DNA of 64,000 nt from Amphiscolops sp. MND2022 (taxonomy: Eukaryota): contig OZ076409.1 of the NCBI GenBank assembly GCA_964187785.1, positions 28,584,001-28,648,000 of the forward strand. Reading direction: 5' to 3'. The notes beneath the pieces were generated by a model. The model had not been told where the DNA came from and searched no databases. It worked only from the letters and a program-made list of their open reading frames with translations. The position numbers were made by a program, and so were the translations under genes. Positions 1 to 64,000 of the stretch are shown piece by piece. Each line of letters opens with the position of its first letter. Position 1 is the first letter of the stretch.

Positions 1-69
1 AAAGTTGTTTGAAATCTTTACAGTACCGCTGCTGCTCTCATTATTTTGTTATATATAATGAAACCTTAC

Positions 70-265
70 CCGCTTTCCTTTTTTTCTTCACGAGCGCCTT
101 AGAAACTCCAAACAGAAGAAAATTGCCCATGATTCCCATCGAACACATCAAAATCTGCAAATGTGTGGCAAACGGTAGCAATTTGTATATCAGTGGGAAA
201 CTATCCACCAAGACATCAACACCATGGATAGATGATGTCGTATTTGAGGCATCGGTGACATCCAT
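70..265 (-). CDS. Class A (rhodopsin-like) GPCR, exon 1 (N-terminus + TM1); the gene continues beyond the window start
   Basis: MDVTDASNTT...LLPFATHLQILMCSMGIMGNFLLFGVS..KKKRKAG followed by a GTAAG donor. It has the TM1 GN motif and an N-glycosylation sequon, and the same exon structure and phase-1 junction as the paralog at 31271-31469. Confidence 0.8.
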
Positions 266-2186
266 TTCATACAATAAAAAGATCTGTAAAATATGGTTCA
301 TTGAAGCAAAATACAGTTAGTTGCAAGAACAGATTTCCTGTTGAGTTTCAGTCGAAAAATAAAATTGAAAGAGTTCTGCTCATTATGTCTCTAAAACTAG
401 AAGGTATTTTAGTATTGAAAAGCATACAACCTAGAACTAGCTATATTAGATGAAAAATTAAATTAGCATAAATAAACGCCCTTGCTCCAAGAAAACTTGA
501 TGGAAGCATTGGGAAAAATTCACTTTTATTAATGTTCTGAAGACCTGAACCGTCAAAGAAGTGTACAATAGTGTCAGAGATAAATTGAACTTTCATTTGA
601 AAAAAAAATAACCAAAGCAATACATGTCTGAATTCTGCTATTATCAAGGGTATTCGAAACTCAAATAAACGGACTTCTACAATTTAGTTGGGCACTTGGA
701 ACGTAGGTTCACAAGTAATGAAAACTTTCATTACTTGCTAACCTAATTTTTAAGCGCCTGACTGTCGAATAGTAGAATTCAATAAAAAATGAAATTTTAA
801 AACTTCCTAATTTCATTTTTAATCGAAACCCTTTCCACTAAATTTCCATCGGACAGGTACTTCTTCACTCTCAGAGGACATATGACATTTGTTTAATTTT
901 GAGAAAGTTTGTGTGTATATATTTTTGAACATGAGTTTTCTACTATTCCATTTTCTTCCCTACCTTATAACATGAGGTGCTGTATTTTCACAAAATTCCA
1001 TCTTTTTGATTCATCAAAAAATTTCGAAAAAATTGAACTCGAACCGAATGTGCTAATTAGAGAAATTACACAATTTATCTGGAACTTGAAATGTCATTCA
1101 CTACCATAAATTTATAAATGGAGAAGGAAAAAGAAATCACCATGTGTAAAGCTAGCTGAAATTAAAGAATTCCTGAACTACTCTAGATGCAACAAACTTT
1201 CAGGGCTCGAGCAGAGCCAAAAACATTGCAAAACTTGCTCAAAGCTTGTTCTATTTTGGAGAATAGAAGCTGTTGGCTAAAAAAAGCGTTCTTTGTTTGA
1301 ACGACAAGTTTCGGGTTATTCAACTGATAAATCAAGAGACCCGAATGGCGCTATTTATTTTGAGGGAGCCAGCATTTCGTGAAAATTTTCAATGGGGTAA
1401 AAAGTCTAGAGGGAGAACCTTTTGTCAAAGAAAACTTTCAAATCCTTGAAAAGGCGAAGTATTTGGAAAAGATTTTCCCAGATTCTCCTTGTAACCAAAA
1501 AATTTTAGGCGAAAAGACTAATCTAATACGTTGTAAAATCTGGCGCAAAAAAAACTGGTCACTTCGTTAATCGAGCACTTTTACATGCGCTGACTGAAAC
1601 CGTGCTGCAAGTTCTTTCGTGTTCTTCCTGGTCACACCTGATTTGTTTTTTGAGAATAATGATTATTGAATCAGTATCAGCTCATTTTCCATCGCTAAAT
1701 ACATTACATCAGAAAGCGGTTTTATCATAGTTCAAATTGACAAGTTCCGAATTTTCGCAACTGTTTGGAGTCGAACTTCCGATTTGTCACTTGAATTCGA
1801 ATCGGAATGACGCCAATAAATTGGACAAATTGTGTTTTCATTATTTTATACGTTACATCATCAGAAAACCACTTGCTGTTTGTCCAATTTGGGAAGTTCA
1901 ATTCTAGTTTCGTCCGATTTTTCACTTTCTACACAAAACGCTATTTACTTCGAATTCAACCCCAGAGTTTTTGGATATACCCCGCTTTATTTCTCTGTTC
2001 ACGTTTAAAAATTGGTAGGACCATAGTTCCTTTCGGAAGGATTAAAAATTGGAGATTGGTTAAAATAGAACCCTGGTACGGCCTAATATAAATAGATGTG
2101 ATACGCTGTCTTTTGTTTGTTGTTTTCTTACAAACTAAAAATCTCAGTTCTAGCGCGGGAATTTTTTCCAAAGTTCTTTCCGACTG

Positions 2187-2430
2187 TTTTTGCCGATAGG
2201 TTATAGATGCTAGTAGAATGCTAGAATGTACTTTCCCTTTGGTTTAGAGGCTAACTAGTTTTTCTGTGTCTTGCGACAGGGTCAAGGAAGCCTTACCGTT
2301 TTTGCCGATAGGTTATAGATGCTAGTAGAACGCTAGAAAACCACTTTTGGTTTAGAGGCTAACTTTCCATTTGGTTTAGAGGCTAACTAGTTTTTCTGTG
2401 TCTTGCGACAGGGTCAAGGAAGCCTTACCG
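2187..2430. repeat. Tandem duplication of a ~112-bp unit just upstream of the Polinton
   Basis: Two copies of gtttttgccgataggttatagatgctagtagaa...cagggtcaaggaagccttaccg. The second copy contains an extra ttggtttagaggctaact. Confidence 0.85.
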
Positions 2431-2493
2431 CACAGGTACGAGGGAAGACCATTTTTTCCGCGAAAAAATTCGTTTTTGATGTTTTAGCACAGA

Positions 2494-2662
2494 AGTAGTA
2501 TACGAATTCCCGATTCGGACCAGTCAAATATATTTTTTAAAAAAAATGTTGATTATTATTTTTTTAAAAGTCAACGTTTTTTTCACAGCTAACTGTTAAA
2601 AAATAACCAAGGCAAACCATCTAAAAATTAGTTATTTTTCACAACGGAAAAATTAACAAAAT
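2494..2662 (+). repeat. Polinton left terminal inverted repeat
   Basis: Reverse complement of 15995-16242, e.g. aactgttaaaaaataaccaaggcaaaccatctaaaa and cgaattcccgattcggaccagtcaaa. Confidence 0.92.
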
Positions 2663-2682
2663 TGATGAAAAATAACTATTAA

Positions 2683-3078
2683 ATGAATTATTTATCATTC
2701 AAAGAATTTGTTAATAACTATGGATTAAAAAATGAAGCAACTTCCAATGTAGAAATAAAAGAAATCCTAAAACTCATGAACACATCTTGTGGAATATATA
2801 TGAGAGATGATAAGTTTACCACTACCAGTGGTATAGTTAACTTACATCCAACTAAAGGAACACATTGGGTTATGTTTACAAACCAAAACTATTTCGATTC
2901 ATATGGCTGTCCACCACCACTAAATATAACAAAACAAATTAATAATGGTATCTATTCAGAATATCAAATCCAGAAAGACGACAGTTATTGTGCAGCTTAT
3001 TGTTTGTATGTGTTATAACTCACAAATATAATTGGTTTCAAAAATGCAGTTTTAAACTTATATTATCAAACTTTATGA
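2683..3078 (+). pseudogene. Adenain-like (clan CE) maturation cysteine protease (Polinton PRO), with a probable premature stop at 3016-3018
   Basis: GTHWV (His), YFDSYG (Asp), QIQ..DSYCAAYC (Gln, Cys). After the TAA the frame continues LTNIIGFKNAVLNLYYQTL to a TGA at 3078. Confidence 0.85.
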
Positions 3079-3085
3079 ATAATAA

Positions 3086-3226
3086 ATGAAGAAAATTAAT
3101 AATTATTCAGCTCAATTTAAGATTATTCAAAAACCAATGAATACCAATGAGAATCAATTTGATGAGAAAGTAATAGAAAAAAATAATCCAAAAAAAAATT
3201 ATCAAAACAAAACCAAGAATTTATAA
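3086..3226 (+). CDS. Small hypothetical Polinton ORF (46 aa, possibly frameshifted in an A-run)
   Basis: The ATG lies in a TAAATG context like the other genes and the ORF fills the PRO-mCP gap; MKKINNYSAQFKIIQKP... Confidence 0.4.
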   Translation: MKKINNYSAQFKIIQKPMNTNENQFDEKVIEKNNPKKNYQNKTKNL

Positions 3227-3270
3227 ATAAGATATCCGCAAGTGGATTTAAACAATTTTTCTCCTAATAA

Positions 3271-4317
3271 ATGGATCTATCAAATTTTGTAACCTATGAT
3301 AAAAAAGAATCTCTTTTATTGAGTATTGCAAAATCTAATTTGGATATTGTTGAAAATACCTTATGCAAACCACAAGAAACTTTAGAATTTAAAATGAATA
3401 AACAAAAAGAATCTTTTTCATTTGATATTCCACTAGACTTACCTGAACAATGGATGATGGGAGTAACAAGTTTAGAAAATTATAATACAGTTTATAACAT
3501 TGCTGAGAAGAACAATAAATTTAAACTTCTTTATACAGAAAAAATGTTAAAAGAAAATGATGTTGACACTCAATTAATAACAAATGTTGAGTATTTATAT
3601 AAAACCTCTGGTGATATAGAAAAAATTAAAAAACTTATAGTTAATGATAATGCTGAAATTAAGACTATTACTAAAACAGATTATGATTATTTGATGAAAA
3701 TAATTGATCAAATTAATCAATTTACCGAAGGTGCTTTGCACATTAAAGATAAACCAATTGTTATTTCTGGAATTGGATCTGTAACTGATTCCATTGAAAT
3801 AGAACTACCACCAGGAGCATATGAATTAGTTGATATAAATAATACCATCCAGCAAGAACTTATTAAATGTTGTACTTTACCTGGTGGTAGTTCTGACCTT
3901 AAACTCAACATAGAAGCAGATACAATATCAATGAAATCAGTTTTAACAACTGCTAGTGGTATATATTTTAATTCAGAATTAAATAAACTTTTAGGGTTTA
4001 CAAACAAGGAATATCCAGCAGGAACACATATTTCAGAAAAACCAGTTATGATAACAACGACAGACAAAGTTCATCTTAAATGTGATTGTGTAGATGGTTC
4101 AATTGTTAATGGCATACGAGAACAAATTTTATTTTCTTTTAATCTTAGTGCTCCTCCCGGATATAAAATTATAAAAGAACCCAATATTATTTTGTATAAA
4201 AAAATAAACAAAACAAGGTTAGATAGTATTCAATTTTTCCTTGAGGATAACAATGATAACCCAGTTGATTTCAACTCTGAAACATTAACATTTACAAATC
4301 AAATCATCAAGATTTAA
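3271..4317 (+). CDS. Minor capsid (penton, single jelly-roll) protein
   Basis: N-terminal FDIPLDLPEQWMMGVTSL.NYN.VYNI and C-terminal HLKCDCVDGSIVNG...PPGYKI..EP..ILYKKI...LDSI.FFLED....VDFNSE patterns typical of Polinton/PLV pentons. Confidence 0.8.
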   Translation: MDLSNFVTYDKKESLLLSIAKSNLDIVENTLCKPQETLEFKMNKQKESFSFDIPLDLPEQWMMGVTSLENYNTVYNIAEKNNKFKLLYTEKMLKENDVDTQLITNVEYLYKTSGDIEKIKKLIVNDNAEIKTITKTDYDYLMKIIDQINQFTEGALHIKDKPIVISGIGSVTDSIEIELPPGAYELVDINNTIQQELIKCCTLPGGSSDLKLNIEADTISMKSVLTTASGIYFNSELNKLLGFTNKEYPAGTHISEKPVMITTTDKVHLKCDCVDGSIVNGIREQILFSFNLSAPPGYKIIKEPNIILYKKINKTRLDSIQFFLEDNNDNPVDFNSETLTFTNQIIKI

Positions 4318-4329
4318 TCTTAATAAATA

Positions 4330-4744
4330 ATGAGCATTAATCTTAAATAATAATAAATTTAAAAATAATTCATATTGTGTTGGTGGAAAACATTATTCCG
4401 CTACCATAAATATTCGTGGAGATATTACTCAAAATAAAAAAACAGGAGCACCTGTTAAATTATTAAGAGGTACTTGTTCAACTTGCAAAAGAAATAAATC
4501 ACTTATAGTATCTGATCAAACTATACAAGCAGAAGGATTAGGTGACTTTTTCCGAGGTATAGGAAAAGCCGCCAAGAATGTCGGAAAAAAAATTTTAAAC
4601 AATCCTGGAAGAGCATTAGAACTCGCAGCTAATATCGGTACTGCAGCAGCAAGTAAAAATCCCCGAGTGATAGCAGCAACTCCTCCTGATATTATAAAAT
4701 TTGTTCATCAAGGAAAAGGCCTGTACTTGGGTAAAATTCATTGA
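4330..4744 (+). pseudogene. Zn-ribbon plus amphipathic-helix protein (candidate virion core or membrane-lytic protein); start codon out of frame and absent from the ORF track
   Basis: Open frame 4334-4744: NSYCVGGKH...LLRGTCSTCKRNKS...QAEGLGDFFRGIGKAAKNVGKKILNNPGRAL...HQGKGLYLGKIH*. The ATG at 4330 is one frame off, next to a local ttaatctta duplication. Confidence 0.75.
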
Positions 4745-4793
4745 TTTACAGCCGAGCTGTAAATTAAATATTATTTTTTATGAATAATAAATT

Positions 4794-5748
4794 ATGTATT
4801 CAATTCATAATCGAGAGGATTTAGAGAAATTAAAAAAATTGCAAGAAACAAAATCTTCTTTGAAAGCTGAAAGATTAAAAGAGAAACTAGGGAAGCAAGA
4901 TTTTCATTACGATATGGAAGAAGTTTTTGAACCCGTAACAGAAAAACAGAAACAACATTTCTAAACAACAAGAATTTTCCGAAAAACAAATACAAGCACT
5001 ACAAGATTCGACTCAAACTACAACACAAGCAATACAAGACCAAACTAGAGCAATACAAGACTCGAGTAATACTCCTAATAAAAAATTACATAAATCAGTT
5101 AAAGAAGGAATACAAGAATATGATAAAATTACAAATCGTAATAATCAAATTGTTACAGATCTTGTTAACTCAAACCAAGTTGATTCTAGTATCGTTAAGA
5201 CAGTTTCTAATTTGCTTAATGACAACAACAAAAGTCAATTTAGTTTAGAACCCGTGGAAGGAAGTTCCAATTTATTCACAATTAACCCTCATAATCCCCA
5301 ACAAGTACTAATCAAAGGTTCAACGATGATTTTCCCGAATGGTAAGACGTACTATTTAAATGATCCGGATCTTTCATATTTTATAACGAATACACACTTC
5401 GATAATCTATCACAAAATAGCAAAATAATTTACAGTTTTTTAAATGATATGAAATATAATATAAATTATGGAGATAAAAAATCACATAGATATTATTTTA
5501 TTAAAGCTATGTTACAACCACAAATAGGAAGTGGATTAAATTTTGTTTTTCTTCCATCTGATCCAGATGAGCTTGTAGATCAAATAAAACTACTTTATTT
5601 TGAAAAAGTAGGAGGAAATGATAATCCTATGCTTAGTGAACAAATCATAGCAATTGCAGATAAACTTTTACAATACCAATGTATTACAACAAATCAACAT
5701 CAAAACCTAGTAAGCACTTTTACTAAAAAGGATCAGTTTGTGGATTAA
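4794..5748 (+). pseudogene. Polinton protein of unknown function (coiled-coil N-terminus, LPSDPxELxD C-terminus), frameshifted near 4955
   Basis: MYSIHNREDLEKLKKLQE...EEVFEPVTEKQ continues in the +1 frame (SKQQEFSEKQIQALQD...) into track ORF 5212-5748, ending QIGSGLNFVFLPSDPDELVDQIKLL..EK.GGNDN. Confidence 0.7.
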
Positions 5749-6702
5749 ATATCTGGTATTGCAGATTGGATTCATTACATATCATATACTTACTCCCATT
5801 TTTACCTTCTAACCTATTTATTAATAAATAATTATACTCATCCCGCCATGCTTCTCTGCATAAACTTTTGAATTCATCATTGGACATATCAAAACCTGCT
5901 ATGTCTCTATAAATGTGTTCAACATTTTCAATGTTTGTCGAAAAAAAATTATAATATTACTATTGTTTCTAATTGTTCTTTTAGGTAAATCAAAATATGA
6001 CTGTGATAAATAATAAACATCCAGATCATTAGGTCTTCTCCTAGTAAAAAATGGGTCTATTAATTTCTGATTGGAGTCTAACATATCATCAAATACAACA
6101 CAACAATTTTGAATATCTTGAATACTTTTATCACCTAAATCTTCTTCCACTGAAACATCTTCTATTTCAATTTTATTGTATTGTTCCGGACTCCTTGTAA
6201 TAATATGAATTTTCCTTGTATTATCATCCAATCGAATTAACTGTAATTTGTTTAATAACAAATGGGTCTTACCACAAAATGATGGGCCAACTATCAATGT
6301 CCTATTACAATTATTTTCAATTTGATTATTATTATCATCAATTTGATTATTATGATTTTCATTATTATCATCAATTTGATTATTATCAATTTGATTATTA
6401 TCATCATCAATTTGATTTTCATTACCATCATCAATTTGAATATTATTTAAAAAATATACATCTTCTAATAATTTAATACATCTTTTTAAATGTTTTGATA
6501 AATAGATTTTATTTAATTCTTTATTACAGAATTCACATTTTACTTTTTTATTGAAACATTCTATACATGTACTATACAATTTACCATTTCTATATTTGTA
6601 AAAATCTGTTTTCAATATAATACATTCTTTACATCTTTTTTTATTCTCACAATCGAAGCAGACAGATTTTTCATTACTTTTTCCACAAATTAAACACTTC
6701 AT
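5723..6702 (-). pseudogene. A32/FtsK-like packaging ATPase 1 with an N-terminal CxxC-rich region and NQIDD repeats; 1-nt frameshift near 5925
   Basis: Walker A GPSFCGKT, Walker B VVFDDM, degraded Arg-finger motif (RRP for GRH), LSQSYF..PK.TIRNN. After the frameshift it continues VEHIYRDIAGFDMS.DEFK.LC..AW.....L.IN to a TAG at 5723-5725. Confidence 0.85.
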
Positions 6703-6722
6703 TTATTTAGTAAAAAATCACT

Positions 6723-6820
6723 AAATCACTAAGCAAATTCACTAAGAGCACATCTTCTTAAGTGTAGCCTTATTTGCTTAGTGAAAAAAATATGCTCTTA
6801 GTGAATTTACTTAGTGATTT
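6723..6820. other. Intergenic inverted repeat (28-bp arms, 1 mismatch) built from CACTAAG units
   Basis: aaatcactaagcaaattcactaagagca (6723-6750) pairs with tgctcttagtgaatttacttagtgattt (6793-6820); further ACTAAG units extend to ~6840. Confidence 0.85.
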
Positions 6821-6855
6821 TACTAAGAAAATTACTAAGAAATCAGACCCATTTT

Positions 6856-7867
6856 TTAATTACTTTTACTAAACCTAATTGCTTGATCAATTATAATTTC
6901 CTTAAATTCCTCTTTAAGTTGATCTGAAATTAATGGTTGTTGCATGCGTTCAACGTAGTTGTCTATTTTAGATTCATTCACTTTTATTTTATTTTGTTTA
7001 CAATAATATACATAATAATAAGCTACATTAAAAGGTGTTATTTCAATTGTTTGATCTGACATATCTTCTAGGAATATTTTAAGTTTATTAAATTCTTCAC
7101 CTGTAAAGAAATAACTTTCATATTTTACATAATCTTCAGGACTCCATTTATGTTTAGTTGTATCGTAGATTAGTTGGTACTTTTGATTGAGTATTTTATA
7201 CTTTTGTGATCTAGTATCAAATTCATTTACACCAAATTCTAACTGACTACGATATTGTTTCCATTTAAGATCTTCTTTGATTGAATAAGTTTGTATTATG
7301 GTTTCAAAGAAACTATCTGGATTATTTATTGTGATATATAATTTAAAACAATTCTCTCTCACTATTGGGAGAACATCCTTTGCATAGTGAGCAAGGTATA
7401 TAACTTGTAAATTATTGTGTCTACCAAACCGAAATAAGTCTTCTACTTTTGTTTTAAGTTGCTTATAAGCACCCGCATCGTCTAAAATTATCGTTCTATT
7501 CGCAAGTGATTCAATTTCTATTTTTTTCTAACTGCAACAAAGGTATATAATTATCATTAAACTCAGTCTCATCTCTACCGAATACTATAAAACTTGTTTT
7601 AGTTTGATCCAAATAATACCTAAGGAAATTAGTCTTACCTGATCCACTAGTACCATAAATTAACATATGGCAATTTGTATTTGTGTTTGGTGGAGTAAGT
7701 TCTTGTTCTTCTTCTTTGTTAGTTAAATGAGATTTTTTAAATCCCTTGAATTGTTTTAGTTTTTGGTATAATTTTTCGTAATGTCTAGGTCTAATATAAT
7801 ACCAATAAATATATAAAACTGTAATAAAGATTACACATAATAAACCTATATATAATTTTTTATTCAT
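6856..7867 (-). pseudogene. A32/FtsK-like packaging ATPase 2 with an N-terminal transmembrane helix; 1-nt frameshift in a homopolymer at ~7521-7527
   Basis: Joins track ORFs 7511-7867 and 6856-7362: LYIGLLCVIFITVLYIYWYY (TM), HMLIYGTSGSGKT (Walker A), then TIILDDAG (Walker B), LFRFGRHNNLQVIYLAH (Arg finger and sensor) and PIVREN. Confidence 0.85.
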
Positions 7868-7881
7868 TTATTAGGAAATAA

Positions 7882-8739
7882 ATGAATGAAAAGAAAGAAA
7901 TTGTTAAAGAAATATTCTCTCCTGTAATCAAGAAGTTTCAAAGAATTCAAATACAAACTCACTATAAAGATGAGTGTTGGAGTATTGATCTGATAGACAG
8001 GTCTAGCTTAGCAAAATACAACAAAAACTACAAGTTTATTTTTACAATAATTGACAATCATACTAAATATGCATGGGCGATTCCTCTTAAAGATAAATCA
8101 GGAAGAAGTACAACAAATGCATTTAAAAGTCTTATCGAAAAAACAAAAAGAAAACCGGATAAAATATGGTCAGATAGAGGTAAAGAGTTTTATAACAAAA
8201 CATTTTTGGATTTCCTACAAGAACAAAACATTCATATTTATTCAACTAATTCAGATTTAAAAGCTGTTTTTGTTGAACGCTTCAATAGAACATTATTAGA
8301 TCTAATAAAAAAACCAATGTATAATGAAGGTAAAGCTTGTTGGTTGAATCACCTTGATGCTGCTATGGAAAAATGTAATAATCGTGTTCATGGTACAACA
8401 AAAATGACACCATTTGAAATGGTTACCAATACTAATAAAATTATCAATATTAAAATTAATAAAAGTGAAAAAATACCCAAATTTCAAGTGGGAGACTATG
8501 TAAGAGTTCCTGACAAAAGGAACATTTATTCAAAAGGTTATACAACAAATTGGAACAGAGAACTTTTCAAAATACACAAAATTAATCCAACTAACCCAGT
8601 TACGTATGGTTTAGTAGATGAAAACAACGAACAAATAGAAGGAAAATTTTATGAACAAGAACTTTTAAGGAGTGTATTCAATTTTAAATCTAACAACAAA
8701 ACGTTAGAAAGTATGAATATTTTCCATCAAAATGAGTAA
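7882..8739 (+). CDS. Retroviral-like (rve) DDE integrase of Polinton type; no C-terminal chromodomain evident
   Basis: WSIDLID, IDNHTKYAW, IWSDRGKEF, VERFNRTL, PKFQVGDYVR, KGYTTNW, G.FYEQEL. Confidence 0.95.
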   Translation: MNEKKEIVKEIFSPVIKKFQRIQIQTHYKDECWSIDLIDRSSLAKYNKNYKFIFTIIDNHTKYAWAIPLKDKSGRSTTNAFKSLIEKTKRKPDKIWSDRGKEFYNKTFLDFLQEQNIHIYSTNSDLKAVFVERFNRTLLDLIKKPMYNEGKACWLNHLDAAMEKCNNRVHGTTKMTPFEMVTNTNKIINIKINKSEKIPKFQVGDYVRVPDKRNIYSKGYTTNWNRELFKIHKINPTNPVTYGLVDENNEQIEGKFYEQELLRSVFNFKSNNKTLESMNIFHQNE

Positions 8740-8756
8740 ATGTATTTAAATAAATA

Positions 8757-9458
8757 ATGTCAATTCATAAATTTGGTTATAGTGCCGAGAGTCTACAAAA
8801 AGATAAGATTGAGAATTTAGAAAAAAAATTCGAATCACAAACCAAATTGTTTAATATAAAACTTATTAATATTTCTGACAAATTAGAAAACTCTGAAAAC
8901 CTACAAAGTGTACAAGAAATTAATTTTGATGATGGTGAAACCAAGGTAGTAGTCAATGCAAAGTTATTCTTAGACATAAATAAAAATATAGAAGACTTGA
9001 AAATCAACCTGAAATACTTAGAACAAGATGTTAAAAATAAAGTTTTAGAAAAGAAAAAAGAAATAATTTTGGATGCTGCCAAGTTATTGGAAGAACAACA
9101 AACCATTTTACGTAATCATTTTGAGAAAAACCTTATTTTGGAATTGGAAAAATGTAAAAATCAAACTGTCAAAGATGTTATACAACTATTGTACAACAAA
9201 GGATTGTTTGACTCATTTGAAAATAAAGACCAAATCTTTAATGAGTACTTATATTTTAGTGATGAATACTTGTTGGAAAAATACGGAAAAGAAATAAAGA
9301 CATCAGATGGTGTGTATTATTTATCTGATTTAGACTATTCAACGCGAGAAGATATTTTGAAGTGCTTAAAAATAGATGAATACAAAGATATTGTTGACCT
9401 TAAATATAGAATGAAACTAACCGATACTGAGATAACTTTCATACTTTTTGAAGAGTGA
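8757..9458 (+). CDS. Hypothetical Polinton protein (233 aa, coiled-coil-like)
   Basis: Intact ORF between the integrase and the membrane protein; TAAATAATG start context; no recognisable motif. Confidence 0.65.
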   Translation: MSIHKFGYSAESLQKDKIENLEKKFESQTKLFNIKLINISDKLENSENLQSVQEINFDDGETKVVVNAKLFLDINKNIEDLKINLKYLEQDVKNKVLEKKKEIILDAAKLLEEQQTILRNHFEKNLILELEKCKNQTVKDVIQLLYNKGLFDSFENKDQIFNEYLYFSDEYLLEKYGKEIKTSDGVYYLSDLDYSTREDILKCLKIDEYKDIVDLKYRMKLTDTEITFILFEE

Positions 9459-9492
9459 ATACTTGTAAAATTAAGTTTTTATTTAAAATTAA

Positions 9493-10009
9493 ATGAGTGA
9501 AAAATTGTATCCTTGTTTAGGTGAATCAGATAATCTTGATCTTAGATGGAAAGAAATAAATAGTTTTAATAATTCAATTCAAAATATAAAAGATATTCAA
9601 AATTTTTATAATCATGAAGCTAAAAAGTATAAAAAGAAATCTAAAATATATAAAATTATCAACAGTTTAATTCAATCTATTGATGGAGTTTCAGTACTAG
9701 CAGTATCATCAACATGTGTCACGTTGAGTGTCACAGGAGTTGGACTTGTTGTTGTACCTATAGCAAGTGGTATAGGTGCAGGTTTATGTATAATCAGTAA
9801 AATTGCTGGAGAGTACCTGAAAAGAACAACATATTATTAAAAAATATACTCTTGCTGGTAGAACACTACATGATTTCTGTAAACTACATTCAAAATGTTT
9901 AGAAGACAATAAAATTGATCTGAATGAATACAACAAATTAAAACAAACATACGATGTGTATAAAAACAATAAAACTAAACTAAATTCTGAGTTTAATTTT
10001 TTAGGATAA
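9493..10009 (+). pseudogene. Polinton predicted membrane protein (Gly-rich hydrophobic hairpin), frameshifted near 9822
   Basis: LYP...KKYKK...VSVLAVSSTCVTLSVTGVGLVVVPIASGIGAGLCII; continues in another frame as KEQHIIKKYTLA..TL......SKCLEDNKIDLNEY..L...YD.YK to a TAA at 10009. Confidence 0.7.
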
Positions 10010-10119
10010 ATTTATTTAGTAAAAATAATATAAATATAAATTTGAAATCATCATCATGAATATTTATTCTTTTACAAACCGAAGATTTGTAGAAAAAATG
10101 AATATTTTTTTCTATATAA

Positions 10120-11349
10120 ATGGAATTATTTTCTTTGAAAAATAAATATGTTATGGATAAACCTATTCATAAAATTGATTTTATTAAATACTCACCTAGT
10201 AGTTTAGCTACAATCAACAATAATAATTCAAATATTTCCATCATCTTCCCAAGAGAAGATGCATATTTTTGTTTACAAAACTCATACATATCATTAGAAT
10301 TTGAAGTTCTTAAAAATGATGATACAAGATATGCAGATGGTGATCAAATAAGTTTAGTTAATTTTGGACCCGTTGCTTTATTTAGTGAAGCTAAGTTAAC
10401 TACTAGTTCGGGCAAGCATTTAGAAAAAGTTGATAACCTACACCCAATTTCTTTGATGCATAAACTTTTAACATCTAATCAACAAACAAGTCAATTGATG
10501 TACGGATTTGAAGAATCACAAGCAACTAGAAGACAAGAACTAACAACAAACAAAACAGAAAAAGGAACCTTTTTTGTTAGAATTAGGTTGAGTGATATAT
10601 TTGGATTTGCTGATCAAGAAAAAATAACTTATGGATTGGGTTATACTCTTACTTTAAAACGAAATAATAATAATGATCCTATCATCAGGGACAATGGTGT
10701 AGATGCTGCAAAAATAAATATAAAAGACATCTCCTGGTATATTCCACACTATGTTCCTAGCTTAGAAAACCAGCAACTCGTGATGGATCAAATATTAGAC
10801 AAAGATCCAACTGAATTATATTACATGGAACGAGTTGTTTTTAGAAAAGATGTTAACACGAATAATAATTGGACATTTGAATTAGGTAATAGTGGAGAAT
10901 CAACACCAACTTTTGTAATTGTTGCTTTTCAAGCTAGAAATAAAATTGATTCACAAACACATGATAATGCAATATTTGATCGTTTACCTGTTTCAAATGC
11001 TGTTTGTAAAATAGGATCAGAGAAATATCCCGATGATGGAATAGAATGTGATTATGATAGAGACAAATATGACCAAGCATACAGTGAAATTGAAAACTTC
11101 TATTTGTTAAAAAGTGAAACTAACCTACTCAATCCGTTTATTGATTTGCATAAATTCAGGACAAATTATAATTTCTATGTATTTGATTTATCCAAACAAA
11201 AAGACCCCATCGGGAGTCAACCTACTAGATTAGAATTCAAATTTAATGCTGCTATTGATGTAGCAGACTATATAGCTTATGCCCTAGTCCTAACACCTAA
11301 ACTGATAAGTATCAGTAGTGATGGACGAAGGCATTTTGATTTATTATGA
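10120..11349 (+). CDS. Major capsid protein (double jelly-roll)
   Basis: 409 aa with SYISLEF, ALFSEAKL, IRLSDIFGF, ISWYIPHYVPS, PTFVIVAFQ, KYP and FYVFDLS patterns of Polinton DJR MCPs; adjacent to pPolB. Confidence 0.85.
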   Translation: MELFSLKNKYVMDKPIHKIDFIKYSPSSLATINNNNSNISIIFPREDAYFCLQNSYISLEFEVLKNDDTRYADGDQISLVNFGPVALFSEAKLTTSSGKHLEKVDNLHPISLMHKLLTSNQQTSQLMYGFEESQATRRQELTTNKTEKGTFFVRIRLSDIFGFADQEKITYGLGYTLTLKRNNNNDPIIRDNGVDAAKINIKDISWYIPHYVPSLENQQLVMDQILDKDPTELYYMERVVFRKDVNTNNNWTFELGNSGESTPTFVIVAFQARNKIDSQTHDNAIFDRLPVSNAVCKIGSEKYPDDGIECDYDRDKYDQAYSEIENFYLLKSETNLLNPFIDLHKFRTNYNFYVFDLSKQKDPIGSQPTRLEFKFNAAIDVADYIAYALVLTPKLISISSDGRRHFDLL

Positions 11350-11447
11350 ATAAATATAATTTAAATATATAATAATACAGCTTTGCTGATATGATAAATA
11401 AATTTATTTTTATAAATAATAATAATTATAAAATAAGATATTTATTT

Positions 11448-14400
11448 TTATAAAACATGTGCTCGATCACTTATCAACTTCACAAGTTGTTGAAGGGTGA
11501 GTGCTTGTTTCCAATACCAAACACTCCAATATATTTCTTCATCTGTTTTCTTGCTACCGTCAACATTTATAGTTAAATCTTTATAATACAAACCAAATAA
11601 TTTCAAACAATAGATACAAGGGCAATCACTTTTTTGTGTGTGTTTATCCCATGGTAAACTTTGTATTGGATTTATACACAAACGTTTATCGTCAAAAGGA
11701 TTCAAACACAACTTAGGTAGTTTTTCAACTGTGAGGTTGTGTAAATTAGATCTAATTGATATATTTGTAGAACTTGATGTTTCTGAATTAAACAATGAAT
11801 TTTGATATTCTTCACATTTAGGAGCTTTTTGTATTCCTCTTTGTTTCGCTTTTTGAGTGATACCGGAGGCGCATTGCGTACCATTCGGATTATTATAACT
11901 AAAAGAATATGACTTTGATCGCAATGCTGTGAAGGTATCTAACACCAAAACTGGACTTGTTTCAATTTTCATTTTCCCTATGACTTTTTTGTTAATAGGA
12001 TCATATAATTCATCACTTGGGTCTAATTCACTGAAATCAAATTCATCTTGGTTTTCTTGTAAAAAGTTTATTAGTTCTTGGTGGTTTGTATCAAAACTCA
12101 GAATAAAACTATCAGTGTCCATGTAGTGTAGTTGTATGGATTGTTTCCAATATGGTTGTAATTTGTTATAATAAAATTCATACATTAACAACTTGCTCAG
12201 TTCTAGTACTGTAAAACCTAAATAAATTGGTTTATCAAAGACTGTTTTTTCTTTATCAAACTTGTACACGCTAAATTTAGAATAATGATCCATGATTCCT
12301 TTGAAACTTAACTTGGATTGTCTTTTTATTATTTGATCTATTTGAGAATGATCAATGATATCTAGATTGGTTCTATCTCTTACATTTTCCATCGTCTTGC
12401 CAAAGAAAGCGTTGTTCATTAATTTATAAAGATCCTTTTCAAAGTTTGTTTTCGCTACTGTGCGTTTCTGAGTATTATGATCGATATATTTACCTAACCA
12501 TGGACTTTGTTTAAACTTATAGATAGTATGTATCTTCGTTACTTTCATCCCTTGGTTAAGATAAAACTTAAACATCCTATAATGTATCATATATTTCGAT
12601 TTATTGGTTACATCACACATAAGTTTTGATGTTGGTTTGTAATTAGGTTGATTTATATTATTCATATAACCTGAGAATAAGTTTGGATCTGCTTTTGTTT
12701 GATATGGACAAAAAGGAAATTTTTTTGTTTTTTCTTTAATTTCAGCTGGATATTCTAAGTTACATTCTATAAAGTATCCAAATTCATTGTCATCTGGTGT
12801 ATTGAAAATGTCCTCTTTAATTTCATTCATCAGTACAGAATCATATTCACAACAGAGCTTTATCTTTTTAAAGTCTCCAGTAGGAAGGTATTGACTCATT
12901 GCCAATCCATATAGACTATTTGCATCGATATATAAGATTTGTTTATTTTCATCAGATTGCACATGACGATCTCCCATAACACTTGAAATTCCTCCACGTA
13001 TATTGTTTTCTAAAAGTAATAATAATTCTTTACATTTTATATAATCTAATTTTATATTAGTCAACTTTAATCCTGCTTTCCATGTATAACCAGGTAGAGA
13101 GTAACTATACAAAGGATTAATTTTATATTCTCGTGTAGAACTTTCCACAAAGTTTTCAAATACATCAGCTAATTGTAGAACGTCCATTTTCAAATATAAC
13201 ATTGTTAATTCTCTTCCATTTTTAATTTTAGTTTTATCAATTAATTCTTGGGTTCTTTTTATATCATCATCTGATGGATAAGATTGTGTTAATGTTGACC
13301 AATAATCTTCTTTGGTTAGATTTAATGGTTCCTGAAAGTTATCAAGATTTAAGTATTCATATGGATAAGCTAATTTCTTTTTAAATAAATCATCACTCAT
13401 TCTTTCCAATTTCATGATAGGAAAATTGTCTAAACTCTTAACTAATTTATCTAAACTGGAAGAAAGAAATCGGTATGAATCTAAGAATCTCAAACAACCT
13501 ACTTGTACACTAACATAATTTTCCAGTGATTTTGGAATTATCGTTGGATTATAATTTTGATTGTATGCTTCGGTTAAAAGTTCTTCAAATATAAGATGAC
13601 AATCATACCCAGAAAAGATATGGAAAAATATAGGAACAAAACTTGATGACTTTTGTTTACAATTTATGTTACATATATTATGAGCTGCTCCTCTGTATTT
13701 TCCTGTTAGATGATCATGATCTCTAACTTTTTCACCTTCGAGTGGATTTTCACAAAGCCAACACTCTTCTGCAAGTTGAAATTGTACTTCTTCTCCTTGA
13801 CTCATTTCTAATTCTAAATTTGTTTTAAAATATTTTGATGCAATTTTTTCTAAAGTTAACATTCTATTCACAAACCACGTGGTACAATCTATTCCAAAGT
13901 ATGAATAGTAATAATTTCCGAATGGTGAAATTACATAATATCCTACTGCAATTGGAATTTGTTTGAATAACACGTTGGGGGTATTTTGAGGTTGATTGAT
14001 ACATTCAAAATCTGCATATACTCTTATTGGTACAGGAACTTTCATATAATAATCTTCGAACTTTAACTGATCCTTCCAACTGAATGTGATATTAGTTGGT
14101 TGTTGATTTATACATCTTTCCATATGATCAATAAGAACTGGTTGTGAACTAAATGCTGTTAAACATCTTCTACATACATGTTTCATATGTGAATCTTTAT
14201 TTATTAGACAATGCAACCTTGTTATTAGACAATAGTGATTTTGATATAGTAATAAATCTATTTGTGGTTGTAAGTAATTTTTATTAACGTGGATTGGTGT
14301 TAAAACATTTCCAGTGAGTTCAAATACATTTATAGTTAAATTAATTAGGTTTTCGAACTTGGGAATATCTTTAACTTTCATAGGGAACTCTAATCCTTTC

Positions 14401-15233
14401 AGGTTGAGTTTATTTAAATGAATAATATATTTTGATATTCTATCTTTATGATTCTCAACTGGATATAACTGGGCTAAAATACACCATAAAAAACAATATT
14501 GATCATTATTCTTTATATTTATGATTGATTTATTATCCTTATATTTTCCTGGTAATTCAATATATGATGAAGCTTGAATATCATTAACTTTATATATTTC
14601 TAAAAAAACTTCTTCTATTTCTTGAAACACAAAACCTGATCCTTCTAATTGTTCATCATCTAATTTCTGCATTAATGTGTTATGAGTATCTTGTTGTGTA
14701 CCGAAGGTGCTTTGCATGTGATTATACGTTAGATCTGATTTTATCCATCTTTTAAATACTTCTTCTTCTCCATTGACTATTTTTGAAAATTTAGCTAGAT
14801 AACTCAATTGATATTTATATCGGGGAAAATAATTTTTACTAAGTAATTCATTTATATGATCTTCGAGATTACTAGTTGGATTTATTTTAAGTTTAATGTA
14901 TGTATTTTCATTCATAATTTTTTCTACTCCATTACCGAAATTTTGCATGTTTTCCCGTTGACGGTTTTGTAAATGAATTTCACTTTGGAAATGTCTTGTT
15001 GTATCAGATATATATTTACTACAATCTTCACACCAAACACGTCGTTGTTCGGTTTTATTTTTATGTTCATCTGAACTTAAATGAGAAATTTTATCTGAGA
15101 TAGGCATATATAAATTACATTTTTCACAATAATATTGATCTAATTTTTCAAGATGTTTTACTGTTTTTAAATGATCAGACTTGAAAACTTTTTTATAATT
15201 TAAATTACAAATACTACAATTCTCCATTTCCAT
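11448..15233 (-). CDS. Protein-primed family B DNA polymerase with N-terminal C2H2 zinc fingers and an inserted EndoVII/HNH-like module
   Basis: Exonuclease motifs YADFE, H.FSGYD, FLDS, YPYEY, YLKMDV; polymerase motifs YIDANSLYG, KLMNNAFFGK, YMDTDS; C..C...VRDHDHLTGKYRGAAH..CN insert; three CxxC...H.....H fingers at the N-terminus. Confidence 0.96.
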   Translation of the reverse strand: MEMENCSICNLNYKKVFKSDHLKTVKHLEKLDQYYCEKCNLYMPISDKISHLSSDEHKNKTEQRRVWCEDCSKYISDTTRHFQSEIHLQNRQRENMQNFGNGVEKIMNENTYIKLKINPTSNLEDHINELLSKNYFPRYKYQLSYLAKFSKIVNGEEEVFKRWIKSDLTYNHMQSTFGTQQDTHNTLMQKLDDEQLEGSGFVFQEIEEVFLEIYKVNDIQASSYIELPGKYKDNKSIINIKNNDQYCFLWCILAQLYPVENHKDRISKYIIHLNKLNLKGLEFPMKVKDIPKFENLINLTINVFELTGNVLTPIHVNKNYLQPQIDLLLYQNHYCLITRLHCLINKDSHMKHVCRRCLTAFSSQPVLIDHMERCINQQPTNITFSWKDQLKFEDYYMKVPVPIRVYADFECINQPQNTPNVLFKQIPIAVGYYVISPFGNYYYSYFGIDCTTWFVNRMLTLEKIASKYFKTNLELEMSQGEEVQFQLAEECWLCENPLEGEKVRDHDHLTGKYRGAAHNICNINCKQKSSSFVPIFFHIFSGYDCHLIFEELLTEAYNQNYNPTIIPKSLENYVSVQVGCLRFLDSYRFLSSSLDKLVKSLDNFPIMKLERMSDDLFKKKLAYPYEYLNLDNFQEPLNLTKEDYWSTLTQSYPSDDDIKRTQELIDKTKIKNGRELTMLYLKMDVLQLADVFENFVESSTREYKINPLYSYSLPGYTWKAGLKLTNIKLDYIKCKELLLLLENNIRGGISSVMGDRHVQSDENKQILYIDANSLYGLAMSQYLPTGDFKKIKLCCEYDSVLMNEIKEDIFNTPDDNEFGYFIECNLEYPAEIKEKTKKFPFCPYQTKADPNLFSGYMNNINQPNYKPTSKLMCDVTNKSKYMIHYRMFKFYLNQGMKVTKIHTIYKFKQSPWLGKYIDHNTQKRTVAKTNFEKDLYKLMNNAFFGKTMENVRDRTNLDIIDHSQIDQIIKRQSKLSFKGIMDHYSKFSVYKFDKEKTVFDKPIYLGFTVLELSKLLMYEFYYNKLQPYWKQSIQLHYMDTDSFILSFDTNHQELINFLQENQDEFDFSELDPSDELYDPINKKVIGKMKIETSPVLVLDTFTALRSKSYSFSYNNPNGTQCASGITQKAKQRGIQKAPKCEEYQNSLFNSETSSSTNISIRSNLHNLTVEKLPKLCLNPFDDKRLCINPIQSLPWDKHTQKSDCPCIYCLKLFGLYYKDLTINVDGSKKTDEEIYWSVWYWKQALTLQQLVKLISDRAHVL

Positions 15234-15994
15234 TTATTAAAGAAAAAATAGTTTAATTAAAAATTTTTCAATAATAATTTTTCAAAAAATTGGTGAAAAA
15301 ATAATTTAATTTTGTGGGTTCAATAAAATTTTCTACTTGTAAAATGTGTGTCTTGTTATTGTCTATAACTTTGTTCTCCTGTATCATTGCGCTGCGATAA
15401 ATCATTTTCGAGAAAATTGAGAAAAACCCAATTTTTACACCTGTTTTTATAGGTGGTAATTAGTGGGTTGATTTTAGAGAAAACATTCAGTGACAAAATT
15501 TGTGTAACTTTTAATTATCTACAACTTTTATTTCTGTGAATTTTGTCTAAAATTATTTCCCGTTGAGATATTAGGCAAACTATCTTTTCCCATGTATTAA
15601 GATTAGGTATAATTCACAAGAACTAGAACAACTTCATGGTTGCAAGAAGGAGCCAAAAAAATGTCAGCGATAAAAGTTTTTGCCAAAAAGTTTGTCACTG
15701 AAAAAATTTTTTGCCAAAATTTTTGCCAGGCTGGCACGAATTCTGGCAAATTTGCTTTGATGTTTCTTTCATGTTTCTCGAGTGTGAAATGTCAATTTGT
15801 CTGCATTGCACACTTCACTGCAAAAATGAATTGAATTGCACATGTTACACTTTTAAACCAACGTTGCTGTAATTCATTCCAAAAAATTTTTGCTTCACAA
15901 ATTTTCTCTATTACCATCCACGGCAACATAGAGGTTAGTGATTTTTTGCTTCAAGACAAAGTTTTCCACTGGAAAAATTTGTTCATTGATTTTT

Positions 15995-16242
15995 ATTTTG
16001 GTAATTTTTCAGTTGTGAAAAATAACTAATTTTAGATGGTTTGCCTTGGTTATTTTTTAACAGTTAGTTGTGAAAAAAACGTTGATTTTTTTTAAAAAAA
16101 AATTAATTAACATTTGTTTTAAAAAAATTTTTGACTGGTCCGAATTCCCGATTCGTTTGGTATTCATAATTTTTAAAAAAATAATCAACATTTTTTTTAA
16201 AAAAAAAAAATTTGACTGGTCCGAATCGGGAATTCGTATACT
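15995..16242 (-). repeat. Polinton right TIR with an internal partial duplication
   Basis: Reverse complement of the left TIR; the block ...ttgactggtccgaat occurs twice (16131 and 16212). Confidence 0.92.
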
Positions 16243-17182
16243 CACAGACAGTTTTTGTTTTCGATCTTGCTAGGTCCCCTTAAGAGCGTTTAGAGCCGGT
16301 GCGACAATTTTTTGAAAACAAATTTTCCAAAATTCATTTCTTGGCAAGTTTGGCTTTTTAAACCTTTTCCGTTAAGGATAAGCGTTTTTCGAGCCTAGAA
16401 GCCTATTGTTTTTTTCGCTCACTGCGACTTTCAAAAACTGGGTCATGAAAACGTCAAAGTGGGCCCCACTTTGCTTCAATTTGTTTTCAGATCTGAAGAG
16501 TTATTCCAATACTTACTCTACTCGAATCTGACGAGAAGTTTTCAATGTGGCATCCTCGCATGCTTTTTAGGTTTTTGATGAACATAAAAATCACTGAAAG
16601 GACGCATAAAAAACTTTTGAAAAACCTCCATTCAACTTGCAAAATTCTCTAAACAGATCCATGCACATTTGAGAAAAAAGATCCCTGCAGTCTACAACAT
16701 GTATGGAAAAAATCCTAGCAATTTTAACGAAAAAGTTTTTTTAAAGTTCGAGAAAAGGGCTAAAAAGGCCGTCTTTAGACCTTTCAAAATTTATTTCTCA
16801 CGTGATCTGTCATGTCAAAGGAACGCATGAATTGCCCTTGGTCTTAAATTACATAAAAACACTTATCCGTCACTAAATGAAAACAACGCAAAAAAATCAT
16901 CGAAAATACAAAAATTGTTTGGGAACAGTTCCGGGCTCAACAAAAATGAAATGTTGAGATCTCAATGAGTTTTAAACATACTGACAGCTTGTTCCTGACA
17001 GCCGACTTTCTTCTTCGAATTCAAATTTCGAAAAAAAATAAATGTTTTATCATAAAAAATGACGAAAATTAATAATTCGCAAGCAATTCGAACAGAAATG
17101 CTCACTGAAGCCTATAATAATTTTGTCATCAAAATATCAGCTTTTGTTATGGATTGTTGATATTCCGCTCTCAAAGTGGTTC

Positions 17183-17703
17183 CCCTGGTCGAGAAAAAAT
17201 GCGTTCCTTGCAAGGATCTTGCAAGATCCTTGTAAAAATGCAATTACTTGTAAGATCTAATTTCAAATCAATAACTGGTACATAACACAATAAATTGGAA
17301 AAAATTTACAGAATACTCAGAAACTGTATTTTAAATGTTGCGTCACTGAAATGTACTACTACTTTTCAAATAACTTCATTAAGATCACACTTTTAGATAT
17401 ATTTTCTAGAGTTTGCATCTTTTTGGTGGTTGAATCCTCTAGTAAGTAAACCCCGTTCTGTGACAGAATCTAATAGTCACGATGCAGTAGTCAACTTGAA
17501 GCCAAAAACAATGAATATAAAAATTTAAAAAAATTGTCGAGAACCTTCCACGAAATTTTTCTCCTTGGAAGAATCTTGCAAGCAAATTTTTTTCCTCGCA
17601 AGATTTTTGCAAGATGTCTTGCAGAAAAATGCATTATCTTGCAAGACCTTGAAAGAAAATCTTGCAAGATCCTTGCAAGGAACGCATTTTTTTTCAACTA
17701 GGG
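17183..17703. mobile_element. Non-autonomous TIR element (MITE) with CCC...GGG ends and CTTGCAAG arrays; probable 2-bp TSD (TC)
   Basis: ~45-bp TIR: ccctggtcgagaaaaaatgcgttccttgcaaggatcttgcaagat at the left end and cttgcaagatccttgcaaggaacgcatttttttcaactaggg at the right end. Confidence 0.8.
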
Positions 17704-19953
17704 TCGCTAAAAAAATCCCTGCGAATCTTTTTTTCGGTTAAAACTTTCTTTTAACGGTTCCACTGCGACTCTTGTTCGTTATACACGTTCATGAAAAATG
17801 GTAATAGAAAAGTTCGATTTGAAAACAAATAAACTTGGCCCTGAGAAGAATTCGAGTAGTTGCGACAAATTTATGCAGAAATTGTAGCAAAATTTTTACT
17901 TTTATAAAAAGAATCCCTTTAAGTTTGTTTCTCAAGAAAATTGAAAATATCTGCTCCTAAACTAATTTAGTCTCCTTTTTGTTCGAGCATACACTCTATT
18001 GATAGGGCTGCTTTGATCATCCAAGTCAAATTTAGAAAGGGTCCTGACAAAGGTATCACGACCGACACAAGGGGATCTTTTTCTGTTGGTCTGGCGTGTT
18101 CAAAAATTCTCATTCAACGTCTCTAGTTGAAAAAACTTTTGTATTTACCTGGAAGAGCGTTGAGTTGCACTGTTTTCTGAAACCTGATTGATCAAACAAG
18201 CTAGATGGGGGAAATATAATGAGAAAATTGTTATCATGGGAAAACAGACAATGAGACAAAAAGCCTTGCACGTTGGCAATGAAAATGGGAAAATTGTCGC
18301 CAAGAGTCCAATGATACCTTTGCTAAATGATTTCTGCTTTGTAATACGGAAGAATTGCGTCTCACTAACAACAATGCGTTGGTTCAGTGACATTCTTGGC
18401 CTTTTTCTCTTGTGGATATATTAACTAAAACCTGAGGGAGTGAGAAAAACTGTCAATCCTTGAAGAGCTTCGGGAGAATGTTTGACACCAATTTTGTTGG
18501 ACGTGAGTGACATTTTTTCAAGATTGATTGAACTAACTACAATTGGAATTCCCATCTATTTTGCTTTGGAGAAAATGATACATCCATTTCCTCTGTCTCT
18601 CCAATAACGAGATAATTAGGTAGCCTTGTTGACAAGTAATTTCGGCATCGCCGAAGTTTTTATATTTTCAAATTAAACTGCACTAACTATTCTTTCTACT
18701 ATACCGTTTATAAAAAATAACAATTTCTACATGTATAACGAATATAACGCATAAAACATTTAGTTCCGATACACCGTGTATGATCACTCCGTGTTTTGTT
18801 TATACAGTTTTTCGACTATGAAGCAAAATTGTGGCAAGGAATTTCATCTAAACTTCAAGGCTGTGACCTATCCGGTTAAACGTTTTCCTACAATATCCAA
18901 TTAAAATTTTCTTTGAACATCTTGTCCTTCATCCTTTCCTGATTAATTTTATCTGTCAAGTTGTCTGTCACTTATCCCAGACTTGAGCGAATTGGGTTAC
19001 TTAAGTCCTGTAAACACCACAAAGTCCACCTTTGACAATATTCAAGACCACAAAAACATGATTTTTGGTTATTTGGTTTCAACTCTACACTTCTCCAGTT
19101 TTTATTCGGCGCATTTCAAGATTTTTTTGTCAGAAAACAAAAAGTATGAAACGGCTATACTAAAGGGTCCCCATTTTCAATTTTTGTTCAGCACTGAGAT
19201 TTTTTAAAAATTCAATATCTCCAAAGGTTTTCCCTTCAATTTTTTGATGTTTCGCAAGAAACTGGATGTTGAAAAAGCCTGAAGGCCCCTCTTTTACATT
19301 TTTTGGCATTGTGAGATTTTTCAAAATGAGTATTTTTCGTCTTAAACGTCAATTTTTTCAGTGGCCCAGCATGCAATATCTAAACTTTTGACGTTATATC
19401 CAAAGTAAATCGCGTTCCACTAAGGAGGAAGGGGATGTTCAAAAGTTTTAGGCCCCAAAAAACATCAGCACTTGAGCAAAACGTTTTATTTAGTCGGCGC
19501 TTTTGATATAAAAGAGACCGACTATTACAATCAGTCGTTTTTAGTCGGCGCGTTTTCCTTTTAACCTTTTAAGGAAAAATGCCCGACTATTGCAGTGACA
19601 TTTTTTTTCAGACTACATTCCTCACAGTGATCAGTCCACTTTTTAGGAACAATCCTGAAACCACCTCAGGCCAAGCGTTTCCCGAGCACGAATGGCACCC
19701 TTTATGTGTTTTCACGCTTTTTCGTAAATTTTTCATGAAAAACGTCCTCTGCATATTTTAAAAATTTTGTGTCTTTTGAGCCTTAAGTTTAGCCTTAAGC
19801 CGATTTGACACGTTCATGTCTTGTTTTAGTCGGCGCCTTTTCTTTTGAGGAAAAAACCCGACTATTACAGTGAGCAGTTTTTTAAATTTTTCACTTCACT
19901 CTGAATGGTCCACTTTTTTGTTCATTTGTTCAACTATTTAGCCGAGAGGGTAT

Positions 19954-20083
19954 AGTTCGGATAAAACGTTTCAAAGTTCGGATGTAACTTTTTAAAAGTT
20001 CGGATTTAACGGTTTTCATAGTTCGAATGTAATGTTTTCAAAGTTTGGATATAACGTTGTCAAAGTTCTGATATAACGTTTTC
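19954..20083. repeat. ~21-bp minisatellite (agttcggatataacgttttcaa), about 6 copies; also at ~40203-40265 and ~47148-47280
   Basis: Directly visible tandem units, associated with the dispersed AGTCGGCGC repeat family. Confidence 0.8.
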
Positions 20084-20688
20084 ATTTTCCCCAATTTTTT
20101 GATATTTTCCCAAAATTTCACATAATTTGTTGAGCCTTAGATATGCGCCGACTTGGGCCGTTCCCGGCTTGTTTTTCTCCAGGCCTCAGACCTCACACTG
20201 AAAGGTTAGCTCATTGTAAAATTTCTTTAGGCCTTCCTACCTTACTAGCAAGCATTCTCTTGTGGTTACGAAGGGTAGCGCTTTTGGTAACCACAAAATT
20301 TTTTGCTGATACTAGAAAGACAACTTAGAAGGTTACAATTGTTTTCGGAATCGTGAGTCATTTTTCGAAACGTTTTTTGAAATTCTGCGGGAGATGAGTT
20401 TTGTCAATGATTATAGAAAAGACCTACGGTTTTTCGACACTGTGTGACTTTTTTTGAATAAACTTTTGTAACAGAACCTTCTGGTACACATTCAGTCGAT
20501 TTTGTAATTGTGACATGTCAAGAAAATTTATGGAAATTCTAATTCGATGTGTGACGTGGCACTAGGCATGTGATTGCTCTTTTTGCTGTTTCCACAGTTT
20601 TCAATGGAAAACGAGAATGAGAGCAGACCGAGCGGGAACACCGAAAACAAAACAGCATGAGAGCTTAAAGAGACCGTGGAAACCTCGA

Positions 20689-21443
20689 ACAAGACGGGAA
20701 GGTCTCAAGTCGGCGCTACATCTAAGGCTCAAAAAAGCGCTAAGTTTTTAAACTTGTAAAAGGAGGGACCCTTTCGGCTTTTTGGAAACCCAGTCTGTTG
20801 CAAAATATCAAAAAAATTGAAGGAGACATTAAAAAAATTCGGAATTTTTTTTGAAAAAACTTTCGAAAAAACGAAAAATGAGAATTTTGAAACTGTCTCA
20901 CAGTGCTCAAAATTAGAAAGGGGTCACTTTAGGTTTTTTGAAACTTCAGTTTGCTACAAATTATCAAAAAACACCTAAGGGGGGACCGTTTGGCGACAAA
21001 AGAAAATTTTGAAAATTTTTTGAAAAAAATTTTTTTTTAACGAAAAATGAGAATTTTGAAAGTCTCAGAGTGCCGAAAAACTAGAAAGGGGGGACCCTTT
21101 GGGCTTTTTGAAACTTCAGTTTGCTGCAAAATATCAAAAAAACTTGAAGGGGGGACCGTTTGGCGACAAAAGAAAATTCGAAAAAAAAGTCGCACAGTGC
21201 CGAAAAAAAATTCAAAGGGGGGACCCTGTAGTCCCGTCCGGTTTTGTATCTTTCGTTAAAAATTGAGTACACGAAAGGGGGGACCATTTGCACTAACTTA
21301 GATATGTTTCCGCTTGCCGGTCCAGTAGTTTAATAGTTCTGTACAAAAAGTGTCCACTATGCATACATTCATTTATCTGACGAAAAAAAACTAGTCACTG
21401 TAATAGTTGGGCCAATTTTCTTCTAAAATGCGCCGACTAAAAA
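20689..21443 (+). mobile_element. Dispersed non-autonomous repeat, Helentron/DINE-1-like; related ends at ~19490-20172, 32475, 36591, 40430, 54464-56460, 57347 and 62468
   Basis: Begins aacaagacggga..caAGTCGGCGC..aaggctcaaaa and ends gtcactgtaatagt..GCGCCGACTaaaa (sub-terminal inverted motif, A/T-run insertion site); internal ~120-bp duplication. Confidence 0.55.
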
Positions 21444-23537
21444 GACTCGAAGAAGATCGATGGTGCTTATCTGCGCCCAATTATTCCAACAATTATCAAT
21501 TCCGGTTACCGACCTGGACGTCAGACATAAAGACCCAGAGAAAGAAACTTTTAAACAACAGCCTGATTATTAAAAACATACTGGAAGTAGATGATTTCCA
21601 CGTCTTTGAACATCTTTGAATCTTTGAGCTAAAGGACAATGAAGCTATTTTTAAGACTTGACGTTATCTGAGTGGTCAAGCGAACATTGGTCGAACACCC
21701 CAAAACCATTATCGCGAATTTTGTGGATTTTGCAGAAAAACATGAGATTTATAGTGCACTGGAAAAATATTTAAAAAAATTACTTACAGACGAAAGTATG
21801 GGAATGTTGAAAAACATCTGTTTGATATCACTGCAACTGCAACCTGGAAACAATGCAAAAGACCGAGTAACAACTAAGGATCAGTGATAAATTTGATTGC
21901 GGTCAAAGGTCGTCAATGTGGAAAAATCGAATCAGAAAAATTTTTCCTGAAACAGCGCTTTTGACAACAAAAGATCGTGACTGCAGGCAACTCTCTTACT
22001 CTCCAATTCCAATAGTTTATGACAAACATTCAGAATCAAACATTCTCAGTAAAATACTGATCTGAAAATGGTTTTTCTCTAGGTTTACAAGCTATTTCAA
22101 CTAGGAAACGTTTTAATGAACTGTCAGTTAAGTTGAGCGAATACAAAAACTTAGGTCAATTGACATTACTTGCCGAGACATGGCTCATAAAATACGATGA
22201 CTCGAAGGCCTTCAATGTAGCTAACTATCACCCTAATAAATCTAAACTTCGAACAGAAACCCAACTACGAACGAGACGTTGCAATGTGAGTGTTCAACTG
22301 AGTATCCATCCTGTTTAGTTTGATTCAGGTATTGAATAACTAGCCATGAGGATAACTTTCAATTAAAACTTGAAATTAGAACATATGCGGCCTGAATACA
22401 TAGACCTGCGAATATCAAAGTCATCTCGTTAATTTGAAAATTTGTAACACTTCTCATTTTTTAGAGCAAAGCACCATACACCAAGCTTTGTGATTCTGAT
22501 GAAGACCTATTGAAGAAAACTTGCGGTTGGTTTCACCGAATTTTTCCGAATATCTTTTCCTTCAGTGTGAGAACTTCCTTACCTACCAGCGTCACTGCAA
22601 CAAGTCACTGTAATTTGTTTTGATTATATTATAACCAGCTTTCAAGAAACATAAACCCTTCGAATTGGCCCAAAACAATCATTATGATTTGGAAATATAA
22701 CTTGATTTCTATTCTATCGGAAGTAAAAATGAATGTTTTTTCTAACGATAGTTGCAAACTCTGAGAAGCTCAAAGCTCCAAGTTTTCTCTTGCTGTCGGT
22801 GTCGGGCAGATTATGGTGGACGAATCATAGAAATAGGAGAAATAATGAATCGTCTCTACAAAATCACAATCTATAAAGCCTCTCCTCAAAACATCGAATG
22901 CTGAAACTGTTAATCAGTACTTTGGCAATATTGCAAAAACTTGGCAAAGAATTTGACAAAAATAACGTAGAAAAACCAAACGGACCCAACCAATAATAAT
23001 TCGTCGATTTACTTTCTGTGTAAAAGTTGTGGAATTTTTCCCAACTAGTTCGACAGCAATCGAGTACCAATGCAATTTTAACTTCATTACCAGTGCTTAG
23101 TTTTGGTTTCAAAATTTGGTTCCAAATTTTGGTTTCAAAATTTCAGGAAACAAGGAAAATAGCTTTGGTAATTCATTTTGCAAGAAACGACAGAAATCAA
23201 GCTGTAAAATATCCGAGTTTGTCACAAAGTACGAATGTGATTTTGAGCCCGAACAAATTTGGTTCCCGAATTATTTATTACTGTACAAATCGATCAGTGA
23301 AATAATTGAATACATCAGACAAGTGATTGATAAACGAAATTGAGGTAATGTATGCCCAATTGGTGTGATGAAAGCATTATACGCCAATAATCTGTTACGA
23401 GCCAAATTGGAAAGTATGGTTTCCACTGGTCCATATTCAACCGGATACCAAATTGGTTACAATTCAATATTGTTATCAATATGTCTTTCATCAAGATAAT
23501 GGTAGAAAATTTTTTTTCGTTTTTGATAATTACCAGG

Positions 23538-23698
23538 TGTTATAGCTAACGGCTAAGTATTAAAAGAGAGAGTTTTGTTTGACTGAATGTTAATTCTCTC
23601 AGACCGTAATGGTGGTCTAGCATCGTTTTCTCAGATACTTTACTTTTGTTGACAGGTAATTGTCAAAGAGACAACTGCTCTTTTAGCGATCTACCTTA
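23538..23698 (-). repeat. 3' LTR of the Gypsy element
   Basis: Matches 28013-28169, with about 9 differences over the ~150-bp core. Confidence 0.9.
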
Positions 23699-26600
23699 TT
23701 CCACCGACAGCAATTGACGGTTGAGAATTTTAAATCCAATGGTAGTACAATAAAGATAGGATAAATATATAAATGTCTGGACACAAATTGTACAGGTTAG
23801 GAAATTGTAATAATGGTATAAACACTACATCGTTTCAAGCAGTTTTTAAAAAGTTCAGTTTGTTTCCTTCACTTTTGAGCCTTTGTCTCCTTCTCTACTC
23901 CACAAATATGCACGGGCAGCCCATATCGGTCGGGTGCTTTTCGATTCCTACAGTTTCTTGTAGCTTGTTTTTCTCCAGCGGGTTTTTCGTTTTCCACTTC
24001 GTCTTGCTCAAGGTTGGCGAATATTGCGCCCTTTCCTCCCTCTGCTTTCTCTCGATCTCTTTGAGTGCATAATGTTTGGCTCGTTGCGGTGGTTTTTGCT
24101 TTCTGTTTTTCCCTCTCTGGAGGTTTTTTCGATCGCAACTTCTCTTTTCGACAAAAGTGTTTCTGTCTCCTTGTCCTCTGAGGTAAATGTCAGCGCGTGT
24201 TCATCCGTTGATCTTTCTCTTTCGGCGCTTGAATAGGCCGACCAACTTCCCTTTTCTTTGCCTCTTCTTGACAAAGATGGTGCTGTCATCATCTCTTGGG
24301 AACTCCTCCAGCTTGTCGAGGTCCACTGATCTGTCGAAATCTAAATCATTCAGTTTTTTATATAACTTCATAAATATGGATGTTTTAGTATTTGATTTTT
24401 GGCTGTGTGTCTCTCGAACGGCATTTTTCCATTGCTTACTCTTAGCGCACTTAATGACTGGTAGAACAATTTGTTCTGTCTTTCAGCTAAGAGTTCCGGA
24501 TTGCCTCTTAGCCTGTCATTAACCGTCCTTATCAGCCTTTCCTCTTTTCCATTTCCTACATGACGGATTTCAAACTCCTCTCTAAGTGCTTTAAATTCGC
24601 TTTCCATAAAAACTGATGCCTGATCCGTTCTTATTATCTGGATAATTCCATTATCGCAAATGTATTATCGTAAGAACTTTTCTTACCCTTATATCGGTAC
24701 TTTTCACAAATTTTAGTGTGGGGTACGCCGAAAACTTATCAATGGCTACCAGTATGTACTTTTTGTTTTCGGGTGCCCCAGCAAAAGGTCCCATAAAATC
24801 TATGGCTATTTCTGAATTTGTTTTTTTGGTTTTCTGATTTATCCAAATTGTTTTTGGGTTTTTAATGTTTTAAAGTTCCTACTTACGTTTTAGCAGTTTT
24901 TACACGTTTTCGCACAAGCCACAATTTGTCTGTTGATTTGTGGCTACAAAAACTTGTCGACGAAACCCAGAAAGACGTCCCGGCCGGCGTGTCCACAGTG
25001 GAAATTATTCAGGACCACTTGCTTCATATCCGACATAATAAATTTATATTTTTGAAGTGAGGTAATCCACGATATAGCCTTACGTTCGCGACTAATTTCA
25101 AGACGGCTCATTTTGGAGTGTTTACTTTCACAATCAATGCGTTCCCCACGCTTACTGCTTTCTCTCGTGCGTCTAGCTTGCTGCAATTATGTTGGTCGGT
25201 TAAACACTTTGTTTAATTTCTGTTTGGTGTATAGCTACATGTAGCAAATTACATCTTCGTTTGAATTGACTACAAACCAGCTTTCCCAGAGTTCTTGTGC
25301 GCTTTTTGACAATTCGCACTCATTGTAGTCACTAGCGTGCCGGGATAAACAGTCTGCAAATCCCTTTGTCCGGCTCGGTTGCTGAACCACTTCCATGTCA
25401 AATGCTAAACTCCTATCAAGTCACCTAGTGAGCCTACTGGAATATGTTTTCTTTCCGTGGTTACTTTTTATTGCGGTTTCTAAGGCCTTAGGGTCCAATA
25501 CCACTTCGAACTTTACCCCAGAAATGTAATTTCTGAAATGTTCGACTTCCAAACTATCGCGAGTACTTCCAGTTCATTCGTGGAATATTTTACTTTGTAA
25601 TATGTTAAATATCTTGACGCGCACGATACCGGCTTTTAATCTCTGTTCTCGTTTTTCTGCATTGCGCCCAGTCTTTCTTGACTGGCGTGGCAGACGATCA
25701 GCAATTTGTTTGTATGGTAAAATTGCGATTGTTTGATAATTTCTTGGACGTTTTTCTGCACTTGTTCGAAACCTAAGTCGTGTTTTTCCTTACAATCACA
25801 TTGTCTTCCTTTCTTAAGGTCCCTAAAGTGTTCATTTTTTGCGCTAGTCCCGGTATTAATTTTTTAAATTGATTTACTGCCCCGAAGTACGATCTTAGGT
25901 CTTTCAGGTTTTTGGGTTTCATTTGCTCAGATATTCCTTGATGTTTTTCATTTTGTGGCTTTATCCCTTTGTTCGAAATCCTGTACCTGAGCCAATCTTT
26001 TTCATTTTAGCTATTTGGCATTTTTCTTCCAATAGTTGTAGCTTTCTACTATCTAATTTTTGGAAAACTTCCCTAACCTTCGCTTCGCGTTCTTCTTTGG
26101 TACCCTTGGTTACTATTAAAATGTCATCTATAAAAAAACGTTCTGCATGTTAATTAAAGTATCTTTCATTATTCTCCGGAATTCAGTGGGCATAGCTGTG
26201 AGCCCGAAAACTCCGGTTTCAAAACAGTAAATGCCGCTCGCTTTTCCGCCTATTATCGCAAATTTTCAATGCTTAGCTAATTCTGGGTTTAAAAGAGTTT
26301 GTCCAAAGGCAAATTTCAAGTCAACCGAGGTGAACTACACCTCTGCTTCTCCTTCCTGTGTAAATATTTCTGTCAAAGTGCTCAGTAAATCATCTATTTT
26401 CGACATTTAATATTTGTCTTTCTTTATGTTTTCGTTCATTACTCTCGCGTCAAATGCTATTTTTATACTTTTATCCCGCCTCACCGTAATGGCCAACGGT
26501 TGTAAAAAAACGTCCTCTTTTATTTCGTTCACTTTTTCTACGTGGCCCATTCAGAATAAATTTTGAACTCTTTTTCTACTGAAATTTGGAACTGCAGTGG

Positions 26601-27997
26601 TATACTACGCCCCTTTTGTTGCTTGGGTGCGCAACTCCCTTTAAATTGTGCGTTTGTTTCGTGCCCTTCAAGGCATCCGTTTCTAGAAAAAAAGTTTTCC
26701 TTAAATTCGGTGAACAATTTGTTGGGCGGTTTGTTTACAAGATTAAATTCGCACTTACCACCTTCCGTCTTTACCTTGATCCCCAAACCTCGCTGCCTTC
26801 CTATCACTTTTCGAGACTTTTTTGGCTATCAGCGCTCGGACTTTATCCTACTTTCTCGCTCCGAATCGACTTGCACGGTCATAGCTCCGAAGAAATCGAT
26901 TTTGTTGTTGCCGACATCGATATACTTCTCGTTCTTTTTGAGTTGTTGAAGTTTATAAGCCTTTCCGAACACCTTCTGAATATGAGTTTTCGTGAATATA
27001 GTAACTGGTGATCCGGTGTCTATAAGGGCTTGTAATGGCCCTTTTAGGACGAATGGTTTGTCTGCACCCTCTTCCATTTTGTCTATAAGCATAACTTCGA
27101 CTTCTTCCCCCGATTCCTCATCAGAACTCCTCCAGGGGCTCTTTGGGTGAACCACGTATACATTCTTTCGAGTGTTTGTCTTTTTTCTGTTTTGTTTCTC
27201 GCTGTCTCGTTCTGCACATGCGGGCATAGTGTCCGTTTTTTCCACAGTTCCGGCATTCAACATTGCTGGCCTTGCAAATCTTTTGATGCCCCATTGTAAA
27301 CGGCTTTTCTCCACATTTGTAGCTTTCGCTTTTTTTCTCTACCGCGAATACCGGCTCTTCTTTGAGATTTGTCGTTTTGACACAATATGGTTTCTTCTGT
27401 TGGGCCCTTTGCTCGAAACAATAGCAAACTTCAAGGCTTCCTCAGGATTATCTTTGGATTCCATGAACAATCTATCTCGGACTTGGGTGTTCTTCATAAT
27501 GGGTACGAAAATATCGTATAATAATCCTGTGGTCTGCGTGCCAAAGTCACAATTTGCAGTCAATTCATTTAGGGCGTGCCAAAATTGCTCGAGGCTTTCG
27601 TCATCCCTTTGTTTCCTGTTTAGGAATTTGTGACCATTCATGAGCCTGTTCCTTTTCTTCTGGATAGCGTCGTTGCATTCCTTGAGCAAGTCTTTCAGAT
27701 TGGTAGCGTTTATATCCATATCTGGCTTCCGGTCCAGTATTGTTTTTCGTGCTGCTTCTCTGCGGGCAATATTCAAGAAACTGACCGCTTTTTTCTGGGC
27801 TATGGGTTCTTCTGCACCGCCAATCAGTTCTTTTCTTCTAGGAGTTCCTGATTCGTCTCTTGTCAGTTCTTCTAATGATATTGAGGATTTTGCCATAAGT
27901 GTCGCCTGAAATAATTTGATCCATCTACTCCACTCTTCTTGGGTTTCTATTGAAGGATCGTGCCAAAAGACAAGAATTCCTGATATGGGTTGAGTTC

Positions 27998-28169
27998 AGC
28001 TCCGCAGCGCCATGAAGCTAACGGCTAAGTATTAAAAGAGAGTGTTTTGTGTGACTGAATGTTAATTTCTCAGACCGTATTGGTGGTCTAGCATCGTTTT
28101 CTCAGACGCTTTACTTTTGTTGGCAGGTACTTGTCAAAGTGACAACTGCTCTTTTAGCGATCTACCACA
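27998..28169 (-). repeat. 5' LTR (28013-28169) plus primer-binding site TGGCGCTGCGGAGC (tRNA-Ser-like)
   Basis: On the minus strand the LTR ends in ...TTCA, immediately followed by TGGCGCTG, complementary to a ...CAGCG-CCA tRNA 3' end. Confidence 0.8.
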
Positions 28170-29896
28170 CCAGGGTGCCGCAATGATCCATTTTAGGCCC
28201 TTTTCTCTTCTTGCCGTACATCATTGATTTGCTTCTCTATACAACTTTGGAACGAAAGTCAAAAACGGATGACGATAAGTAACTCGGAACTAAATCGCTG
28301 TCAATAAAGAGAATATATACTGAAGAACGAGAAACATAGAGCGTCTTCCAAATGAGACTTTTCAGATTCTCATTTGAGACTTTTCAGAAATTTCATCAAA
28401 ACAGATTTTTCATTGTGTAAATTTAAGAGTTTAATTTCGTGCAACGCGTGCTTTTGAAAAACAAGTATAACACTTGACAAAAAACCATAACAATATCTGC
28501 GGAATTGTTCATAGAGTACGTGACCGTTTCTACCAAAAAGGTTCCATCTGATTCTATCATGCTAATGCTCAATCAATATTTCGATATGGTCTCATTAACC
28601 ATGCATCTACCATGCATCGAGTCTGGAATCTTTTGACAAGGTTCAACAAAGAGTTTTTAGAGCAATTTTCGCCGGCAGAAATGGGATGCATTACACAGAG
28701 CATAAATTATTTTCCAGTTTTTGACTGATTCATACTTGCAGTGCGCAAATCTCTTGAATCATACCATCTGCGACTTGAATCATACCTTAATATAAATTGT
28801 CGCCGGCCACGATTGCAATATTCGTAGAAAGCAAACTAGTTTGGTGCTGTTCCGTTTACTTACAACAGACTTGTGCTGAAACAGTGAAGCGTAACAAACA
28901 TCCTCAGAAAAGCCTATATTCGTCTAAATTCGCTCAGCTTATTCCTGAAGGAAGAGAGAAACTCACAACAAAAAATCTCGACCAAATTTCATTTAATGTA
29001 CGTGAAGTCTACATAGTCGATAACAAGGATTTGTTCGAACGTTTTTTTTTCTAAGCCCAGTCCGTAAAAAACCTTCTTATTATTGAAGAAACGCCTTTTC
29101 GGCCTGAAATTGGTTCTCAAGGGTAACAGCGCGACAAGCTAAAAAGCTCTTTTTGGTCCTCTTCTGAGAGATTTCTACCAATTTCGTTTTTATAACCTGC
29201 TGTGGAAATCTTTGCAGGATGAAATAGCAGCTCCTTAGAAGTATCGATCGATCATCTTCTCGAGAAGATGAAAATAATTTTAAAATGAAGAAGACATTAA
29301 CAAGTTTTGAGCACTAGATGTATGAATAAGATTCTTATTCAAGTCTAGAGTTACAGCAATTTTTTCGACTGAACGAACATCAATGCCAGTTTCGCTTCAA
29401 TTACTTGATGAGTTGACTCCATTAACATGTGCAGATTCTAAAAAACAACAGCTTTTTCGGCGATTATTTCCGCAAATGCGAACTGAACTACTTTCTTTTC
29501 TTCTTTGATTCATTATACAATCTTTCGAAAATTTATAACTGAAAGTTCGCAGTGGTCGCAGGTTTTGTACTGACGTTTTCTCAGAAAACCTTTGCACCCT
29601 TGCTCGATGAATGTCTCGATTTGTTTTTGAGATTTCATTTGTGCTTGTCCTAACCAATTGTGTCGCCGCTTCACATTTTGTTCAATTGTTTTTTCTGTGG
29701 ACTGTTTGTCTATTGCCGTTCTAATACTTTCAGTTAAATTTCGCATGCTGAAAGTTAAATTTTCGTAGTTGATTATTACATCATCCACTAAGGTTATGTA
29801 ACATTGTAACTAAAAAAACTTGTTTTACAAAGTTTTTTCAAAGACAAAAAGTAAAAGGATAATCAAGCTAATGCATGCAACAAAAATACTTTTTCT

Positions 29897-31469
29897 TTAA
29901 GGAAATAATGATGCTTTAAAAACCGACTTAAAATGCATTCTGAAAGTTTTCACAAACAAGAATAAGAACAGGGGATTACATGAACAGTTCAGTAAGAGTG
30001 CTAGTCTGCGGAATTTGTCTCTGATGCTCAGCACTAATATCTCCTCTGGTGAACCAGCTTCTCGATCGAAGCGCAAAGCTACCAGTCGTGAAGAAAGCTC
30101 CAGTGATGTTGCACACACCGCGACAGCAGCTACGCAGAACAGCATTCGATACGCATTGCCCTTCTCTCCAGATGTTTTCCTGAAAAAAGTTGCTTCAGTC
30201 TTGTTTTTGGCACTGAATTTTTTCATTTTTCACAAAACGGCGAGTTCACACAGCTGAAAACACACGGAATCACACTTCACGGTGGTTTTGTAGTTTTTTT
30301 ATCTATAATGCTTTCGAGTTCCCACTTCTCGACGTATTCAAGTGTTTCTAATTTTCACAAACGGGCTAACCCTCTAACCACTGGGCCATTGGTCAAGTAC
30401 ATATAAAATGTGGTCATTTCATTGACAGCGTGGGAAAAGACTTGCCACTGCAAGCGTCTGGCGTTTTTTTCAAAAAGCGCCTTTTAAAAAAATAAAAAAC
30501 ACACAAGATAACCTTTTCTTCCGAGACTGCCGTGTCAGTCGAATGATGACGGAGGCGTTAAGTACAACCATAAGCAGACCAGGAGTGAACACTAACACAA
30601 CTCTATGCACCAGTATTGCAATAAGAGCGACACGTGCCTCGACATAATCTGCCACTCCGAAGCATACTTTGTAGTCATCTTTTGCATGGATGCCCGTAAA
30701 AGGAGATGCAGATATTACAGCAAGTACCACGGCGACAAAGGACGATATATTGGCGTTGGAAATAGTTGCATATTCTTTCTGTTTATAAGGAATAAACGTT
30801 GCACAAAATCTGTCTGCTGACAAAATGAGGACCAAGTTCAAAGACGCTGATAAAGTTATGTAAAAACCCAAAACATGGATTGTACAAATTACTCCTGGAA
30901 TTTTGTCAGAATTCACGAACTCAGACGTGATAATGAGTTCAAACACATTACCAATCAGGGCAATGGTGTCAACAATAGCCAGCCAGCAGATTATGATATA
31001 ACCTGAAACAAAACCGTTAGCCGAAATCACTCATGACCACGAAAGTCTATTCATCAAGATTTTGTCACAGTTTGTGATTGCCGTAGCGCTCTATAGGTCA
31101 ACCTGAGTTTGCAGGTTAAAATACAAGCATTTTGTCAAATCCTAGCCTCAAACAGTATTAAATTCAGTTCCCATTTAGAAATCAAGAGACCAAACTTCTC
31201 TATATTTTGTTAGGAAAAGAAATCTCACTTCAAATTGAAAAAAAATGTGGCATTTGAAAAGAAATTTAACCTGCTGTTTTTCTTTTTCTCACAAGTGTGA
31301 GAGACACTAGGAATAAAAGAATGTTTCCCAATATTCCAAGCACGCTGAGGAGGATACTCAAATGAGTACCAAAGGGTAACAAGCGATGAACAAGTGGGAA
31401 GTTTTCTCGCAAATCGTTTTCATGTGTAAGTGAAGTTAGCGTAGAATTCGAAATGATCATGTTCTCCAT
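29897..31469 (-). CDS. Class A GPCR, 3 exons (31271-31469, 30513-31002, 29897-30212), ~334 aa
   Basis: TM1 GN, TM2 LAIVD, TM3 C...ADRF, TM5 P, TM6 AYRMLFCV, TM7 NCSCNPLF. GT-AG junctions give 1005 nt in frame; the exon 3 acceptor is inferred from phase. Confidence 0.85.
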
Positions 31470-33004
31470 TCTAGTATATTTTGCACTTGCACTGTTCTAA
31501 TAAAAATCACCAAAATGAATTTATGTGGCGAGTTTAGGCAAAAAATTACGCCGCGAAAGATATTATCGGTGAAAACGAGAAATGCTGGATGATGGAAAAA
31601 ATTAGTAGCAAATTTGGGGACATCTGAAATCTTAAAATGTATAAGCTAAAATTCTTTTACAATCACTTTCATTTAGATCACAGAGGACTCCTTCACAATG
31701 GGTGAGGTTCCAGCAGAGTGGAAAGCTTTCAATGACCATTTAAGGCTTTTGGGTGTCAATTTGATCTACTGACAGACTTTGATCGGATTGTGAACCCAGG
31801 AGAGTAATGTTGATATTGTATTGATCTTATTCGCCAGCAAACGCATCAGAAGAGTTCGTTCGTCACTTTAGTTTCAAAATCTAACATCAGGGGAACGGGA
31901 AATGAACTCTTGTGGTTCTTCTAATCAGAAAACATTGTTAATTGCTAACAGATCAAACATTCAAAATTTTCTGCTGTTTCCTTTTTTGCCAGCTTCAAGA
32001 TTTTTGTACAAAACATGCCTCAGGTGATTGAAAAATTATTCAATATGCGGTTTCTTTGCCTTGATTAGTATTAATTGAAGCAGAATTGTTTAGAAAAAAT
32101 ACTTTTATATTTTCAAAGTCGCAATATTATCATGATGTACACAAAAAACTGCGAAAATGTTCATACAAACTGCCGTCACCAATAGCTGGAATCAAAAGAG
32201 TGAAAAGTCTTTGAAGCAGTTCAGGACGATAGTAGTTGCTGAGATTGAACTATTGTCTTGAAAATTAATCAGCAACCATGAAACGACAACAAATTTCAAA
32301 GAACAGTTTTCAAGGTTGCATCTCTGAAATTTTATAAAACTATTTTGTCCTGAAATCTTACCTGCAACACCAAAACTTTTAAATAGTTACTAGAACTCAT
32401 CACAAAGTGAAATCATGCGCGCACGCCATGTTTTATTGAAGATGACGGAAGTTTTTCCTGCTATGAAAGTCTGAACAAGCCGGGAAGGCTCAAGTCGGCG
32501 CCCCGCTCAAGTTCAAATAGAGTAAATTGTTATAATTATGTAGAGGAACACTAATGCTATTAGACACTATTGTGATTTAATTGAAACTCATTGAAGTCTC
32601 ATTAGTCTCATAGTGTCGAAACACCGAGAAGACTATCCAAGTCCGTATAACGCTTTTTTCAAGTGAAGCAGTACCCTTTGAACAATTAAAAAATTTTCAC
32701 GAAAAAATTCGCATACTGCCGAAAAAACCGTAGGGTTTTTTGACATATATGGAGAAAACTTTCGTCAGTCTCAAAGGACCAGAAACTGACCAAAAAAGGC
32801 CATCCTAAAGACTCCGAAAACGGTTTTCCTTAATTGAGACCTCAAAAAACCAAAAATTGTGGGAAAAATTCAAAACATTTCTTGACAAATTCCTAAAGAT
32901 ATTTTCTACACTTTTTCGAGAAGTTGCATTGTGCCGAAAAACTTTCATGCTCGCTAAAAATCGACCGGCGGCTTCGGTAGGACAAATCAACAAAGGTCTC
33001 AGTA

Positions 33005-33970
33005 CCCCAGTCGAACTCCCATACATTTCTTGCAAGAAGCTTGCAGAAGTGGTACATTTCAGACACTATCTGCAAGAATCTTGCAAGAATCTTGGATTTC
33101 AGACAAACCTGTCAGATTCTTGCAGAACAGACATTTCTTGCAGATTGAGACGTTTCAAAGTTCTTGCAAGATTCTTGCAGGTCAAGACATTTCTTGCAAG
33201 ATTCTTGGACGGATCTTGTAAGACAATGTCTGAAACTTGAAAGATATTCTGCCAGAAAATGTCTGGAATGTACGGGAAACAACAAGGATTTTTTTCCAAT
33301 TTTAAACAAGGAATATGTTCAAATTGAAACTAAATGTCTCGTATATGTAGTCGCGCGGACTTAAATGTGACCAAGAATTTTACACCAAGCGAGAATTTTG
33401 AACCAAGAACCAAGTCATCTTGGAAGAATTTTGCGACGCGTGCCGTTAACTACCCTCAAGCGCGCTGTTAATTACCCTCTTGAGTCGAGTCACAACAGTT
33501 CGAGAGTCTCTTGGAGTGAGTGATGATGAAGAATAACATATATCGAACGAACTCTTAATCTTTGAATACGTGTACATTTTTATCTTCATCTATATTTGTT
33601 TTGCTGATGCTGTAAAAATCTTTCATTTGGAAATTTTCAGACTCTTTTTTCAATTTACTTTCAAGATTCAAGCATTTTCTTCCAAGTTACTCTCAAGGTT
33701 CAGGCATTTTTTCCAAGTTACTTCCAAGATCAGGCATTTTCTTCCAAGATACTTCCAAGATCAGACATTTTCTTCCAAGTTACTTCCAAGATCAGATATT
33801 TTCTTGCAAGATCTTGCAAGACCAGACATTTTCTTGCAAGATCTTGCAAGACCAGACTTTATCTTCCAAGATCTTCCAAGATACCTGCAAGAATAATGCA
33901 TTGTCTTCCAAGATCTTGGAAGTGAAATCTGACAGATTCTTGCAAGAAATGTATGGGAGTTCGACTGGGG
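33005..33970. mobile_element. Non-autonomous TIR element with TCTTGCAAGA sub-terminal arrays; TA TSD
   Basis: TIR ccccagtcgaactcccatacatttcttgcaaga / tcttgcaagaaatgtatgggagttcgactgggg; ~30-bp tandem units near both ends. Confidence 0.88.
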
Positions 33971-36900
33971 TACCGAAAAGTACATGAAGGGGACCCTTTG
34001 ACCATTCCTCTACGTTTGCCACCATCAAATAAATTTGGATTAGTGCGGCACTCGATCCCAAGTACTCTTGTTTCTCGGGCCCTGTCACCAAGTCCGATAT
34101 CATGTGGTACCAGCTAAAGCAAAATGCCGTATGAAAATTATGGAAACCAATGAAAATGGAAGTTACAGTGATGATGACGAAAAAAACTTGCTACAGTAAA
34201 ACTCTAGCACTTTTCCACTAAAAAGAGCTGACTGAAAGTTTTGCTCAGGAGCTCATATCTTCTGTCTAATCTTGGCTTTAGATTCATCAAAAAAGGTTTA
34301 TGCAGTACTAGTTGTCTCGAACACGGCACAAAGCCAGTAAAAAGTTTGAAAAAGGGAAATAGAACAACATCTATAATGATTAGGTGTAAAATGTGCTACA
34401 AGATGGACGTCCTGTTGAGCTTTCCAAGCTTGAACGGGGCGCCGGCGTTTTGTTGATTTTTTAGACAAGGTTTCTCACCAAGTCACTATGAACGTTTCGT
34501 TTTTAAAAATCTTTTCAGCACATGTTTTTATGCGAGTGAAACGCAAGCTTAGTGAACCTTTTGCGACGATTCGCACTGAAACTTGAACGAACTGACTGGT
34601 TTTTAATCTTCCCGTCCGAAAGTGTGACATCCCTCTTCGTTATTTTTCTTCGAAGCGTTATACCTCAAACCGCAATATTTCGAGCGCCCAAGTCTTTGGA
34701 AAAAATCCGCAAGGTCGCAAACGGCCATCATGAAAGAATTGAATTTCGATAGTTTTTCAGCGACCGAAACTTGAAATTTAATAAATATAAGGGCAATTTT
34801 TGCTTTTAGTCGAATCACGTCTTTACCTTCAGTCAATCAGCGTGATAGTTATAATGAATCGAAGAAACATAAAAACATGCGATTTTTCATAAAACTTGTG
34901 CTCTGAAGAATTTTGCGATACAGGGATATTAGCAGTTTAATTTTCGTTAATGTTTCTCAAAGTTTCATCGGAAAATTTTCTGGGCTAAATTATTGCACTA
35001 ATGAAGCATCTCCACATTTCGCAAGTTATGAGGAGCAATGAGTCGAGAAGCGCTGCAAATTTTTATGTATGTTGTGTCTCCAAAAAAAGTTTCTGGTACT
35101 GTGAAAATGGTCGTTAAATTTTGGAATAACTTCGCTAATATTTTTCAAAAAGTACTGAAAGCAAAATTTTTCCTCCAAAAATGTATCTTTACGTCTCGAA
35201 CGTTATGAGAATCAATGTAACCAAAAGTGCTCCGAATATCATGTTTTTTATTTTTCCAGAGAAGTTTGGTACGGAACTGTTGTAAAATTTTTCTGAAGAA
35301 ATTTTATTCGCTCCAAAACATTTATTGTCCCGCTACTGTTTCGCATACATCGCCGTTGTTAGCTATATATGTTAAGCTTTTCATAGATTTTGCGCGCATG
35401 TCAATTTGGGTCCATATTTTACAGGAGCCTTCCGCAAAACTCCTTTGGGCCTATGCATATATTTTTTATTTTTCGTTTTTATGTTAAACAAAAAATGTAG
35501 TTTTGGCCTGGGAGGTTTTTCTTTTCCTATCCAGTTTTTGTCATAGATATTTGAAGCGTTGCTGTAAAATACACTGATTGCTCACCGTGGTGAGTGAGTA
35601 TCTTGTCGGGTACGTGGATTCGAGTCCGGTGCTGGACCAAATATTCAACGCCCAAAAATGTAAAGCGGAGACCAAATGGTCCCTTTGTGTTTTTGGGTAC
35701 TAAATGACTTGTTTTCTCAAGCTTCCAAAAAAGACCATTTTGATTTTGAACAGAAGAAAAGCATTTTGCAATTATAAAAGGCCCTCATTGGGGGTTTTGG
35801 CACTATGCGACTTTGCGACGTTTTCGTTTCGAATGAAAATATTCCGCACATTTTTTGGTTTTTGAGGTTTCCTACCATTTTCCAAGTCTTGTGTGTGACC
35901 TCTGGCTATTTGTGTTCCTCGAAGTGTTAAAAGTGTTCGCAATAATTGAGTAAAAGAGAGTTTTTCGAGTCTGTGCTTTTACGAATATTTTCTCTTTTCA
36001 CTAGTGATTAGCTTGTTCGGCTTTTTTCAGTTTAGAAAACGTGTTTTGTGAGCATAAACGGTCACACCATTGGGTAATTTCGGATCTCTGAGGCGTTTGT
36101 TGAACAAAAGTTTATCGGGAAAATCATAAACTAGGCGTTCTTCTAAATTTTCAGCGTAAAAATCTTTTCTTTTCACACTGAAAGGTCCCCTGGAGATTTT
36201 CTGTTGTAACAGTATATGAAAAAATTTTATTTCAGTAAATCATTTTTTTCTGAGACCAAAGGGTTCCCTCCCGACTTCCGTTTTGGTGACATCTGTTTAA
36301 AATTTTTCAATTCAAAAACTTCTGTTTTGTTTTTGATGTTTTTTAAGAAACTCGATTTTTTCTTTTGTGAGATTTTCAAGAGCTCTCGAAAACACATGCC
36401 AAAATCAAAGTGAGCCTTATCATGACGAAGGCAGAAAGACAAGGGTTCGACTTTGGACATTTTCGATTTTTCACAGAATTGCTTCAAGTTCAGATGACGA
36501 AGTTTGTAGGCTGAAGTTCAGGAGTTTGAGCGTTGCCAAAGTTTATTTCTCGTCTTTTCTTTGAAATTGAACTGTTTTACTAAAAATTTTAACAAGACGG
36601 GACCGTCTAAAATCGGCTCCCAGCATAAGACTCAAAAAGCGCTACGTCTTTTAATTATGCTCAGGGGTGGCTCGCAAACAAATCAGGAAAATTTCGGGAA
36701 TTCATCCGAACGTAGCCGTTCAGGCTCGAAAAACCTTAAAACCTAAAACGTCAACCGACTTTATTTCCAGCTAGTGGTATTTGTATTACTGTCCAAAATA
36801 CATGCTTGCTTTTCAACCGTTCTCCCTATGTTGTAGTTTAAAACCGTTAGCAAAGTTCACACAATTTTCAATTGCGCAGATTGGTTGAATTTCGCGTTAG

Positions 36901-37457
36901 TTTCAAGCCATAAAGCAGTACAAAGTCATTTCAGAGCCATCAAAGACAGTGAAACATTTTCCAGCTGGTTAACCAGGTGAGTAGATAGGTCAATAACTAA
37001 CATTCAAAATAAATTTTATGATTCGGAATGAATTTTTCAACTCATATATTTGACTGATTTCGTATGACTCTGGTAATATAAGTTATGAAATCGTCTGGCA
37101 AATGCTTTGAACATAATGAAACCCACTCTTTCATACGCTAGCCAAAAATTGACATTTCTGTGTATTTCATTGCAGGTTCATTGGATGACGCACTGCTGTG
37201 TGCAAACTCCATTGAAACTCGAGAAATTCTCTTTTCTTTTCAGGCTCACATTCTTGCTAACAAACATTGTGGCTGCTTGATTAGGTATTTTCTGCTATTG
37301 CTTTCTCTGTTTTGTTTCAATTCTTTGAGCGTGTATTTATTTGCTTGAAGAAGTTAGGCTTTTTTCTCAAAAACGTAATGAGTCTTGGTAATTGCAACCA
37401 TTTCTTAGTTACAAATCTACTCGGTTTCTCCAAAATTGATAATAAATAAATTTATCG

Positions 37458-38450
37458 TTACCTACAGTTTTCTTTCAACTTATCAAAAACTAAATTCAAA
37501 AGTGAGGCATGAAAGTGTTTGAGGCCCCTGGAAGAGATCATGCCGGAGTATCCAGGGAAGCTGTTGAGGTCTATGATGAAGGCTTTTCCTGATTGGTCGA
37601 TGATCAAGTCCATGCTGAACAGACTGAGCCGGAACTTGGAGCGGATGACAGCCACCAGTCTGCTGAGCGACTGGGCGTCTATTGTCTCCCTCAGCCTCTG
37701 CAGCTGTTCCCCCGAGAGCTCTTCCCGCATCTTGGCTACCTGAGGGGTGTAGAAGTGCACCGGCCGTAGGTCATCCATCTGACCCTCACCTTGACCCTCG
37801 CTCTGACCTTGACCCCTGGTCACGACCTTGTCAATGCTGGGTCTTGTGGCCACGTGCACCTCGTCACCCAGAGCGGACACCTTGAGCACTGTCTGGTGCT
37901 TGACCATCGGCTGCAGCAACAACCCGTCCAGTTGTCCCTGTTGCTCCAGCACTAGCAGGTGCTCTGGTTTGAACACGACCAGCATGTCGTGGTCCCTGTC
38001 GACCCCAGTGAGTAGGTTGGGCTTGCAGATGAGGGGGAACCCGATGTCCCGCCTTGCTAGCTCTCCCTGCAGCTGGGCCACCGAGCTGATGCAGAACGAG
38101 GGCATGATCTTCACTCCTGCCGCCGCCAACAACTCCAACTCCACTTCATACAGCATGTCAAATGTGCACTTCCGGTTGTAAAGCACCTCAGAATTGGCAA
38201 CATGATCAATCTGGATAATATTGGGCACGGAGTGGAGCTGTTCAAAAATAGCTTCTTGTTCTTCGCTGTGGATCTTCTTACCTTTGACAAAAACTACGTC
38301 GCAGTTTTGCAAGTCCCCAACAGTCTCGATCTTTACTATAACAATGTTGTGAGTTGAAAGCGCAAAAGAGGCCAAAGCATCCAGAGATAGTTTTTCCCAT
38401 TTTCTCTCCTCGATCCAGAAACCAACTTTTCTGGCTTCGAGCTCGACCAT
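37458..38450 (-). CDS. ITPK1: Inositol-tetrakisphosphate 1-kinase (ATP-grasp), intronless
   Basis: VGFWIEERKWEKL, FPLICKP, HDMLVVF, Q.MV.H..VLKV..LG, RPSI, LSLFSMDLII, IIDLNSFPGY. Confidence 0.88.
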   Translation of the reverse strand: MVELEARKVGFWIEERKWEKLSLDALASFALSTHNIVIVKIETVGDLQNCDVVFVKGKKIHSEEQEAIFEQLHSVPNIIQIDHVANSEVLYNRKCTFDMLYEVELELLAAAGVKIMPSFCISSVAQLQGELARRDIGFPLICKPNLLTGVDRDHDMLVVFKPEHLLVLEQQGQLDGLLLQPMVKHQTVLKVSALGDEVHVATRPSIDKVVTRGQGQSEGQGEGQMDDLRPVHFYTPQVAKMREELSGEQLQRLRETIDAQSLSRLVAVIRSKFRLSLFSMDLIIDQSGKAFIIDLNSFPGYSGMISSRGLKHFHASLLNLVFDKLKENCR

Positions 38451-40889
38451 TACTCAACAAGGTCTCTGACAAAACTGTGAGGTTGAGCAGAGACAAAAAC
38501 CACTTCTGAAAGCCGCTGCGGAAAGCTTTGTTCAACAATTCCCAAAGATTTCAAGTTATAGCTAACAAAAGCGAACTTGGCTGGTCAGAAATTAAGTTTT
38601 ATCTTTTCCAAGCCAATCCAATTTGGCTGCCAGTTCAGTGAAAGCATAAGACAGAAGAGAAACTTTGGTAGTACGATGAATTTTGTTGTTTGACGATATG
38701 CACGTCAGCTGCTCAAAAACTAACTAACGTCTTTTTGAACGCGTGAAGCTCGAATTGTATTGTTATACCGTATTATAATACGTGATGGATGAACTCTTCG
38801 TTATTCGAGACTTGTATTATTCTGTCTCTACTTGTAAAGGCTGACTAAAGTTTGCCGGATTTTGGCTACTGTAGAAATATAATCAAACAATTGTTATAAA
38901 AACAGCCAATACAATGTAAGTAGTGTTGTTTATACTTGACGCATGTTTGTTACTTCTTAATTCTCCGTGAAACTTCAGTCCGATGAGCAGAAAAAGCAAC
39001 TCCTAAATAGTAACTGAAGGACCGAAGGTTATGAACACATAAATGACATCATATATTATTACGTCATCGAGAATGAACAAAAGTCAAAGATTGATGGTGG
39101 CATGAAATATTTGGGATGCAACTTCTGGGCACTGCTAAGGGACATGCTTACTCCGTTCATCTGAATAGTAATTACATCATTTTATACCAACTTATATGTT
39201 AATTATATAGATTACCACAACACCGATGGATCAAATGGCGGAAACTTTTTGGAAAAAAGTTCCCCTTTCAGTTACTTTCTGATGAAAATCTTAACATTAA
39301 ATGGCCTTTCAAGTTTCTAAACCATGATCAATGACGTTTTCCACATATTTTAAACACCTTTTCACGTTTTTTTGTCCTTAAATAAAACGCGACATTCTAC
39401 ATTCAGAGTTTAGTTTCTGTCTTCGAAGAAAGAGCTCAATTATATTTTTCGTATCGTTTCCCTTGAACCATCTACCGTCCTGGGATCGAAAAAGTGAACC
39501 TCTGATTGATAATTGTAAAATTCACACCTATCAACTGGGGAGAGGTACGTTCCTCAGGTGCAGGGTTACTCACAAATCCCGTTGGTGGTAAGAAGTTGCT
39601 TATTAGAGTAATTCGGGGTAAACCAATCCGCCGAAAATACCCTAAGAAAACCTATGGAGAATGCACTCAGTCCACAGGGTTTTTGTACCCACTTGTAAAA
39701 ATGCTCTTGCGACTGTTGACGGAAAATTACTTTAACTAAATCGACCGAGGGAGTCGCTCTTGTCCTTAGGAACAAATTTCAATTTGACACCAAAATTGAG
39801 TCGAAAAGGTAATTGCAATCAATCAACCCATCAAGATGATGATTGAGCAACGGTATATTTTCAGTCCTGAACTAATTTACTGATGTGCGTTTATTTCTTT
39901 TTTGTCATTTCATTTCTTCCTTTTTGTCAGAAAAATATCGAAAAATCCGGGTGGATTTTTTACTTCAAATGTCGAAACACCATTGTGTTGGGGGATAAGA
40001 AACAAGGTGTATCTGGGGGTAAGGTGTAAGAAAGAGCAGACTAGAATAGTGGCTGAAAATTTTAAAGATCGACGAAGTGACAGATTTTATAAATTTTGTT
40101 CAACTTGCAGAAAAGTGAATTACGGAAATTCACTGCACAAATTTCTGCGAAAATCTTTCTGCGCCTTCTTAGAATATAAATAATATCTAACACGTACATA
40201 AAATCGGATATAATGTTTTCAAAGTTCGGATGTAACGTTTTCAAAGTTGAGATATAACGTTTCATTTCTCGTACAACAGAATCAGTTTTTCCTAAAATCT
40301 TTACATAGTTCATGTCCAATGTAAAGCTTTGGGGTCAGGTTTTCAGTACTAAAAGACTTTTTTTGGATTTTCGAAAAATCTCTATTCAACACGTGATACT
40401 AAAACCACGTCCCTGAGTACACTTTTGTGCCTTGAGCGGGGCGCCGACTTGGGCCGTTCCCCGCTTGCTATAGCTTTCAGTTGAACCAACTCACATCGAA
40501 ACTACAAGTCCGCGACTTTTTCTGATCGGATTGTCATTTTAAGCCTTAACTAATCAACGAACCTGTGAAACATTTTTTGATAGTCCACTACAAAACTGTT
40601 CACAAAGGTTAGGCTATTAGGTTTCGGATAATTTCAGACGACATAGAAATTGCTCCGAGAGCAGTTCGGAATCATCAAGTTCCTTGTATTCCTCGTGACA
40701 TCACGTTTATCACATAAGCAAACTGGCCCATAGTCAAACAGCCGGAAAAAAACAATGTTTCGGAGGGAGAAGAGAAAACTATTACTTTCTGGGATTCTGC
40801 CTAACTATGGTCTAATCAGTTTGTGAAGACAACAAACGTTCATATCTTTCACAAAATAACTTGGTATTGTGTAAAGGTTGACTTCGCCC

Positions 40890-43800
40890 TAACTCAGAAA
40901 ATTTGAATTGAAGTTATTAGAAGCTAAAAGCGCTTTTTCGCGTGAGAAAAGAGAGCTAGGTAGACAGACTGGCGGGAATAATCACTCAAACAGATCTGAA
41001 CTAGATATGAAGGACTTCAAACAGGAAATCAATTTTGTTTTCATGAGTCTGCTCATAACATGGATCTATCAAAAATTAGGACTTTAGTTCAATTTTGGGC
41101 AATTGGGATTGTCCATTATGTCGCCCCCTCCTCCAGTTGTCTCTTGTGGAAATATTTGCAGACCTCGAATGAATCGGTTCTGAGACAAAAGCTTGCATCG
41201 CGACGTAATCTTTCTCCTAAAAAAAGTGGCTGCCAGAGCGGGCTGAAAAAGATCTCCGAATGATTTGGAGACGAGCTGGTAGAGTCATCCTCCAAAGCCC
41301 GAAAAAACCAGAGTTCCTCGAAAGAGTCAGCTTCGCAAGTGTGCCAAGAGGATTGACGGAAAGCGCTATAGGAAGGGTGACTTGCAGGCTGCTCAAGCTG
41401 CGAAGAAGAGAAAGGATCAAGGGCAGCAGGGTCAAGCAGAAGAGGGATTCGTCGTTGGAGAGGCACTTGAGGATTGAGGTTGGTTCTTTTTAGTAGGTAG
41501 TTCGCGTAGCTCCATACTTTCTCCAAGAAAAGATTTCTTCTCTGATGTTTCGATTTTAACTACACGTACCAGATTGTCTCTTCCAGTATATACAATTTCA
41601 ATCACTCTGAAAGGTTAGCGTAGGGGAGAGTAGGTTGTCCTCTGTGATATAAACGAAGACGCCATCAGAAAGGATATGTTGCTCCTTTTTAGTTTTTTTT
41701 GCAGCGTTAATAATTCTTTTGACCGTTGATTCCAAAAAGCAACAAAGTATTTGAAGCGTTTTCCAGGACATTATTCATCAGGGATAAATCTCATAGGCTC
41801 AACTACTAAAGGTAGTTTTGAAACAATGAATCCAGTTGCTAGCATAGCATTTGTAAGTGGCATGAAATCTTTCGGGTCATCTGAAAACGATGTAAGTGGG
41901 CGAGAATTCAAAATTGCTCTGGCAAATAGTTATATACAATTCATCCACATTAAGGCTTGTTGATTTGCCAAGACAAGTTGATATGCCAACTTTTTTCCTT
42001 GATGCTGGATTCCCAGAGACCACCTTAACGAGCAACTCGTGCTGGGATTGTTACCCAATTCACACCAATTTTGAGACGTCGTCATCCCATACAAAGTGCG
42101 GTTCCCAAGACATTTGGAAAAATTTTTGGCAGAGTTGTCACTGGAGTGACCTATCCGAGGGGGTCAAACACTCGGACCAAGTTCGACGAAGTGAGGATTC
42201 GGCGGGTCGTCAAAGTGCTAGGATTGTCATGGGGCATCTCAACGTAGTCCATTGGAACTTTTTTGATTGAGCTGGAAGCATTGGAAGACTGTTTTCTATC
42301 CTTGCAAAGTTGACCACATCATGCTGAAGTCTGACATAGGTCATTTCATGAAATGACATGGATCTGTCCAAAAGTGTCTGACATCGATTGGGGCAATGAT
42401 ATTGAGTACGCATATACCAAATTGTTTCTATTGGAAGCACTAGGCGTTGCTTTTTTTAAAGCTTAAAAATTGACCAAAATCGACATTTAAAGGGATTTTC
42501 GAGTATTTTTCCGAAAGCACATTTGCTTTGGAAGGTCCGAAAATGTTCTCAACGTATTGGGGCTAGTATATGAAGACGAAATTCGGAAACTTTCGCAGTT
42601 CTGCGGACTTTCTTCTTTGAGACTTTTGACACCAATAATGACCACATGGGTAGTCTGAGAGGAAGGGCGCAAGAATTAAATTTTTTGAAAATCACTTTCC
42701 ACCTCCTCAAACGTACTGGAAATTAGTTGGGGCACTGCTAGGGTTGTAGGCAAATTCATTTTCGATGAGATCTTGTAGCGAAAACTGTTTTTCGGCCGCC
42801 CAAAATAGGCCAAGAGTCTTGAGATTTTTGTCGAATTTGTGAAAGGAAACTTTTTTGTTTTCGCATAAAACAGGAGGAAAGGATTATCGCCTAACTACTA
42901 CTTGTCCACTTCCGGTTCCGCATTTTCATCAATGCCACGTGCTTGTCATGTTTTTTTGTAATTTCAGGTTGTCACCCTCAGATGCATCACCGCCAACGTA
43001 GTCATCAACATAAAATGACTCCAATATGGAATCTTTGCAAATCTGACTTGGGGCATTCACAACTGAGCCTCTCAGAGCTTTACTGCATGATACGAGCTTG
43101 ATGCGACCCAATATACGACCCTAGTGAGTCACCACGTTTCAAGGGATTTGATAGGTCGGACCTTCGAGAAATTTGATTGAAGTATCCATTTTTTCGTTTA
43201 GGGTTACTTGACAAAACTTTTTTTTGTGATATCTCAAGTCAAAGCAATTTTTGAGGAATCGAAGACGAATCAGAATGGAATACAAGTCCGTAGAAATTTG
43301 ACGACAGTGGTGGAGACTATTCCCATTTGACGTTTTGGCAGACGCGTTCAAGACAGCTCACCACGTTGTTGTTGTTGTCGACTCTTGGAATACTGCAAGG
43401 TGTGGAACCACATAGTAATTTCCCACGGGTAGAAACTCTCCGTTGTGTGGCAACCTCTCGATATGTTTCAAGTCGATCTTTTCTCGAAATAAATCGACAT
43501 TTTGTTGACGTGCGCTGTCATTAGATGCGACCTTTTTTTTAATGTCAAAAAATGACCCAGAGCTTTTCAAGCACCGTTTCCACTGTCGGTCACTATTTTA
43601 CTTGGATCAAAGAAAGTTTTGGTTGTGTCTAAAGAGTTTGCACAATTGGTCACCATCTTGACCAAATGTGTTGTGGTGTCGTAGTGACGAACATATTCTA
43701 GTTCTTTGGGCGAATACTTTCCTTCATGGTAAATTGGTAAATTTTCAAAGGAACAAAAGTTCTCAAAATGGTTCCTGTCGAACTGTGTTGGAAATAACTG

Positions 43801-46040
43801 AATTTTGTGCTGAAATTGGCACATCGCCTCCAATTGTTCACCTCAGAGTTGTTTCTGTGAGGCAAGTATTCTGTTCCTTTCGAATCGAGGACCAACTATT
43901 TTTGTGCCGATTTCCTGTCCCTGCAGAAGAACCTTTCTTCCTAGTTTTTCAAAATAATGGGCAAAATTGTTCGGTGGCGACATTGCTTCCCGATTCAAAC
44001 ATGTAGTGACATGGTCAAAACTTATACAGTTTAACGTGAGGGGATGTCCTTTCTTTGGATACATAGTGGTTTCACATTCAGCTTTACTGGCCTTGAAGAT
44101 CTCTGATTCACTCCTGTAAATCGTTCTGATGACGCTGTTATCTTTAACCCAAGTTTCAGCTGCACAATGGCTGCGATAACATTCATGCGAGCACAGGTGT
44201 CGATCATGGCTCGAAGTTTCGTTCTTCGACCATTTGATGCTAGAACACTTACTTCAGCAGTTGGCAAGACAGTTTTTGAATCACAAGAATGGTCTTGTCG
44301 ATCACATATGAGTACTTGTTCAGTCTTTCCTGTCTAATGTAGTGAAATATGTTGCTGGTCATCTCATTGTTTACGACTTGACTTCGAAGAACAAACGTTG
44401 ATAACGTGTCCTTGGGTGAGCAATTGAAACAAAACGATGGTATTTTGACAAAATCTTTGCGATCTTTCAATGATGCAGTCTTGAGTTTTCCTCAATGCAT
44501 GAGATCTTGAGACTCATTTTATTTCAGAGCTTTCAGTTTTTTATCTTCGATGAGAACAGGTTTCTCTTTCTGAACATTGGTACAAGATGAGAGACTTGCT
44601 TATGATCTGATTTTGTTTACCAGCAACTTCCAAAGGGCGTCAAACTTCACTGCCAGGATTTTTTCGTTCCCAAGCTTTTTGAGTCTCTTTGTCCAGTTTC
44701 GTGAAAAGCAAATGGTGCCACATACCAATCTCCACTATCCATCCCTGAGCTGTCATTGATTGACTTGTTTCACTGACAGTTAAATTAAATGGTCCTAATA
44801 ATGTCGGATTCTCTTCGTCAACTGACTTGCAGGCTACAATTTGCGTCAACAAAGTCTTGAGGTGCAGGCAATTGTTCTTAAACTCCTCCTCAAGCATTTA
44901 TCATGCAAATTGATAAAATTCATCAATTGTGGCGTGGCTCTTGATCAACGAATCAACAGCACCGTGAACGGCTGTTTCGAATTGATCTTTGAAAGTTGAA
45001 GTGAGGAAATGGAACTAGAGGTAGCTCGGACTAACGGCTGTTTTAGACGGTCGTATCGCGCTGCTGAAGAAACCGCTGTCAAAGCAGTAAGCTGTGTCTT
45101 TAGCGCAGACATTGCCCAGGCATCCTTGGACATCAAATCAGAAATTTCCTCTATGAATTCTTCCATCTGTATATCAGATACTTGAGCCTTAATTATTTCG
45201 TTTTTCTTGTCAAAGTTCTTCGAAGCAATGTCACTTTAACATTTCTAAGCTCGTTTTGGTTTCGGCTTACAAGCGCTTGCCATCACTGAAGCTCAGTCTC
45301 CAGATTGATTTTTGTTTTTGACATTGACCGAAGTTTTTGAGCAATTGTCAGTGTCTCTGTTTCAGCTGACATTTTTGGAGATTGTGCCCGATTCTGTTTT
45401 CTAGTTTTTATTACTGTGGCGGACCAGTTGTTATTATTACTTTTGCCCCCGCAATTTGTTGTATAGGGGAGGAAATTTTTTTCTGTGTCGCGTTTGTTTC
45501 AAATTTGGCCAAATTTCCACTTTTTCTTCATTTTACACTTTATATTGCCTTTGACTAAGGAGGAGGCAGAGGTTCAAAAACAATTGCGCTTTATCCGAAG
45601 TTTGACGTTATTTCCGAAGTAAATTGCATTTCAAAAAGGTGGCAAACTTTCGATTAAATGTCTATTGTGAGCGCATTTAAGGCGGAAATTATCCCGGTAA
45701 ATGTTAGGCGTCTCGTTATTTTTCGCCAAAAACAACAGTTTTTTCGAACAAGCGTATTGTAATTGACTGTATCTCTGGTTCGGGGGTCGGTGCAGGACGA
45801 TAAATGGCTTCTCCGTAACTCAGAATATTTGAATTGAAGCTGTTAGAAGCCAAAAGCGTTTTGTTCTCGAGAAAGAAATTAGAGCTAATTAGACCGACTG
45901 GCGGGAATAATCACTAAAACAAATCTGTACTAGAAATGAGATCATTTTAAACAGGAAATCAACTTGTAGTTTTCATGAGTTTGTTATAACATATTTGTAA
46001 CAATACTTTAGTTCAACTTCGAGCGATTAGGATTGTCCAA
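40890..46040 (-). mobile_element. Degraded BEL/Pao LTR retrotransposon; LTRs at ~40890-41115 and ~45816-46040
   Basis: Diverged direct repeats (aactcagaa.atttgaattgaag...gactggcgggaataatcact...ggattgtcca); purine tract ggagagggggcg next to the 3' LTR; protease LRAMIDT, RT PHLAV...NASAKTSNG.SL and FYVDDYVGG. Confidence 0.85.
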
Positions 46041-47581
46041 AGGTAATTTTTGTTCTGCCGCTTTTTACAGTTTCACGTGCTCCTTTTTCAGTCATAACTA
46101 GTTTTTACATTCATTACCTATTAAATCGACTCAGTAATTCTTAGCCGAAAACTTCTTAAGAAAAAAAGAACTGTCATATTGTTCTTCAAACTTTCGACTG
46201 TTCGAGCGTGAAACAGTTGGCGAAATGTTTTTCGTTGAAATGATGTAATTTTTGCGTGTAGAGCTGTGTAAAGTTTGTATTTACATGGGATAACTTTCAA
46301 ATATTTCTGGAACTATCAATGTGTCTCTGTCAAGTTGATTGTTGAAAGATTCTTGATTTTTAACCGAACATTTTGTTGAACCGAAAAAATGCTGTCGTGC
46401 ACAAATTTTGTTCAATTCCTTGTTTCGGTAGAATTACTGATAGTGAAGACGTTCCTTTTTGATAACACTGAAAACAGAAAAAAAACCCAACTGAAACTTT
46501 TTTTAAGTCCTTGTAAAAATTAGTAAAGAGCCATGCAAAACCCGTTGTTTTGAGTTGATAAATGGCTCAAAAAGGATGCTTAGAATCACAGTTCTTATAA
46601 GGCCACCTTTTGTAACACTAGCGGTTTCTAATTATGTTCTCGCGCCTTTCTGTCAATTTCCGTAACTGCAGATATCTATCTCAGCAATTTCATTTTCCCT
46701 CAAAATTCTTGGGACCAAAAAGTCTCACAAAAAATATCCAACTTTGCGAAGAGCATAGGCCTCCACAGTTTTGAAAATGGTTTCGGTGTTTTATTTATGT
46801 CCAAATTCTTTATCAGTGTTATTCAGCAATGACAAATTCCCTTGTTTTGGAAGGATTCGAGAACCGAGACGATGTTTTTAAAGCGTAATGGGAGGATCTT
46901 GTTCTTTTCGGGTCCACCAAATGGACTTAAAATAACTACCTTTTTGTAAAAGGGCCAAATTTTGAACCAATGTCAAAAGCCCGGCATTAATAAACAAGTT
47001 TGAAATATGACCAGAACGTTTTTATGAGAAACTCGGAAAACAGGGTGCCTTCAGTGCTCGGAAAACGCTTCTGAAGTTCGAAAATGGCGTGCTGAGACAA
47101 ATGTGAGCGCTTTTTTGATCTTACGGCTACTTTTCAGTAAAACGCAAAGTTGGATATAACGTCCAAAGTTCGAATATAGCGTGCTGAGACAAATGGGAGT
47201 TTTTGTTTTTGAACCTCCGTCTCTTCTTCATAGGTAAAACAGAAAATAGTTCGGATATAACGTCAAAGATGCGGTATAGCGCAAGTTTTTCAAACCTTCA
47301 CATCCAAAATTCGGACAGAATTGAAAGAATATTTGGTGGATATATATTGAGAAAACATAAAATTGAACGAAAAATGAGAATTTTGAACAGTCTCATAATG
47401 CCGAAAAATGTAGAAGGGGACCAGAAAAAATTGAAAGGACCACTCAGTTTGGTTTTGTGTTACGTTTAAAAGGAAAAAATGAAAGTGGGATCCCTTTGCA
47501 CTGTCTTAGATGCGTTCCCGCTGGCCAGTACAGTAGTTTTATTAGTTTCTGTAAAAAGTGTCCTCTACGCAGTCTCTATCT

Positions 47582-47890
47582 GACAATTCGGATTTTTTGT
47601 TCATTTTTGGAGTTTTTCACTTCTCAAATTTCCAAGAAAGGTTAAAATGCTTTTTCTTTTTACTGAAAGTATTTTTGAGCAAAGAATCTGTTGGCTAACA
47701 TTGAATTCTTTCCACATGTTTTAGTATACGACAAATACACTTTGTAAACAACTTGTGGAAAGAATTCAATGTTAGCCAACAGATTCTTTGCTCAAAAATA
47801 CTTTCAGGAAAAACGGTACTGCATTTTCACCTTTCTTGGAAATTTGAGAAGTAAAAAACTCCAAAAAATGAACAAAAAATCCGAATTGTC
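47582..47890. repeat. Foldback/MITE-like inverted repeat with ~135-bp arms
   Basis: gacaattcggattttttgttcatt...gaattctttccaca mirrored by tgtggaaagaattc...aatgaacaaaaaatccgaattgtc. Confidence 0.9.
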
Positions 47891-50046
47891 TTTGGACATT
47901 GAATGCTCTGAAGGAAACATTAAAGTTTGTGTGGCGAACTAAATTGAGGCAGTTATTGATAACTGGAACCTGAGCTTCCGTGTTTGTAAAGTGGCTTCAT
48001 TTATTTGTCCAATGTAACAAAAGTGCCACTTTGTAATTTTTCAGCCTCAAGAAGAGGTAGTTTTAATGGTTTGCGACCTATTGTCATAATGATACTCCAA
48101 TAGCGTAACGTAAAAAGTAACAAAACGCGTTTAAAAAGTCACCTTTGTAGAACCGAATTGCTTAGATCCGAACTATCCAGTATCGAAAAGGATAAGTTCA
48201 ATAAGCATTTTGAAAAATTGGTTTAATGAATCGACCTTCCACCGGAGGCGCTGTGCGATCTTGCAGGTCGGCTTTCCTCAAAGTCAGCCACTGTTCAATT
48301 AGTGGAACGTCGCTCTTTTGCGTTTGCATTTTTGTGATAGTAAAAGTAATCAAATCTTCTGATAGAACATAAGATCGTTTCAATTCGGTCACAGGTAATT
48401 TTTCGATTCCAAATTATCCGACCTTGCACAGAAATCCAAGCATCTAGTGATTCGAGAAATTGAGTTTTTACGTGTTAATTAATTTTTGTTCAATGTTTGT
48501 GAATTATATTAGTGAATGATTTAGAACGTCCCACGTCTATCTCCACGCATTTCAAAATTAGGGGAAAATAAAAGTTCTGATTATTGAAGCATTTGAGGTC
48601 TTAAGACCGCAGTTAAGTGAACCTGCCATTCGAGTAAAGCAAGTTTTAATAATCGTTTGGAATTGTTGCAAAACCATGATATTGGCACAAAATTCTCAAA
48701 GTCTCTTCGACCATACCTCCATGATCAGTCTCCTAGCAAATACCTTTTACTACAGGTCAACCTAGCAAATTTTGATACCATCAAGTCTTCAACTTTAAAC
48801 TGGTTTAAGCATTTTCAGAAACCTTCAAAGTTGTTGGACTGCTTGTGTCAGCGGCATACCAGCAGTGTACTTGTTTTAGTGTTCGCTCCCAAAATCCTCT
48901 GAAACCCCTTGATGTTTGCTAATACTTAATTAACTTTGGTGTATTTTGCTATGTAATATAATTATATCTACGACGATGTATTACCTTGAATACTGATTTT
49001 AATTGAAAAGTGTTTTCCTCATAATACACAAAGATCACAGAAGTCAAGTTTGACTACCGGTGAGATTTCCGTTACTTATTGGTTGGTCTTCGAGAGTTTC
49101 AGATAAGACCCTGTTATACAGAACTGTGATCAAGAAATCATCCTCCGGGCCAATTTTAGACTCGATTCCTTCGAAGCCGGTTGAAAATTTCGGAAAACAA
49201 ACAATAAAAGTTTCTTCGGATTTCATCTAGGTTACTGTTTTCTGAAATTTGGGCAAATTGAGGCTTTTCCCAAATTTTCTAATTCTCGACTGTCTTACCT
49301 ACAGCTTTATTTGGTAAGTTTTAACACCTCCAAATTTATTGAAGCCATGGATAGTTTGTTTTTTTTGGAAATAATCAGCTGTTTTAGAGATAGCAGGCTC
49401 AAAAGGTTTTAAAAAATCTTCAATTTGCATATTTTAAATTTGGTTTTTGAATTTTCACGAAACTACCATTATTGCTTTTCAATTCAGAATGTTTCTGGTA
49501 CAAACAGATACCACTAGATTCTAAGCTGTTGAATTCTAATCTGTGAAATCCACATAATCTAAAATTTCGGCACCAGGTTAACAAAACTTAGCTCAAAACT
49601 GAGAAAATATCTGAGGTTCTTTTAGCGAATGAGATTTTGCTTGATGCACCGAGCAAAACTGAAAATGACAGCAAATGAACACTTTCATGTGGTTGATAAG
49701 GACTCTCAGCACATAGGGGGCTACATCTTCGTAACAGTAATGTATTCTTGCCCACGTGAAGGGTTATTATATTCACTTGGCATAAAAACCAATTCATGAA
49801 AAAGTAAATCAGGCAGTCAATTACCGTTGAGTCAAATACCTCCTTATTATCTTTAAGCTTCCTCAATCTCAACTCGAAGTAATTTTAAATTCAGCTATAA
49901 GGTTTCTCGTTCAAAACATTTTGTTTATCAAAAAAGGTCAAAAAGAAAACTAAAAGATGATAGGAGCTAAGATTAAAAACAAATTTTCACGAATCAAAAA
50001 TGAATCAAAGTTGGACTCGTTTTGTTCATCTCAATTCATCATCCAA

Positions 50047-53000
50047 TCACTGCGAGTAAGAAGTGTTCACACTTCCAATCAGCTGATCGGCCACCTGTGC
50101 CGCACAGTTTAGACCACTAAGAAGAGCCCCATGTGCAGATGCAGGGTAATTTCTACTGGTGTGCTCACCCGCGAAAAACAAATTGCACTTTCCTGACCTC
50201 AATCCTGAAACAGAACAAACATGCCTTGTTCAAAAATATACAGGCACTAATTACATAGCGATTATTGCAAAGGACGAGTTCAAGAGCTTCTTTAGATGAT
50301 GTTCACACGTTTATGCGGCCTGAAAACCACTTTTTGAGCAAACCGAAAAATGAATATTTCTCCCGAATTATAGCCGTGTTTACTATTCTTTGTGGGATTC
50401 AACTAGAATAAACTGAATTTGCGCCATGCCGTGAAAAGCCATTGGCATATCTGAGCACAGTATATTGGCTTTCAAAACTCTAACCTGAAACCGGTTTTGC
50501 AATGGCATCATAATCGTCGCCAGAGGCTCCAATGGCCACGTAGGAGTATGCACCACATGCATACATGTCATCGCGCCACCTAGTCACTATTTTCTCCTTT
50601 AGACGACTCATCGTGTCGGGGTACAACGTTCTCAGACATGTGAGACATCTCTGCACTATACTGTCGTCGTCGAGTTCGTCCATTATGACAGTGGATTCGC
50701 CCGCTATCAGAGCCAAGAGCACGGGGGCGTCCCAAAGACTGTTGAAGAGGAAACACTCTCCGCGAGCAGCGCTGTGGGAGTTGACAAAGCCAAACATGTG
50801 AGTTGAGGAGTCCCAGAACTTCTTCTCAAAACATAGAACAACTTTCATGAGGTTGCCGAAACCCAGTCTGTCGATGGCCGACAGTTTCCAGTCGGGGAGT
50901 TCTGGGTTGAAGTAGATCAGAGGTGGCTCTTCTTTTAGCACCCCTAAAGGAACACTGACCACAACTGCATCTGCTCGGTATTCCTCCTTTCCGGAACCTG
51001 AATCAGCCAACAGTTGAAAACAAACTTACTTAACCTTACCGGGAAAAAGCCAATAAATTTCCTTCAGGGTTGGTTTTAAAAACTTATAAAAAATACTTTT
51101 AAAAGTTTAAAACGTTTCACAACAGTTTTGAAAGAGTGTTTAAGAGCACAGAAATGAATTAAAATTACGGCAACAAACATCAGAACTCGAAACCGAAGTC
51201 AGCAATCGGATACAAAATGACTGCTCTCAAACTTTTCTTCAAGTTCATTCAGAATTTGTAAACATTTTGTCTTCTCGCCTTCCCATAAGTTGAAATTTAT
51301 TGCTATCAGCGTTTAAGATTGCATCTCAGGTTAAACATAACGAAATGATAGTTTCCTTCACTTCAATACAAAATACTTGAGAACAGATTTTTACACAACT
51401 TAGCTTCTTGATCAGTTCCATCCGACCAGCTCTGAGCTAAGTTTGTGAACTAACCAGAGTCACTGTCGTCCAAGTCGATATCCATAGCGTGTTGAGAAGA
51501 TGCATCGCGTTTGGAAACACCTTTGCCAGTGACATCTACACACGAAACAGAGACCGAAGAAGCACTGTAGTCAATGCTGCGAACACACTTCTTGAACTTG
51601 ACATCCAGGCCAGTCGCAAGGTTGTCAGTTATCGTTCCGAGTCCCGACTGAATCGAGTAGTGGTCTCCAGGCATCTCGAAATGATCATCTAGGCAACGTC
51701 ACAATGCTGCTAGTTTCAAATTGTATTTTTGATAATTCTTAACGCCAATAGCAGCATTATAAAACTATGCATAAAACATAACCCCTGAAATAGTCAAAGA
51801 AAATGCATGATAAGACGGTTATATATTTTTTTCACTAATTCTTATCCTCAAAAGAAGTTGAATGTCAAGATTGGTTTCAAATCATTTCGTAAGCAATAGT
51901 CGAAAAACTTCAGAGGAATTGAAAGTTTGTTGAATAAAATTTCGAAACTGGATCATCGTCGTCACAAAAACAGATGAGCTAAATAAGTTTTCCTCGACCG
52001 ATCAAGACAAATGGACTGTTATTCAATACGAATTCAAGAGCTTCATACATAATTGCATTCAGTTCACGAATCAAGAAGTACATGTATGTTACTAACCCTG
52101 ATCCCATTGACTGAGAGATAGTGTGTTGAGAGGAGTGGCGTTGGCGAATTCAAGATTGGCCACATGCCAGTCTAAGATATTGCGATCTTCAGTGGACAGA
52201 TAAGTATCGATAGGAACATCGTCCTTGATATCATCAAACTTCCCCTGCAGATTTTTGATTTCTTTGATCACGTTCCGGTACTTTGTGATTAGGTCTTGAC
52301 TGTTATGCACAGCTGACTTGAATTGGAACTCCTCAATCACATTTCTGGTGCTCTTGTTTTCGTATTTCTTAACCACCGATTTCGACTGTTCTACGTTCTG
52401 ATACAACGCTTGGGCTTCTAAAGAGCGGTCTCGGATCTCTTTCTGGAGATTGACGAGGTTTTGGAAGAACTTTTCTTTCTTTTTTAACAAAGTCTGTTCC
52501 TGATGCATGATTATCAATTCAATAGTCTGACCCAGGGACACCGGTCTTCCGGGAATGGTCTCCACAAACCCCAGTTGAGCAGCTGCGTATCTGGATGCAT
52601 CCAGAAGCCTATTGAACTCTTCCTCGATCACAGCGTCCTTTTCCTTGGGTACTTCTTGACCGAGATGATTGTACAACTTGCAGGAATTTTTGATTCTTCG
52701 GAAAGGAATGTTGAACTGATGTGCCAACATGGAAAATGGGTTACCTACAATGAAATTTACAAATACTGCAGAAAATTCATATAATTATCGGTGATAGAAT
52801 TTTTGATTAACAAGGTTGATTATCTTTTAATTTAAAAAACGGAAAAGAACTTTTATTTTGCCAAAAATAAAATATTTGGCAAAATAAAAGTTCACTGCTG
52901 GTAATTTTGTACTAATGTGCAGAGCTGGAATGACAAATATAGCAAGTTCATACTTTCCAATTTAATTCTGAAAAATTCATGAATATATCGAATTTTGCCA

Positions 53001-56000
53001 AAAAATTAAATCTGCAATATAACAAGTTATATAAGTTAAATATGCCATCAGTAATTTATTGATGGCATATTTAACTTATATAACTTGTTATATTGCAGAG
53101 TTAATTTTTTGGCAAAATTCGATATATTCATGAATTTTCAGAATTAAACTGGAAAGTATGAACTTGCAATATTTGTCATTCCAGCGCTGTACATTAGTAC
53201 AATATTATCAGGCAGTGAACTTTTATTTTGCCAAATATTTTATAATTTTTCCTATCGAATTTGTAGACCAAAATTGGCTATATACATATCATGGCAAGAG
53301 AACCAATTCCCAAAAACCTCAAAAAGCTTCTAAGGCAGTTTAGACAGTGGAAAACTTAGTTGGTGTATTTATGGTCACGCTTTGGAATTCAATTGAATTT
53401 AACGATCGAATAATTCACTAAATAGTTCGTAATTTTTTAATGAATTAAGAATAATGTGATTCAAGCCAAATTTGTTTGGTACTCGTACAGCTACACTCCT
53501 GTGATGAAAGAATAGAACACCTAATTGATTATAAAGTTTGGAACGCCTGATAACCTTGTCTAAACTATAGACCACAAACGCCTGATAACTAATTTCTCAA
53601 AAAGTGTCAATTTTTCATAAATATGATAGATTTAAAAGTTTCTCCGATTTATATTTAGTTTACATTTCTTTAATTTTGGAACTTCCACCGCCAGTATGAG
53701 ATGAATTTGTGAAAAACGCTGTTTAAAAATAATATATTGGAAAATCACTTTTAAAGTCTATATTAAGAGCAGAAGCTAGTCATTAATTACTTTTTCACAT
53801 TGATCAAAATCATTAACTAATTGCACTCAAAAATTTTGAGCTCCCGAATATTTACATCTGAAAGATTATCACAAATCCATGGTCTTCGTTCTATACCCAA
53901 AATTATAACATGTACAGGAAATTTTTCATTGGAGCATGTCAATTTTCTTCAGACGTGTAAACACCAAGTACCTCAAAGTTTGACAGTGCAATCAATGAGA
54001 AATGACAAACAGATGAATAGAAACTCAATTAGAATGGTTTCTAAAACACAATCATTAAGAAAAGTCATCAGTTCCACAGGATCAAAAAGTAACAAAGAAG
54101 TCACCCTCAAGGCTCGGAAAACAGAAAACCAAAAATTGTGAAAACTTTTCAAACATTTTTCTTACTTCAGTGGAAGTGGTCATCTATGCTCGCAAAAGGC
54201 TTTGTTTCAGCTGAAAATCGAGGGAGGGAGTTTAGGTTTTGAAAAAAATATGAAAAAGTCGCATGAAGTTGAAAAAATTCTCCCCACTTTGGTCTCTCCC
54301 TACTTTTGCGAATTTTTTTTTCGTTCAGTGCGAGACTCAAACCCACGTCTCCCTGTTTCTTAGACCGCGGGAAATCAGCGTTAACCACTAGACCAAGTGA
54401 CTCACTTTGCAAAATTGAAAAACTTTTGGTAGAACTATTTTGGACAGATCAGGTGTATCGAAAACAAGCCGGGACCGGCCCAAGTCGGCGCCATATCCAA
54501 GGCTCAAAAATAGCAAAAGGATTTCCAAGTGTCAATTTAAGGTACTCGAAAAACGAAAAAACAAAACAAATGGACCGAGTGGCGCGCTAAAAGGGGGAAC
54601 ACTTCCGAAATTGTCAACATTTTTGTCGCAGTTGAAGGGGGACCCTTTGGAGAAAAAACACATTTTCGAAACGTCTCAACGCCGAAAAACTGAAAGGGGG
54701 ACCCATTGGGATTTTTAAACACCCATTCTGTTGTAGAATATCAAAGAAACTGAAGGGGGCCCTTTGGAGAGAAAAAAATTTTAGGAAAAGGTCCCACAAT
54801 GCCTTTTTGGTTCAGTTCGCTAGGGCAAATGGTGCAATTTGGTGCAATAATATTTTGTAGAACTTTCAAGAACTATTTTGGTCAGTTCGTGTGGATAAAA
54901 AAAATAAAACAGGAGCAACTTCCATTGCGCGACGGCTCCGAGCAGACGATCTCTTCGAGGCTTCAAATTATTCAGCAAGGAAAATTAGATTCCAGCGCGT
55001 GTCCAGGGATCATATGACCTTTCATTGTATTATGCCAAAGAGCGTTGGCTAGGTCACTTGTACGAGACGATGTGATTTACAGTAATCTCTGCGGCAGTTG
55101 ACGCTAGATAAAGCATTAAACGTCTATTGTGAAGAAATATTGTACAGAAACCATACTCACGCTTTGCTTTTCTGGAAGGATTAATATTCAACAAGACGCC
55201 CGCTAAGCACCAGGATATTTTCCGCGACACTCTTATTGCAAAAAAAGTATGGCGAAGGAGAGGATCGAACCCACGACCTACTGGCTGGGAAAGCAATAAG
55301 TGAAGTGCACTTCACTCGATGGAGTGGAGATAAAGTGGAATTTTGGCAGAATTTGTATAAAAAACGCATTACAGATCATGACTTTCCTCCCCCATTTATG
55401 TCAAATCAGCTGATAGAGACAGAGACTGGGAAATGAAAGCTGAATATTGTTTCGAGAATAGATGAAACAATAGAGATTTTCGAATAAATGACGTCCACAT
55501 AAATAAAGTGGGTTGTTGTATACCTGTGGGGCTCTATGTTGCCACTGATACGTTAGCCGACGCCTCGGTTTTGGCCGGTTTGATGTGGTTTATCAACCGA
55601 AAATAGTCAAAATCGGCAAAAACTTTTAAAGTTATCAGAAATTTCACGTTTCCGAAGCTTAAAAAATCGCGCCGGCCTAGAAATGTCGGAAAATCTCTGA
55701 GAGGGCCCAGGAGTAATGGATTCTACGGAAGTGCGCCCAAGCACCCCTAATTGCATGGGGTACGTCAAAACACAGTTTTTTCGCAAAAAAAAACGTATTT
55801 CGCAAAAAACCCAAAAACTTTCCGATTTTTATTCGCCATTTTCTCAACGACCAATGATCGTAGGATAATGAAACTTTCATGAGCTTAGAGAAAACATCCT
55901 CTTGCGTCGGTTGGTACTAATTATGGGCCGGTTCGATGTCGTTTAAGTAGTAAAATTGAGCAAAATCTAAATTTAGTATTTTTTTGCAAAAACCCCCAAA

Positions 56001-58082
56001 AATTCCGATTTTTAATCGCCATTTTCGCAACGCCCATTAATTGTAAGATAATGAAACTTTCACGACCTTAAAGAAGACATCCTCTTGCGTCAGTTGGTAC
56101 CTATTTTGAGACGGTTCGATATGGTTCAAGTGGTAAAATTACGCAAAATCGGAAAAAACCTAAAAATTTTCGCAAAAATTGTGTTTTCGAAGCTAATAAA
56201 ATCGCCCAGGCGGAAAATTTTCGGAGCCTTCTCACGAGGCCAGAAAAGGCATTCAGTTGCGGTTCTGTTTTTAAAATTTCGAATTGTCTCGGAGAAATAG
56301 GCTTGGAGAAAAATAGCCGAAACTTTTACTAATGCAGAGGGATGTCACGTTTTGGCGAAAAAAAACCCGACGCTAACAATAAGGCATCTCGCTTCACTTG
56401 TCGCCTATAATAAGAGTCACTATAATAGTCGCGTTCCACTTCATGAAGCGCCGACTAAAAAACTGACGAAAAGTCATGACTGTAGTCGCTCTTTTTTTTT
56501 AAAAAAAAAGTGCCGACTATAAATAACAGTAGCGCCTTATCCGTTCATACAAAAGTAGCATCAAATGCGATGAATTAACGTCAAACGCTAAAATAAACCA
56601 AGCGCATAACAGCGAGATTTCGCTGGATATTTGAATGAATGAGGCCCAACTTAAAATTATTCTGGTTTAACTTTGAAACACAGCCATGTAAGATACTATC
56701 TGAGTAAACATTCCTCCCTCCTATAACATCTTAAAATCTGTAAACTGAAATCAGTCCTTTGCAGAACATACCTCCGAGTCCGTAGACGACCATGGCCCCA
56801 AGGTCAGCCACATAATTGCCCTTTCTGAAGGTTTGGATCCTGCCACCCACGCGATCTCTGGCCTCCAAAACAGTCACATTGAAACCCAAAAACTGTAAAT
56901 GCCGGGCACAACTTAAACCAGATATACCGGCACCTATCACCAGAACGGATTTACCACTACGAGGCTTGGGTTTCACCTCCTCAAACACTCCGAAGTTGAT
57001 GTACCCGTATCGTTCTAAAAAACCATAAGCTTTGCAACTCAGGTTCGTTTGTTCCTTCGTGAATGCCAAGCCGTTGCTGAACAAGGAAGCATGGACATCT
57101 GGGTACGTCAGCTGGGTTTTCATGTTTTTAACCCACTCGTTCAAGATGAAGTTGCGAGAACTCAGATACATTTTCTTCTGAGCAACATTCGAAGTATTCT
57201 TGAGAAAAGGGAATTCGCGTTCCTCGTCTGAACAGAGATTGTGTGGATCCAGGCGCATCCGGAAAGCTGCCTGAAAATGTGAAGACTACTCATATCAATT
57301 TGATTATTCATTCCGACTTTTAGCAGCAACTGCTTAAAAGCCATTGTAGTCGGCGCATTTTACAAGAAAATGTTTCCGGCTATTACGGTGATTTGTTTTT
57401 TGCTCTAGACCATAGAGCTCACGATAAATGGTCCACTTTTTGAACAGACTTTGTTCAAGCCACAAAGTCTAGTGCTTTGTCTAGTGGATAGCAAGCGTGG
57501 CCAGTGCTGATACCTTTCGCAGAGAACCGACAGTGCCCTCTCGTTCTTCATAGTACCCGCGGCTACTGAGTAGATAAACTCAATAAATCCGGCCAGTAGT
57601 AAATTGTGGATATTATACTATCGAAATGGGACCAAAATTCACTGCGTTGATAGAATTTTTCTCCTTTTGCCATGATTATTGATTGTAAATGGGAGGAACG
57701 TTTGCCCCTAATTGACAATTTCTGCTGAAAGACGAAATCAAGTCTAAACCGAAAAATTTTGGAACAGAAAAACAACTTAAAGGGTGTCGAAAGTTGGAAG
57801 ATTAGTAGGGTAAAAGGTCACATGAACATGTTGAGAAGCAGAGAGGAGAGTAATTTGAGTGATGGAATCTGAATCATCATAACTTGCCTGGTGAGTGGGG
57901 TCATCAAACTCATTGATACGTGACTGAAAATCATCATCAAGTTCCTCGACTTCTTCTATGCGCAGATGCTCTTTAGAAGCGGAAGCGGTTGTATTTTTGG
58001 CACGATTCACGCTCTTCTCCATTTCAGCCTCATCGCTACTTTTGAAGTTTTTCCGTTTCACTCGCTTCCGACCACTCGACAT
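50047..58082 (-). CDS. KDM1A: Lysine-specific histone demethylase 1A (LSD1). Exons 50047-50204, 50485-50997, 51455-51688, 52097-52744 and 56772-57270; 5' exons (~57514-57565, ~57890-58082) not fully resolved
   Basis: SWIRM ([11 protein letters not shown]), FAD-binding VIGAGISGL and [23 protein letters not shown], Tower coiled coil, [11 protein letters not shown], catalytic GNL.KVVL and FFAGEHT...YPA.AHGA.LSG; exon phases are consistent. Confidence 0.95.
52867..53243. repeat. Near-perfect long palindrome (~185-bp arms, essentially no spacer) in a KDM1A intron
   Basis: Centre tatgccatcagtaatttattgatggcata; the arms match out to ataaaatatttggc / gccaaatattttat. Confidence 0.93.
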
Positions 58083-60114
58083 TTCTATCTGGAATTCTAA
58101 AATTTTTAAAATTAGGTTACCTCAGACGTGAGCTGTTGCTGGTCGGATGCTCAAGAACGAATGGGTACATTTCACACGAAAAAAAATTAGGATAACGAAA
58201 CCAACATGGTTCAACAATGGTAATGAACCTTACTTCAATAATAACTTTGGTGAATGACTTACAGGCTTGATTATTCATTATTTCTATAATTGAATTTGGA
58301 TGGGGGCACATTGTTCATTATGTCATGCGGGGGATTATAGGAATTTACCAAGGCTCAAAACGGGTGGAGTAGGTTATGTATTCTTTACAACTTTTTTACG
58401 TGATCATTTCTTAACGTGATAGTTTGAGATTTTTTCAGTGTTGGACTGCGAACTACAAAAATTTGGCCTATTGCCATTATGGCGGTGTTGGTTAGGTACA
58501 CCCTGCCAGCCTGTTGACCAGGAGTTCAAACGTTTCATTCCTCTGTCGAGTTTTACGTTTTTGACAATTTCGGTTTTGATGGATTGGGCGGAACACATTC
58601 CAGTGTTAACCTGGCCTATTAATTTGTTCTGGAAAGGATATTCTCGACGGGCTCGCACAAAAACTATTGAAGTGCTTCGACGACTCCACATTTTCTGTTC
58701 AAAATAATATGAATCGACATCCATCAGGCGGCTTGGGAAAGCGCCAAAAATTTTCAATACATTTGAATGATGGTAATTTTTTTCATCATATAAAAAGTGT
58801 ATGATGTCGAAAAGTAGATTTGATGTCGATTTGCCCGTAGATTGTCATAGACAAAATTCCACTTTTTTTCCAGCCCGGTATTTGTGACCGCTTGGTTTTT
58901 TCAAATTTGAACCTCAGTTTCTCTCAAAAACCTTTAGGTTACAAAATTTTGGTTTTGTGGAAAGTATTTTTTGCAGGAATTTTCACAAAAACAAAGAATG
59001 GCCACTGGTCGCTATTTCGGTGAAACTGTAGAGCTACTGGATTATTCTGCTTTATCGACACAAAATTTCACCAAAACATCTCAATTTTATCAAAATTGTC
59101 AAATACGAAATTTCTATAACTTGAAGAAATCTATGGGAATGGATTTACAAAACATTTTCAAAAGCTTTTTTGATATGAAGGCACTATGAGCTAATTTTCA
59201 AATTTCATTTTTTGTGAAACGTTTTGAAGCAATTGGAGTTGATCAGCAAGGGACAGAACTTTTACCGGTAAGTGTATATGCATCATTTCGGCGTAATTTG
59301 CAAATGTTTTGCAAAATTTTGCTTTGCGTTTTTTCCGGTAGATATCATAAGAAAATTCAAACTATAAAATTTTCCCATCTTGCAAACCTCATATCTTTAA
59401 ACTGAAGACAGATGCAGTAACCATGTCACAGTCGACTCGCTCGATTATTGAGTCATACTTGGTTTGAGAAACAATTCCAAAAGTTCCATTTCATGACTTT
59501 CTCTTAATAAAAGGACCGCGCGTATTGAAACCACAAGTTAGTTTTTAAAAGCTTGTTTGTGCCCATAGTACAGAGGGGGCGTGTCCGTAAAGAAAAATTG
59601 AAAGAAAAAGCAAAGAAGAACAGGTGTCAAAACGCTGCAAGCTGCAGAGCCTCCTTACAGTGTCAGTAACGGTCCCATAAAAACAAATTCTGAAAACATC
59701 GGCAAGTGGAGGATGATTTATAAAATAGGTCATCGTATCTCAATTTTATTGAACTCTATCTCAAAGTTCCATTTCATTATTTTTTCGGACGAAACAATTT
59801 CATCTTCGAACTGAAGACAGTTACAGCAACCATGTACACACATCCTGAACATCATAATTGTGGACTACCTTTGAGTCGAGAAAGTTTCTCGCTCAAGTTT
59901 CCGCTTAGTGCGTTTTCGACTGGAGACTTGAAACAATTTCATGGAAGTTTGCTTTTTTCTTATGGATTCTCCTGAAAGCTTTTTGAGATGATCCGGCGTC
60001 TCCTTCGCATATCCTTCCTTCGGTAACTAACTACTCACACTTTTCACACTTTTCAAAGGTAATTTTCGCGAGGCTTTCGCTAAGCACCCTAGCGCCTGTT
60101 TGTTTCTATTTCAG

Positions 60115-60282
60115 GCTATATTCAGTTAATTTCATGATTTGACTACGGCTGTAATCGAACGCAAATAAAAATGTGCCTGTGTGGTAGTGGCCAGTAGGTT
60201 ACTGGTCACTATCACATAGGCACATTTTTATTTGCCGTTCGATTACAGCCGTAGTCAAATCATGAAAATAACTGAATATAGC
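60115..60282. repeat. Hairpin-forming inverted repeat with ~82-bp arms and a 3-nt loop
   Basis: gctatattcagtta...gtggccagta ggt tactggtcac...taactgaatatagc. Confidence 0.92.
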
Positions 60283-60622
60283 TGAATATAACTTGAAGTG
60301 ATAGCCAGTTAAAAACAATATAATCTGTTTTTCTCGAAAAAACCTATTCGAACATTTTGAACGAATATTAACCAAATTATTTATACGCTCGAAGTTCGTG
60401 AAAACTACGAGGAGGTTGTTTAGTTTTCTCTTCATCTCCTTTTAATGCCTATCCACAGCACTGTTATTCGGTTGAATTTGACTAAAAAAGAAATGGGTAC
60501 ATTTCACGCATGGAAAATCATTAGGATCACGCTACGAAAACTTCCTCCGCCACAATCCTCAATGGGAGCAGATTGTTAACAAGGTATGAGCTGAGATGTG
60601 CATTTTTCATATGGGTCTTAAA

Positions 60623-61036
60623 GGCAGCACGAAATTTCGTACAAAAACCAACACCCGACATTTCGTACAAAAACGAAACCAGACATTTCGTACAAAAATG
60701 AAACCCAACATTTCGTGCAATTTATATACAATTTATTATTATAACGTAGTCAGCTATGTTCACATACCCCTAGTGCCCTAAAAGCAGGAGCGAAGCGAAG
60801 TGGAGCGACGTGCCATTTGGCCATGCCTCAACGTTGCTACTTGTCGAAGGGAGCGAAGCGACCGAGCCATACAACATATATGCAAACCTCTTCAATTGAA
60901 TCAAGTTCCATACATATTGGAGGTAACAACACTGAAAGCTAGTAATTGTTGTTTGAGACTTATTTTGCAAATTTGTTCAATTTAATTTTGTACGAAATGT
61001 GGATTTTTTGGCTATTGTACGAAATGTCGTGGTGCC
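60623..61036. mobile_element. Mutator-like (MULE) MITE, 414 bp, 9-bp TSD
   Basis: TIR ggcagcacgaaatttcgtacaa / ttgtacgaaatgtcgtggtgcc; sub-terminal ACATTTCGTACAA repeats; TSD ggtcttaaa / ggtctcaaa; internal gagcgaagcga motifs. Confidence 0.82.
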
Positions 61037-62187
61037 GGTCTCAAACTATCTTGAGCTAAGCAATTTAATTTTCAAAAATTAAACAAGAACACCAGAAATT
61101 TTCTGAAACTGTTATCTATTCGTATGAATCAATAACTTCATCTAAGCGCTGACACCTATTTTTGAGACACGTCGTTATTAAGGCGAGTTTTAAGAATTCA
61201 ACTGTTTTGGATTTTTTCTTTCAATCCCCCCTATTGATAGCTTGAAATTCTGAGATCAATTGACAGCTGAACTTAGATTTCACCAACCATTTTAATTGGA
61301 TGGCTTCATAATTTTAAACTACGCAAGCTATTCCGCTGACATGGCGGGAATTGAATTGGTGGCAGGACTAATGAAAAAGATTTTCACTCACCATTTTTTC
61401 AGTTATGAATTAATTTTGCATTATTACAGTTCCGATGTAATAGCTACCGCTGTTGATTGCATGATTTTCTTCTGCATTTATAGATTAGATACATTATCAA
61501 AAGAGGAAAGTTTTCGTAAGATATTATCTGTATTGGGATTTATTTTGAGAGGAGACGCACTAAGAAATGAGATTTTTCATAGGATCCTTTTCACTGGTCA
61601 CCACTGACTAAAAGAGGTTGAAAGAAGCGACCTGACTTCATGGGACTAATGAAAGTTCATTGAACGTTTGATGCAAAAAAAAAACAAAAAGTCAACTTTC
61701 CTATCACCATAAAAACAAATTATGCATCTGATGAACTTACATGGGTTTGTAAAATCCCACACAACTTTAAAACTGCTATCACGGCATGAAAACAAATAAT
61801 TAGAATAAATGTTACTGCATTCGAAATAAAGATTCGAATCATTATCCAACGGAATGTACGCAATTCAGGTCAATTACATATTATTGGGTCAAGTTCAGTG
61901 ATATTTACTTCGAATCATTTCAAGATATCAAAATGAATAGATCTTTTCGGGCGGTTTACCACAGACCTGGAGTCGCAATTTATCAACTAGCAATCAAATA
62001 CATGTAAACCAACAGCTTGTTTACGAGATTAGGAAGGTCACTGAAGGTTGGCAAACAGCGAGATTATTCGATTCATTTACCAACGAGAAAAACATTTGAT
62101 GAAATGAACGGATGCAAATATTTGTCCAAAACAAAGGGCCGAAAGTAATCTCGCTTTCATTTTCGAATCATTCCTCTCATTTCAGCC

Positions 62188-63661
62188 ATGAATTTGGTAG
62201 CGTTTGCGATTTCTGCTATTTTTGCACTACTTGTGGGTAAGTTGATGCTTCAAAGAAAGATCGAATCAAAAGATAAATAGGGTTCTGCCTTCAAAAACGA
62301 ATTCGGTTGCTTTTTATTGAACATATCAATGGTTACCAAAATACAGAGCCAAATAAACACCAAAGAGCTCACGTTTCCGACAATTATTAAGCATCATGTA
62401 TTAGCTTACTACCTTCATGTCTTCTACCATTTTGGCTCCTAACTTAGGTCTTAACTGTCGGTGTTGTTAGTCGGCGCATTTTGTAATACATGTGACCTAC
62501 TATTACAATGACTAGTCTAGTTTCTTCCGTCACGTGACAAAGTATCTGAATGGTTCACGTTTTACAGACTTTTCGCTCAAAGTTCTAAAGAATACCCAAA
62601 CAAGCCAAAGGTTCCCCGCTTTGATTATTTTACATTTTACCTGGGAATATAAAACCTATTAATGAGCAAGAGGATATATTTTGGGTTTTTCGGATACGTC
62701 TAGTCAAGAAAAAGCCTTTTTTGTATCCAACGGGTCCTCCTTGATTAGTTTTTGGCACGGTGAGGTTTTTGAAACGTTTCATAAGAGCCTTTTGACAATT
62801 AAAACTTCGCTTTTTGGACATTAAGCGGTACGCCTTGAGATGGTGTGTTGTTACAGTGGTGCAGGCTGACCCCACCACTCCCGTGTGGCCAAACCAGTTC
62901 ACGCAGAACTTCACAGATAGAACTCTGTGGCCCACTGGCCACTACAAGACACGAGGCACCTTCGTGTACGACTGGACCAACAAGAGGTACCGCATCGACA
63001 GAGACAACGGCCGATACGACAGATACTGTGGCACCAATGGGGTCTACTACCAGTTCCATAACACCCCTTGCTCACACATTGTAGTAGACGGAAACAGGTT
63101 TGTCCTAACACATACAAGAAAAACGATATAGCACTCGGTTTCCGCAATCAGCTCTCCATGACAATTTTTCAATTCAAAATAGATATTTGGGCAGAAGGAA
63201 AAACATTGCAAAAACGATGATATAGAAGCTCATCACTTAATCCAATAGTTACAAAAAGATCGAAAACGTCAATGTTGCTATACTCTAAATATAAGGCGAA
63301 AAGATCGGCCGGAAAACGAGTGTCCAGAATTTCCATCGGAAAGAACCAAATTTAAACGACTCTACCCGAAGCTTCAAAAAATTCACTGATTCGAGAGGCG
63401 GCGACCAATCAAACCGCAGTTGTTTCATCTCATATTTGGAACTAAAATTCAAGTGAAAAAGGTTTTATCAGAAATGTTTGATCCAGGTACCTGTATTATC
63501 CAGACGAAAATGACTGTTGCTACTGTTGCAACGCTGCCCAAGGTTGTGGAATCCTCAAGAACGACTGGATGAGTGGAGCCACATTCGAAGGGACTGAAAG
63601 CTATCAGCTGCAGAATGGAGCCACAGTCGACGCCTACAAGTGGAGAAAGGACGGATTGCAG
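62188..63661 (+). CDS. Secreted cysteine-rich protein, ependymin-related (LolA-fold)-like; exons 62188-62236, 62857-63097 and 63487-63661, 3' end beyond the window
   Basis: Signal peptide MNLVAFAISAIFALLVVVQA, then P.WPNQF, G.FVYDW.NKRYRID, TPC, RYLYYP..NDCC.CC....GCGIL..DW...A.F.G; GT-AG phases are consistent. Confidence 0.7.
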
Positions 63662-64000
63662 GTAAGAATTGACATCACGATTCTATTGAATCCACGAGGG
63701 AATACGGGGAGAACTTCAAAAAACAAATTGGTGATCACGCCCTGATCGAAGGATGGTGAATTTTGAAACGATAGAAGTGCAAATTAATCCTTTCCTTAAA
63801 AAATCTGTTATCACTCAATAACTTACACAATGTATCGTGTAAACTTTCGAAACAAAAAACACTAAATTCCTGCTAAAAATACCTCGATAGACACGATATA
63901 AAAAGCCAAGTGTAAGTGCAACTATTAAAACACTAAACCAAGTCGGAATGAATTCAAACTAGCAAATTTCTAGGAATGTTCACTGTTTCAGTCCAACTAC

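Follow-up and report, generated by a model that had tools for sequence, protein, structure and literature searches.

Mavirus and the EMALEs of Cafeteria, Sputnik/Zamilon, Gezel-14T (PgVV) and the Tetraselmis PLVs are integrating elements with a double jelly-roll (DJR) capsid, as is the element described here. In the mavirus, Sputnik, Gezel-14T and Tetraselmis PLV systems, the promoters match those of the helper, and type-specific motifs serve to infer the helper. These systems differ from the present element in their protist hosts, their Mimiviridae helpers (TCTA, AAAATTGA and the Megamimivirinae late motif) and their capsid lineage.

Animal elements physically tied to poxviruses have also been described. 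The polinton-like viruses AHEV_PLV1/2 and CBEV_PLV1 were found in entomopoxvirus occlusion bodies, and two of them were placed beside the mavpol 2 capsid clade with PF21738 as the top HHpred match (PMC11296320). Their capsids are highly diverged, no report of an RVE integrase was found for them, and the main text of that paper mentions neither promoters nor TAAAT. Bellas and Sommaruga leave these elements ungrouped. Their match to PF21738 is only weak, and this holds for each of the two capsid lineages among them.

The group 2 Maverick-Polintons (Polintoviricetes) share pPolB, RVE integrase, A32 ATPase, DJR capsid, terminal inverted repeats (TIRs) and a 6-bp target-site duplication (TSD) with the present element, together with a variable replication module. 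In the group 2 (mavpol 2) comparison, the capsid matched PF21738 and was unrelated to the capsid of family B, a classical Maverick family of the same genome. Relatives here carry the phospholipase domain that is said to be common among group 2 elements. The literature found describes no promoter or helper dependence for group 2, and our literature searches returned no report of TAAAT(G)-type initiators for Polintons.

The poxvirus late promoter (TAAAT(G/A) in vaccinia) resembles the signal reported here: TAAAT overlaps the start codon, G or A comes next and a T-rich core lies upstream. The same type of start motif is seen in the TAAA of vaccinia intermediate promoters and the TAAATG of salmon gill poxvirus. 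Poxviruses are not alone in having TAAA-type initiators, since TAAAN occurs in yeast virus-like elements and TAAAT in some ranavirus polymerase promoters. The yeast cytoplasmic elements pGKL1/2 are linear and protein-primed; they initiate at TAAAN, form A-leaders by slippage and have stem-loops at their 3' ends (PMC6211774). They differ in that a partner element provides their polymerase; the genome studied here yielded no additional polymerase subunit. To our knowledge, they have neither capsid nor integrase.

Structure and genes of the element

The window, which is the whole 64,000-nucleotide stretch analysed, contains a whole Polinton/Maverick of family A1. The Polinton hallmarks are present: family B polymerase, RVE integrase, DJR capsid, A32-type ATPase, TIRs and a 6-bp TSD, CACAGA, on both flanks (2488-2493 and 16243-16248). 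The features are as follows.

2494..16242, no strand: whole Polinton/Maverick, family A1, 13,749 bp, 27% GC
2494..2662, + strand: left TIR, starting AGTAGT
2680..3018, + strand: TAAATG (2680-2685) and putative protease of adenovirus type, 111 aa (most other copies 130-131 aa)
3083..3226, + strand: TAAATG (3083-3088) and small conserved ORF, 46 aa
3268..4317, + strand: TAAATG (3268-3273) and putative penton, a 348-aa ORF
4324..4744, + strand: TAAATAATG (4324-4332) and broken gene; the pattern of its N-terminal cysteines aligns with the DUF5679 proteins of relatives
4788..5748, + strand: TAAATTATG (4788-4796) and conserved gene in two pieces (4794-4964, 4939-5748)
5899..6705, - strand: TAAATG (6705-6700) and zinc-finger/P-loop protein, shortened in the window copy
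6703..6855, - strand: long hairpin in the gap between the stop of the A32 ATPase and the following start, z -9.8
6856..7870, - strand: TAAATG (7870-7865) and A32-type packaging ATPase in two pieces (7511-7867, 6856-7527)
7857..7892, no strand: back-to-back initiators of ATPase and integrase, ATGs 14 nt apart, palindrome
7879..8739, + strand: TAAATG (7879-7884) and retroviral-type integrase, 285 aa, rve E 3e-12
8751..9458, + strand: TAAATAATG (8751-8759) and 233-aa protein, function not known
9490..9840, + strand: TAAATG (9490-9495) and conserved protein with hydrophobic segment, 115 aa (147-180 aa elsewhere)
10117..11349, + strand: T7-tract, TAAATG (10117-10122) and DJR major capsid protein, 409 aa
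11448..15236, - strand: TAAATG (15236-15231) and protein-primed-type family B DNA polymerase, 1261 aa
15995..16242, - strand: right TIR with internal tandem partial duplication, tip one AGT unit shorter

From His/Cys motifs picked out by eye, we tentatively take the ORF at 2683 to be an adenovirus-type protease; it had zero Pfam matches, and the ORF of a relative matches Peptidase_C5 slightly below the cut-off. The putative penton, labelled by inference, has a homologue in families A2 and C. One ATPase piece matches Pox_A32 above the cut-off (Pfam, E 2.8e-5). The capsid protein matches PF21738 (E 2.6e-21), and its predicted model (pLDDT 87) matches the folds of the iridovirus, mavirus, PBCV-1 and Sputnik capsids. 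The best viral match in the fold search was a Cotesia bracovirus protein, which is presumably Maverick-derived. Over some 1000 aa, the window polymerase shares 29-32% identity with polymerases that PF03175 retrieved; the Pfam search gave no direct match between it and PF03175.

Both ends and the TSD were recovered in 7 of the 9 elements examined. Broken genes were present in all 11 copies compared, and 6 of the 12 genes of the window copy are broken or shortened.

The start motif in the window and in related families

As the preliminary description had stated, 9 of the 12 starts are exactly TAAATG (2683, 3086, 3271, 6702-, 7867-, 7882, 9493, 10120 and 15233-), and the remaining three have TAAATAATG (4330 and 8757) or TAAATTATG (4794). 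TAAAT lies within 12 nt of all 12 starts and is followed by G or A in 11. The ATG at 4330 opens just six codons in the window copy, where the frame is broken, and exact TAAATG stands there in five other copies. Similarly, the A2 orthologues of the gene at 4794 and of the 233-aa protein at 8757 start with exact TAAATG. At the polymerase start, TAAATAG stands in place of TAAATG in 7 of the 9 other copies and the next ATG follows two codons later, so that TAAAT is kept without the ATG.

TAA precedes 24 of the 466 other ATGs of the element (Fisher p 2e-9) and 39 of 1533 ATGs in the rest of the window. When the 30-nt upstream regions of these 12 starts were shuffled, the mean was 0.96 exact matches, and none of 20,000 shuffles reached 9. 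The same 12 N-termini were found again in other copies, which supports the starts, and the family starts were re-derived by homology with the motif not consulted.

The families of the same genome were counted over genes of at least 100 aa with homology-supported N-termini. Exact TAAATG was found at 9/12 starts in A1, 11/14 in A2 and 10/14 in C (shuffle nulls 0.72-0.98), and at 0/19 in the classical Mavericks (families B/X). In unfiltered clusters the counts were 9/16, 12/20, 15/20 and 0/29, respectively. TAAAT(G) was also absent at the starts of four host histone genes, the host comparison set. These comparisons with internal ATGs and with other starts left the promoter reading of the preliminary description standing. 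The family C capsid is 44% identical to that of the window, no match between the family C and window polymerases was obtained by tblastn, and the family B capsid was unrelated to the window-type capsid by BLASTP. The motif is conserved across families with unrelated replication genes.

Among 34 aligned starts, a T-rich tract lies 6-11 nt upstream, with T in 25, 26, 23, 20 and 24 starts at positions -11 to -7. In 17 starts, four consecutive T end 4-10 nt upstream; after TAAA comes T in 32 starts, with G next in 31. The upstream regions of 31 orthologous pairs are 80-83% identical at -14/-13 and 83-87% at -3 to -1, against 22-54% at most other positions. A poxvirus late promoter has TAAAT with G or A at the start and a T-rich core 5-7 nt upstream; here T peaks at -11 to -6, and the layout agrees with the description for vaccinia (PMC5294985). 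The motif very probably acts as a promoter/initiator.

In relatives from other samples, TAAA was found at 13/15 starts in L089 (42% GC, null 4.5), 17/17 in L094 (null 8.4) and 10/14 in metagenome clusters (null 4.8). The motif was present at 9/13 starts in L239 (p 0.057), at 2/9 in L242, an ATPase relative on a piece without capsid, and at 0/9 in L241. The non-redundant external capsid starts gave 6/9 (p 0.09), none with exact TAAATG. The motif marks only part of the capsid lineage. Distant relatives use TAAAA or TAAAC, the motif-ATG spacing varies from 0 to 9 nt, and their A-rich core followed by TAAA resembles the poxvirus intermediate class (redundant set). Strong hairpins stand right after stops in L089 (4/5, p 0.004) and L094 (6/9, p 0.0006); in A1 such gene-end hairpins are only partly present, and A2 and C lack them. 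We know of no such hairpins as a poxvirus late feature. Relatives carry DUF5679, which is reported in PMC11131425 as homologous to poxvirus AMEV120.

Candidate readers of the probable promoter

Other viral signals were searched at 67 starts of the window-element lineage. The Megamimivirinae late motif was found at 0/67 and AAAATTGA at 1/67, and of the TCTA, AAAATTGA and Megamimivirinae late motifs, none of those tested was enriched. As a positive control, two elements of another capsid type match the Megamimivirinae motif in 6/11 and 5/10 genes; L239 has it in 2/13. These counts speak against a Mimiviridae-dependent virophage or PLV. An asfarvirus- or baculovirus-type late promoter would carry TATATA or A/G/T-TAAG. 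The raw counts of 4/67 for TATATA and 10/67 for TAAG speak against this type as well.

The motif is on nearly all element genes and absent from ordinary relatives in the same genome, so the element is likely transcribed by an enzyme that a co-infecting large DNA virus supplies. Reading in trans by a viral polymerase is probable. Our main reading, with a probability of about 0.55, is that TAAAT(G) and the T-rich tract form a late-type promoter borrowed from a cytoplasmic pox-type helper, a large DNA virus, and not a host Pol II promoter. A helper from the poxvirus branch specifically is a tentative assignment, less likely than not. The pox-type polymerase proposed in the preliminary description gained partial support: the poxvirus late layout fits better than the other signals tested, and some lineage members lack the motif. 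The short gaps, the lack of introns and the missing RNA polymerase gene were seen as described; as support they fall away, because the classical Mavericks of the genome share the gaps and the missing gene along with unbroken ORFs. Several observations count against the helper reading. No run of four T occurs within 30 nt upstream of 14/34 starts, and the late-type signal is present even on the polymerase and integrase genes. The search of the assembly for a helper, which found none, also counts against it, as do the lineage members without the motif, the contexts that read AATAAA or ATTAAA, the gene-end hairpins, the coral polintoviruses expressed with no helper named, the TAAA-type initiators outside poxviruses and the weak PF21738 matches of the entomopoxvirus-associated elements. 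Unlike in the poxvirus late class, the motif stands on all gene classes, and some relatives have 3' hairpins. Unlike in poxviruses, it sits in a 14-kb integrating element without RNA polymerase.

Under the borrowed-promoter reading, the element would integrate by its own integrase and then stay mostly silent. Only when a helper supplied polymerase and late factors would the element be expressed, packaged and replicated by its own polymerase, with mavirus and CroV as the model for helper dependence. Each gene would have a separate promoter of roughly 30 nt. Transcription would start inside AAA, which would leave the T at -3 outside the mRNA, and slippage may add an A-leader supplying the translation context.

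It is rather unlikely that host Pol II, perhaps aided by a factor that the element encodes, reads TAAAT(G) in the nucleus as a compact initiator. On this alternative the signal would be convergent or a relic of a helper-dependent ancestor, and spread would now be helper-free. At least 102 capsid copies in the genome, 92-100% identical with differing TSDs, indicate efficient germ-line spread, and several element proteins have no known function. The search of the assembly found no helper: its three Rpb1, three Rpb2 and four family B polymerase loci are the expected host set (two checked as zeta and epsilon), and the VLTF3 and NCLDV capsid searches gave no match, with controls equally silent. About half of 49 coral polintoviruses, groups pooled, are expressed, with no helper named in the portion of PMC11131425 drawn on here. 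Poly(A) hexamers follow 7/10 genes of the window element; however, most of them belong to the initiator of the gene that follows, in sequence of 88% AT, and L089 has a hexamer after 1/15 genes and has hairpins instead. Against this alternative, nothing similar to the motif stands in the host-type Mavericks or the four histone genes, and two divergent genes share a gap of 14 nt. By the Kozak rule, T at -3 is a poor translation context if it lies in the mRNA. T is found there at 34/40 motif-family starts, against a purine at 12/19 starts in B and 4/4 in histone genes.

TAA-ATG might instead be a translation signal, by in-frame stop-start reinitiation on polycistronic RNA or as an A-rich start context. 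The TAA is in frame with the ATG, and families A and C keep an exact register. We consider this very unlikely, since the TAA is not the stop of the upstream gene, divergent and terminal genes have the motif, TAAAT stays where the ATG shifts, spacing in relatives is 0-9 nt and the upstream T-tract is conserved.

It is highly improbable that the motif is the preceding gene's poly(A) signal abutting the next start codon. AATAAA or ATTAAA is read in 33 of 54 distinct contexts, and tandem genes that lie tens of nt apart are numerous. However, the other 21 contexts read neither, and the motif is present at 2683, 7867, 7882 and 15233, whose genes lack a same-strand upstream neighbour. The motif keeps a constant register with the ATG, cleavage past the hexamer would hit the next gene, and distant relatives have TAAAA or TAAAC.

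Chance from AT-rich composition (79-88% AT upstream) and start picking was refuted, with next to no probability left, by shuffles giving about 1 exact match against 9-11 observed in three families, by starts re-derived without the motif and by the 42% GC relative.

Meaning for animal Polintons

No virions of animal Polintons have been observed, according to bioRxiv 10.64898/2026.06.19.733378. It is conceivable, and on balance doubtful, that a large branch of the animal Maverick/Polintons consists of endogenous virophages whose helpers are poxvirus-like viruses of the cytoplasm. The promoters of this branch would then name the helper, the absence of virions in uninfected animals would be explained, undiscovered invertebrate pox-like viruses would exist, hundreds of copies would form an inherited, infection-triggered antiviral system, and sister branches would have switched to host Pol II. 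An antiviral benefit from the present element is unlikely. A promoter signature that splits Polinton families in one genome would be a cheap predictor, from sequence only, of helper dependence and helper kind. The borrowed-promoter reading predicts a poxvirus-like virus in this host, and it would carry the idea of virophages over from protists to the germ lines of animals.

TAAAT at the gene starts of the window Polinton

The TAAAT signal is real, strong, and restricted to part of the lineage. The Polinton of the window belongs to family A1, and its main features are listed below.

Main features of the window Polinton
2494-16242: complete Polinton, 13,749 bp, 27% GC (surroundings 33-46% GC)
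RVE integrase gene
A32 ATPase gene, split in this copy
Double jelly-roll capsid gene (PF21738; model pLDDT 87)
Family B polymerase gene, 1261 aa
Putative protease gene and putative penton gene

The preliminary description had taken TAAATG at the Polinton starts as the mark of a possible satellite of a pox-like cytoplasmic helper virus. All 12 start contexts claimed for the element were as stated on re-check. TAA precedes only 24 of the 466 other ATGs in the element (p 2e-9). When the 30-nt upstream regions were shuffled, the mean number of exact starts (TAAATG at the start) was 0.96, and nine were reached in 0 of 20,000 shuffles. Within ten other A1 copies, TAAAT is constant while the preceding bases vary (e.g., ATT, TAT, AAT, CT, and TT). 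The gene starting at 4330, broken in the window, has exact TAAATG in five other copies. The polymerase gene retains TAAAT with the ATG lost in 7 of 9 copies. Because TAAAT stays while its neighbors vary and is kept at the polymerase gene without an ATG, the conserved unit is TAAAT rather than the start codon.

The element carries six genes besides those listed, its TIRs open with AGTAGT, and the target CACAGA is duplicated. Six of its 12 genes are broken or shortened, and each of the 10 other copies compared has at least one broken gene. At least 102 scored capsid matches with 92-100% identity, a lower bound for the 1.07-Gb genome, were obtained from 2938 candidates. Tandem histone arrays in this genome suggest that the host is an animal. 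The modeled capsid fold matches the capsids of iridovirus, mavirus, PBCV-1, and Sputnik. No close relative was found in IMG/VR with the window capsid, alignment A2, or P0055 as the query. Protein searches gave no named homologues, and the PDB sequence search and the phage collection search gave no match.

Several repeats were also observed in the window. A tandem partial duplication lies inside the right TIR (16082-16237), whose tip is short of the left end by one AGT unit. The N/Q/I/D-rich linker of the second P-loop protein is encoded by short tandem repeats (6310-6452). Host-side direct repeats of 69 nt and 99% adjoin the insertion site on the left (2230-2430). Long near-perfect inverted repeats at 47582-47890, 52867-53243, and 60115-60282 are probably miniature transposons.

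Families within the same genome

Family searches and 60 sequence stretches of this genome gave four kinds of elements. The A2 capsid is about 83% identical to that of A1, and A2 has 33% GC. Family C (about 30% GC) has a capsid 44% identical to that of A1 and a different polymerase. The classical Mavericks B/X have about 41% GC and a capsid unrelated to that of A1 by BLASTP. The starts were re-derived from N-terminal agreement among the elements, and the motif was not used.

Exact TAAATG by family. The values are clusters with majority exact TAAATG (spurious short ORFs counted); clusters of at least 100 aa with exact TAAATG (shuffle means 0.72-0.98); and TAA before out-of-frame internal ATGs
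A1: 9/16; 9/12; 7/188
A2: 12/20; 11/14; 16/222
C: 15/20; 10/14; 12/212
B/X: 0/29; 0/19; 1/154

The repetition across related copies and families thus held, with TAAATG enriched in A1, A2, and C and found in 0/19 clusters of B/X. T stands at -3 in 34 of 40 A/C genes. A purine takes this position in 12 of 19 B genes and in each of four host histone genes, a small host sample from one repeat unit. A YAG splice acceptor upstream of the start was found in 9/40 A/C versus 8/19 B regions and is uninformative. The short gaps, continuous ORFs, and lack of an RNA polymerase gene had also been offered as support; these features do not discriminate, because B genes share them.

The putative promoter architecture was compared in 34 A/C starts aligned on TAAA, which include orthologues and are not independent. 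T occupies positions -11 to -7 in 20-26 of them. After a looser spacer comes TAAAT (32 starts), with G as the following base in 31. Four consecutive T, ending 4-10 nt upstream, are found in 17 of the 34, and 14 lack any run of four T. Over 31 cross-family pairs, upstream identity is highest at -14/-13 and at -3 to -1 from the ATG. The ATPase and integrase starts of the window are back to back with 14 nt between them, and the complement of each initiator falls within the upstream tract of the other. The reading of TAAAT as a poly(A) signal fails in 21 of 54 contexts and at four genes without an upstream neighbor.

Family C (L061-L065, L069-L073) consists of 16.5-17.3-kb Polintons that have the capsid, the integrase, and the terminal AGTAGTATA in common with family A. 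Their polymerase is unrelated to that of A, one of their genes is of the U-box/DUF4116 type, and almost every gene lies on the same strand. C versus A is a replication-module swap inside one host. Two ORFs join at an A-run in five of five C copies, among them L061 (8330-8607). Since no TAAA precedes the second ORF, it may be either a frameshift product or the latter part of a single gene. In A2 (L035, L039, L043), GC-rich short tandem repeats in N-termini and intergenic gaps bring the GC content to 33% and leave TAAATG undisturbed.

Relatives outside this genome

Two IMG/VR elements, L089 and L094, have 25-28% identical capsids. TAAA lies within 12 nt of the start in 13/15 genes of L089 (42% GC) and 17/17 of L094; exact TAAATG is in neither. 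A third IMG/VR element, L239, has a TAAA-type motif at 9/13 genes (p 0.057). Of 122 loci from a pattern scan, 101 had a capsid match, and in 40 the capsid start was complete; the 21 loci without a capsid match were left out, as was the stretch L095 for the same reason. The 40 complete starts, a redundant set, include 18 exact and 36 near starts (TAAA-type motif within 12 nt upstream). Six of nine non-redundant capsid starts are near, versus 3.65 expected (p 0.09). Gene clusters over 44 of the pattern loci have the motif in 10/14 (p 0.002).

The TAAA motif is not universal in the capsid lineage, because it is found at 0/9 genes in L241, though its capsid matches the lineage profile at E 3e-93, and at 2/9 in L242. 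TATA-like or CAGT-like words, judged by eye, occur in some of their upstream regions, which suggests host Pol II promoters there. In a midpoint-rooted tree with weak support, L241 is a long branch amid elements that bear TAAA. No order of motif gain or loss is claimed because the backbone of this tree is weak.

L092 and L093, polinton-like elements of IMG/VR with a polymerase related to that of the window and other capsids, show no TAAA enrichment. The Megamimivirinae late motif, as defined in the accessible text of PMC11464507, matches 6/11 and 5/10 of their genes. The approach therefore detects helper-type promoters, and these two are candidate Mimiviridae-dependent elements. The same motif matches 0/67 genes in five lineage elements, so Mimiviridae are unlikely helpers of the TAAAT lineage.

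Mimivirus follows a rule of hairpins at gene ends. Strong hairpins directly follow stop codons in 4/5 cases in L089 and 6/9 in L094. These are near-perfect palindromes, several alike within one element (L089 3962-4680 and 10714-10741; L094 3152-15867). Some gene-end hairpins are present in A1, including window 6703-6855 (z -9.8), and strong ones were not found after stops in A2, C, and B. A general rule was thus rejected. The window hairpin is near-perfect with 37-bp arms and ACTAAG-type repeats, separates the stop of the ATPase gene from the start that follows, and may be a terminator or a replication signal.

Proposed helper polymerase and promoter borrowing

From the sequence patterns, we give a probability of about 55% to the reading that TAAAT(G) is a late-type promoter of the element genes, which would be read in trans by the RNA polymerase of a cytoplasmic large DNA virus of the poxvirus kind. 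In the accessible text of PMC5294985, the vaccinia late promoter is a T-containing core, 5-7 bp, and TAAAT(G/A), and the intermediate promoter is a core plus TAAA. Slippage produces A-leaders at TAAAT in vaccinia and at TAAAN in yeast virus-like elements (PMC6211774, in part), and a fish poxvirus uses TAAATG (PMC4542343, in part). DUF5679 is present in relatives, and the 4330 gene aligns with it; the available part of PMC11131425 describes DUF5679 as homologous to poxvirus AMEV120. Entomopoxvirus occlusion bodies contain polinton-like elements, two of which are placed beside mavpol 2 (PMC11296320, in part).

The main rival, that host Pol II reads the motif, is considered rather unlikely. In its support, the element has spread widely in the germ line, and about half of 49 coral polintoviruses are reported as expressed (PMC11131425).

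For the poxvirus-kind polymerase, the helper identity is the weakest step, because starts of the TAAA type are also known from yeast elements and from ranavirus polymerase promoters (PMC5294985, in part). Egoviruses are another pox-related helper candidate, and pacmanvirus uses different motifs. In the assembly, Rpb1 and Rpb2 are each represented by three loci and family B polymerases by four, the set expected of the host. Searches of the assembly for VLTF3 and NCLDV capsid gave no match, and their controls were silent too. The absence of helper genes neither supports nor refutes the mechanism, because a cytoplasmic virus need leave none. The host polymerases zeta and epsilon (L236, L237) are unusually intron-poor; the open frames in which they lie are very long, at 1996 and 1876 codons.

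Promoter sharing has precedents in the accessible parts of the literature. Shared promoters decide which endogenous virophages are reactivated by CroV (PMC10945749, PMC8547959), Gezel-14T has an early motif in common with its helper (bioRxiv 2022.07.28.501842), and Tetraselmis PLVs are awakened by a giant virus. The accessible literature, mostly outside subscription papers and including PMC4028283, yielded no description of animal Mavericks with TAAAT at gene starts or with promoters of a helper type. The words promoter and TAAAT are absent from the main text of the entomopoxvirus element paper (PMC11296320). If the mechanism holds, it would be virophage-style promoter borrowing in the new setting of Polintons.

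Follow-up and report, generated by a model that had tools for sequence, protein, structure and literature searches.

Two divergent A32-like ATPases, one with a predicted membrane anchor, are paired in a Polinton clade of Amphiscolops

Why should a small DNA element carry two packaging-type ATPases, one of which is predicted to be anchored in a membrane? Animal Polintons/Mavericks (adintoviruses; class Polintoviricetes) have in common terminal inverted repeats (TIRs), a 6-bp target duplication, a family B DNA polymerase, an RVE integrase, a double jelly-roll capsid protein and an A32/FtsK ATPase. One packaging ATPase per element is described in the accessible portions of PMC8502044, PMC10748475, PMC3671162, PMC11161782 and 10.64898/2026.06.19.733378, whereas the clade considered here has two. 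Neither a Polinton with two ATPases nor an A32 protein anchored by a transmembrane (TM) helix was found in the accessible portions of the papers covered (including 10.1101/2023.10.06.561300 and PMC8575486), although the gene-map figures of PMC8502044 could show exceptions.

The window, a stretch of 64,000 nucleotides of Amphiscolops sp. MND2022 DNA (contig OZ076409.1), contains an AT-rich element of 13.7 kb. Apart from the ATPase genes, its features are as follows.

2494..16242, no strand: whole Polinton/Maverick, with TIRs and the 6-bp target duplication CACAGA at 2488-2493 and 16243-16248
2494..2662, plus strand: left terminal inverted repeat, beginning AGTAGT
2683..3018, plus strand: candidate maturation protease (likely; short), with HW/FDS motifs
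3271..4317, plus strand: likely minor capsid protein, a homologue of which adjoins the MCP in sister elements
7882..8739, plus strand: RVE integrase (PF00665, 47.1 bits, cut-off 32.6)
8757..9458, plus strand: conserved ORF with no assigned function
9493..9840, plus strand: hydrophobic-hairpin ORF, 115 aa here against 181-223-residue frames in other copies
10120..11349, plus strand: double jelly-roll capsid protein (PF21738, 76.6 bits, cut-off 27)
11448..15233, minus strand: probable family B DNA polymerase, named from the motifs YIDANSLYG and YMDTDS
15995..16242, minus strand: right terminal inverted repeat

This element is a Polinton/Maverick, because it combines TIRs, the CACAGA duplication, an RVE integrase, a double jelly-roll capsid protein and family B polymerase motifs. 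TIRs that start with AGT repeats, together with a 6-bp target duplication, are the pattern expected of the group, and both are present; the A32/FtsK packaging ATPase characteristic of Polintons/Mavericks is present as two genes. Polintons are further expected to have a protein-primed family B polymerase, a maturation protease and a minor capsid protein. We take YIDANSLYG and YMDTDS in the 1261-aa ORF to be family B DNA polymerase motifs; the Pfam scan of this ORF gave no PolB match and just a sub-cut-off Endonuclease_7 match. The HW/FDS motifs presumably mark a maturation protease, an ORF in which Pfam identified no protease family, and the minor-capsid candidate had no Pfam match. Both of these candidate ORFs are kept in sister elements. 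In the five clade elements that were read further out, the polymerase, the capsid gene, the hydrophobic-hairpin gene at 9493 and the protease and minor-capsid candidates are all present (5/5).

The two ATPase genes lie in tandem, the gene for the TM-ATPase upstream and that for the ZF-ATPase, with its predicted zinc fingers, downstream, and each has one frame break in the window copy.

6856..7867, minus strand: TM-ATPase gene, A32-like, with an N-terminal predicted membrane anchor; frame change at about 7510-7530
7793..7849, minus strand: predicted transmembrane helix of the TM-ATPase (residues ~7-25), followed by basic residues
7631..7654, minus strand: TM-ATPase Walker A, GTSGSGKT
6723..6820, no strand: long inverted repeat in the gap that separates the TM and ZF genes, immediately 5' of the ZF start codon (z -6.8)
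5723..6702, minus strand: ZF-ATPase gene, with a Cys-rich N-terminus, an N/D/Q linker and an A32-like core; frame change at about 5900-5955
6478..6696, minus strand: Cys-x-x-Cys array of the ZF-ATPase, its last unit C2HC-like (predicted zinc fingers)
6265..6288, minus strand: ZF-ATPase Walker A, GPSFCGKT

Three-frame translation of the minus strand recovers each motif that the sequence-only reading had named when it proposed two dissimilar ATPases concealed by frameshifts: an N-terminal hydrophobic helix, GTSGSGKT, IILDD and GRH in the TM gene, and a Cys-x-x-Cys array, NQIDD repeats, GPSFCGKT and VVFDD in the ZF gene. The window copy is decayed, and its frame breaks may be either mutations or assembly errors. 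A further observation, absent from the sequence-only reading, is that the arginine-finger motif of the window ZF gene has decayed near 6030-6050.

Other copies in the host genome contain both ATPases as natural open frames. A DNA search of this genome (1.07 Gb) gave 1587 candidates, and each of the 40 that were scored covers the two genes, with 86-100% identity. Full-length open TM frames occur at 35 of 60 loci (21/30 near, 14/30 diverged), and full-length open ZF frames at 19 of 60 (12/30 near, 7/30 diverged). Both frames are open at 8/30 near and 6/30 diverged loci, one of the eight near loci being counted although its first ~20 ZF residues are not in frame, since it lies above the cut-off. 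The idea that the TM helix belongs to a separate ORF is rejected, because in other copies helix and ATPase share one natural open frame of ~336 codons. All protein analyses beyond the window are based on the natural open frames of other copies. The TM and ZF proteins are 26% identical over 101 residues (E 2e-4).

Within this Polinton clade the pair is fixed. Both ATPase genes were found in 80/80 loci reached by three sampling routes, with one ZF gene partial. Near loci have both in 30/30 cases (one ZF match spans 195 of 317 residues); in 30/30 loci retrieved with a diverged TM query (63-74% identity with the near TM protein) a match to the ZF-ATPase lies directly downstream, though in one case it is partial; and in the reverse test a TM gene lay upstream at all 20 positions sampled from 150 ZF-core matches. 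The first look gave 2187 TM candidates and 2771 ZF-core candidates, figures that are not copy numbers. Neither ATPase is absent or always broken in the copies sampled. Dual ATPases are routine within the clade, which argues for function, and the single ATPase of sister elements keeps the pair unusual. Nei-Gojobori comparisons between subfamilies (ratio of means) gave dN/dS values of 0.20 for the whole TM protein and 0.16 for its core, 0.30 and 0.25 for the ZF protein and its core, and 0.25 for the integrase, all of which are rough because they come from open frames only and from non-independent pairs with dS of 0.7-1.3 (near saturation). Both the TM and the ZF core are under purifying selection.

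The TM protein matches Pfam Pox_A32 (31.6 bits, cut-off 22.8). It falls outside the FtsK and TrwB families, its scores against the FtsK_SpoIIIE and TrwB profiles (15.3 and 16.1 bits) being below the cut-offs of 24 and 20.5 and covering the Walker A region only. A structure model from a deeper alignment reached a pLDDT of 80 (64 in an earlier model); its best PDB match is the STIV2 packaging NTPase B204 (E 2.6e-7) and its top BFVD match an A32-like ATPase (E 5e-10), and a search of PDB sequences with the TM profile gave matches at Walker A level only. The protein has the complete motif set of the A32/FtsK-HerA ATPases (Walker A, Walker B, arginine finger and polar sensor), as set out in the accessible text of PMC11703096. 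It shares these motifs and the fold with viral packaging ATPases of that group (vaccinia A32, STIV B204, PRD1 P9, virophage), and in addition the TM family has a hydrophobic helix at its N-terminus, ~100 residues of helical extension at its C-terminus that sister ATPases lack, and a sensor His.

When 1.84 billion representatives were searched by profile, 291 matches came in at E <=0.001. Many of the 150 listed are fragments, and the longer TM relatives among the matches listed are 24-52% identical. Walker A, DD, RH and the sensor His are present in 23/23 TM-family members examined. This His was considered as a sign of a dead enzyme and rejected, because it also occurs in the sole ATPases of two sister Polinton types and the FtsK-HerA sensor position is defined as polar, mostly Gln, in the available part of PMC11703096. 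The TM family likely reaches into other hosts, because one relative (P0490) has nothing above 58% identity among 117 sequences scored in the host genome; other relatives come from JGI, ENA and Logan assemblies. Among the distant TM relatives, P0490 sits on a contig of 28 kb and another, P0340, on one of 7.7 kb. IMG/VR scans gave no relative, and two loci that turned up there were dropped as Walker A look-alikes.

The conserved hydrophobic helix sits 60-90 residues before Walker A. A hydropathy of at least 1.9 in the region before Walker A was found in 102/109 near and 18/19 far TM relatives and in 0/115 ZF proteins, which served as the control. In 73 of the 102 near relatives the helix begins at least 30 residues in, which suits an anchor more than it does a cleaved signal. 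The helix is followed by basic residues in 100/102 near relatives, where there is a positive-inside bias; this bias is not kept in the far relatives (n=18; 6 positive, 8 negative). The membrane anchor of the TM protein is a conserved feature predicted from hydropathy and the helical model, in agreement with the helix first noticed in the window.

The ZF protein is of different make-up. Walker A, RH and a canonical Gln sensor occur in 19/19 open ZF frames, and 99 of 113 ZF relatives (120 given) have at least four CxxC motifs. The proteins are 316-369 aa long, and their NQIDD repeat forms a linker of low complexity that varies. Profile comparison of both ATPases, which the sequence-only reading had proposed, places the TM protein with A32 and gives no Pfam Pox_A32 match for whole ZF proteins (2/2). 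The ZF core is nevertheless 37% identical to a sister ATPase whose own score clears the Pfam A32 cut-off, and the Atlas clusters nearest to the ZF protein carry Pox_A32 at 0.94. Atlas clusters join Pox_A32 with zf-C2H2/zf-met, some from eukaryote (mollusc) records, and a ZF-A32 fusion is by itself therefore not new.

A Pfam A32 scan of the host genome also found other ATPase types besides the pair. Ten other A32-bearing loci, covered for 10 kb on each side, have one ATPase each, and the TM profile matched solely that single ATPase at each locus. Most are sister Polintons: compared with the window's proteins, six give capsid and integrase matches (one also a polymerase match), one a capsid match only, and three just integrase and weak polymerase matches. 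The capsid protein of the sister elements is 42-43% identical to that of the window. By sequence comparison, the closest protein to the ZF core is the single ATPase of sister Polintons: one such ATPase is 37% identical to the ZF core over 113 aa (E 4e-21) and 31% identical to the TM protein over 94 aa (E 1e-7). ZF and sole ATPases also have in common the motif LPK-T-R-N and, at the C-terminus, a Pro...Phe tail. A 35-core tree places the 22 TM-family rows together on one side of a 100/100 branch, and there the host TM copies are nested among outside relatives. The ZF core groups with three sole ATPases at a support of 89/69, in a tree with flagged long branches and without a named A32 outgroup, and an AU test did not reject TM and ZF as one clade (p 0.306). 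Phylogeny thus upholds TM as a separate family and is weak on the placement of ZF with the sole ATPases. A recent tandem duplication is excluded by the 26% identity over 101 residues and by the core tree; the second ATPase may have come from an old duplication or an acquisition, and either gene may be the resident one.

A metagenome scan found two distant TM loci, on contigs (1.3 and 3.3 kb) whose length does not suffice to reveal the carrier element. On both, a Cys-rich gene without an ATPase domain adjoins the TM gene, lying directly downstream at one locus, which is the arrangement of the window, and upstream at the other. Pairwise E-values of these neighbours against the ZF N-terminus are 6e-4 and 1e-4, and they score 3.8 and 9.9 bits with the ZF profile, for which the maxima over 200 shuffles of each were -19.3 and -11.9; the polymerase in the window, itself with zinc-finger-like motifs, reaches 1.6 bits. 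The resemblance of the neighbours to the ZF N-terminus is suggestive, comes from two cases, and may be generic to Cys-rich proteins.

The reading we favour, and to which we give an even chance, is that the ZF-ATPase is the packaging motor and that the TM-ATPase acts apart from it, tethered to a membrane, as a DNA pump or an anchor for assembly. The ZF-ATPase would drive genome packaging, with its zinc fingers binding the genome or its ends. The TM helix would be an uncleaved signal anchor that leaves the ATPase facing the cytosol or nucleoplasm, and the TM and ZF proteins would form separate rings, one each. Much as anchored FtsK and filamentous-phage gp1 act on their DNA, the TM ring may take the genome or nascent particle to a membrane, that of the ER or of the nucleus, where assembly or exit would follow. 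The four ATPase motifs (Walker A and B, arginine finger, polar sensor) are complete in each protein, and the active site of neither needs a partner. The sequence-only reading had suggested a heteromeric motor or a division of labour; two real, dissimilar and selected ATPases, one of them with a conserved predicted anchor, hold good, and division of labour appears the better-supported option. It had also brought in the membrane protein at 9493. That gene is conserved in 5/5 elements, but nothing ties it to the TM-ATPase. Several membrane-active accessory genes are known from adintoviruses (PMC8502044, section 3.2).

More tentatively, we can imagine a two-gene module among small eukaryotic DNA viruses, made up of a membrane-anchored A32-type pump and a zinc-finger DNA adaptor, with the adaptor here fused to the resident packaging ATPase; this is somewhat unlikely, and the outcome would be a two-motor relay that couples packaging to the host membrane. 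TrwB/VirD4 coupling proteins are membrane-anchored FtsK-HerA pumps, and the relay would be the eukaryotic-virus counterpart of a conjugative coupling protein. If it is real, the Polintons of this clade would assemble or exit the nucleus via a membrane step.

Other arrangements of the two proteins have to be weighed against the division of labour. They could form one heteromeric ring or a stacked double ring, in which TM subunits tether to the membrane and ZF subunits select the genome. Tandem order and co-occurrence are invariant, as a shared machine would have them, and the zinc-finger gene resembling the ZF N-terminus beside distant TM relatives (2/2 contigs) hints at physical partnership; yet complete motif sets make complementation unnecessary, the cores are just 26% identical over 101 aa, and near relatives of the ZF core act as sole ATPases, so that we consider a mixed ring rather unlikely. 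It is quite improbable that the roles are reversed, with the ZF-ATPase as an accessory and the TM-ATPase as the true motor that packages a particle containing an internal membrane. The TM core is indeed the more constrained (dN/dS 0.16 against 0.25), the Pfam A32 match and the packaging-NTPase-like fold belong to the TM protein, and the available text of PMC11703096 has membrane-containing viruses using A32-type motors. Set against this, sisters with capsids 42-43% identical have one soluble ATPase that is nearer to the ZF core, and the A32 and PRD1 motors are without a TM segment in the comparison seen in that paper.

We give equally little credence to the TM-ATPase as an acquired accessory that moves no DNA and serves membrane remodelling, host modulation or the exclusion of competing elements. 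The deep separation of the TM family, its ~100-residue C-terminal helical extension and the adintovirus accessory genes would suit such a role, as would the two distant contigs, just 1.3 and 3.3 kb long, with no capsid, polymerase or integrase gene; but the catalytic motifs of a DNA pump are all kept at 24-52% identity, and the family repeatedly adjoins a putative DNA-binding zinc-finger gene. That one of the two genes is a duplicate in decay, or was created artificially by translating through frameshifts, as the breaks in both genes of the window copy might suggest, has next to no chance of being right, being refuted by natural open frames (TM 35/60, ZF 19/60) and dN/dS well below 1, with distant full-length relatives also against it.

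The division of labour that we prefer has partial precedents. FtsK and filamentous-phage gp1 are membrane-anchored members of the superfamily in the accessible text of PMC11703096, and like them the TM protein would join a membrane anchor to a DNA-pump ATPase core. It differs from FtsK, gp1 and TrwB in having a single predicted N-terminal helix and a short A32-type core, and in belonging to a eukaryotic dsDNA element. Several A32-like genes are annotated in giant viruses, as two are present here: in the Foldseek list Medusavirus stheno T3 and Gaeavirus each have two A32/packaging-ATPase entries, and Klosneuvirus KNV1 has a packaging ATPase together with a P-loop NTPase, labels that are annotations only. 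Those viruses have large genomes, whereas the two ATPases fill ~2 kb of a 13.7-kb Polinton.

The TM relatives define a TM-A32 family that has so far been unnamed. Using A32 as a single-copy marker in such elements would blend two deeply divergent paralogues, of which Pfam detects only the TM one here. Polinton virions are unobserved according to the available portions of PMC10748475 and 10.64898/2026.06.19.733378. A high-copy clade that keeps a selected, predicted membrane-anchored DNA pump points to a membrane step, and localisation of the TM protein would offer a direct handle on the assembly or nuclear exit of Polinton particles.

The block of integrase, membrane-anchored (TM) and Cys-rich (ZF) ATPase genes has the same arrangement in the diverged subfamily of two-ATPase elements in the host genome (L121, L123, L127 and L129) as in the window's subfamily, and the polymerase and capsid genes in these four elements are inverted in order and orientation relative to the latter. 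Among the window features considered are:

6723-6820, minus strand: long inverted repeat rich in ACTAAG/CTTAGT, between the TM-ATPase and ZF-ATPase genes
9493-9840: hydrophobic-hairpin gene conserved across elements, also in L123, L125 and L129
13665-13770, minus strand: Endonuclease VII-like segment, polymerase ORF residues 488-523 (Pfam 18.5 bits, below cut-off)
37458-38453, minus strand: inositol 1,3,4-trisphosphate 5/6-kinase domain in one 331-codon frame (Pfam 73.7 bits)

The hydrophobic-hairpin gene is kept in all five elements examined (38-94% identity), and presumably is similar to the conserved 'Cupiennin'/SLATT-like accessory gene of adintoviruses. At the Polinton termini, the left end opens with AGTAGT, whereas the right end closes with a single ACT. 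The outer segment of the right terminal repeat is partly duplicated inside the same repeat (16130-16165 and 16210-16242).

Outside the Polinton, the frame encoding the kinase domain is a host gene. The minus strand of 24000-28000 is strongly skewed (AT skew -0.28) and its ORFs are broken; within it, 27339-27995, for which a Pfam search gave no match, resembles a fragment of retroelement gag.

Alongside the two-ATPase clade, the host genome contains at least four further element types with A32 (loci L061-L090 and L095-L114), with open A32 frames of about 245, 249, 258 and 267 codons. On the metagenome contig L093, the ORF adjoining the stand-alone zinc-finger gene (1-282, minus strand) has a GD-LSG-L...NKQYVD stretch that resembles viral fibre repeats, a weak hint from sequence that this contig may be viral.

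The inverted repeat between the ATPase genes has a z of -6.8 in the window, and the ZF start codon lies about 20 bases beyond its end. Folding predicted all 14 of the copies examined to be far more stable than their mononucleotide-shuffled controls: the copies range from -29 to -65 kcal/mol and the controls from -7 to -24 kcal/mol. This repeat may be a promoter, binding array or packaging signal.
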